This document shows positions 1-64,000 of a stretch of 64,000 nt of DNA, in pieces. The notes under the pieces are model-generated. The model saw only the letters and a list, made by a program, of their open reading frames with translations, did not search any database and was not told the DNA's origin. Origin of the DNA: Lingula anatina (lineage: Eukaryota > Animalia > Brachiopoda); the NCBI GenBank assembly GCA_051362555.1, contig CM120642.1, positions 12,152,001 through 12,216,000 on the forward strand. The letters run 5' to 3'. Positions within the stretch are counted from its first letter, which is position 1; every line of letters starts with the position of its first letter. The translations under genes were made by a program, and so were the position numbers.

Positions 1-3000
1 CCCGGATCACTTCATAAAAGCCCCCAATTTCAGCTTTAAAGATGGCCAAAAAGAACACCTGAGAACAGGATTTGGAGAGAGGGGGGTTGGAGAGAGTTTT
101 TGCTCTATTTCTTCCTTAATAATGACACAACCACTCTTCCAGCACTTTATTCTGACTACAAATGACCAAACACACCTACCAGACACTATAATGAAGAAAA
201 AAATTTTTCAACCCTACCTGGCCAAAATTGAAGAAAACTGCCATATCCGGACCTTACGAAAATCACTCAAAATCACCCAAAAATGACCCGTCACCAAATT
301 TTCCAAAAAGTGATGAAAATCAATCTACCACACCTGTCATTCATAAAAAATGTGGAAACGCGCCCGGATCACTTCATTAAAGCCCCCAATTTCAGCTTTA
401 AAGATGGCCAAAAAGCACACCTGAGAACAGGATTTGGAGAGAGGGGGGGTGGAGAGAGTTTTTGCTCTATTTCTTCCTTAATAATGACACAACCACTCTT
501 CCAGCACTTTATTCTGACTACAAATGACCAAACACACCTACCAGACACTATAATGAAGAAAAAAATTTTTCAACCCTACCTGGCCAAAATTGAAGAAAAC
601 TGCCATATCCGGACCTTACGAAAATCACTCAAAATCACCCAAAAATGACCCGTCACCAAATTTTCCAAAAAGTGATGAAAATCAATCTACCACACCTGTC
701 ATTCATAAAAAATGTGGAAACGCGCCCGGATCACTTCATTAAAGCCCCCAATTTCAGCTTTAAAGATGGCCAAAAAGCACACCTGAGAACAGGATTTGGA
801 GAGAGGGGGGGTGGAGAGAGTTTTTGCTCTATTTCTTCCTTAATAATGACACAACCACTCTTCCAGCACTTTATTCTGACTACAAATGACCAAACACACC
901 TACCAGACACTATAATGAAGAAAAAAGCTTTTCAACCCTACCTGGCCAAAATTGAAGAAAACTGCCATATCCGGACCTTACGAAAATCACTCAAAATCAC
1001 CCAAAAATGACCCGTCACCAAATTTTCCAAAAAGTGATGAAAATCAATCTACCACACCTGTCATTCATAAAAAATGTGGAAACGCGCCCGGATCACTTCA
1101 TTAAAGCCCCCAATTTCAGCTTTAAAGATGGCCAAAAAGCACACCTGAGAACAGGATTTGGAGAGAGGGGGGGTGGAGAGAGTTTTTGCTCTATTTCTTC
1201 CTTAATAATGACACAACCACTCTTCCAGCACTTTATTCTGACTACAAATGACCAAACACACCTACCAGACACTATAATGAAGAAAAAAATTTTTCAACCC
1301 TACCTGGCCAAAATTGAAGAAAACTGCCATATCCGGACCTTACGGAAATCACTCAAAATCACCCAAAAATGACCCGTCACCAAATTTTCCAAAAAGTGAT
1401 GAAAATCAATCTACCACACCTGTCATTCATAAAAAATGTGGAAACGCGCCCGGATCACTTCATTAAAGCCCCCAATTTCAGCTTTAAAGATGGCCAAAAA
1501 GCACACCTGAGAACAGGATTTGGAGAGAGGGGGGGTGGAGAGAGTTTTTGCTCTATTTCTTCCTTAATAATGACACAACCACTCTTCCAGCACTTTATTC
1601 TGACTACAAATGACCAAACACACCTACCAGACACTATAATGAAGAAAAAAATTTTTCAACCCTACCTGGCCAAAATTGAAGAAAACTGCCATATCCGGAC
1701 CTTACGAAAATCACTCAAAATCACCCAAAAATGACCCGTCACCAAATTTTCCAAAAAGTGATGAAAATCAATCTACCACACCTGTCATTCATAAAAAATG
1801 TGGAAACGCGCCCGGATCACTTCATTAAAGCCCCCAATTTCAGCTTTAAAGATGGCCAAAAAGCACACCTGAGAACAGGATTTGGAGAGAGGGGGGGGTG
1901 GAGAGAGTTTTTGCTCTATTTCTTCCTTAATAATGACACAACCACTCTTCCAGCACTTTATTCTGACTACAAATGACCAAACACACCTACCAGACACTAT
2001 AATGAAGAAAAAAATTTTTCAACCCTACCTGGCCAAAATTGAAGAAAACTGCCATATCCGGACCTTACGAAAATCACTCAAAATCACCCAAAAATGACCC
2101 GTCACCAAATTTTCCAAAAAGTGATGAAAATCAATCTACCACACCTGTCATTCATAAAAAATGTGGAAACGCGCCCGGATCACTTCATAAAAGCCCCCAA
2201 TTTCAGCTTTAAAGATGGCCAAAAAGAACACCTGAGAACAGGATTTGGAGAGAGGGGGGTTGGAGAGAGTTTTTGCTCTATTTCTTCCTTAATAATGACA
2301 CAACCACTCTTCCAGCACTTTATTCTGACTACAAATGACCAAACACACCTACCAGACACTATAATGAAGAAAAAAATTTTTCAACCCTACCTGGCCAAAA
2401 TTGAAGAAAACTGCCATATCCGGACCTTACGAAAATCACTCAAAATCACCCAAAAATGACCCGTCACCAAATTTTCCAAAAAGTGATGAAAATCAATCTA
2501 CCACACCTGTCATTCATAAAAAATGTGGAAACGCGCCCGGATCACTTCATTAAAGCCCCCAATTTCAGCTTTAAAGATGGCCAAAAAGCACACCTGAGAA
2601 CAGGATTTGGAGAGAGGGGGGGTGGAGAGAGTTTTTGCTCTATTTCTTCCTTAATAATGACACAACCACTCTTCCAGCACTTTATTCTGACTACAAATGA
2701 CCAAACACACCTACCAGACACTATAATGAAGAAAAAAATTTTTCAACCCTACCTGGCCAAAATTGAAGAAAACTGCCATATCCGGACCTTACGAAAATCA
2801 CTCAAAATCACCCAAAAATGACCCGTCACCAAATTTTCCAAAAAGTGATGAAAATCAATCTACCACACCTGTCATTCATAAAAAATGTGGAAACGCGCCC
2901 GGATCACTTCATTAAAGCCCCCAATTTCAGCTTTAAAGATGGCCAAAAAGCACACCTGAGAACAGGATTTGGAGAGAGGGGGGGTGGAGAGAGTTTTTGC

Positions 3001-6000
3001 TCTATTTCTTCCTTAATAATGACACAACCACTCTTCCAGCACTTTATTCTGACTACAAATGACCAAACACACCTACCAGACACTATAATGAAGAAAAAAG
3101 CTTTTCAACCCTACCTGGCCAAAATTGAAGAAAACTGCCATATCCGGACCTTACGAAAATCACTCAAAATCACCCAAAAATGACCCGTCACCAAATTTTC
3201 CAAAAAGTGATGAAAATCAATCTACCACACCTGTCATTCATAAAAAATGTGGAAACGCGCCCGGATCACTTCATTAAAGCCCCCAATTTCAGCTTTAAAG
3301 ATGGCCAAAAAGCACACCTGAGAACAGGATTTGGAGAGAGGGGGGGTGGAGAGAGTTTTTGCTCTATTTCTTCCTTAATAATGACACAACCACTCTTCCA
3401 GCACTTTATTCTGACTACAAATGACCAAACACACCTACCAGACACTATAATGAAGAAAAAAATTTTTCAACCCTACCTGGCCAAAATTGAAGAAAACTGC
3501 CATATCCGGACCTTACGGAAATCACTCAAAATCACCCAAAAATGACCCGTCACCAAATTTTCCAAAAAGTGATGAAAATCAATCTACCACACCTGTCATT
3601 CATAAAAAATGTGGAAACGCGCCCGGATCACTTCATTAAAGCCCCCAATTTCAGCTTTAAAGATGGCCAAAAAGCACACCTGAGAACAGGATTTGGAGAG
3701 AGGGGGGGTGGAGAGAGTTTTTGCTCTATTTCTTCCTTAATAATGACACAACCACTCTTCCAGCACTTTATTCTGACTACAAATGACCAAACACACCTAC
3801 CAGACACTATAATGAAGAAAAAAATTTTTCAACCCTACCTGGCCAAAATTGAAGAAAACTGCCATATCCGGACCTTACGAAAATCACTCAAAATCACCCA
3901 AAAATGACCCGTCACCAAATTTTCCAAAAAGTGATGAAAATCAATCTACCACACCTGTCATTCATAAAAAATGTGGAAACGCGCCCGGATCACTTCATTA
4001 AAGCCCCCAATTTCAGCTTTAAAGATGGCCAAAAAGCACACCTGAGAACAGGATTTGGAGAGAGGGGGGGTGGAGAGAGTTTTTGCTCTATTTCTTCCTT
4101 AATAATGACACAACCACTCTTCCAGCACTTTATTCTGACTACAAATGACCAAACACACCTACCAGACACTATAATGAAGAAAAAAGCTTTTCAACCCTAC
4201 CTGGCCAAAATTGAAGAAAACTGCCATATCCGGACCTTACGAAAATCACTCAAAATCACCCAAAAATGACCCGTCACCAAATTTTCCAAAAAGTGATGAA
4301 AATCAATCTACCACACCTGTCATTCATAAAAAATGTGGAAACGCGCCCGGATCACTTCATTAAAGCCCATAATTTCAGCTTTAAAGATGGCAAAAAAGCA
4401 CACCTGAGAACAGGATTTGGAGAGACGGGGGGTGGAGAGAGTTTTTGCTCTATTTCTTCCTTAATAATGACACAACCACTCTTCCAGCACTTTATTCTGA
4501 CTACAAATGACCAAACACACCTACCAGACACTATAATGAAGAAAAAAATTTTTCAACCCTACCTGGCCAAAATTGAAGAAAACTGCCATATCCGGACCTT
4601 ACGAAAATCACTCAAAATCACCCAAAAATGACCCGTCACCAAATTTTCCAAAAAGTGATGAAAATCAATCTACCACACCTGTCATTCATAAAAAATGTGG
4701 AAACGCGCCCGGATCACTTCATTAAAGCCCCCAATTTCAGCTTTAAAGATGGCCAAAAAGCACACCTGAGAACAGGATTTGGAGAGAGGGGGGGTGGAGA
4801 GAGTTTTTGCTCTATTTCTTCCTTAATAATGACACAACCACTCTTCCAGCACTTTATTCTGACTACAAATGACCAAACACACCTACCAGACACTATAATG
4901 AAGAAAAAAGCTTTTCAACCCTACCTGGCCAAAATTGAAGAAAACTGCCATATCCGGACCTTACGAAAATCACTCAAAATCACCCAAAAATGACCCGTCA
5001 CCAAATTTTCCAAAAAGTGATGAAAATCAATCTACCACACCTGTCATTCATAAAAAATGTGGAAACGCGCCCGGATCACTTCATTAAAGCCCCCAATTTC
5101 AGCTTTAAAGATGGCCAAAAAGCACACCTGAGAACAGGATTTGGAGAGAGGGGGGGTGGAGAGAGTTTTTGCTCTATTTCTTCCTTAATAATGACACAAC
5201 CACTCTTCCAGCACTTTATTCTGACTACAAATGACCAAACACACCTACCAGACACTATAATGAAGAAAAAAGCTTTTCAACCCTACCTGGCCAAAATTGA
5301 AGAAAACTGCCATATCCGGACCTTACGAAAATCACTCAAAATCACCCAAAAATGACCCGTCACCAAATTTTCCAAAAAGTGATGAAAATCAATCTACCAC
5401 ACCTGTCATTCATAAAAAATGTGGAAACGCGCCCGGATCACTTCATTAAAGCCCCCAATTTCAGCTTTAAAGATGGCCAAAAAGCACACCTGAGAACAGG
5501 ATTTGGAGAGAGGGGGGGTGGAGAGAGTTTTTGCTCTATTTCTTCCTTAATAATGACACAACCACTCTTCCAGCACTTTATTCTGACTACAAATGACCAA
5601 ACACACCTACCAGACACTATAATGAAGAAAAAAATTTTTCAACCCTACCTGGCCAAAATTGAAGAAAACTGCCATATCCGGACCTTACGGAAATCACTCA
5701 AAATCACCCAAAAATGACCCGTCACCAAATTTTCCAAAAAGTGATGAAAATCAATCTACCACACCTGTCATTCATAAAAAATGTGGAAACGCGCCCGGAT
5801 CACTTCATTAAAGCCCCCAATTTCAGCTTTAAAGATGGCCAAAAAGCACACCTGAGAACAGGATTTGGAGAGAGGGGGGGTGGAGAGAGTTTTTGCTCTA
5901 TTTCTTCCTTAATAATGACACAACCACTCTTCCAGCACTTTATTCTGACTACAAATGACCAAACACACCTACCAGACACTATAATGAAGAAAAAAATTTT

Positions 6001-6799
6001 TCAACCCTACCTGGCCAAAATTGAAGAAAACTGCCATATCCGGACCTTACGAAAATCACTCAAAATCACCCAAAAATGACCCGTCACCAAATTTTCCAAA
6101 AAGTGATGAAAATCAATCTACCACACCTGTCATTCATAAAAAATGTGGAAACGCGCCCGGATCACTTCATTAAAGCCCCCAATTTCAGCTTTAAAGATGG
6201 CCAAAAAGCACACCTGAGAACAGGATTTGGAGAGAGGGGGGGTGGAGAGAGTTTTTGCTCTATTTCTTCCTTAATAATGACACAACCACTCTTCCAGCAC
6301 TTTATTCTGACTACAAATGACCAAACACACCTACCAGACACTATAATGAAGAAAAAAGCTTTTCAACCCTACCTGGCCAAAATTGAAGAAAACTGCCATA
6401 TCCGGACCTTACGAAAATCACTCAAAATCACCCAAAAATGACCCGTCACCAAATTTTCCAAAAAGTGATGAAAATCAATCTACCACACCTGTCATTCATA
6501 AAAAATGTGGAAACGCGCCCGGATCACTTCATTAAAGCCCATAATTTCAGCTTTAAAGATGGCAAAAAAGCACACCTGAGAACAGGATTTGGAGAGACGG
6601 GGGGTGGAGAGAGTTTTTGCTCTATTTCTTCCTTAATAATGACACAACCACTCTTCCAGCACTTTATTCTGACTACAAATGACCAAACACACCTACCAGA
6701 CACTATAATGAAGAAAAAAATTTTTCAACCCTACCTGGCCAAAATTGAAGAAAACTGCCATATCCGGACCTTACGAAAATCACTCAAAATCACCCAAAA
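1..6799. repeat. Incipient 6-monomer higher-order periodicity (2172-2173 bp)
   Basis: An AAGCTT unit followed by a TTACGGAAA unit occurs at 645/1007, 2818/3180 and 4990/5352. A triple-variant unit occurs at the window start and at 2094. A CCCATAAT/GGCAAAAAA/GAGACGG unit occurs at 4266 and 6438. Confidence 0.85.
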
Positions 6800-9700
6800 A
6801 TGACCCGTCACCAAATTTTCCAAAAAGTGATGAAAATCAATCTACCACACCTGTCATTCATAAAAAATGTGGAAACGCGCCCGGATCACTTCATTAAAGC
6901 CCCCAATTTCAGCTTTAAAGATGGCCAAAAAGCACACCTGAGAACAGGATTTGGAGAGAGGGGGGGGTGGAGAGAGTTTTTGCTCTATTTCTTCCTTAAT
7001 AATGACACAACCACTCTTCCAGCACTTTATTCTGACTACAAATGACCAAACACACCTACCAGACACTATAATGAAGAAAAAAATTTTTCAACCCTACCTG
7101 GCCAAAATTGAAGAAAACTGCCATATCCGGACCTTACGAAAATCACTCAAAATCACCCAAAAATGACCCGTCACCAAATTTTCCAAAAAGTGATGAAAAT
7201 CAATCTAACACACCTGTCATTCATAAAAAATGTGGAAACGCGCCCGGATCACTTCATTAAAGCCCCCAATTTCAGCTTTAAAGATGGCCAAAAAGCACAC
7301 CTGAGAACAGGATTTGGAGAGAGGGGGGGTGGAGAGAGTTTTTGCTCTATTTCTTCCTTAATAATGACACAACCACTCTTCCAGCACTTTATTCTGACTA
7401 CAAATGACCAAACACACCTACCAGACACTATAATGAAGAAAAAAATTTTTCAACCCTACCTGGCCAAAATTGAAGAAAACTGCCATATCCGGACCTTACG
7501 AAAATCACTCAAAATCACCCAAAAATGACCCGTCACCAAATTTTCCAAAAAGTGATGAAAATCAATCTACCACACCTGTCATTCATAAAAAATGTGGAAA
7601 CGCGCCCGGATCACTTCATTAAAGCCCCCAATTTCAGCTTTAAAGATGGCCAAAAAGCACACCTGAGAACAGGATTTGGAGAGAGGGGGGGTGGAGAGAG
7701 TTTTTGCTCTATTTCTTCCTTAATAATGACACAACCACTCTTCCAGCACTTTATTCTGACTACAAATGACCAAACACACCTACCAGACACTATAATGAAG
7801 AAAAAAATTTTTCAACCCTACCTGGCCAAAATTGAAGAAAACTGCCATATCCGGACCTTACGAAAATCACTCAAAATCACCCAAAAATGACCCGTCACCA
7901 AATTTTCCAAAAAGTGATGAAAATCAATCTACCACACCTGTCATTCATAAAAAATGTGGAAACGCGCCCGGATCACTTCATTAAAGCCCCCAATTTCAGC
8001 TTTAAAGATGGCCAAAAAGCACACCTGAGAACAGGATTTGGAGAGAGGGGGGGTGGAGAGAGTTTTTGCTCTATTTCTTCCTTAATAATGACACAACCAC
8101 TCTTCCAGCACTTTATTCTGACTACAAATGACCAAACACACCTACCAGACACTATAATGAAGAAAAAAATTTTTCAACCCTACCTGGCCAAAATTGAAGA
8201 AAACTGCCATATCCGCCCTTACGAAAATCACTCAAAATCACCCAAAAATGACCCGTCACCAAATTTTCCAAAAAGTGATGAAAATCAATCTACCACACCT
8301 GTCATTCATAAAAAATGTGGAAACGCGCCCGGATCACTTCATTAAAGCCCCCAATTTCAGCTTTAAAGATGGCCAAAAAGCACACCTGAGAACAGGATTT
8401 GGAGAGAGGGGGGGTGGAGAGAGTTTTTGCTCTATTTCTTCCTTAATAATGACACAACCACTCTTCCAGCACTTTATTCTGACTACAAATGACCAAACAC
8501 ACCTACCAGACACTATAATGAAGAAAAAAATTTTTCAACCCTACCTGGCCAAAATTGAAGAAAACTGCCATATCCGGACCTTACGAAAATCACTCAAAAT
8601 CACCCAAAAATGACCCGTCACCAAATTTTCCAAAAAGTGATGAAAATCAATCTACCACACCTGTCATTCATAAAAAATGTGGAAACGCGCCCGGATCACT
8701 TCATTAAAGCCCCCAATTTCAGCTTTAAAGATGGCCAAAAAGCACACCTGAGAACAGGATTTGGAGAGAGGGGGGGTGGAGAGAGTTTTTGCTCTATTTC
8801 TTCCTTAATAATGACACAACCACTCTTCCAGCACTTTATTCTGACTACAAATGACCAAACACACCTACCAGACACTATAATGAAGAAAAAAATTTTTCAA
8901 CCCTACCTGGCCAAAATTGAAGAAAACTGCCATATCCGGACCTTACGAAAATCACTCAAAATCACCCAAAAATGACCCGTCACCAAATTTTCCAAAAAGT
9001 GATGAAAATCAATCTACCACACCTGTCATTCATAAAAAATGTGGAAACGCGCCCGGATCACTTCATTAAAGCCCCCAATTTCAGCTTTAAAGATGGCCAA
9101 AGAGCACACCTGAGAACAGGATTTGGAGAGAGGGGGGGTGGAGAGAGTTTTTGCTCTATTTCTTCCTTAATAATGACACAACCACTCTTCCAGCACTTTA
9201 TTCTGACTACAAATGACCAAACACACCTACCAGACACTATAATGAAGAAAAAAATTTTTCAACCCTACCTGGCCAAAATTGAAGAAAACTGCCATATCCG
9301 GACCTTACGAAAATCACTCAAAATCACCCAAAAATGACCCGTCACCAAATTTTCCAAAAAGTGATGAAAATCAATCTACCACACCTGTCATTCATAAAAA
9401 ATGTGGAAACGCGCCCGGATCACTTCATTAAAGCCCCCAATTTCAGCTTTAAAGATGGCCAAAAAGCACACCTGAGAACAGGATTTGGAGAGAGGGGGGG
9501 TGGAGAGAGTTTTTGCTCTATTTCTTCCTTAATAATGACACAACCACTCTTCCAGCACTTTATTCTGACTACAAATGACCAAACACACCTACCAGACACT
9601 ATAATGAAGAAAAAAATTTTTCAACCCTACCTGGCCAAAATTGAAGAAAACTGCCATATCCGGACCTTACGAAAATCACTCAAAATCACCCAAAAATGAC

Positions 9701-12700
9701 CCGTCACCAAATTTTCCAAAAAGTGATGAAAATCAATCTACCACACCTGTCATTCATAAAAAATGTGGAAACGCGCCCGGATCACTTCATTAAAGCCCCC
9801 AATTTCAGCTTTAAAGATGGCCAAAAAGCACACCTGAGAACAGGATTTGGAGAGAGGGGGGGTGGAGAGAGTTTTTGCTCTATTTCTTCCTTAATAATGA
9901 CACAACCACTCTTCCAGCACTTTATTCTGACTACAAATGACCAAACACACCTACCAGACACTATAATGAAGAAAAAAGTTTTTCAACCCTATCTGGCCAA
10001 AATTGAAGAAAACTGCCATATCCGGACCTTACGAAAATCACTCAAAATCACCCAAAAATGACCCGTCACCAAATTTTCCAAAAAGTGATGAAAATCAATC
10101 TACCACACCTGTCATTCATAAAAAATGTGGAAACGCGCCCGGATCACTTCATTAAAGCCCCCAATTTCAGCTTTAAAGATGGCCAAAAAGCACACCTGAG
10201 AACAGGATTTGGAGAGAGGGGGGGTGGAGAGAGTTTTTGCTCTATTTCTTCCTTAATAATGACACAACCACTCTTCCAGCACTTTATTCTGACTACAAAT
10301 GACCAAACACACCTACCAGACACTATAATGAAGAAAAAAATTTTTCAACCCTACCTGGCCAAAATTGAAGAAAACTGCCATATCCGGACCTTACGAAAAT
10401 CACTCTAAATCACCCAAAAATGACCCGTCACCAAATTTTCCAAAAAGTGATGAAAATCAATCTACCACACCTGTCATTCATAAAAAATGTGGAAACGCGC
10501 CCGGATCACTTCATTAAAGCCCCCAATTTCAGCTTTAAAGATGGCCAAAAAGCACACCTGAGAACAGGATTTGGAGAGAGGGGGGGTGGAGAGAGTTTTT
10601 GCTCTATTTCTTCCTTAATAATGACACAACCACTCTTCCAGCACTTTATTCTGACTACAAATGACCAAACACACCTACCAGACACTATAATGAAGAAAAA
10701 AGTTTTTCAACCCTACCTGGCCAAAATTGAAGAAAACTGCCATATCCGGACCTTACGAAAATCACTCTAAATCACCCAAAAATGACCCGTCACCAAATTT
10801 TCCAAAAAGTGATGAAAATCAATCTACCACACCTGTCATTCATAAAAAATGTGGAAACGCGCCCGGATCACTTCATTAAAGCCCCCAATTTCAGCTTTAA
10901 AGATGGCCAAAAAGCACACCTGAGAACAGGATTTGGAGAGAGGGGGGGTGGAGAGAGTTTTTGCTCTATTTCTTCCTTAATAATGACACAACCACTCTTC
11001 CAGCACTTTATTCTGACTACAAATGACCAAACACACCTACCAGACACTATAATGAAGAAAAAAATTTTTCAATTCTACCTGGCCAAAATTGAAGAAAACT
11101 GCCATATCCGGACCTTACGAAAATCACTCAAAATCACCCAAAAATGACCCGTCACCAAATTTTCCAAAAAGTGATGAAAATCAATCTACCACACCTGTCA
11201 TTCATAAAAAATGTGGAAACGCGCCCAGATCACTTCATTAAAGCCCCCAATTTCAGCTTTAAAGATGGCCAAAAAGCACACCTGAGAACAGGATTTGGAG
11301 AGAGGGGGGGTGGAGAGAGTTTTTGCTCTATTTCTTCCTTAATAATGACACAACCACTCTTCCAGCACTTTATTCTGACTACAAATGACCAAACACACCT
11401 ACCAGACACTATAATGAAGAAAAAAATTTTTCAACCCTACCTGGCCAAAATTGAAGAAAACTGCCATATCCGGACCTTACGAAAATCACTCAAAATCACC
11501 CAAAAATGACCCGTCACCAAATTTTCCAAAAAGTCATGAAAATCAATCTACCACACCTGTCATTCATAAAAAATGTGGAAACGCGCCCGGATCACTTCAT
11601 TAAAGCCCCCAATTTCAGCTTTAAAGATGGCCAAAAAGCACACCTGAGAACAGGATTTGGAGAGAGGGGGGGTGGAGAGAGTTTTTGCTCTATTTCTTCC
11701 TTAATAATGACACAACCACTCTTCCAGCACTTTATTCTGACTACAAATGACCAACACACCTACCAGACACTATAATGAAGAAAAAAATTTTTCAACCCTA
11801 CCTGGCCAAAATTGAAGAAAACTGCCATATCCGGACCTTACGAAAATCACTCAAAATTACCCAAAAATGACCCGTCACCAAATTTTCCAAAAAGTGATGA
11901 AAATCAATCTACCACACCTGTCATTCATAAAAAATGTGGAAACGCGCCCGGATCACTTCATTAAAGCCCCCAATTTCAGCTTTAAAGATGGCCAAAAAGC
12001 ACACCTGAGAACAGGATTTGGAGAGAGGGGGGGTGGAGAGAGTTTTTGCTCTATTTCTTCCTTAATAATGACACAACCACTCTTCCAGCACTTTATTCTG
12101 ACTACAAATGACCAAACACACCTACCAGACACTATAATGAAGAAAAAAATTTTTCAACCCTACCTGGCCAAAATTGAAGAAAACTGCCATATCCGGACCT
12201 TACGAAAATCACTCAAAATCACCCAAAAATGACCCGTCACCAAATTTTCCAAAAAGTGATGAAAATCAATCTACCACACCTGTCATTCATAAAAAATGTG
12301 GAAACGCGCCCGGATCACTTCATTAAAGCCCCCAATTTCAGCTTTAAAGATGGCCAAAAAGCACACCTGAGAACAGGATTTGGAGAGAGGGGGGGTGGAG
12401 AGAGTTTTTGCTCTATTTCTTCCTTAATAATGACACAACCACTCTTCCAGCACTTTATTCTGACTACAAATGACCAAACACACCTACCAGACACTATAAT
12501 GAAGAAAAAAATTTTTCAACCCTACCTGGCCAAAATTGAAGAAAACTGCCATATCCGGACCTTACGAAAATCACTCAAAATCACCCAAAAATGACCCGTC
12601 ACCAAATTTTCCAAAAAGTGATGAAAATCAATCTACCACACCTGTCATTCATAAAAAATGTGGAAACGCGCCCGGATCACTTCATTAAAGCCCCCAATTT

Positions 12701-14400
12701 CAGCTTTAAAGATGGCCAAAAAGCACACCTGAGAACAGGATTTGGAGAGAGGGGGGGTGGAGAGAGTTTTTGCTCTATTTCTTCCTTAATAATGACACAA
12801 CCACTCTTCCAGCACTTTATTCTGACTACAAATGACCAAACACACCTACCAGACACTATAATGAAGAAAAAAATTTTTCAACCCTACCTGGCCAAAATTG
12901 AAGAAAACTGCCATATCCGGACCTTACGAAAATCACTCAAAATCACCCAAAAATGACCCGTCACCAAATTTTCCAAAAAGTGATGAAAATCAATCTACCA
13001 CACCTGTCATTCATAAAAAATGTGGAAACGCGCCCGGATCACTTCATTAAAGCCCCCAATTTCAGCTTTAAAGATGGCCAAAAAGCACACCTGAGAACAG
13101 GATTTGGAGAGAGGGGGGGTGGAGAGAGTTTTTGCTCTATTTCTTCCTTAATAATGACACAACCACTCTTCCAGCACTTTATTCTGACTACAAATGACCA
13201 AACACACCTACCAGACACTATAATGAAGAAAAAAATTTTTCAACCCTACCTGGCCAAAATTGAAGAAAACTGCCATATCCGGACCTTACGAAAATCACTC
13301 AAAATCACCCAAAAATGACCCGTCACCAAATTTTCCAAAAAGTGATGAAAATCAATCTACCACACCTGTCATTCATAAAAAATGTGGAAACGCGCCCGGA
13401 TCACTTCATTAAAGCCCCCAATTTCAGCTTTAAAGATGGCCAAAAAGCACACCTGAGAACAGGATTTGGAGAGAGGGGGGGTGGAGAGAGTTTTTGCTCT
13501 ATTTCTTCCTTAATAATGACACAACCACTCTTCCAGCACTTTATTCTGACTACAAATGACCAAACACACCTACCAGACACTATAATGAAGAAAAAAATTT
13601 TTCAACCCTACCTGGCCAAAATTGAAGAAAACTGCCATATCCGGACCTTACGAAAATCACTCAAAATCACCCAAAAATGACCCGTCACCAAATTTTCCAA
13701 AAAGTGATGAAAATCAATCTACCACACCTGTCATTCATAAAAAATGTGGAAACACGCCCGGATCACTTCATTAAAGCCCCCAATTTCAGCTTTAAAGATG
13801 GCCAAAAAGCACACCTGAGAACAGGATTTGGAGAGAGGGGGGGTGGAGAGAGTTTTTGCTCTATTTCTTCCTTAATAATGACACAACCACTCTTCCAGCA
13901 CTTTATTCTGACTACAAATGACCAAACACACCTACCAGACACTATAATGAAGAAAAAAATTTTTCAACCCTACCTGGCCAAAATTGAAGAAAACTGCCAT
14001 ATCCGGACCTTACGAAAATCACTCAAAATCACCCAAAAATGACCCGTCACCAAATTTTCCAAAAAGTGATGAAAATCAATCTACCACACCTGTCATTCAT
14101 AAAAAATGTGGAAACGCGCCCGGATCACTTCATTAAAGCCCCCAATTTCAGCTTTAAAGATGGCCAAAAAGCACACCTGAGAACAGGATTTGGAGAGAGG
14201 GGGGGTGGAGAGAGTTTTTGCTCTATTTCTTCCTTAATAATGACACAACCACTCTTCCAGCACTTTATTCTGACTACAAATGACCAAACACACCTACCAG
14301 ACACTATAATGAAGAAAAAAATTTTTCAACCCTACCTGGCCAAAATTGAAGAAAACTGCCATATCCGGACCTTACGAAGATCACTCAAAATCACCCAAAA

Positions 14401-17400
14401 ATGACCCGTCACCAAATTTTCCAAAAAGTGATGAAAATCAATCTACCACACCTGTCATTCATAAAAAATGTGGAAACGCGCCCGGATCACTTCATTAAAG
14501 CCCCCAATTTCAGCTTTAAAGATGGCCAAAAAGCACACCTGAGAACAGGATTTAGAGAGAGGGGGGGTGGAGAGAGTTTTTGCTCTATTTCTTCCTTAAT
14601 AATGACACAACCACTCTTCCAGCACTTTATTCTGACTACAAATGACCAAACACACCTACCAGACACTATAATGAAGAAAAAAATTTTTCAACCCTACCTG
14701 GCCAAAATTGAAGAAAACTGCCATATCCGGACCTTACGAAAATCACTCAAAATCACCCAAAAATGACCCGTCACCAAATTTTCCAAAAAGTGATGAAAAT
14801 CAATCTACCACACCTGTCATTCATAAAAAATGTGGAAACGCGCCCGGATCACTTCATTAAAGCCCCCAATTTCAGCTTTAAAGATGGCCAAAAAGCACAC
14901 CTGAGAACAGGATTTGGAGAGAGGGGGGGTGGAGAGAGTTTTTGCTCTATTTCTTCCTTAATAATGACACAACCACTCTTCCAGCACTTTATTCTGACTA
15001 CAAATGACCAAACACACCTACCAGACACTATAATGAAGAAAAAAATTTTTCAACCCTACCTGGCCAAAATTGAAGAAAACTGCCATATCCGGACCTTACG
15101 AAAATCACTCAAAATCACCCAAAAATGACCCGTCACCAAATTTTCCAAAAAGTGATGAAAATCAATCTACCACACCTGTCATTCATAAAAAATGTGGAAA
15201 CGCGCCCGGATCACTTCATAAAAGCCCCCAATTTCAGCTTTAAAGATGGCCAAAAAGCACACCTGAGAACAGGATTTGGAGAGAGGGGGGGGTGGAGAGA
15301 GTTTTTGCTCTATTTCTTCCTTAATAATGACACAACCACTCTTCCAGCACTTTATTCTGACTACAAATGACCAAACACACCTACCAGACACTATAATGAA
15401 GAAAAAAATTTTTCAACCCTACCTGGCCAAAATTGAAGAAAACTGCCATATCCGGACCTTACGAAAATCACTCAAAATCACCCAAAAATGACCCGTCACC
15501 AAATTTTCCAAAAAGTGATGAAAATCAATCTACCACACCTGTCATTCATAAAAAATGTGGAAACGCGCCCGGATCACTTCATTAAAGCCCCCAATTTCAG
15601 CTTTAAAGATGGCCAAAAAGCACACCTGAGAACAGGATTTGGAGAGAGGGGGGGTGGAGAGAGTTTTTGCTCTATTTCTTCCTTAATAATGACACAACCA
15701 CTCTTCCAGCACTTTATTCTGACCAAACACACCTACCAGACACTATAATGAAGAAAAAAATTTTTCAACCCTACCTGGCCAAAATTGAAGAAAACTGCCA
15801 TATCCGGACCTTACGAAAATCACTCAAAATCACCCAAAAATGACCCGTCACCAAATTTTCCAAAAAGTGATGAAAATCAATCTACCACACCTGTCATTCA
15901 TAAAAAATGTGGAAACGCGCCCGGATCACTTCATTAAAGCCCCCAATTTCAGCTTTAAAGATGGCCAAAAAGCACACCTGAGAACAGGATTTGGAGAGAG
16001 GGGGGGTGGAGAGAGTTTTTGCTTTATTTCTTCCTTAATAATGACACAACCACTCTTCCAGCACATGACCAAACACACCTACCAGACACTATAATGAAGA
16101 AAAAAATTTTTCAACCCTACCTGGCCAAAATTGAAGAAAACTGCCATATCCGGACCTTACGAAAATCACTCAAAATCACCCAAAAATGACCCGTCACCAA
16201 ATTTTCCAAAAAGTGATGAAAATCAATCTACCACACCTGTCATTCATAAAAAATGTGGAAACGCGCCCGGATCACTTCATTAAAGCCCCCAATTTCAGCT
16301 TTAAAGATGGCCAAAAAGCACACCTGAGAACAGGATTTGGAGAGAGGGGGGGTGGAGAGAGTTTTTGCTCTATTTCTTCCTTAATAATGACACAACCACT
16401 CTTCCAGCACTTTATTCTGACTACAAATGACCAAACACACCTACCAGACACTATAATGAAGAAAAAAATTTTTCAACCCTACCTGGCTAAAATTGAAGAA
16501 AACTGCCATATCCGGACCTTACGAAAATCACTCAAAATCACCCAAAAATGACCCGTCACCAAATTTTCCAAAAAGTGATGAAAATCAATCTACCACACCT
16601 GTCATTCATAAAAAATGTGGAAACGCGCCCGGATCACTTCATTAAAGCCCCCAATTTCAGCTTTAAAGATGGCCAAAAAGCACACCTGAGAACAGGATTT
16701 AGAGAGAGGGGGGGTGGAGAGAGTTTTTGCTCTATTTCTTCCTTAATAATGACACAACCACTCTTCCAGCACTTTATTCTGACTACAAATGACCAAACAC
16801 ACCTACCAGACACTATAATGAAGAAAAAAATTTTTCAACCCTACCTGGCCAAAATTGAAGAAAACTGCCATATCCGGACCTTACGAAAATCACTCAAAAT
16901 CACCCAAAAATGACCCGTCACCAAATTTTCCAAAAAGTGATGAAAATCAATCTACCACACCTGTCATTCATAAAAAATGTGGAAACGCGCCCGGATCACT
17001 TCATTAAAGCCCCCAATTTCAGCTTTAAAGATGGCCAAAAAGCACACCTGAGAACAGGATTTGGAGAGAGGGGGGGTGGAGAGAGTTTTTGCTCTATTTC
17101 TTCCTTAATAATGACACAACCACTCTTCCAGCACTTTATTCTGACTACAAATGACCAAACACACCTACCAGACACTATAATGAAGAAAAAAATTTTTCAA
17201 CCCTACCTGGCCAAAATTGAAGAAAACTGCCATATCCGGACCTTACGAAAATCACTCAAAATCACCCAAAAATGACCCGTCACCAAATTTTCCAAAAAGT
17301 GATGAAAATCAATCTACCACACCTGTCATTCATAAAAAATGTGGAAACGCGCCCGGATCACTTCATAAAAGCCCCCAATTTCAGCTTTAAAGATGGCCAA

Positions 17401-18694
17401 AAAGCACACCTGAGAACAGGATTTGGAGAGAGGGGGGGGTGGAGAGAGTTTTTGCTCTATTTCTTCCTTAATAATGACACAACCACTCTTCCAGCACTTT
17501 ATTCTGACTACAAATGACCAAACACACCTACCAGACACTATAATGAAGAAAAAAATTTTTCAACCCTACCTGGCCAAAATTGAAGAAAACTGCCATATCC
17601 GGACCTTACGAAAATCACTCAAAATCACCCAAAAATGACCCGTCACCAAATTTTCCAAAAAGTGATGAAAATCAATCTACCACACCTGTCATTCATAAAA
17701 AATGTGGAAACGCGCCCGGATCACTTCATTAAAGCCCCCAATTTCAGCTTTAAAGATGGCCAAAAAGCACACCTGAGAACAGGATTTGGAGAGAGGGGGG
17801 GTGGAGAGAGTTTTTGCTCTATTTCTTCCTTAATAATGACACAACCACTCTTCCAGCACTTTATTCTGACCAAACACACCTACCAGACACTATAATGAAG
17901 AAAAAAATTTTTCAACCCTACCTGGCCAAAATTGAAGAAAACTGCCATATCCGGACCTTACGAAAATCACTCAAAATCACCCAAAAATGACCCGTCACCA
18001 AATTTTCCAAAAAGTGATGAAAATCAATCTACCACACCTGTCATTCATAAAAAATGTGGAAACGCGCCCGGATCACTTCATTAAAGCCCCCAATTTCAGC
18101 TTTAAAGATGGCCAAAAAGCACACCTGAGAACAGGATTTGGAGAGAGGGGGGGTGGAGAGAGTTTTTGCTTTATTTCTTCCTTAATAATGACACAACCAC
18201 TCTTCCAGCACATGACCAAACACACCTACCAGACACTATAATGAAGAAAAAAATTTTTCAACCCTACCTGGCCAAAATTGAAGAAAACTGCCATATCCGG
18301 ACCTTACGAAAATCACTCAAAATCACCCAAAAATGACCCGTCACCAAATTTTCCAAAAAGTGATGAAAATCAATCTACCACACCTGTCATTCATAAAAAA
18401 TGTGGAAACGCGCCCGGATCACTTCATTAAAGCCCCCAATTTCAGCTTTAAAGATGGCCAAAAAGCACACCTGAGAACAGGATTTGGAGAGAGGGGGGGT
18501 GGAGAGAGTTTTTGCTCTATTTCTTCCTTAATAATGACACAACCACTCTTCCAGCACTTTATTCTGACTACAAATGACCAAACACACCTACCAGACACTA
18601 TAATGAAGAAAAAAATTTTTCAACCCTACCTGGCTAAAATTGAAGAAAACTGCCATATCCGGACCTTACGAAAATCACTCAAAATCACCCAAAA
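14401..18694. repeat. Tandem duplication of a 6-monomer block (2 x 2147 bp)
   Basis: The same ordered markers occur in both copies: TTTAGA (units 14401/16548), ATAAAAG plus G8 (15125/17272), 10-bp deletion (15488/17635), 16-bp deletion plus GCTTTA (15840/17987), GGCTAA (16186/18333). 6x362+1-10-16 = 2147. Confidence 0.93.
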
Positions 18695-21600
18695 ATGACC
18701 CGTCACCAAATTTTCCAAAAAGTGATGAAAATCAATCTACCACACCTGTCATTCATAAAAAATGTGGAAACGCGCCCGGATCACTTCATTAAAGCCCCCA
18801 ATTTCAGCTTTAAAGATGGCCAAAAAGCACACCTGAGAACAGGATTTGGAGAGAGGGGGGGTGGAGAGAGTTTTTGCTCTATTTCTTCCTTAATAATGAC
18901 ACAACCACTCTTCCAGCACTTTATTCTGACTACAAATGACCAAACACACCTACCAGACACTATAATGAAGAAAAAAATTTTTCAACCCTACCTGGCCAAA
19001 ATTGAAGAAAACTGCCATATCCGCCCCTTACGAAAATCACTCAAAATCACCCAAAAATGACCCGTCACCAAATTTTCCAAAAAGTGATGAAAATCAATCT
19101 ACCACACCTGTCATTCATAAAAAATGTGGAAACGCGCCCGGATCACTTCATTAAAGCCCCCAATTTCAGCTTTAAAGATGGCCAAAAAGCACACCTGAGA
19201 ACAGGATTTGGAGAGAGGGGGGGTGGAGAGAGTTTTTGCTCTATTTCTTCCTTAATAATGACACAACCACTCTTCCAGCACTTTTTTCTGACTACAAATG
19301 ACCAAACACACCTACCAGACACTATAATGAAGAAAAAAATTTTTCAACCCTACCTGGCCAAAATTGAAGAAAACTGCCATATCCGGACCTTACGAAAATC
19401 ACTCAAAATCACCCAAAAATGACCCGTCACCAAATTTTCCAAAAAGTGATGAAAATCAATCTACCACACCTGTCATTCATAAAAAATGTGGAAACGCGCC
19501 CGGATCACTTCATTAAAGCCCCCAATTTCAGCTTTAAAGATGGCCAAAAAGCACACCTGAGAACAGGATTTGGAGAGAGGGGGGGTGGAGAGAGTTTTTG
19601 CTCTATTTCTTCCTTAATAATGACACAACCACTCTTCCAGCACTTTATTCTGACTACAAATGACCAAACACACCTACCAGACACTATAATGAAGAAAAAA
19701 ATTTTTCAACCCTACCTGGCTAAAATTGAAGAAAACTGCCATATCCGGACCTTACGAAAATCACTCAAAATCACCCAAAAATGACCCGTCACCAAATTTT
19801 CCAAAAAGTGATGAAAATCAATCTACCACACCTGTCATTCATAAAAAATGTGGAAACGCGCCCGGATCACTTCATTAAAGCCCCCAATTTCAGCTTTAAA
19901 GATGGCCAAAAAGCACACCTGAGAACAGGATTTGGAGAGAGGGGGGGTGGAGAGAGTTTTTGCTCTATTTCTTCCTTAATAATGACACAACCACTCTTCC
20001 AGCACTTTATTCTGACTACAAATGACCAAACACACCTACCAGACACTATAATGAAGAAAAAAATTTTTCAACCCTACCTGGCCAAAATTGAAGAAAACTG
20101 CCATATCCGCCCCTTACGAAAATCACTCAAAATCACCCAAAAATGACCCGTCACCAAATTTTCCAAAAAGTGATGAAAATCAATCTACCACACCTGTCAT
20201 TCATAAAAAATGTGGAAACGCGCCCGGATCACTTCATTAAAGCCCCCAATTTCAGCTTTAAAGATGGCCAAAAAGCACACCTGAGAACAGGATTTGGAGA
20301 GAGGGGGGGTGGAGAGAGTTTTTGCTCTATTTCTTCCTTAATAATGACACAACCACTCTTCCAGCACTTTATTCTGACTACAAATGACCAAACACACCTA
20401 CCAGACACTATAATGAAGAAAAAAATTTTTCAACCCTACCTGGCCAAAATTGAAGAAAACTGCCATATCCGGACCTTACGAAAATCACTCAAAATCACCC
20501 AAAAATGACCCGTCACCAAATTTTCCAAAAAGTGATGAAAATCAATCTACCACACCTGTCATTCATAAAAAATGTGGAAACGCGCCCGGATCACTTCATT
20601 AAAGCCCCCAATTTCAGCTTTAAAGATGGCCAAAAAGCACACCTGAGAACAGGATTTGGAGAGAGGGGGGGTGGAGAGAGTTTTTGCTCTATTTCTTCCT
20701 TAATAATGACACAACCACTCTTCCAGCACTTTATTCTGACTACAAATGACCAAACACACCTACCAGACACTATAATGAAGAAAAAAATTTTTCAACCCTA
20801 CCTGGCCAAAATTGAAGAAAACTGCCATATCCGGACCTTACGAAAATCACTCAAAATCACCCAAAAATGACCCGTCACCAAATTTTCCAAAAAGTGATGA
20901 AAATCAATCTACCACACCTGTCATTCATAAAAAATGTGGAAACGCGCCCGGATCACTTCATTAAAGCCCCCAATTTCAGCTTTAAAGATGGCCAAAAAGC
21001 ACACCTGAGAACAGGATTTGGAGAGAGGGGGGGTGGAGAGAGTTTTTGCTCTATTTCTTCCTTAATAATGACACAACCACTCTTCCAGCACTTTATTCTG
21101 ACTACAAATGACCAAACACACCTACCAGACACTATAATGAAGAAAAAAATTTTTCAACCCTACCTGGCCAAAATTGAAGAAAACTGCCATATCCGGACCT
21201 TACGAAAATCACTCAAAATCACCCAAAAATGACCCGTCACCAAATTTTCCAAAAAGTGATGAAAATCAATCTACCACACCTGTCATTCATAAAAAATGTG
21301 GAAACGCGCCCGGATCACTTCATTAAAGCCCCCAATTTCAGCTTTAAAGATGGCCAAAAAGCACACCTGAGAACAGGATTTGGAGAGAGGGGGGGTGGAG
21401 AGAGTTTTTGCTCTATTTCTTCCTTAATAATGACACAACCACTCTTCCAGCACTTTATTCTGACTACAAATGACCAAACACACCTACCAGACACTATAAT
21501 GAAGAAAAAAATTTTTCAACCCTACCTGGCTAAAATTGAAGAAAACTGCCATATCCGGACCTTACGAAAATCACTCAAAATCACCCAAAAATGACCCGTC

Positions 21601-24600
21601 ACCAAATTTTCCAAAAAGTGATGAAAATCAATCTACCACACCTGTCATTCATAAAAAATGTGGAAACGCGCCCGGATCACTTCATTAAAGCCCCCAATTT
21701 CAGCTTTAAAGATGGCCAAAAAGCACACCTGAGAACAGGATTTGGAGAGAGGGGGGGTGGAGAGAGTTTTTGCTCTATTTCTTCCTTAATAATGACACAA
21801 CCACTCTTCCAGCACTTTATTCTGACTACAAATGACCAAACACACCTACCAGACACTATAATGAAGAAAAAAATTTTTCAACCCTACCTGGCCAAAATTG
21901 AAGAAAACTGCCATATCCGGACCTTACGAAAATCACTCAAAATCACCCAAAAATGACCCGTCACCAAATTTTCCAAAAAGTGATGAAAATCAATCTACCA
22001 CACCTGTCATTCATAAAAAATGTGGAAACGCGCCCGGATCACTTCATTAAAGCCCCCAATTTCAGCTTTAAAGATGGCCAAAAAGCACACCTGAGAACAG
22101 GATTTGGAGAGAGGGGGGGTGGAGAGAGTTTTTGCTCTATTTCTTCCTTAATAATGACACAACCACTCTTCCAGCACTTTATTCTGACTACAAATGACCA
22201 AACACACCTACCAGACACTATAATGAAGAAAAAAATTTTTCAACCCTACCTGGCCAAAATTGAAGAAAACTGCCATATCCGGACCTTACGAAAATCACTC
22301 AAAATCACCCAAAAATGACCCGTCACCAAATTTTCCAAAAAGTGATGAAAATCAATCTACCACACCTGTCATTCATAAAAAATGTGGAAACGCGCCCGGA
22401 TCACTTCATTAAAGCCCCCAATTTCAGCTTTAAAGATGGCCAAAAAGCACACCTGAGAACAGGATTTGGAGAGAGGGGGGGTGGAGAGAGTTTTTGCTCT
22501 ATTTCTTCCTTAATAATGACACAACCACTCTTCCAGCACTTTATTCTGACTACAAATGACCAAACACACCTACCAGACACTATAATGAAGAAAAAAATTT
22601 TTCAACCCTACCTGGCCAAAATTGAAGAAAACTGCCATATCCGGACCTTACGAAAATCACTCAAAATCACCCAAAAATGACCCGTCACCAAATTTTCCAA
22701 AAAGTGATGAAAATCAATCTACCACACCTGTCATTCATAAAAAATGTGGAAACGCGCCCGGATCACTTCATTAAAGCCCCCAATTTCAGCTTTAAAGATG
22801 GCCAAAAAGCACACCTGAGAACAGGATTTGGAGAGAGGGGGGGTGGAGAGAGTTTTTGCTCTATTTCTTCCTTAATAATGACACAACCACTCTTCCAGCA
22901 CTTTATTCTGACTACAAATGACCAAACACACCTACCAGACACTATAATGAAGAAAAAAATTTTTCAACCCTACCTGGCCAAAATTGAAGAAAACTGCCAT
23001 ATCCGGACCTTACGAAAATCACTCAAAATCACCCAAAAATGACCCGTCACCAAATTTTCCAAAAAGTGATGAAAATCAATCTACCACACCTGTCATTCAT
23101 AAAAAATGTGGAAACGCGCCCGGATCACTTCATTAAAGCCCCCAATTTCAGCTTTAAAGATGGCCAAAAAGCACACCTGAGAACAGGATTTGGAGAGAGG
23201 GGGGGTGGAGAGAGTTTTTGCTCTATTTCTTCCTTAATAATGACACAACCACTCTTCCAGCACTTTATTCTGACTACAAATGACCAAACACACCTACCAG
23301 ACACTATAATGAAGAAAAAAATTTTTCAACCCTACCTGGCCAAAATTGAAGAAAACTGCCATATCCGGACCTTACGAAAATCACTCAAAATCACCCAAAA
23401 ATGACCCGTCACCAAATTTTCCAAAAAGTGATGAAAATCAATCTACCACACCTGTCATTCATAAAAAATGTGGAAACGCGCCCGGATCACTTCATTAAAG
23501 CCCCCAATTTCAGCTTTAAAGATGGCCAAAAAGCACACCTGAGAACAGGATTTGGAGAGGGGGGGTGGAGAGAGTTTTTGCTCTATTTCTTCCTTAATAA
23601 TGACACAACCACTCTTCCAGCACTTTATTCTGACTACAAATGACCAAACACACCTACCAGACACTATAATGAAGAAAAAAATTTTTCAACCCTACCTGGC
23701 CAAAATTGAAGAAAACTGCCATATCCGGACCTTACGAAAATCACTCAAAATCACCCAAAAATGACCCGTCACCAAATTTTCCAAAAAGTGATGAAAATCA
23801 ATCTACCACACCTGTCATTCATAAAAAATGTGGAAACGCGCCCGGATCACTTCATTAAAGCCCCCAATTTCAGCTTTAAAGATGGCCAAAAAGCACACCT
23901 GAGAACAGGATTTGGAGAGAGGGGGGGTGGAGAGAGTTTTTGCTCTATTTCTTCCTTAATAATGACACAACCACTCTTCCAGCACTTTATTCTGACTACA
24001 AATGACCAAACACACCTACCAGACACTATAATGAAGAAAAAAATTTTTCAACCCTACCTGGCCAAAATTGAAGAAAACTGCCATATCCGGACCTTACGAA
24101 AATCACTCAAAATCACCCAAAAATGACCCGTCACCAAATTTTCCAAAAAGTGATGAAAATCAATCTACCACACCTGTCATTCATAAAAAATGTGGAAACG
24201 CGCCCGGATCACTTCATTAAAGCCCCCAATTTCAGCTTTAAAGATGGCCAAAAAGCACACCTGAGAACAGGATTTGGAGAGAGGGGGGGTGGAGAGAGTT
24301 TTTGCTCTATTTCTTCCTTAATAATGACACAACCACTCTTCCAGCACTTTATTCTGACTACAAATGACCAAACACACCTACCAGACACTATAATGAAGAA
24401 AAAAATTTTTCAACCCTACCTGGCCAAAATTGAAGAAAACTGCCATATCCGGACCTTACGAAAATCACTCAAAATCACCCAAAAATGACCCGTCACCAAA
24501 TTTTCCAAAAAGTGATGAAAATCAATCTACCACACCTGTCATTCATAAAAAATGTGGAAACGCGCCCGGATCACTTCATTAAAGCCCCCAATTTCAGCTT

Positions 24601-27600
24601 TAAAGATGGCCAAAAAGCACACCTGAGAACAGGATTTGGAGAGAGGGGGGGTGGAGAGAGTTTTTGCTCTATTTCTTCCTTAATAATGACACAACCACTC
24701 TTCCAGCACTTTATTCTGACTACAAATGACCAAACACACCTACCAGACACTATAATGAAGAAAAAAATTTTTCAACCCTACCTGGCCAAAATTGAAGAAA
24801 ACTGCCATATCCGGACCTTACGAAAATCACTCAAAATCACCCAAAAATGACCCGTCACCAAATTTTCCAAAAAGTGATGAAAATCAATCTACCACACCTG
24901 TCATTCATAAAAAATGTGGAAACGCGCCCGGATCACTTCATTAAAGCCCCCAATTTCAGCTTTAAAGATGGCCAAAAAGCACACCTGAGAACAGGATTTG
25001 GAGAGAGGGGGGGTGGAGAGAGTTTTTGCTCTATTTCTTCCTTAATAATGACACAACCACTCTTCCAGCACTTTATTCTGACTACAAATGACCAAACACA
25101 CCTACCAGACACTATAATGAAGAAAAAAATTTTTCAACCCTACCTGGCCAAAATTGAAGAAAACTGCCATATCCGGACCTTACGAAAATCACTCAAAATC
25201 ACCCAAAAATGACCCGTCACCAAATTTTCCAAAAAGTGATGAAAATCAATCTACCACACCTGTCATTCATAAAAAATGTGGAAACGCGCCCGGATCACTT
25301 CATTAAAGCCCCCAATTTCAGCTTTAAAGATGGCCAAAAAGCACACCTGAGAACAGGATTTGGAGAGAGGGGGGGTGGAGAGAGTTTTTGCTCTATTTCT
25401 TCCTTAATAATGACACAACCACTCTTCCAGCACTTTATTCTGACTACAAATGACCAAACACACCTACCAGACACTATAATGAAGAAAAAAATTTTTCAAC
25501 CCTACCTGGCCAAAATTGAAGAAAACTGCCATATCCGGACCTTACGAAAATCACTCAAAATCACCCAAAAATGACCCGTCACCAAATTTTCCAAAAAGTG
25601 ATGAAAATCAATCTACCACACCTGTCATTCATAAAAAATGTGGAAACGCGCCCGGATCACTTCATTAAAGCCCCCAATTTCAGCTTTAAAGATGGCCAAA
25701 AAGCACACCTGAGAACAGGATTTGGAGAGAGGGGGGGTGGAGAGAGTTTTTGCTCTATTTCTTCCTTAATAATGACACAACCACTCTTCCAGCACTTTAT
25801 TCTGACTACAAATGACCAAACACACCTACCAGACACTATAATGAAGAAAAAAATTTTTCAACCCTACCTGGCCAAAATTGAAGAAAACTGCCATATCCGG
25901 ACCTTACGAAAATCACTCAAAATCACCCAAAAATGACCCGTCACCAAATTTTCCAAAAAGTGATGAAAATCAATCTACCACACCTGTCATTCATAAAAAA
26001 TGTGGAAACGCGCCCGGATCACTTCATTAAAGCCCCCAATTTCAGCTTTAAAGATGGCCAAAAAGCACACCTGAGAACAGGATTTGGAGAGAGGGGGGGT
26101 GGAGAGAGTTTTTGCTCTATTTCTTCCTTAATAATGACACAACCACTCTTCCAGCACTTTATTCTGACTACAAATGACCAAACACACCTACCAGACACTA
26201 TAATGAAGAAAAAAATTTTTCAACCCTACCTGGCCAAAATTGAAGAAAACTGCCATATCCGGACCTTACGAAAATCACTCAAAATCACCCAAAAATGACC
26301 CGTCACCAAATTTTCCAAAAAGTGATGAAAATCAATCTACCACACCTGTCATTCATAAAAAATGTGGAAACGCGCCCGGATCACTTCATTAAAGCCCCCA
26401 ATTTCAGCTTTAAAGATGGCCAAAAAGCACACCTGAGAACAGGATTTGGAGAGAGGGGGGGTGGAGAGAGTTTTTGCTCTATTTCTTCCTTAATAATGAC
26501 ACAACCACTCTTCCAGCACTTTATTCTGACTACAAATGACCAAACACACCTACCAGACACTATAATGAAGAAAAAAATTTTTCAACCCTACCTGGCCAAA
26601 ATTGAAGAAAACTGCCATATCCGGACCTTACGAAAATCACTCAAAATCACCCAAAAATGACCCGTCACCAAATTTTCCAAAAAGTGATGAAAATCAATCT
26701 ACCACACCTGTCATTCATAAAAAATGTGGAAACGCGCCCGGATCACTTCATTAAAGCCCCCAATTTCAGCTTTAAAGATGGCCAAAAAGCACACCTGAGA
26801 ACAGGATTTGGAGAGAGGGGGGGTGGAGAGAGTTTTTGCTCTATTTCTTCCTTAATAATGACACAACCACTCTTCCAGCACTTTATTCTGACTACAAATG
26901 ACCAAACACACCTACCAGACACTATAATGAAGAAAAAAATTTTTCAACCCTACCTGGCCAAAATTGAAGAAAACTGCCATATCCGGACCTTACGAAAATC
27001 ACTCAAAATCACCCAAAAATGACCCGTCACCAAATTTTCCAAAAAGTGATGAAAATCAATCTACCACACCTGTCATTCATAAAAAATGTGGAAACGCGCC
27101 CGGATCACTTCATTAAAGCCCCCAATTTCAGCTTTAAAGATGGCCAAAAAGCACACCTGAGAACAGGATTTGGAGAGAGGGGGGGTGGAGAGAGTTTTTG
27201 CTCTATTTCTTCCTTAATAATGACACAACCACTCTTCCAGCACTTTATTCTGACTACAAATGACCAAACACACCTACCAGACACTATAATGAAGAAAAAA
27301 ATTTTTCAACCCTACCTGGCCAAAATTGAAGAAAACTGCCATATCCGGACCTTACGAAAATCACTCAAAATCACCCAAAAATGACCCGTCACCAAATTTT
27401 CCAAAAAGTGATGAAAATCAATCTACCACACCTGTCATTCATAAAAAATGTGGAAACGCGCCCGGATCACTTCATTAAAGCCCCCAATTTCAGCTTTAAA
27501 GATGGCCAAAAAGCACACCTGAGAACAGGATTTGGAGAGAGGGGGGGTGGAGAGAGTTTTTGCTCTATTTCTTCCTTAATAATGACACAACCACTCTTCC

Positions 27601-30600
27601 AGCACTTTATTCTGACTACAAATGACCAAACACACCTACCAGACACTATAATGAAGAAAAAAATTTTTCAACCCTACCTGGCCAAAATTGAAGAAAACTG
27701 CCATATCCGGACCTTACGAAAATCACTCAAAATCACCCAAAAATGACCCGTCACCAAATTTTCCAAAAAGTGATGAAAATCAATCTACCACACCTGTCAT
27801 TCATAAAAAATGTGGAAACGCGCCCGGATCACTTCATTAAAGCCCCCAATTTCAGCTTTAAAGATGGCCAAAAAGCACACCTGAGAACAGGATTTGGAGA
27901 GAGGGGGGGTGGAGAGAGTTTTTGCTCTATTTCTTCCTTAATAATGACACAACCACTCTTCCAGCACTTTATTCTGACTACAAATGACCAAACACACCTA
28001 CCAGACACTATAATGAAGAAAAAAATTTTTCAACCCTACCTGGCCAAAATTGAAGAAAACTGCCATATCCGGACCTTACGAAAATCACTCAAAATCACCC
28101 AAAAATGACCCGTCACCAAATTTTCCAAAAAGTGATGAAAATCAATCTACCACACCTGTCATTCATAAAAAATGTGGAAACGCGCCCGGATCACTTCATT
28201 AAAGCCCCCAATTTCAGCTTTAAAGATGGCCAAAAAGCACACCTGAGAACAGGATTTGGAGAGAGGGGGGGTGGAGAGAGTTTTTGCTCTATTTCTTCCT
28301 TAATAATGACACAACCACTCTTCCAGCACTTTATTCTGACTACAAATGACCAAACACACCTACCAGACACTATAATGAAGAAAAAAATTTTTCAACCCTA
28401 CCTGGCCAAAATTGAAGAAAACTGCCATATCCGGACCTTACGAAAATCACTCAAAATCACCCAAAAATGACCCGTCACCAAATTTTCCAAAAAGTGATGA
28501 AAATCAATCTACCACACCTGTCATTCATAAAAAATGTGGAAACGCGCCCGGATCACTTCATTAAAGCCCCCAATTTCAGCTTTAAAGATGGCCAAAAAGC
28601 ACACCTGAGAACAGGATTTGGAGAGAGGGGGGGTGGAGAGAGTTTTTGCTCTATTTCTTCCTTAATAATGACACAACCACTCTTCCAGCACTTTATTCTG
28701 ACTACAAATGACCAAACACACCTACCAGACACTATAATGAAGAAAAAAATTTTTCAACCCTACCTGGCCAAAATTGAAGAAAACTGCCATATCCGGACCT
28801 TACGAAAATCACTCAAAATCACCCAAAAATGACCCGTCACCAAATTTTCCAAAAAGTGATGAAAATCAATCTACCACACCTGTCATTCATAAAAAATGTG
28901 GAAACGCGCCCGGATCACTTCATTAAAGCCCCCAATTTCAGCTTTAAAGATGGCCAAAAAGCACACCTGAGAACAGGATTTGGAGAGAGGGGGGGTGGAG
29001 AGAGTTTTTGCTCTATTTCTTCCTTAATAATGACACAACCACTCTTCCAGCACTTTATTCTGACTACAAATGACCAAACACACCTACCAGACACTATAAT
29101 GAAGAAAAAAATTTTTCAACCCTACCTGGCCAAAATTGAAGAAAACTGCCATATCCGGACCTTACGAAAATCACTCAAAATCACCCAAAAATGACCCGTC
29201 ACCAAATTTTCCAAAAAGTGATGAAAATCAATCTACCACACCTGTCATTCATAAAAAATGTGGAAACGCGCCCGGATCACTTCATTAAAGCCCCCAATTT
29301 CAGCTTTAAAGATGGCCAAAAAGCACACCTGAGAACAGGATTTGGAGAGAGGGGGGGTGGAGAGAGTTTTTGCTCTATTTCTTCCTTAATAATGACACAA
29401 CCACTCTTCCAGCACTTTATTCTGACTACAAATGACCAAACACACCTACCAGACACTATAATGAAGAAAAAAATTTTTCAACCCTACCTGGCCAAAATTG
29501 AAGAAAACTGCCATATCCGGACCTTACGAAAATCACTCAAAATCACCCAAAAATGACCCGTCACCAAATTTTCCAAAAAGTGATGAAAATCAATCTACCA
29601 CACCTGTCATTCATAAAAAATGTGGAAACGCGCCCGGATCACTTCATTAAAGCCCCCAATTTCAGCTTTAAAGATGGCCAAAAAGCACACCTGAGAACAG
29701 GATTTGGAGAGAGGGGGGGTGGAGAGAGTTTTTGCTCTATTTCTTCCTTAATAATGACACAACCACTCTTCCAGCACTTTATTCTGACTACAAATGACCA
29801 AACACACCTACCAGACACTATAATGAAGAAAAAAATTTTTCAACCCTACCTGGCCAAAATTGAAGAAAACTGCCATATCCGGACCTTACGAAAATCACTC
29901 AAAATCACCCAAAAATGACCCGTCACCAAATTTTCCAAAAAGTGATGAAAATCAATCTACCACACCTGTCATTCATAAAAAATGTGGAAACGCGCCCGGA
30001 TCACTTCATTAAAGCCCCCAATTTCAGCTTTAAAGATGGCCAAAAAGCACACCTGAGAACAGGATTTGGAGAGAGGGGGGGTGGAGAGAGTTTTTGCTCT
30101 ATTTCTTCCTTAATAATGACACAACCACTCTTCCAGCACTTTATTCTGACTACAAATGACCAAACACACCTACCAGACACTATAATGAAGAAAAAAATTT
30201 TTCAACCCTACCTGGCCAAAATTGAAGAAAACTGCCATATCCGGACCTTACGAAAATCACTCAAAATCACCCAAAAATGACCCGTCACCAAATTTTCCAA
30301 AAAGTGATGAAAATCAATCTACCACACCTGTCATTCATAAAAAATGTGGAAACGCGCCCGGATCACTTCATTAAAGCCCCCAATTTCAGCTTTAAAGATG
30401 GCCAAAAAGCACACCTGAGAACAGGATTTGGAGAGAGGGGGGGTGGAGAGAGTTTTTGCTCTATTTCTTCCTTAATAATGACACAACCACTCTTCCAGCA
30501 CTTTATTCTGACTACAAATGACCAAACACACCTACCAGACACTATAATGAAGAAAAAAATTTTTCAACCCTACCTGGCCAAAATTGAAGAAAACTGCCAT

Positions 30601-33600
30601 ATCCGGACCTTACGAAAATCACTCAAAATCACCCAAAAATGACCCGTCACCAAATTTTCCAAAAAGTGATGAAAATCAATCTACCACACCTGTCATTCAT
30701 AAAAAATGTGGAAACGCGCCCGGATCACTTCATTAAAGCCCCCAATTTCAGCTTTAAAGATGGCCAAAAAGCACACCTGAGAACAGGATTTGGAGAGAGG
30801 GGGGGTGGAGAGAGTTTTTGCTCTATTTCTTCCTTAATAATGACACAACCACTCTTCCAGCACTTTATTCTGACTACAAATGACCAAACACACCTACCAG
30901 ACACTATAATGAAGAAAAAAATTTTTCAACCCTACCTGGCCAAAATTGAAGAAAACTGCCATATCCGGACCTTACGAAAATCACTCAAAATCACCCAAAA
31001 ATGACCCGTCACCAAATTTTCCAAAAAGTGATGAAAATCAATCTACCACACCTGTCATTCATAAAAAATGTGGAAACGCGCCCGGATCACTTCATTAAAG
31101 CCCCCAATTTCAGCTTTAAAGATGGCCAAAAAGCACACCTGAGAACAGGATTTGGAGAGAGGGGGGGTGGAGAGAGTTTTTGCTCTATTTCTTCCTTAAT
31201 AATGACACAACCACTCTTCCAGCACTTTATTCTGACTACAAATGACCAAACACACCTACCAGACACTATAATGAAGAAAAAAATTTTTCAACCCTACCTG
31301 GCCAAAATTGAAGAAAACTGCCATATCCGGACCTTACGAAAATCACTCAAAATCACCCAAAAATGACCCGTCACCAAATTTTCCAAAAAGTGATGAAAAT
31401 CAATCTACCACACCTGTCATTCATAAAAAATGTGGAAACGCGCCCGGATCACTTCATTAAAGCCCCCAATTTCAGCTTTAAAGATGGCCAAAAAGCACAC
31501 CTGAGAACAGGATTTGGAGAGAGGGGGGGTGGAGAGAGTTTTTGCTCTATTTCTTCCTTAATAATGACACAACCACTCTTCCAGCACTTTATTCTGACTA
31601 CAAATGACCAAACACACCTACCAGACACTATAATGAAGAAAAAAATTTTTCAACCCTACCTGGCCAAAATTGAAGAAAACTGCCATATCCGGACCTTACG
31701 AAAATCACTCAAAATCACCCAAAAATGACCCGTCACCAAATTTTCCAAAAAGTGATGAAAATCAATCTACCACACCTGTCATTCATAAAAAATGTGGAAA
31801 CGCGCCCGGATCACTTCATTAAAGCCCCCAATTTCAGCTTTAAAGATGGCCAAAAAGCACACCTGAGAACAGGATTTGGAGAGAGGGGGGGTGGAGAGAG
31901 TTTTTGCTCTATTTCTTCCTTAATAATGACACAACCACTCTTCCAGCACTTTATTCTGACTACAAATGACCAAACACACCTACCAGACACTATAATGAAG
32001 AAAAAAATTTTTCAACCCTACCTGGCCAAAATTGAAGAAAACTGCCATATCCGGACCTTACGAAAATCACTCAAAATCACCCAAAAATGACCCGTCACCA
32101 AATTTTCCAAAAAGTGATGAAAATCAATCTACCACACCTGTCATTCATAAAAAATGTGGAAACGCGCCCGGATCACTTCATTAAAGCCCCCAATTTCAGC
32201 TTTAAAGATGGCCAAAAAGCACACCTGAGAACAGGATTTGGAGAGAGGGGGGGTGGAGAGAGTTTTTGCTCTATTTCTTCCTTAATAATGACACAACCAC
32301 TCTTCCAGCACTTTATTCTGACTACAAATGACCAAACACACCTACCAGACACTATAATGAAGAAAAAAATTTTTCAACCCTACCTGGCCAAAATTGAAGA
32401 AATCTGCCATATCCGGACCTTACGAAAATCACTCAAAATCACCCAAAAATGACCTGTCACCAAATTTTCCAAAAAGTGATGAAAATCAATCTACCACACC
32501 TGTCATTCATAAAAAATGTGGAAACGCGCCCGGATCACTTCATTAAAGCCCCCAATTTCAGCTTTAAAGATGGCCAAAAAGCACACCTGAGAACAGGATT
32601 TGGAGAGAGGGGGGGTGGAGAGAGTTTTTGCTCTATTTCTTCCTTAATAGTGACACAACCACTCTTCCAGCACTTTATTCTGACTACAAATGACCAAACA
32701 CACCTACCAGACACTATAATGAAGAAAAAAATTTTTCAACCCTACCTGGCCAAAATTGAAGAAAACTGCCATATCCGGACCTTACGAAAATCACTCAAAA
32801 TCACCCAAAAATGACCCGTCACCAAATTTTCCAAAAAGTGATGAAAATCAATCTACCACACCTGTCATTCATAAAAAATGTGGAAACGCGCCCGGATCAC
32901 TTCATTAAAGCCCCCAATTTCAGCTTTAAAGATGGCCAAAAAGCACACCTGAGAACAGGATTTGGAGAGAGGGGGGGTGGAGAGAGTTTTTGCTCTATTT
33001 CTTCCTTAATAATGACACAACCACTCTTCCAGCACTTTATTCTGACTACAAATGACCAAACACACCTACCAGACACTATAATGAAGAAAAAAATTTTTCA
33101 ACCCTACCTGGCCAAAATTGAAGAAAACTGCCATATCCGGACCTTACGAAAATCACTCAAAATCACCCAAAAATGACCCGTCACCAAATTTTCCAAAAAG
33201 TGATGAAAATCAATCTACCACACCTGTCATTCATAAAAAATGTGGAAACGCGCCCGGATCACTTCATTAAAGCCCCCAATTTCAGCTTTAAAGATGGCCA
33301 AAAAGCACACCTGAGAACAGGATTTGGAGAGAGGGGGGGTGGAGAGAGTTTTTGCTCTATTTCTTCCTTAATAATGACACAACCACTCTTCCAGCACTTT
33401 ATTCTGACTACAAATGACCAAACACACCTACCAGACACTATAATGAAGAAAAAAATTTTTCAACCCTACCTGGCCAAAATTGAAGAAAACTGCCATATCC
33501 GGACCTTACGAAAATCACTCAAAATCACCCAAAAATGACCCGTCACCAAATTTTCCAAAAAGTGATGAAAATCAATCTACCACACCTGTCATTCATAAAA

Positions 33601-36600
33601 AATGTGGAAACGCGCCCGGATCACTTCATTAAAGCCCCCAATTTCAGCTTTAAAGATGGCCAAAAAGCACACCTGAGAACAGGATTTGGAGAGAGGGGGG
33701 GTGGAGAGAGTTTTTGCTCTATTTCTTCCTTAATAATGACACAACCACTCTTCCAGCACTTTATTCTGACTACAAATGACCAAACACACCTACCAGACAC
33801 TATAATGAAGAAAAAAATTTTTCAACCCTACCTGGCCAAAATTGAAGAAAACTGCCATATCCGGACCTTACGAAAATCACTCAAAATCACCCAAAAATGA
33901 CCCGTCACCAAATTTTCCAAAAAGTGATGAAAATCAATCTACCACACCTGTCATTCATAAAAAATGTGGAAACGCGCCCGGATCACTTCATTAAAGCCCC
34001 CAATTTCAGCTTTAAAGATGGCCAAAAAGCACACCTGAGAACAGGATTTGGAGAGAGGGGGGGTGGAGAGAGTTTTTGCTCTATTTCTTCCTTAATAATG
34101 ACACAACCACTCTTCCAGCACTTTATTCTGACTACAAATGACCAAACACACCTACCACCTACCAGACACTATAATGAAGAAAAAAATTTTTCAACCCTAC
34201 CTGGCCAAAATTGAAGAAAACTGCCATAATCGGACCTTACGAAAATCACTCAAAATCACCCAAAAATGACCCGTCACCAAATTTTCCAAAAAGTGATGAA
34301 AATCAATCTACCACACCTGTCATTCATAAAAAATGTGGAAACGCGCCCGGATCACTTCATTAAAGCCCCCAATTTCAGCTTTAAAGATGGCCAAAAAGCA
34401 CACCTGAGAACAGGATTTGGAGAGAGGGGGGGTGGAGAGAGTTTTTGCTCTATTTCTTCCTTAATAATGACACAACCACTCTTCCAGCACTTTATTCTGA
34501 CTACAAATGACCAAACACACCTACCAGACACTATAATGAAGAAAAAAATTTTTCAACCCTACCTGGCCAAAATTGAAGAAAACTGCCATATCCGGACCTT
34601 ACGAAAATCACTCAAAATCACCCAAAAATGACCCGTCACCAAATTTTCCAAAAAGTGATGAAAATCAATCTACCACACCTGTCATTCATAAAAAATGTGG
34701 AAACGCGCCCGGATCACTTCATTAAAGCCCCCAATTTCAGCTTTAAAGATGGCCAAAAAGCACACCTGAGAACAGGATTTGGAGAGAGGGGGGGTGGAGA
34801 GAGTTTTTGCTCTATTTCTTCCTTAATAATGACACAACCACTCTTCCAGCACTTTATTCTGACTACAAATGACCAAACACACCTACCAGACACTATAATG
34901 AAGAAAAAAATTTTTCAACCCTACCTGGCCAAAATTGAAGAAAACTGCCATATCCGGACCTTACGAAAATCACTCAAAATCACCCAAAAATGACCCGTCA
35001 CCAAATTTCCAAAAAGTGATGAAAATCAATCTACCACACCTGTCATTCATAAAAAATGTGGAAACGCGCCCGGATCACTTCATTAAAGCCCCCAATTTCA
35101 GCTTTAAAGATGGCCAAAAAGCACACCTGAGAACAGGATTTGGAGAGAGGGGGGGTGGAGAGAGTTTTTTGCTCTATTTCTTCCTTAATAATGACACAAC
35201 CACTCTTCCAGCACTTTATTCTGACTACAAATGACCAAACACACCTACCAGACACTATAATGAAGAAAAAAATTTTTCAACCCTACCTGGCCAAAATTGA
35301 AGAAAACTGCCATATCCGGACCTTACGAAAATCACTCAAAATCACCCAAAAATGACCCGTCACCAAATTTTCCAAAAAGTGATGAAAATCAATCTACCAC
35401 ACCTGTCATTCATAAAAAATGTGGAAACGCGCCCGGATCACTTCATTAAAGCCCCCAATTTCAGCTTTAAAGATGGCCAAAAAGCACACCTGAGAACAGG
35501 ATTTGGAGAGAGGGGGGGTGGAGAGAGTTTTTGCTCTATTTCTTCCTTAATAATGACACAACCACTCTTCCAGCACTTTATTCTGACTACAAATGACCAA
35601 ACACACCTACCAGACACTATAATGAAGAAAAAAATTTTTCAACCCTACCTGGCCAAAATTGAAGAAAACTGCCATATCCGGACCTTACGAAAATCACTCA
35701 AAATCACCCAAAAATGACCCGTCACCAAATTTTCCAAAAAGTGATGAAAATCAATCTACCACACCTGTCATTCATAAAAAATGTGGAAACGCGCCCGGAT
35801 CACTTCATTAAAGCCCCCAATTTCAGCTTTAAAGATGGCCAAAAAGCACACCTGAGAACAGGATTTGGAGAGAGGGGGGGTGGAGAGAGTTTTTGCTCTA
35901 TTTCTTCCTTAATAATGACACAACCACTCTTCCAGCACTTTATTCTGACTACAAATGACCAAACACACCTACCAGACACTATAATGAAGAAAAAATTTTT
36001 CAACCCTACCTGGCCAAAATTGAAGAAAACTGCCATATCCGGACCTTACGAAAATCACTCAAAATCACCCAAAAATGACCCGTCACCAAATTTTCCAAAA
36101 AGTGATGAAAATCAATCTACCACACCTGTCATTCATAAAAAATGTGGAAACGCGCCCGGATCACTTCATTAAAGCCCCAATTTCAGCTTTAAAGATGGCC
36201 AAAAAGCACACCTGAGAACAGGATTTGGAGAGAGGGGGGGTGGAGAGAGTTTTTGCTCTATTTCTTCCTTAATAATGACACAACCACTCTTCCAGCACTT
36301 TATTCTGACTACAAATGACCAAACACACCTACCAGACACTATAATGAAGAAAAAAATTTTTCAACCCTACCTGGCCAAAATTGAAGAAAACTGCCATATC
36401 CGGACCTTACGAAAATCACTCAAAATCACCCAAAAATGACCCGTCACCAAATTTTCCAAAAAGTGATGAAAATCAATCTACCACACCTGTCATTCATAAA
36501 AAATGTGGAAACGCGCCCGGATCACTTCATTAAAGCCCCCAATTTCAGCTTTAAAGATGGCCAAAAAGCACACCTGAGAACAGGATTTGGAGAGAGGGGG

Positions 36601-39600
36601 GGTGGAGAGAGTTTTTGCTCTATTTCTTCCTTAATAATGACACAACCACTCTTCCAGCACTTTATTCTGACTACAAATGACCAAACACACCTACCAGACA
36701 CTATAATGAAGAAAAAAATTTTTCAACCCTACCTGGCCAAAATTGAAGAAAACTGCCATATCCGGACCTTACGAAAATCACTCAAAATCACCCAAAAATG
36801 ACCCGTCACCAAATTTTCCAAAAGTGATGAAAATCAATCTACCACACCTGTCATTCATAAAAAATGTGGAAACGCGCCCGGATCACTTCATTAAAGCCCC
36901 CAATTTCAGCTTTAAAGATGGCCAAAAAGCACACCTGAGAACAGGATTTGGAGAGAGGGGGGGTGGAGAGAGTTTTTGCTCTATTTCTTCCTTAATAATG
37001 ACACAACCACTCTTCCAGCACTTTATTCTGACTACAAATGACCAAACACACCTACCAGACACTATAATGAAGAAAAAAATTTTTCAACCCTACCTGGCCA
37101 AAATTGAAGAAAACTGCCATATCCGGACCTTACGAAAATCACTCAAAATCACCCAAAAATGACCCGTCACCAAATTTTCCAAAAAGTGATGAAAATCAAT
37201 CTACCACACCTGTCATTCATAAAAAATGTGGAAACGCGCCCGGATCACTTCATTAAAGCCCCCAATTTCAGCTTTAAAGATGGCCAAAAAGCACACCTGA
37301 GAACAGGATTTGGAGAGAGGGGGGGTGGAGAGAGTTTTTGCTCTATTTCTTCCTTAATAATGACACAACCACTCTTCCAGCACTTTATTCTGACTACAAA
37401 TGACCAAACACACCTACCAGACACTATAATGAAGAAAAAAATTTTTCAACCCTACCTGGCCAAAATTGAAGAAAACTGCCATATCCGGACCTTACGAAAA
37501 TCACTCAAAATCACCCAAAAATGACCCGTCACCAAATTTTCCAAAAAGTGATGAAAATCAATCTACCACACCTGTCATTCATAAAAAATGTGGAAACGCG
37601 CCCGGATCACTTCATTAAAGCCCCCAATTTCAGCTTTAAAGATGGCCAAAAAGCACACCTGAGAACAGGATTTGGAGAGAGGGGGGGTGGAGAGAGTTTT
37701 TGCTCTATTTCTTCCTTAATAATGACACAACCACTCTTCCAGCACTTTATTCTGACTACAAATGACCAAACACACCTACCAGACACTATAATGAAGAAAA
37801 AAATTTTTCAACCCTACCTGGCCAAAATTGAAGAAAACTGCCATATCCGGACCTTACGAAAATCACTCAAAATCACCCAAAAATGACCCGTCACCAAATT
37901 TTCCAAAAAGTGATGAAAATCAATCTACCACACCTGTCATTCATAAAAAATGTGGAAACGCGCCCGGATCACTTCATTAAAGCCCCCAATTTCAGCTTTA
38001 AAGATGGCCAAAAAGCACACCTGAGAACAGGATTTGGAGAGAGGGGGGGTGGAGAGAGTTTTTGCTCTATTTCTTCCTTAATAATGACACAACCACTCTT
38101 CCAGCACTTTATTCTGACTACAAATGACCAAACACACCTACCAGACACTATAATGAAGAAAAAAATTTTTCAACCCTACCTGGCCAAAATTGAAGAAAAC
38201 TGCCATATCCGGACCTTACGAAAATCACTCAAAATCACCCAAAAATGACCCGTCACCAAATTTTCCAAAAAGTGATGAAAATCAATCTACCACACCTGTC
38301 ATTCATAAAAAATGTGGAAACGCGCCCGGATCACTTCATTAAAGCCCCCAATTTCAGCTTTAAAGATGGCCAAAAAGCACACCTGAGAACAGGATTTGGA
38401 GAGAGGGGGGGGTGGAGAGAGTTTTTGCTCTATTTCTTCCTTAATAATGACACAACCACTCTTCCAGCACTTTATTCTGACTACAAATGACCAAACACAC
38501 CTACCAGACACTATAATGAAGAAAAAAATTTTTCAACCCTACCTGGCCAAAATTGAAGAAAACTGCCATATCCGGACCTTACGAAAATCACTCAAAATCA
38601 CCCAAAAATGACCCGTCACCAAATTTTCCAAAAAGTGATGAAAATCAATCTACCACACCTGTCATTCATAAAAAATGTGGAAACGCGCCCGGATCACTTC
38701 ATTAAAGCCCCCAATTTCAGCTTTAAAGATGGCCAAAAAGCACACCTGAGAACAGGATTTGGAGAGAGGGGGGGTGGAGAGAGTTTTTGCTCTATTTCTT
38801 CCTTAATAATGACACAACCACTCTTCCAGCACTTTATTCTGACTACAAATGACCAAACACACCTACCAGACACTATAATGAAGAAAAAAATTTTTCAACC
38901 CTACCTGGCCAAAATTGAAGAAAACTGCCATATCCGGACCTTACGAAAATCACTCAAAATCACCCAAAAATGACCCGTCACCAAATTTTCCAAAAAGTGA
39001 TGAAAATCAATCTACCACACCTGTCATTCATAAAAAATGTGGAAACGCGCCCGGATCACTTCATTAAAGCCCCCAATTCAGCTTTAAAGATGGCCAAAAA
39101 GCACACCTGAGAACAGGATTTGGAGAGAGGGGGGGTGGAGAGAGTTTTTGCTCTATTTCTTCCTTAATAATGACACAACCACTCTTCCAGCACTTTATTC
39201 TGACTACAAATGACCAAACACACCTACCAGACACTATAATGAAGAAAAAAATTTTTCAACCCTACCTGGCCAAAATTGAAGAAAACTGCCATATCCGGAC
39301 CTTACGAAAATCACTCAAAATCACCCAAAAATGACCCGTCACCAAATTTTCCAAAAAGTGATGAAAATCAATCTACCACACCTGTCATTCATAAAAAATG
39401 TGGAAACGCGCCCGGATCACTTCATTAAAGCCCCCAATTTCAGCTTTAAAGATGGCCAAAAAGCACACCTGAGAACAGGATTTGGAGAGAGGGGGGGTGG
39501 AGAGAGTTTTTGCTCTATTTCTTCCTTAATAATGACACAACCACTCTTCCAGCACTTTATTCTGACTACAAATGACCAAACACACCTACCAGACACTATA

Positions 39601-42600
39601 ATGAAGAAAAAAATTTTTCAACCCTACCTGGCCAAAATTGAAGAAAACTGCCATATCCGGACCTTACGAAAATCACTCAAAATCACCCAAAAATGACCCG
39701 TCACCAAATTTTCCAAAAAGTGATGAAAATCAATCTACCACACCTGTCATTCATAAAAAATGTGGAAACGCGCCCGGATCACTTCATTAAAGCCCCCAAT
39801 TTCAGCTTTAAAGATGGCCAAAAAGCACACCTGAGAACAGGATTTGGAGAGAGGGGGGGTGGAGAGAGTTTTTGCTCTATTTCTTCCTTAATAATGACAC
39901 AACCACTCTTCCAGCACTTTATTCTGACTACAAATGACCAAACACACCTACCAGACACTATAATGAAGAAAAAAATTTTTCAACCCTACCTGGCCAAAAT
40001 TGAAGAAAACTGCCATATCCGGACCTTACGAAAATCACTCAAAATCACCCAAAAATGACCCGTCACCAAATTTCCAAAAGTGATGAAAATCAATCTACCA
40101 CACCTGTCATTCATAAAAAATGTGGAAACGCGCCCGGATCACTTCATTAAAGCCCCCAATTTCAGCTTTAAAGATGGCCAAAAAGCACACCTGAGAACAG
40201 GATTTGGAGAGAGGGGGGGTGGAGAGAGTTTTTGCTCTATTTCTTCCTTAATAATGACACAACCACTCTTCCAGCACTTTATTCTGACTACAAATGACCA
40301 AACACACCTACCAGACACTATAATGAAGAAAAAAATTTTTCAACCCTACCTGGCCAAAATTGAAGAAAACTGCCATATCCGGACCTTACGAAAATCACTC
40401 AAAATCACCCAAAAATGACCCGTCACCAAATTTTCCAAAAAGTGATGAAAATCAATCTACCACACCTGTCATTCATAAAAAATGTGGAAACGCGCCCGGA
40501 TCACTTCATTAAAGCCCCCAATTTCAGCTTTAAAGATGGCCAAAAAGCACACCTGAGAACAGGATTTGGAGAGAGGGGGGGTGGAGAGAGTTTTTGCTCT
40601 ATTTCTTCCTTAATAATGACACAACCACTCTTCCAGCACTTTATTCTGACTACAAATGACCAAACACACCTACCAGACACTATAATGAAGAAAAAAATTT
40701 TTCAACCCTACCTGGCCAAAATTGAAGAAAACTGCCATATCCGGACCTTACGAAAATCACTCAAAATCACCCAAAAATGACCCGTCACCAAATTTTCCAA
40801 AAAGTGATGAAAATCAATCTACCACACCTGTCATTCATAAAAAATGTGGAAACGCGCCCGGATCACTTCATTAAAGCCCCCAATTTCAGCTTTAAAGATG
40901 GCCAAAAAGCACACCTGAGAACAGGATTTGGAGAGAGGGGGGGTGGAGAGAGTTTTTGCTCTATTTCTTCCTTAATAATGACACAACCACTCTTCCAGCA
41001 CTTTATTCTGACTACAAATGACCAAACACACCTACCAGACACTATAATGAAGAAAAAAATTTTTCAACCCTACCTGGCCAAAATTGAAGAAAACTGCCAT
41101 ATCCGGACCTTACGAAAATCACTCAAAATCACCCAAAAATGACCCGTCACCAAATTTTCCAAAAAGTGATGAAAATCAATCTACCACACCTGTCATTCAT
41201 AAAAAATGTGGAAACGCGCCCGGATCACTTCATTAAAGCCCCCAATTTCAGCTTTAAAGATGGCCAAAAAGCACACCTGAGAACAGGATTTGGAGAGAGG
41301 GGGGGTGGAGAGAGTTTTTGCTCTATTTCTTCCTTAATAATGACACAACCACTCTTCCAGCACTTTATTCTGACTACAAATGACCAAACACACCTACCAG
41401 ACACTATAATGAAGAAAAAAATTTTTCAACCCTACCTGGCCAAAATTGAAGAAAACTGCCATATCCGGACCTTACGAAAATCACTCAAAATCACCCAAAA
41501 ATGACCCGTCACCAAATTTTCCAAAAAGTGATGAAAATCAATCTACCACACCTGTCATTCATAAAAAATGTGGAAACGCGCCCGGATCACTTCATTAAAG
41601 CCCCCAATTTCAGCTTTAAAGATGGCCAAAAAGCACACCTGAGAACAGGATTTGGAGAGAGGGGGGGTGGAGAGAGTTTTTGCTCTATTTCTTCCTTAAT
41701 AATGACACAACCACTCTTCCAGCACTTTATTCTGACTACAAATGACCAAACACACCTACCAGACACTATAATGAAGAAAAAAATTTTTCAACCCTACCTG
41801 GCCAAAATTGAAGAAAACTGCCATATCCGGACCTTACGAAAATCACTCAAAATCACCCAAAAATGACCCGTCACCAAATTTTCCAAAAAGTGATGAAAAT
41901 CAATCTACCACACCTGTCATTCATAAAAAACGTGGAAACGCGCCCGGATCACTTCATTAAAGCCCCCAATTTCAGCTTTAAAGATGGCCAAAAAGCACAC
42001 CTGAGAACAGGATTTGGAGAGAGGGGGGGTGGAGAGAGTTTTTGCTCTATTTCTTCCTTAATAATGACACAACCACTCTTCCAGCACTTTATTCTGACTA
42101 CAAATGACCAAACACACCTACCAGACACTATAATGAAGAAAAAAATTTTTCAACCCTACCTGGCCAAAATTGAAGAAAACTGCCATATCCGGACCTTACG
42201 AAAATCACTCAAAATCACCCAAAAATGACCCGTCACCAAATTTTCCAAAAAGTGATGAAAATCAATCTACCACACCTGTCATTCATAAAAAATGTGGAAA
42301 CGCGCCCGGATCACTTCATTAAAGCCCCCAATTTCAGCTTTAAAGATGGCCAAAAAGCACACCTGAGAACAGGATTTGGAGAGAGGGGGGGTGGAGAGAG
42401 TTTTTGCTCTATTTCTTCCTTAATAATGACACAACCACTCTTCCAGCACTTTATTCTGACTACAAATGACCAAACACACCTACCAGACACTATAATGAAG
42501 AAAAAAATTTTTCAACCCTACCTGGCCAAAATTGAAGAAAACTGCCATATCCGGACCTTACGAAAATCACTCAAAATCACCCAAAAATGACCCGTCACCA

Positions 42601-45600
42601 AATTTTCCAAAAAGTGATGAAAATCAATCTACCACACCTGTCATTCATAAAAAATGTGGAAACGCGCCCGGATCACTTCATTAAAGCCCCCAATTTCAGC
42701 TTTAAAGATGGCCAAAAAGCACACCTGAGAACAGGATTTGGAGAGAGGGGGGGTGGAGAGAGTTTTTGCTCTATTTCTTCCTTAATAATGACACAACCAC
42801 TCTTCCAGCACTTAATTCTGACTACAAATGACCAAACACACCTACCAGACACTATAATGAAGAAAAAAATTTTTCAACCCTACCTGGCCAAAATTGAAGA
42901 AAACTGCCATATCCGGACCTTACGAAAATCACTCAAAATCACCCAAAAATGACCCGTCACCAAATTTTCCAAAAAGTGATGAAAATCAATCTACCACACC
43001 TGTCATTCATAAAAAATGTGGAAACGCGCCCGGATCACTTCATTAAAGCCCCCAATTTCAGCTTTAAAGATGGCCAAAAAGCACACCTGAGAACAGGATT
43101 TGGAGAGAGGGGGGGTGGAGAGAGTTTTTGCTCTATTTCTTCCTTAATAATGACACAACCACTCTTCCAGCACTTTATTCTGACTACAAATGACCAAACA
43201 CACCTACCAGACACTATAATGAAGAAAAAAATTTTTCAACCCTACCTGGCCAAAATTGAAGAAAACTGCCATATCCGGACCTTACGAAAATCACTCAAAA
43301 TCACCCAAAAATGACCCGTCACCAAATTTTCCAAAAAGTGATGAAAATCAATCTACCACACCTGTCATTCATAAAAAATGTGGAAACGCGCCCGGATCAC
43401 TTCATTAAAGCCCCCAATTTCAGCTTTAAAGATGGCCAAAAAGCACACCTGAGAACAGGATTTGGAGAGAGGGGGGGTGGAGAGAGTTTTTGCTCTATTT
43501 CTTCCTTAATAATGACACAACCACTCTTCCAGCACTTTATTCTGACTACAAATGACCAAACACACCTACCAGACACTATAATGAAGAAAAAAATTTTTCA
43601 ACCCTACCTGGCCAAAATTGAAGAAAACTGCCATATCCGGACCTTACGAAAATCACTCAAAATCACCCAAAAATGACCCGTCACCAAATTTTCCAAAAAG
43701 TGATGAAAATCAATCTACCACACCTGTCATTCATAAAAAACGTGGAAACGCGCCCGGATCACTTCATTAAAGCCCCCAATTTCAGCTTTAAAGATGGCCA
43801 AAAAGCACACCTGAGAACAGGATTTGGAGAGAGGGGGGGTGGAGAGAGTTTTTGCTCTATTTCTTCCTTAATAATGACACAACCTCTCTTCCAGCACTTT
43901 ATTCTGACTACAAATGACCAAACACACCTACCAGACACTATAATGAAGAAAAAAATTTTTCAACCCTACCTGGCCAAAATTGAAGAAAACTGCCATATCC
44001 GGACCTTACGAAAATCACTCAAAATCACCCAAAAATGACCCGTCACCAAATTTTCCAAAAAGTGATGAAAATCAATCTACCACACCTGTCATTCATAAAA
44101 AATGTGGAAACGCGCCCGGATCACTTCATTAAAGCCCCCAATTTCAGCTTTAAAGATGGCCAAAAAGCACACCTGAGAACAGGATTTGGAGAGAGTTTTT
44201 GCTCTATTTCTTCCTTAATAATGACACAACCACTCTTCCAGCACTTTATTCTGACTACAAATGACCAAACACACCTACCAGACACTATAATGAAGAAAAA
44301 AATTTTTCAACCCTACCTGGCCAAAATTGAAGAAAACTGCCATATCCGGACCTTACGAAAATCACTCAAAATCACCCAAAAATGACCCGTCACCAAATTT
44401 TCCAAAAAGTGATGAAAATCAATCTACCACACCTGTCATTCATAAAAAATGTGGAAACGCGCCCGGATCACTTCATTAAAGCCCCCAATTTCAGCTTTAA
44501 AGATGGCCAAAAAGCACACCTGAGAACAGGATTTGGAGAGAGGGGGGGTGGAGAGAGTTTTTGCTCTATTTCTTCCTTAATAATGACACAACCACTCTTC
44601 CAGCACTTTATTCTGACTACAAATGACCAAACACACCTACCAGACACTATAATGAAGAAAAAAATTTTTCAACCCTACCTGGCCAAAATTGAAGAAAACT
44701 GCCATATCCGAACCTTACGAAAATCACTCAACATCACCCAAAAATGACCCGTCACCAAATTTTCCAAAAAGTGATGAAAATCAATCTACCACACCTGTCA
44801 TTCATAAAAAATGTGGAAACGCGCCCGGATCACTTCATTAAAGCCCCCAATTTCAGCTTTAAAGATGGCCAAAAAGCACACCTGAGAACAGGATTTGGAG
44901 AGAGGGGGGGGTGGAGAGAGTTTTTGCTCTATTTCTTCCTTAATAATGACACAACCACTCTTCCAGCACTTTATTCTGACTACAAATGACCAAACACACC
45001 TACCAGACACTATAATGAAGAAAAAAATTTTTCAACCCTACCTGGCCAAAATTGAAGAAAACTGCCATATCCGGACCTTACGAAAATCACTCAAAATCAC
45101 CCAAAAAATGACCCGTCACCAAATTTTCCAAAAAGTGATGAAAATCAATCTACCACACCTGTCATTCATAAAAAATGTGGAAACGCGCCCGGATCACTTC
45201 ATTAAAGCCCCCAATTTCAGCTTTAAAGATGGCCAAAAAGCACACCTGAGAACAGGATTTGGAGAGAGGGGGGGTGGAGAGAGTTTTTGCTCTATTTCTT
45301 CCTTAATAATGACACAACCACTCTTCCAGCACTTTATTCTGACTACAAATGACCAAACACACCTACCAGACACTATAATGAAGAAAAAAATTTTTCAACC
45401 CTACCTGGCCAAAATTGAAGAAAACTGCCATACCTGGACCTTACGAAAATCACTCAAAATCACCCAAAAATGACCCGTCACCAAATTTTCCAAAAAGTGA
45501 TGAAAATCAATCTACCACACCTGTCATTCATAAAAAATGTGGAAACGCGCCCGGATCACTTCATTAAAGCCCCCAATTTCAGCTTTAAAGATGGCCAAAA

Positions 45601-48600
45601 AGCACACCTGAGAACAGGATTTGGAGAGAGTTTTTGCTCTATTTCTTCCTTAATAATGACACAACCACTCTTCCAGCACTTTATTCTGACTACAAATGAC
45701 CAAACACACCTACCAGACACTATAATGAAGAAAAAAATTTTTCAACCCTACCTGGCCAAAATTGAAGAAAACTGCCATATCCGGACCTTACGAAAATCAC
45801 TCAAAATCACCCAAAAATGACCCGTCACCAAATTTTCCAAAAAGTGATGAAAATCAATCTACCACACCTGTCATTCATAAAAAATGTGGAAACGCGCCCG
45901 GATCACTTCATTAAAGCCCCCAATTTCAGCTTTAAAGATGGCCAAAAAGCACACCTGAGAACAGGATTTGGAGAGAGGGGGGGTGGAGAGAGTTTTTGCT
46001 CTATTTCTTCCTTAATAATGACACAACCACTCTTCCAGCACTTTATTCTGACTACAAATGACCAAACACACCTACCAGACACTATAATGAAGAAAAAAAT
46101 TTTTCAACCCTACCTGGCCAAAATTGAAGAAAACTGCCATATCCGGACCTTACGAAAATCACTCAAAATCACCCAAAAATGACCCGTCACCAAATTTTCC
46201 AAAAAGTGATGAAAATCAATCTACCACACCTGTCATTCATAAAAAATGTGGAAACGCGCCCGGATCACTTCATTAAAGCCCCCAATTTCAGCTTTAAAGA
46301 TGGCCAAAAAGCACACCTGAGAACAGGATTTGGAGAGAGGGGGGGTGGAGAGAGTTTTTGCTCTATTTCTTCCTTAATAATGACACAACCACTCTTCCAG
46401 CACTTTATTCTGACTACAAATGACCAAACACACCTACCAGACACTATAATGAAGAAAAAAATTTTTCAACCCTACCTGGCCAAAATTGAAGAAAACTGCC
46501 ATATCCGGACCTTACGAAAATCACTCAAAATCACCCAAAAATGACCCGTCACCAAATTTTCCAAAAAGTGATGAAAATCAATCTACCACACCTGTCATTC
46601 ATAAAAAATGTGGAAACGCGCCCGGATCACTTCATTAAAGCCCCCAATTTCAGCTTTAAAGATGGCCAAAAAGCACACCTGAGAACAGGATTTGGAGAGA
46701 GGGGGGGTGGAGAGAGTTTTTGCTCTATTTCTTCCTTAATAATGACACAACCACTCTTCCAGCACTTTATTCTGACTACAAATGACCAAACACACCTACC
46801 AGACACTATAATGAAGAAAAAAATTTTTCAACCCTACCTGGCCAAAATTGAAGAAAACTGCCATATCCGGACCTTACGAAAATCACTCAAAATCACCCAA
46901 AAATGACCCGTCACCAAATTTTCCAAAAAGTGATGAAAATCAATCTACCACACCTGTCATTCATAAAAAATGTGGAAACGCGCCCGGATCACTTCATTAA
47001 AGCCCCCAATTTCAGCTTTAAAGATGGCCAAAAAGCACACCTGAGAACAGGATTTGGAGAGAGGGGGGGTGGAGAGAGTTTTTGCTCTATTTCTTCCTTA
47101 ATAATGACACAACCACTCTTCCAGCACTTTATTCTGACTACAAATGACCAAACACACCTACCAGACACTATAATGAAGAAAAAAATTTTTCAACCCTACC
47201 TGGCCAAAATTGAAGAAAACTGCCATATCCGGACCTTACGAAAATCACTCAAAATCACCCAAAAATGACCCGTCACCAAATTTTCCAAAAAGTGATGAAA
47301 ATCAATCTACCACACCTGTCATTCATAAAAAATGTGGAAACGCGCCCGGATCACTTCATTAAAGCCCCCAATTTCAGCTTTAAAGATGGCCAAAAAGCAC
47401 ACCTGAGAACAGGATTTGGAGAGAGGGGGGGTGGAGAGAGTTTTTGCTCTATTTCTTCCTTAATAATGACACAACCACTCTTCCAGCACTTTATTCTGAC
47501 TACAAATGACCAAACACACCTACCAGACCCTATAATGAAGAAAAAAATTTTTCAACCCTACCTGGCCAAAATTGAAGAAAACTGCCATATCCGGACCTTA
47601 CGAAAATCACTCAAAATCACCCAAAAATGACCCGTCACCAAATTTTCCAAAAAGTGATGAAAATCAATCTACCACACCTGTCATTCATAAAAAATGTGGA
47701 AACGCGCCCGGATCACTTCATTAAAGCCCCCAATTTCAGCTTTAAAGATGGCCAAAAAGCACACCTGAGAACAGGATTTGGAGAGAGGGGGGGTGGAGAG
47801 AGTTTTTGCTCTATTTCTTCCTTAATAATGACACAACCACTCTTCCAGCACTTTATTCTGACTACAAATGACCAAACACACCTACCAGACACTATAATGA
47901 AGAAAAAAATTTTTCAACCCTACCTGGCCAAAATTGAAGAAAACTGCCATATCCGGACCTTACGAAAATCACTCAAAATCACCCAAAAATGACCCGTCAC
48001 CAAATTTTCCAAAAAGTGATGAAAATCAATCTACCACACCTGTCATTCATAAAAAATGTGGAAACGCGCCCGGATCACTTCATTAAAGCCCCCAATTTCA
48101 GCTTTAAAGATGGCCAAAAAGCACACCTGAGAACAGGATTTGGAGAGAGGGGGGGTGGAGAGAGTTTTTGCTCTATTTCTTCCTTAATAATGACACAACC
48201 ACTCTTCCAGCACTTTATTCTGACTACAAATGACCAAACACACCTACCAGACACTATAATGAAGAAAAAAATTTTTCAACCCTACCTGGCCAAAATTGAA
48301 GAAAACTGCCATATCCGGACCTTACGAAAATCACTCAAAATCACCCAAAAATGACCCGTCACCAAATTTTCCAAAAAGTGATGAAAATCAATCTACCACA
48401 CCTGTCATTCATAAAAAATGTGGAAACGCGCCCGGATCACTTCATTAAAGCCCCCAATTTCAGCTTTAAAGATGGCCAAAAAGCACACCTGAGAACAGGA
48501 TTTGGAGAGGGGGGGGGTGGAGAGAGTTTTTGCTCTATTTCTTCCTTAATAATGACACAACCACTCTTCCAGCACTTTATTCTGACTACAAATGACCAAA

Positions 48601-51600
48601 CACACCTACCAGACACTATAATGAAGAAAAAAATTTTTCAACCCTACCTGGCCAAAATTGAAGAAAACTGCCATATCCGGACCTTACGAAAATCACTCAA
48701 AATCACCCAAAAATGACCCGTCACCAAATTTTCCAAAAAGTGATGAAAATCAATCTACCACACCTGTCATTCATAAAAAATGTGGAAACGCGCCCGGATC
48801 ACTTCATTAAAGCCCCCAATTTCAGCTTTAAAGATGGCCAAAAAGCACACCTGAGAACAGGATTTGGAGAGAGGGGGGGTGGAGAGAGTTTTTGCTCTAT
48901 TTCTTCCTTAATAATGACACAACCACTCTTCCAGCACTTTATTCTGACTACAAATGACCAAACACACCTACCAGACACTATAATGAAGAAAAAAATTTTT
49001 CAACCCTACCTGGCCAAAATTGAAGAAAACTGCCATATCCGGACCTTACGAAAATCACTCAAAATCACCCAAAAATGACCCGTCACCAAATTTTCCAAAA
49101 AGTGATGAAAATCAATCTACCACACCTGTCATTCATAAAAAATGTGGAAATGCGCCCGGATCACTTCATTAAAGCCCCCAATTTCAGCTTTAAAGATGGC
49201 CAAAAAGCACACCTGAGAACAGGATTTGGAGAGAGGGGGGGTGGAGAGAGTTTTTGCTCTATTTCTTCCTTAATAATGAAACAACCACTCTTCCAGCACT
49301 TTATTCTGACTACAAATGACCAAACACACCTACCAGACACTATAATGAAGAAAAAAATTTTTCAACCCTACCTGGCCAAAATTGAAGAAAACTGCCATAT
49401 CCGGACCTTACGAAAATCACTCAAAATCACCCAAAAATGACCCGTCACCAAATTTTCCAAAAAGTGATGAAAATCAATCTACCACACCTGTCATTCATAA
49501 AAAATGTGGAAACGCGCCCGGATCACTTCATTAAAGCCCCCAATTTCAGCTTTAAAGATGGCCAAAAAGCACACCTGAGAACAGGATTTGGAGAGAGGGG
49601 GGGTGGAGAGAGTTTTTGCTCTATTTCTTCCTTAATAATGACACAACCACTCTTCCAGCACTTTATTCTGACTACAAATGACCAAACACACCTACCAGAC
49701 ACTATAATGAAGAAAAAAATTTTTTAACCCTACCTGGCCAAAATTGAAGAAAACTGCCATATCCGGACCTTACGAAAATCACTCAAAATCACCCAAAAAT
49801 GACCCGTCACCAAATTTTCCAAAAAGTGATGAAAATCAATCTACCACACCTGTCATTCATAAAAAATGTGGAAACGCGCCCGGATCACTTCATTAAAGCC
49901 CCCAATTTCAGCTTTAAAGATGGCCAAAAAGCACACCTGAGAACAGGATTTGGAGAGAGGGGGGGTGGAGAGAGTTTTTGCTCTATTTCTTCCTTAATAA
50001 TGACACAACCACTCTTCCAGCACTTTATTCTGACTACAAATGACCAAACACACCTACCAGACACTATAATGAGGAAAAAAATTTTTCAACCCTACCTGGC
50101 CAAAATTGAAGAAAACTGCCATATCCGGACCTTACGAAAATCACTCAAAATCACCCAAAAATGACCCGTCACCAAATTTTCCAAAAAGTGATGAAAATCA
50201 ATCTACCACACCTGTCATTCATAAAAAATGTGGAAACGCGCCCGGATCACTTCATTAAAGCCCCCAATTTCAGCTTTAAAGATGGCCAAAAAGCACACCT
50301 GAGAACAGGATTTGGAGAGAGGGGGGGTGGAGAGAGTTTTTGCTCTATTTCTTCCTTAATAATGACACAACCACTCTTCCAGCACTTTATTCTGACTACA
50401 AATGACCAAACACACCTACCAGACACTATAATGAAGAAAAAAATTTTTCAACCCTACCTGGCCAAAATTGAAGAAAACTGCCATATCCGGACCTTACGAA
50501 AATCACTCAAAATCACCCAAAAATGACCCGTCACCAAATTTTCCAAAAAGTGATGAAAATCAATCTACCACACCTGTCATTCATAAAAAATGTGGAAACG
50601 CGCCCGGATCACTTCATTAAAGCCCCCAATTTCAGCTTTAAAGATGGCCAAAAAGCACACCTGAGAACAGGATTTGGAGAGAGGGGGGGTGGAGAGAGTT
50701 TTTGCTCTATTTCTTCCTTAATAATGACACAACCACTCTTCCAGCACTTTATTCTGACTACAAATGACCAAACACACCTACCAGACACTATAATGAAGAA
50801 AAAAATTTTTCAACCCTACCTGGCCAAAATTGAAGAAAACTGCCATATCCGGACCTTACGAAAATCACTCAAAATCACCCAAAAATGACCCGTCACCAAA
50901 TTTTCCAAAAAGTGATGAAAATCAATCTACCACACCTGTCATTCATAAAAAATGTGGAAACGCGCCCGGATCACTTCATTAAAGCCCCCAATTTCAGCTT
51001 TAAAGATGGCCAAAAAGCACACCTGAGAACAGGATTTGGAGAGAGGGGGGGTGGAGAGAGTTTTTGCTCTATTTCTTCCTTAATAATGACACAACCACTC
51101 TTCCAGCACTTTATTCTGACTACAAATGACCAAACACACCTACCAGACACTATAATGAAGAAAAAAATTTTTCAACCCTACCTGGCCAAAATTGAAGAAA
51201 ACTGCCATATCCGGACCTTACGAAAATCACTCAAAATCACCCAAAAATGACCCGTCACCAAATTTTCCAAAAAGTGATGAAAATCAATCTACCACACCTG
51301 TCATTCATAAAAAATGTGGAAACGCGCCCGGATCACTTCATTAAAGCCCCCAATTTCAGCTTTAAAGATGGCCAAAAAGCACACCTGAGAACAGGATTTG
51401 GAGAGAGGGGGGGTGGAGAGAGTTTTTGCTCTATTTCTTCCTTAATAATGACACAACCACTCTTCCAGCACTTTATTCTGACTACAAATGACCAAACACA
51501 CCTACCAGACACTATAATGAAGAAAAAAATTTTTCAACCCTACCTGGCCAAAATTGAAGAAAACTGCCATATCCGGACCTTACGAAAATCACTCAAAATC

Positions 51601-54497
51601 ACCCAAAAATGACCCGTCACCAAATTTTCCAAAAAGTGATGAAAATCAATCTACCACACCTGTCATTCATAAAAAATGTGGAAACGCGCCCGGATCACTT
51701 CATTAAAGCCCCCAATTTCAGCTTTAAAGATGGCCAAAAAGCACACCTGAGAACAGGATTTGGAGAGAGGGGGGGTGGAGAGAGTTTTTGCTCTATTTCT
51801 TCCTTAATAATGACACAACCACTCTTCCAGCACTTTATTCTGACTACAAATGACCAAACACACCTACCAGACACTATAATGAAGAAAAAAATTTTTCAAC
51901 CCTACCTGGCCAAAATTGAAGAAAACTGCCATATCCGGACCTTACGAAAATCACTCAAAATCACCCAAAAATGACCCGTCACCAAATTTTCCAAAAAGTG
52001 ATGAAAATCAATCTACCACACCTGTCATTCATAAAAAATGTGGAAACGCGCCCGGATCACTTCATTAAAGCCCCCAATTTCAGCTTTAAAGATGGCCAAA
52101 AAGCACACCTGAGAACAGGATTTGGAGAGAGGGGGGGTGGAGAGAGTTTTTGCTCTATTTCTTCCTTAATAATGACACAACCACTCTTCCAGCACTTTAT
52201 TCTGACTACAAATGACCAAACACACCTACCAGACACTATAATGAAGAAAAAAATTTTTCAACCCTACCTGGCCAAAATTGAAGAAAACTGCCATATCCGG
52301 ACCTTACGAAAATCACTCAAAATCACCCAAAAATGACCCGTCACCAAATTTTCCAAAAAGTGATGAAAATCAATCTGCCACACCTGTCATTCATAAAAAA
52401 TGTGGAAACGCGCCCGGATCACTTCATTAAAGCCCCCAATTTCAGCTTTAAAGATGGCCAAAAAGCACACCTGAGAACAGGATTTGGAGAGAGGGGGGGT
52501 GGAGAGAGTTTTTGCTCTATTTCTTCCTTAATAATGACACAACCACTCTTCCAGCACTTTATTCTGACTACAAATGACCAAACACACCTACCAGACACTA
52601 TAATGAAGAAAAAAATTTTTCAACCCTACCTGGCCAAAATTGAAGAAAACTGCCATATCCGGACCTTACGAAATTCACTCAAAATCACCCAAAAATGACC
52701 CGTCACCAAATTTTCCAAAAAGTGATGAAAATCAATCTACCACACCTGTCATTCATAAAAAATGTGGAAACGCGCCCGGATCACTTCATTAAAGCCCCCA
52801 ATTTCAGCTTTAAAGATGGCCAAAAAGCACACCTGAGAACAGGATTTGGAGAGAGGGGGGGTGGAGAGAGTTTTTGCTCTATTTCTTCCTTAATAATGAC
52901 ACAACCACTCTTCCAGCACTTTATTCTGACTACAAATGACCAAACACACCTACCAGACACTATAATGAAGAAAAAAATTTTTCAACCCTACCTGGCCAAA
53001 ATTGAAGAAAACTGCCATATCCGGACCTTACGAAAATCACTCAAAATCACCCAAAAATGACCCGTCACCAAATTTTCCAAAAAGTGATGAAAATCAATCT
53101 ACCACACCTGTCATTCATAAAAAATGTGGAAACGCGCCCGGATCACTTCATTAAAGCCCCCAATTTCAGCTTTAAAGATGGCCAAAAAGCACACCTGAGA
53201 ACAGGATTTGGAGAGAGGGGGGGTGGAGAGAGTTTTTGCTCTATTTCTTCCTTAATAATGACACAACCACTCTTCCAGCACTTTATTCTGACTACAAATG
53301 ACCAAACACACCTACCAGACACTATAATGAAGAAAAAAATTTTTCAACCCTACCTGGCCAAAATTGAAGAAAACTGCCATATCCGGACCTTACGAAAATC
53401 ACTCAAAATCACCCAAAAATGACCCGTCACCAAATTTTCCAAAAAGTGATGAAAATCAATCTACCACACCTGTCATTCATAAAAAATGTGGAAACGCGCC
53501 CGGATCACTTCATTAAAGCCCCAAATTTCAGCTTTAAAGATGGCCAAAAAGCACACCTGAGAACAGGATTTGGAGAGAGGGGGGGTGGAGAGAGTTTTTG
53601 CTCTATTTCTTCCTTAATAATGACACAACCACTCTTCCAGCACTTTATTCTGACTACAAATGACCAAACACACCTACCAGACACTATAATGAAGAAAAAA
53701 AATTTTCAACCCTACCTGGCCAAAATTGAAGAAAACTGCCATATCCGGACCTTACGAAAATCACTCAAAATCACCCAAAAATGACCCGTCACCAAATTTT
53801 CCAAAAAGTGATGAAAATCAATCTGCCACACCTGTCATTCATAAAAAATGTGGAAACGCGCCCGGATCACTTCATTAAAGCCCCCAATTTCAGCTTTAAA
53901 GATGGCCAAAAAGCACACCTGAGAACAGGATTTGGAGAGAGGGGGGGTGGAGAGAGTTTTTGCTCTATTTCTTCCTTAATAATGACACAACCACTCTTCC
54001 AGCACTTTATTCTGACTACAAATGACCAAACACACCTACCAGACACTATAATGAAGAAAAAAATTTTTCAACCCTACCTGGCCAAAATTGAAGAAAACTG
54101 CCATATCCGGACCTTACGAAAATCACTCAAAATCACCCAAAAATGACCCGTCACCAAATTTTCCAAAAAGTGATGAAAATCAATCTACCACACCTGTCAT
54201 TCATAAAAAATGTGGAAACGCGCCCGGATCACTTCATTAAAGCCCCCAATTTCAGCTTTAAAGATGGCCAAAAAGCACACCTGAGAACAGGATTTGGAGA
54301 GAGGGGGGGTGGAGAGAGTTTTTGCTCTATTTCTTCCTTAATAATGACACAACCACTCTTCCAGCACTTTATTCTGACTACAAATGACCAAACACACCTA
54401 CCAGACACTATAATGAAGAAAAAAATTTTTCAACCCTACCTGGCCAAAATTGAAGAAAACTGCCATATCCGGACCTTACGAAAATCACTCAAAATCA

Positions 54498-54505
54498 CCC
54501 AAAAA
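54498..54505 (+). repeat. Target-site duplication, left copy (CCCAAAAA)
   Basis: The empty site in other monomers reads ATCA-CCCAAAAA-TGACC. The filled site reads ATCA-CCCAAAAA-[element]-CCCAAAAA-TGACC. Confidence 0.95.
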
Positions 54506-54582
54506 CACCCTGAGCTTCAGAGATAACTTGACACTAACCTCTTCATTATAGCCTATCTTCATCGTGTCAAGTTACCTCTGAC
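54506..54582 (+). repeat. Left terminal inverted repeat (77 bp)
   Basis: Matches the reverse complement of 55046-55122 at 74 of 77 positions. The first 40 bp are identical; the mismatches are at TIR positions 41, 42 and 49. Confidence 0.97.
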
Positions 54583-54600
54583 GAAAATAGTTTGACCTAG

Positions 54601-54739
54601 TTTATATAAGCCAATCGAATCCAAGTTTCAAAATTTTTCACCAAAGTTTGGTGAAAACGCTGATTGGTTGACCGTCAATCGGTAACCCTCGGCTGATTCC
54701 GCAAGCGAGTGCATAACCGTGCACAAAGAAAGCATGGCG
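54601..54739 (+). promoter_or_regulatory. Putative promoter region upstream of the helicase remnant
   Basis: TTTATATAAG at 54601-54610, CCAATC at 54611, GATTGG at 54662, and an ATG in a good eukaryotic context (AGCATGGCG) at 54734. These are motif matches only. Confidence 0.3.
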
Positions 54740-54955
54740 TCTTCTACGAGTGACTACGTAAAATAATGTGTTAAGTTATCTCTTGATTCTTTGAAAAATA
54801 TGAGTATATCGGAATTGAAACCAGAGCAGTTTGAGGCCCTGCATCATTATCTACTGAGGGATGATGTATTTTGCGTGCTGCCCACAGGTTACGGCAAGTC
54901 CCTGATATTGAGCCTTATCTCTGATTGGTCCGGATTTGAACAAAGCGCGCTTTGA
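54734..54955 (+). pseudogene. 5' fragment of a RecQ-like superfamily 2 helicase gene (motif 0/Q motif plus Walker A), truncated
   Basis: Manual translation from ATG 54734: MASSTSDYVK*CVKLSLDSLKNMSISELKPEQFEALHHYLLRDDVFCVLPTGYGKSLI-LSLISDWSGFEQSAL*. LKPEQ..EA followed at the usual spacing by DVFCVLPTGYGKSL fits the RecQ pattern (F/L)(R/K)xxQxEA...D(V)xxxxPTGxGKSL. There is an in-frame TAA at 54764-54766. Similarity is lost after about 54907, where YQ/FQ would be expected. Confidence 0.85.
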
Positions 54956-55033
54956 CTCGTTCACGTTCATTGGCTAGATCGTTCAATGAGTCATTGAGTG
55001 CGGGCTTTAAATTTGATTGGCGGGCGGCGGGGG
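54923..55033 (-). promoter_or_regulatory. Putative Pol II promoter module inside the right end of the element (3 CCAAT boxes, GC box, AP-1-like site)
   Basis: ATTGG occurs at 54924, 54969 and 55016 (spacing 45 and 47 bp), GGGCGG at 55022 and TGAGTCA at 54987. These are motif matches only. Confidence 0.35.
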
Positions 55034-55045
55034 CAATCGAATGTG

Positions 55046-55122
55046 GTCAGAGGTAACTTGACACGATGAAGATGGGCTATTGTGAAGAGGTTAGTGTCAA
55101 GTTATCTCTGAAGCTCAGGGTG
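55046..55122 (-). repeat. Right terminal inverted repeat (77 bp)
   Basis: GTCAGAGGTAACTTGACACG...GTGTCAAGTTATCTCTGAAGCTCAGGGTG is the reverse complement of the left TIR. Confidence 0.97.
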
Positions 55123-55130
55123 CCCAAAAA
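55123..55130 (+). repeat. Target-site duplication, right copy (CCCAAAAA)
   Basis: Identical to 54498-54505. It cannot be extended to 9 bp on either side without a mismatch. Confidence 0.95.
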
Positions 55131-58100
55131 TGACCCGTCACCAAATTTTCCAAAAAGTGATGAAAATCAATCTACCACACCTGTCATTCATAAAAAATGT
55201 GGAAACGCGCCCGGATCACTTCATTAAAGCCCCCAATTTCAGCTTTAAAGATGGCCAAAAAGCACACCTGAGAACAGGATTTGGAGAGAGGGGGGGTGGA
55301 GAGAGTTTTTGCTCTATTTCTTCCTTAATAATGACACAACCACTCTTCCAGCACTTTATTCTGACTACAAATGACCAAACACACCTACCAGACACTATAA
55401 TGAAGAAAAAAATTTTTCAGCCCTACCTGGCCAAAATTGAAGAAAACTGCCATATCCGGACCTTACAAAAATCACTCAAAATCACCCAAAAATGACCCGT
55501 CACCAAATTTTTCAAAAAGTGATGAAAATCAATCTACCACACCTGTCATTCATAAAAAATGTGGAAACGCGCCCGGATCACTTCATTAAAGCCCCCAATT
55601 TCAGCTTTAAAGATGGCCAAAAAGCACACCTGAGAACAGGATTTGGAGAGAGGGGGGGTGGAGAGAGTTTTTGCTCTATTTCTTCCTTAATAATGACACA
55701 ACCACTCTTCCAGCACTTTATTCTGACTACAAATGACCAAACACACCTACCAGACACTATAATGAAGAAAAAAATTAACCCTACCTGGCCAAAATTGAAG
55801 AAAACTGCCATATCCGGACCTTACGAAAATCACTCAAAATCACCCAAAAATGACCCGTCACCAAATTTTCCAAAAAGTGATGAAAATCAATCTACCACAC
55901 CTGTCATTCATAAAAAATGTGGAAACGCGCCCGGATCACTTCATTAAAGCCCCCAATTTCAGCTTTAAAGATGGCCAAAAAGCACACCTGAGAACAGGAT
56001 TTGGAGAGAGGGGGGGTGGAGAGAGTTTTTGCTCTATTTCTTCCTTAATAATGACACAACCACTCTTCCAGCACTTTATTCTGACTACAAATGACCAAAC
56101 ACACCTACCAGACACTATAATGAAGAAAAAAATTTTTCAACCCTACCTGGCCAAAATTGAAGAAAACTGCCATATCCGGACCTTACGAAAATCACTCAAA
56201 ATCACCCAAAAATGACCCGTCACCAAATTTTCCAAAAAGTGATGAAAATCAATCTACCACACCTGTCATTCATAAAAAATGTGGAAACGCGCCCGGATCA
56301 CTTCATTAAAGCCCCCAATTTCAGCTTTAAAGATGGCCAAAAAGCACACCTGAGAACAGGATTTGGAGAGAGGGGGGGTGGAGAGAGTTTTTGCTCTATT
56401 TCTTCCTTAATAATGACACAACCACTCTTCCAGCACTTTATTCTGACTACAAATGACCAAACACACCTACCAGACACTATAATGAAGAAAAAAATTTTTC
56501 AACCCTACCTGGCCAAAATTGAAGAAAACTGCCATATCCGGACCTTACGAAAATCACTCAAAATCACCCAAAAATGACCCGTCACCAAATTTTCCAAAAA
56601 GTGATGAAAATCAATCTACCACACCTGTCATTCATAAAAAATGTGGAAACGCGCCCGGATCACTTCATTAAAGCCCCCAATTTCAGCTTTAAAGATGGCC
56701 AAAAAGCACACCTGAGAACAGGATTTGGAGAGAGGGGGGGTGGAGAGAGTTTTTGCTCTATTTCTTCCTTAATAATGACACAACCACTCTTCCAGCACTT
56801 TATTCTGACTACAAATGACCAAACACACCTACCAGACACTATAATGAAGAAAAAAATTTTTCAACCCTACCTGGCCAAAATTGAAGAAAACTGCCATATC
56901 CGGACCTTACGAAAATCACTCAAAATCACCCAAAAATGACCCGTCACCAAATTTTCCAAAAAGTGATGAAAATCAATCTACCACACCTGTCATTCATAAA
57001 AAATGTGGAAACGCGCCCGGATCACTTCATTAAAGCCCCCAATTTCAGCTTTAAAGATGGCCAAAAAGCACACCTGAGAACAGGATTTGGAGAGAGGGGG
57101 GGTGGAGAGAGTTTTTGCTCTATTTCTTCCTTAATAATGACACAACCACTCTTCCAGCACTTTATTCTGACTACAAATGACCAAACACACCTACCAGACA
57201 CTATAATGAAGAAAAAAATTTTTCAACCCTACCTGGCCAAAATTGAAGAAAACTGCCATATCCGGACCTTACGAAAATCACTCAAAATCACCCAAAAATG
57301 ACCCGTCACCAAATTTTCCAAAAAGTGATGAAAATCAATCTACCACACCTGTCATTCATAAAAAATGTGGAAACGCGCCCGGATCACTTCATTAAAGCCC
57401 CCAATTTCAGCTTTAAAGATGGCCAAAAAGCACACCTGAGAACAGGATTTGGAGAGAGGGGGGGTGGAGAGAGTTTTTGCTCTATTTCTTCCTTAATAAT
57501 GACACAACCACTCTTCCAGCACTTTATTCTGACTACAAATGACCAAACACACCTACCAGACACTATAATGAAGAAAAAAATTTTTCAACCCTACCTGGCC
57601 AAAATTGAAGAAAACTGCCATATCCGGACCTTACGAAAATCACTCAAAATCACCCAAAAATGACCCGTCACCAAATTTTCCAAAAAGTGATGAAAATCAA
57701 TCTACCACACCTGTCATTCATAAAAAATGTGGAAACGCGCCCGGATCACTTCATTAAAGCCCCCAATTTCAGCTTTAAAGATGGCCAAAAAGCACACCTG
57801 AGAACAGGATTTGGAGAGAGGGGGGGTGGAGAGAGTTTTTGCTCTATTTCTTCCTTAATAATGACACAACCACTCTTCCAGCACTTTATTCTGACTACAA
57901 ATGACCAAACACACCTACCAGACACTATAATGAAGAAAAAAATTTTTCAACCCTACCTGGCCAAAATTGAAGAAAACTGCCATATCCGGACCTTACGAAA
58001 ATCACTCAAAATCACCCAAAAATGACCCGTCACCAAATTTTCCAAAAAGTGATGAAAATCAATCTACCACACCTGTCATTCATAAAAAATGTGGAAACGC

Positions 58101-61100
58101 GCCCGGATCACTTCATTAAAGCCCCCAATTTCAGCTTTAAAGATGGCCAAAAAGCACACCTGAGAACAGGATTTGGAGAGAGGGGGGGTGGAGAGAGTTT
58201 TTGCTCTATTTCTTCCTTAATAATGACACAACCACTCTTCCAGCACTTTATTCTGACTACAAATGACCAAACACACCTACCAGACACTATAATGAAGAAA
58301 AAAATTTTTCAACCCTACCTGGCCAAAATTGAAGAAAACTGCCATATCCGGACCTTACGAAAATCACTCAAAATCACCCAAAAATGACCCGTCACCAAAT
58401 TTTCCAAAAAGTGATGAAAATCAATCTACCACACCTGTCATTCATAAAAAATGTGGAAACGCGCCCGGATCACTTCATTAAAGCCCCCAATTTCAGCTTT
58501 AAAGATGGCCAAAAAGCACACCTGAGAACAGGATTTGGAGAGAGGGGGGGTGGAGAGAGTTTTTGCTCTATTTCTTCCTTAATAATGACACAACCACTCT
58601 TCCAGCACTTTATTCTGACTACAAATGACCAAACACACCTACCAGACACTATAATGAAGAAAAAAATTTTTCAACCCTACCTGGCCAAAATTGAAGAAAA
58701 CTGCCATATCCGGACCTTACGAAAATCACTCAAAATCACCCAAAAATGACCCGTCACCAAATTTTCCAAAAAGTGATGAAAATCAATCTACCACACCTGT
58801 CATTCATAAAAAATGTGGAAACGCGCCCGGATCACTTCATTAAAGCCCCCAATTTCAGCTTTAAAGATGGCCAAAAAGCACACCTGAGAACAGGATTTGG
58901 AGAGAGGGGGGGTGGAGAGAGTTTTTGCTCTATTTCTTCCTTAATAATGACACAACCACTCTTCCAGCACTTTATTCTGACTACAAATGACCAAACACAC
59001 CTACCAGACACTATAATGAAGAAAAAAATTTTTCAACCCTACCTGGCCAAAATTGAAGAAAACTGCCATATCCGGACCTTACGAAAATCACTCAAAATCA
59101 CCCAAAAATGACCCGTCACCAAATTTTCCAAAAAGTGATGAAAATCAATCTACCACACCTGTCATTCATAAAAAATGTGGAAACGCGCCCGGATCACTTC
59201 ATTAAAGCCCCCAATTTCAGCTTTAAAGATGGCCAAAAAGCACACCTGAGAACAGGATTTGGAGAGAGGGGGGGTGGAGAGAGTTTTTGCTCTATTTCTT
59301 CCTTAATAATGACACAACCACTCTTCCAGCACTTTATTCTGACTACAAATGACCAAACACACCTACCAGACACTATAATGAAGAAAAAAATTTTTCAACC
59401 CTACCTGGCCAAAATTGAAGAAAACTGCCATATCCGGACCTTACGAAAATCACTCAAAATCACCCAAAAATGACCCGTCACCAAATTTTCCAAAAAGTGA
59501 TGAAAATCAATCTACCACACCTGTCATTCATAAAAAATGTGGAAACGCGCCCGGATCACTTCATTAAAGCCCCCAATTTCAGCTTTAAAGATGGCCAAAA
59601 AGCACACCTGAGAACAGGATTTGGAGAGAGGGGGGGTGGAGAGAGTTTTTGCTCTATTTCTTCCTTAATAATGACACAACCACTCTTCCAGCACTTTATT
59701 CTGACTACAAATGACCAAACACACCTACCAGACACTATAATGAAGAAAAAAATTTTTCAACCCTACCTGGCCAAAATTGAAGAAAACTGCCATATCCGGA
59801 CCTTACGAAAATCACTCAAAATCACCCAAAAATGACCCGTCACCAAATTTTCCAAAAAGTGATGAAAATCAATCTACCACACCTGTCATTCATAAAAAAT
59901 GTGGAAACGCGCCCGGATCACTTCATTAAAGCCCCCAATTTCAGCTTTAAAGATGGCCAAAAAGCACACCTGAGAACAGGATTTGGAGAGAGGGGGGGTG
60001 GAGAGAGTTTTTGCTCTATTTCTTCCTTAATAATGACACAACCACTCTTCCAGCACTTTATTCTGACTACAAATGACCAAACACACCTACCAGACACTAT
60101 AATGAAGAAAAAAATTTTTCAACCCTACCTGGCCAAAATTGAAGAAAACTGCCATATCCGGACCTTACGAAAATCACTCAAAATCACCCAAAAATGACCC
60201 GTCACCAAATTTTCCAAAAAGTGATGAAAATCAATCTACCACACCTGTCATTCATAAAAAATGTGGAAACGCGCCCGGATCACTTCATTAAAGCCCCCAA
60301 TTTCAGCTTTAAAGATGGCCAAAAAGCACACCTGAGAACAGGATTTGGAGAGAGGGGGGGTGGAGAGAGTTTTTGCTCTATTTCTTCCTTAATAATGACA
60401 CAACCACTCTTCCAGCACTTTATTCTGACTACAAATGACCAAACACACCTACCAGACACTATAATGAAGAAAAAAATTTTTCAACCCTACCTGGCCAAAA
60501 TTGAAGAAAACTGCCATATCCGGACCTTACGAAAATCACTCAAAATCACCCAAAAATGACCCGTCACCAAATTTTCCAAAAAGTGATGAAAATCAATCTA
60601 CCACACCTGTCATTCATAAAAAATGTGGAAACGCGCCCGGATCACTTCATTAAAGCCCCCAATTTCAGCTTTAAAGATGGCCAAAAAGCACACCTGAGAA
60701 CAGGATTTGGAGAGAGGGGGGGTGGAGAGAGTTTTTGCTCTATTTCTTCCTTAATAATGACACAACCACTCTTCCAGCACTTTATTCTGACTACAAATGA
60801 CCAAACACACCTACCAGACACTATAATGAAGAAAAAAATTTTTCAACCCTACCTGGCCAAAATTGAAGAAAACTGCCATATCCGGACCTTACGAAAATCA
60901 CTCAAAATCACCCAAAAATGACCCGTCACCAAATTTTCCAAAAAGTGATGAAAATCAATCTACCACACCTGTCATTCATAAAAAATGTGGAAACGCGCCC
61001 GGATCACTTCATTAAAGCCCCCAATTTCAGCTTTAAAGATGGCCAAAAAGCACACCTGAGAACAGGATTTGGAGAGAGGGGGGGTGGAGAGAGTTTTTGC

Positions 61101-64000
61101 TCTATTTCTTCCTTAATAATGACACAACCACTCTTCCAGCACTTTATTCTGACTACAAATGACCAAACACACCTACCAGACACTATAATGAAGAAAAAAA
61201 TTTTTCAACCCTACCTGGCCAAAATTGAAGAAAACTGCCATATCCGGACCTTACGAAAATCACTCAAAATCACCCAAAAATGACCCGTCACCAAATTTTC
61301 CAAAAAGTGATGAAAATCAATCTACCACACCTGTCATTCATAAAAAATGTGGAAACGCGCCCGGATCACTTCATTAAAGCCCCCAATTTCAGCTTTAAAG
61401 ATGGCCAAAAAGCACACCTGAGAACAGGATTTGGAGAGAGGGGGGGTGGAGAGAGTTTTTGCTCTATTTCTTCCTTAATAATGACACAACCACTCTTCCA
61501 GCACTTTATTCTGACTACAAATGACCAAACACACCTACCAGACACTATAATGAAGAAAAAAATTTTTCAACCCTACCTGGCCAAAATTGAAGAAAACTGC
61601 CATATCCGGACCTTACGAAAATCACTCAAAATCACCCAAAAATGACCCGTCACCAAATTTTCCAAAAAGTGATGAAAATCAATCTACCACACCTGTCATT
61701 CATAAAAAATGTGGAAACGCGCCCGGATCACTTCATTAAAGCCCCCAATTTCAGCTTTAAAGATGGCCAAAAAGCACACCTGAGAACAGGATTTGGAGAG
61801 AGGGGGGGTGGAGAGAGTTTTTGCTCTATTTCTTCCTTAATAATGACACAACCACTCTTCCAGCACTTTATTCTGACTACAAATGACCAAACACACCTAC
61901 CAGACACTATAATGAAGAAAAAAATTTTTCAACCCTACCTGGCCAAAATTGAAGAAAACTGCCATATCCGGACCTTACGAAAATCACTCAAAATCACCCA
62001 AAAATGACCCGTCACCAAATTTTCCAAAAAGTGATGAAAATCAATCTACCACACCTGTCATTCATAAAAAATGTGGAAACGCGCCCGGATCACTTCATTA
62101 AAGCCCCCAATTTCAGCTTTAAAGATGGCCAAAAAGCACACCTGAGAACAGGATTTGGAGAGAGGGGGGGTGGAGAGAGTTTTTGCTCTATTTCTTCCTT
62201 AATAATGACACAACCACTCTTCCAGCACTTTATTCTGACTACAAATGACCAAACACACCTACCAGACACTATAATGAAGAAAAAAATTTTTCAACCCTAC
62301 CTGGCCAAAATTGAAGAAAACTGCCATATCCGGACCTTACGAAAATCACTCAAAATCACCCAAAAATGACCCGTCACCAAATTTTCCAAAAAGTGATGAA
62401 AATCAATCTACCACACCTGTCATTCATAAAAAATGTGGAAACGCGCCCGGATCACTTCATTAAAGCCCCCAATTTCAGCTTTAAAGATGGCCAAAAAGCA
62501 CACCTGAGAACAGGATTTGGAGAGAGGGGGGGTGGAGAGAGTTTTTGCTCTATTTCTTCCTTAATAATGACACAACCACTCTTCCAGCACTTTATTCTGA
62601 CTACAAATGACCAAACACACCTACCAGACACTATAATGAAGAAAAAAATTTTTCAACCCTACCTGGCCAAAATTGAAGAAAACTGCCATATCCGGACCTT
62701 ACGAAAATCACTCAAAATCACCCAAAAATGACCCGTCACCAAATTTTCCAAAAAGTGATGAAAATCAATCTACCACACCTGTCATTCATAAAAAATGTGG
62801 AAACGCGCCCGGATCACTTCATTAAAGCCCCCAATTTCAGCTTTAAAGATGGCCAAAAAGCACACCTGAGAACAGGATTTGGAGAGAGGGGGGGTGGAGA
62901 GAGTTTTTGCTCTATTTCTTCCTTAATAATGACACAACCACTCTTCCAGCACTTTATTCTGACTACAAATGACCAAACACACCTACCAGACACTATAATG
63001 AAGAAAAAAATTTTTCAACCCTACCTGGCCAAAATTGAAGAAAACTGCCATATCCGGACCTTACGAAAATCACTCAAAATCACCCAAAAATGACCCGTCA
63101 CCAAATTTTCCAAAAAGTGATGAAAATCAATCTACCACACCTGTCATTCATAAAAAATGTGGAAACGCGCCCGGATCACTTCATTAAAGCCCCCAATTTC
63201 AGCTTTAAAGATGGCCAAAAAGCACACCTGAGAACAGGATTTGGAGAGAGGGGGGGTGGAGAGAGTTTTTGCTCTATTTCTTCCTTAATAATGACACAAC
63301 CACTCTTCCAGCACTTTATTCTGACTACAAATGACCAAACACACCTACCAGACACTATAATGAAGAAAAAAATTTTTCAACCCTACCTGGCCAAAATTGA
63401 AGAAAACTGCCATATCCGGACCTTACGAAAATCACTCAAAATCACCCAAAAATGACCCGTCACCAAATTTTCCAAAAAGTGATGAAAATCAATCTACCAC
63501 ACCTGTCATTCATAAAAAATGTGGAAACGCGCCCGGATCACTTCATTAAAGCCCCCAATTTCAGCTTTAAAGATGGCCAAAAAGCACACCTGAGAACAGG
63601 ATTTGGAGAGAGGGGGGGTGGAGAGAGTTTTTGCTCTATTTCTTCCTTAATAATGACACAACCACTCTTCCAGCACTTTATTCTGACTACAAATGACCAA
63701 ACACACCTACCAGACACTATAATGAAGAAAAAAATTTTTCAACCCTACCTGGCCAAAATTGAAGAAAACTGCCATATCCGGACCTTACGAAAATCACTCA
63801 AAATCACCCAAAAATGACCCGTCACCAAATTTTCCAAAAAGTGATGAAAATCAATCTACCACACCTGTCATTCATAAAAAATGTGGAAACGCGCCCGGAT
63901 CACTTCATTAAAGCCCCCAATTTCAGCTTTAAAGATGGCCAAAAAGCACACCTGAGAACAGGATTTGGAGAGAGGGGGGGTGGAGAGAGTTTTTGCTCTA
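55123..64000. repeat. 362-bp tandem satellite array, right part (about 24.5 monomers)
   Basis: Same monomer and orientation. Register resumes exactly after the insertion (55130-54143 = 987 = 362 + 617 + 8). The array runs off the right edge. Confidence 0.99.

What the first reader, a model, noticed from the sequence alone, without database searches (positions are those of the whole stretch)
54498..55130. A lone 617-bp TIR transposon in the satellite carries a hidden RecQ-like helicase remnant, implying a helicase-encoding parent element
Seen: 77-bp TIRs, an exact 8-bp TSD confirmed by the many empty sites in the same array, and a reading frame from ATG 54734 encoding RecQ-type motif 0 and Walker A (LKPEQFEA...DVFCVLPTGYGKSLI) that breaks off just after Walker A. 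Established: AcademH, a lineage of the Academ DNA transposon superfamily in animals and fungi, encodes a RecQ-related superfamily 2 helicase in addition to a transposase. Inference: this is an internal-deletion derivative that joins the left end (promoter plus first ~58 helicase codons) of such an element to its right end near 54908. An autonomous partner with the same ends should exist, or have recently existed, in this genome.
Basis: partly seen in the sequence, partly recalled or inferred. Interest (0 to 1): 0.8.

Follow-up and report, generated by a model that had tools for sequence, protein, structure and literature searches.

The report
Helicase-stub mini-transposon in satellite DNA
A 617-base jumping-DNA element that landed once in a satellite array keeps the first ~60 codons of a DNA-unwinding (RecQ-like) gene and is likely a gutted, multi-copy derivative of a helicase-carrying transposon similar to the known AcademH type; its 8-base insertion scar is one base shorter than that type's, so its parent remains unidentified.

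Summary
The element is real: 54506-55122, 77-bp TIRs (74/77), an 8-bp TSD, and one insertion among about 175 satellite units. The helicase stub is real (PDB WRN E 6e-4; 45.7 bits on a profile of short-N-terminus invertebrate/fish RecQ-like helicases against 30.2 on canonical RecQ). Corrections: this copy has an in-frame stop at codon 11, which other copies lack; homology runs to about 54921, not 54908; and the element is a multi-copy family with several other deleted forms. Related loci show the same design: a TIR end, then a helicase start about 200 nt inward. It works like a non-autonomous AcademH derivative, but I do not file it there. AcademH makes 9-10-bp TSDs, whereas CACC ends with an 8-bp TSD match fungal Dileera (KDZ) families. 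No transposase or full-length parent was found. The scan has noted similar AcademH-like derivatives on other DNA before.

The parts
1..54505 (.). 362-bp satellite array, left part (host of the insertion)
   Evidence: TRF period 362, 150.8 copies, 99% matches
54498..54505 (+). Left copy of the 8-bp target site duplication CCCAAAAA
   Evidence: Single copy in the empty units; filled spacing 987
54506..54582 (+). Left TIR, 77 bp, starting CACCCTGAG; an 11-bp cap followed by two inverted 18-bp motifs
   Evidence: 74/77 complementary to the right TIR; inner repeats
54517..54581 (.). Inverted pair of an 18-bp motif (54517-54534 and 54564-54581, 29 nt apart); likely transposase-binding sites (inference)
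   Evidence: I2, 94%; mirrored in the right TIR (I3)
54603..54667 (+). Promoter-like stretch before the ATG: TATATA at 54603, CCAAT at 54611, ATTGG at 54663 (function inferred)
   Evidence: five CCAAT boxes in the inner 463 bp against 1.35 expected, P=0.008
54734..54921 (+). 5' stub of a RecQ-like SF2 helicase, about 63 codons, holding motif 0 and Walker A; TAA at codon 11 in this copy
54768..54785 (-). Third, degenerate copy of the TIR 18-mer (15/18) inside helicase codons 12-18
   Evidence: 0 of 1000 shuffles reach 15
54916..54925 (.). Inferred deletion junction between the left part and the right-end segment
   Evidence: Protein homology ends here; other forms join into 54922 (table 5)
54922..55045 (-). 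Right subterminal segment with three CCAAT boxes on the minus strand (54924, 54969, 55016) and a GC-rich box near 55019-55033; likely the promoter of a lost convergent gene (inference)
   Evidence: Sequence, counts; no coding match in the five other frames among session proteins
55046..55122 (-). Right TIR, with the inverted 18-mer pair at 55047-55064 and 55094-55111
55123..55130 (+). Right copy of the 8-bp TSD
55123..64000 (.). 362-bp satellite array, right part, resuming in register
   Evidence: TRF 24.5 copies

Best explanation
This is a gene-less 617-bp TIR element with a RecQ-like helicase stub, likely made by internal deletion of a helicase-plus-transposase parent of AcademH-like design (probably with an Academ-type transposase) and moved in trans by that parent's enzyme. 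Shown: the ends, the 8-bp duplication, the stub from its own ATG to about codon 63, many copies and other deleted forms. Inferred steps: (1) The parent had a left TIR, a CCAAT promoter and the helicase gene, and a right TIR with a CCAAT/GC promoter driving a convergent transposase gene. (2) A deletion joined helicase codon ~63 to a point upstream of the transposase start, so no transposase codons remain. (3) The transposase binds the paired 18-bp motifs in each end, cuts at the CACC..GGTG termini and inserts with an 8-nt stagger. (4) One copy landed in a satellite unit and has not been spread by array homogenisation within this window. The stub holds only motif 0 and Walker A and cannot be a working helicase.
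For: The stub scores 45.7 bits on a profile of 27 short-N-terminus RecQ-like helicases against 30.2 on 25 canonical RecQ proteins. Its Walker A begins at residue 50; 22 of those 27 helicases have it at 38-62. In the tree it lies in a 95/83 set with 20 such helicases, and the 20 canonical RecQ rows are split off at 98/96. Named relatives come from corals, hemichordates, lancelets, teleosts and molluscs, often several per species, and mostly lack the RecQ zinc-binding, RQC and HRDC domains. The same design recurs elsewhere. L056 is an ~0.8-kb element with 85-bp TIRs, an inner inverted repeat 30 nt apart and a helicase remnant. L014 has a TAG end, a helicase remnant about 200 nt inward and a convergent zinc-finger-like ORF (zf-AD E 0.002, below cut-off). 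L007 holds a nested TAG..CTA mini-element with a 9-bp TSD. RecQ helicase in Academ is in print (PMC3627910; PMC10045372). Single contigs on the element reach depths of 5,692-12,208 against about 50-150 for most long contigs listed for that run, and other forms join 54628 or 54651 to 54922 and 54657 to 54950.
Against: The TSD is 8 bp, not the 9-10 bp reported for AcademH, though only one site could be measured. In Marasmius, 6 of 6 Academ families start with TAG and have 9-bp TSDs (one marked uncertain), while the 7 Dileera rows shown start with CACCT and have 8-bp TSDs. No Academ transposase was seen beside any of these helicases: 0 of 18 ORFs from related loci hit a transposase family. None of the 1,154 RNA reads laid from two runs left the element near 54907-54921 into further helicase sequence. 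The profile and tree sets were gathered starting from this peptide, so they are partly circular. The stub fills only 28% of the tree columns, and RECQ5 and vertebrate WRN were not in the canonical set.
Confidence: 0.55

Rival explanations
1. The parent is a KDZ (Dileera/Zisupton-type) transposon that natively carries a RecQ-like helicase as an accessory gene; the 617-bp form is its deletion derivative.
For: CACC ends, an 8-bp TSD and long TIRs match the Marasmius Dileera families (7 rows, TIRs 98-254 bp). Zisupton and KDZ1 make 8-bp TSDs, and KDZ elements often carry accessory genes. The closest helicase locus, L005 (61% identity), has the same first 9 bases, CACCCTGAG, 187 nt before its ATG; this is the only such 9-mer in 35.7 kb of 12 animal-like loci.
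Against: KDZ termini vary (GACC, CAGA, CGGA, GCCT and GGGG), so CACC is weak evidence. Beyond 9 bases the L005 match is not significant (P=0.30), and L005 has only one visible end. The inner-repeat end design is shared with the TAG-ended L014. No KDZ domain was seen near any related helicase.
Confidence: 0.17
2. An unrelated 8-bp-TSD mini-element (KDZ, hAT or P type) captured the promoter and first codons of an AcademH helicase gene; ends and stub have different origins.
For: Very short elements with the same ~25-36-bp ends and different spacers are common in the runs (tables 5 and 5c), so the ends move without the stub. The TSD length fits hAT, P and KDZ.
Against: The stub starts at its own ATG 228 nt from the terminus, the same geometry as L014, L056 and L005. 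A copy of the TIR 18-mer lies inside the coding stub (15/18, P<0.001), which suggests a long shared history. No second terminus is evident between the TIR and the ATG.
Confidence: 0.18
3. The element captured the start of a host RecQ gene.
For: The best solved-structure hits are host WRN, BLM and RECQ1. RECQ5 has a short N-terminus (recalled) and was not in the tree.
Against: Of the 47 hits among 1.84 billion representatives, those inspected are mostly short invertebrate-type first exons with GKSLI[FY]. The profile score is 15 bits lower on canonical RecQ, and a 98/96 branch excludes the stub from the canonical set.
Confidence: 0.04

Closest known systems
AcademH lineage of the Academ DNA transposon superfamily (Kojima 2020, Mob DNA 11:15; not held, known from passages of PMC10045372, PMC10799480 and PMC3627910, and from recall)
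   Same: TIR element with a RecQ-like helicase; animal host; short non-autonomous derivatives of 380-823 bp are described for Academ in Marasmius.
   Different: TSD 8 bp against 9-10 bp; CACC rather than TAG ends (Marasmius table); no transposase present to test.
KDZ transposons: Dileera of Marasmius (PMC8290104 Table S3 rows), Zisupton (PMC12730594 passages), Cryptococcus KDZ1-3 (PMC12810828 and PMC11343200 passages)
   Same: 8-bp TSD; long TIRs; CACC start as in Marasmius Dileera; accessory genes are common.
   Different: No RecQ helicase is described for KDZ in the passages seen; no KDZ or CxC coding sequence here; KDZ termini are variable.
KolobokH (PMC9587614 passages)
   Same: Encodes a RecQ helicase in a TIR transposon.
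   Different: Reported only from fungi, with one red-algal Kolobok also encoding RecQ; the Kolobok TSD is TTAA (recalled), against an 8-bp CCCAAAAA here.
MITE-like non-autonomous deletion derivatives in general
   Same: Short, multi-copy, TIR plus TSD, no working ORF.
   Different: Keeps a recognisable helicase stub and has bipartite ends with paired inverted 18-mers.

Membership tests
AcademH | RecQ-related SF2 helicase encoded inside the TIRs | tested here: met
   Stub only (motif 0 and Walker A)
AcademH | 9- or 10-bp TSD (PMC10045372) | tested here: not met
   8 bp at the single site measured; 9 or 10 bp would need 1 or 2 mismatches and shifted ends
AcademH | Academ-type DDE transposase | not testable with these tools
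   No such coding sequence in the element; no genome held
AcademH | Terminal sequence (TAG in 6 of 6 Marasmius families; 5'-YR..YR-3' recalled as the general rule) | tested here: inconclusive
   CA..TG fits the recalled YR rule but not TAG; the helicase-bearing L056 also starts with CA
AcademH | Helicase groups with Repbase AcademH helicases | not testable with these tools
   No labelled AcademH protein was available; the tree shows only exclusion from canonical RecQ
KDZ (Dileera/Zisupton) | 8-bp TSD | tested here: met
   the rule
KDZ (Dileera/Zisupton) | Terminal sequence like known families | tested here: inconclusive
   First 4 bases match Marasmius Dileera; other KDZ families start differently
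KDZ (Dileera/Zisupton) | KDZ transposase with CxC or SWIM domain | not testable with these tools
   Absent from the element; parent not found
KolobokH | TTAA target duplication (recalled) | tested here: not met
   TSD is CCCAAAAA
Canonical host RecQ | Groups with RECQ1, BLM and bacterial RecQ | tested here: not met
   Excluded by a 98/96 branch; 30.2 against 45.7 bits; RECQ5 and vertebrate WRN not sampled

The most novel reading that the evidence does not exclude
These ends belong to a KDZ/Zisupton-type transposon of marine invertebrates that carries the AcademH-type RecQ helicase: a third superfamily, after Academ and Kolobok, to have recruited this helicase, with a related CACCCTGAG-ended family beside the closest helicase in L005. 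That would make the helicase a portable transposition module and break the proposed link between helicase and 9-10-bp TSD.
Probability: 0.17. Interest if true: 0.65.

Novelty: new variant of a known kind. Interest (0 to 1): 0.33.

Why it matters
On the best reading this is a modest annotation result: a multi-copy derivative family that points to a helicase-encoding parent in an invertebrate genome. The useful point is the 8-bp TSD. The helicase of AcademH has been proposed to explain its 9-10-bp duplications (PMC10045372). A helicase-linked family with 8 bp either loosens that rule or shows the helicase riding with another transposase. The many copies and empty sites make TSD length and parent identity easy to settle once the assembly is searched.

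Tried and rejected
No whole genome was held, so the TIR-pair search for a parent could not be run. The word-indexed search of longer proteins with the 47-aa peptide found none of 35 candidates (weak evidence). TIR pattern scans found 4 viral contigs with an isolated 18-mer, which are chance matches, and 0 metagenome contigs. The L056 and L014 end motifs gave 0 and 2 viral contigs; the 2 were not examined. Prokaryotic and viral RecQ-like loci were not useful. In run X2, none of 80 contigs laid on 54800-54935 showed a loose end at 54907-54921, but contigs show presence, not absence, and a branch contig with a short overlap could be missed. RNA run X22 laid 0 reads (no test), and no RNA holder was listed in the run index. 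Rfam found nothing above chance on 54100-55600. The ESM Atlas gave the peptide only unnamed or DEAD clusters. Similarity between the L005 upstream region and the first 60 bases of the TIR was rejected beyond the 9-mer (P=0.30). Automated TIR/TSD mining in 11-12 animal-like loci found nothing, and L056 shows no TSD. A 9- or 10-bp TSD reading was rejected because it needs mismatches and asymmetric or shortened ends. P0145 lacks the N-terminal motifs and does not align. Supplement searches for the terminus found no matching element end (only 12 of 33 files were searched). Kojima 2020 and Iyer 2014 were not held.

Full report
Setting. The whole window is a 362-bp satellite, 99% identical between units, broken once at 54506-55122. 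No genome is held for it. Earlier scan notes on the same genome call the host a brachiopod (unchecked AI notes). The protein relatives found here are from marine invertebrates and fish, which is compatible.

Observation. The insert is 617 bp with 77-bp TIRs that match at 74 positions. CCCAAAAA flanks both ends. Of 174 anchor sites, 173 are empty (172 with one CCCAAAAA, 1 with an extra A), and the filled spacing is 987 = 362+617+8. The TSD is therefore 8 bp; a 9- or 10-bp reading needs mismatches. Each TIR is bipartite: an 11-bp cap, an 18-bp motif, a 29-nt spacer and the inverted motif. A third copy (15/18) lies at 54768-54785, and none of 1000 shuffles reached that score. The inner 463 bp holds five CCAAT boxes against 1.35 expected (P=0.008): two before the ATG and three on the minus strand of the right segment.

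The stub. In contigs of three public runs, about 55-80% of the summed depth at that place has G, giving Glu. One of these runs may be the window's own source. The open 47-aa piece hits WRN (E 5.8e-4), BLM and RECQ1 in the PDB and Pfam DEAD below cut-off. It has 47 hits at E<=0.001 among 1.84 billion representatives; the top one is a repetitive false hit. Most of those inspected are short first exons with LKPxQxEA..DVFxVLPTGxGKSLI[FY], including named coral and hemichordate proteins. Full-length relatives from lancelets, teleosts, corals and molluscs mostly carry DEAD and Helicase_C without the RecQ C-terminal domains, several per species. The stub scores 45.7 bits on their profile (27 of 30 chosen rows; 3 lacked the Walker A pattern) and 30.2 on canonical RecQ (25 of 26 rows); shuffles reach 2.3. 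In a 49-row tree it sits in a 95/83 set of these helicases, with the canonical RecQ rows cut off at 98/96. These sets were seeded by the peptide, the stub fills 28% of the columns, and RECQ5 and vertebrate WRN were not sampled. Homology ends at codons 61-64 in 108 of 145 alignments, and only this one of six frames matches any session protein. The junction is near 54921.

It is a family. Fourteen runs from 8 studies hold part of the element. In three runs 565-983 contigs laid on it, covering all 30 bins; a fourth run, of another organism, gave 2 contigs on the left end only. Single contigs reach depths of 5,692, 6,306 and 12,208, against about 50-150 for most long contigs listed for that run. 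This suggests tens to more than a hundred copies per variant, though depth is not a copy number. Other forms join 54628 or 54651 to 54922, 54657 to 54950 and 54736 to 54802, and very short forms keep only ~25-36 bp of each end around different spacers. RNA run X19 gave 1,045 reads on 54800-54935, about 580 with the first mate on the minus strand against 49 on the plus strand, which is sense RNA if the library is of the usual stranded kind. Most of these reads carry a distinct variant set with a 7-nt insertion at 54822-54824 that breaks the frame, so they do not come from this copy and encode no helicase. X16 gave 109 reads on both strands and X22 none. No read set continued into further helicase sequence near the junction.

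The same design elsewhere. The metagenome scan covered 3 of 64 parts and kept 80 of 152 confirmed loci; I examined 12 animal-like ones. L056 is an ~0.8-kb element with 85-bp TIRs starting CA, an inner inverted repeat 30 nt apart and a helicase remnant, with no visible TSD. L014 has a TAG end, a helicase remnant about 200 nt inward and a convergent zinc-finger-like ORF. L007 holds a 66-bp TAG..CTA element with a 9-bp TSD. L005, the best hit (61%), has CACCCTGAG 187 nt before its ATG; the window's distance is 228 nt. That 9-mer occurs once in 35.7 kb, but wider similarity is not significant (P=0.30), so it is a hint only. None of 18 ORFs tested from these loci hit a transposase family.

Mechanism. 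Most likely (0.55) a two-gene parent of AcademH-like design lost its interior between helicase codon ~63 and the promoter of a convergent transposase gene. The remnant kept both ends and was amplified in trans, and one copy entered the satellite. Binding of the 18-mers by the transposase, the promoter roles and the convergent gene are inferred. The convergent layout is also a reading in an earlier scan note and is partly seen in L014.

Comparison. AcademH makes 9- or 10-bp TSDs and AcademX 3 or 4, a difference attributed to their accessory enzymes (PMC10045372, passages). RecQ in Academ is also cited in PMC3627910 (passage), and in KolobokH in PMC9587614 (passages). In Marasmius, Academ families have TAG ends and 9-bp TSDs, and Dileera families have CACCT ends, 8-bp TSDs and long TIRs (PMC8290104, supplement rows; 23 of 24 '8 bp' places shown). 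Zisupton and KDZ1 make 8-bp TSDs (PMC12730594, PMC12810828, PMC11343200; passages), but KDZ termini vary (supplement rows). So the cargo points to AcademH and the scar and terminus lean towards KDZ, hAT or P. Because the TSD test fails, I do not file it as AcademH; it works like an AcademH derivative. An unchecked scan note reports a fungal Academ element with an 8-bp TSD and bipartite TIRs, which would remove most of the conflict, and two others report KDZ elements with other helicase-like genes. Ten paper searches and the passages read showed no KDZ element with a RecQ helicase. Kojima 2020, Iyer 2014, Bohne 2012, Repbase and Dfam could not be consulted, and Kojima's supplements may already list this family or 8-bp cases. 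Also seen as passages only: PMC10799480, PMC10294476 (12 of 33 supplements searched), PMC4455052, PMC12210899, PMC5751038 and PMC12477816; of PMC11071193, a supplement search only.

Verdict. The element is real and the stub is real. It is a non-autonomous derivative of a known style of helicase-carrying transposon, with one unexplained departure (8-bp TSD, CACC ends). Interest 0.33; a 17% chance of a RecQ-carrying KDZ lineage, which would merit about 0.65.

Noticed in passing
window 54506-54581: One contig in run X4 continues after 54581 with the 11-base terminal cap, which implies an 87-bp mini-element made of one TIR closed on itself.
   Followed up: partly
window 54736-54802: An abundant form lacks about 66 nt here (contig depth 12,208 in X2; also in RNA reads), which removes the third TIR motif; that motif is thus not needed for amplification.
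   Followed up: partly
window 54800-54935: A subfamily with a 7-nt insertion is strongly and mostly one-strandedly transcribed in run X19; it differs from this copy by four silent and three replacement changes besides shared ones.
   Followed up: partly
window 1-64000: The 362-bp satellite is very homogeneous: 104 of 149 full-length units equal the majority unit. No Rfam match. Its origin was not studied.
   Followed up: no
window 54546, 54721, 54743, 54794, 54963, 55074: This copy differs from nearly all other copies at these six places and from most at several more, roughly 1.5% in all, while its TSD and flanking satellite units are intact.
   Followed up: partly
L007:1852-3044: A ~1.2-kb stretch bounded by inverted repeats holds a RecQ-like remnant, with a 66-bp TAG..CTA element (9-bp TSD) nested in its right arm.
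   Followed up: partly
L014:7238-8343 and L066: Two related deleted elements pair a helicase start with a convergent zinc-finger-like ORF, possibly the N-terminus of the transposase.
   Followed up: partly
L005:858-1124: A separate palindromic, internally repeated mini-element lies upstream of the helicase locus.
   Followed up: no
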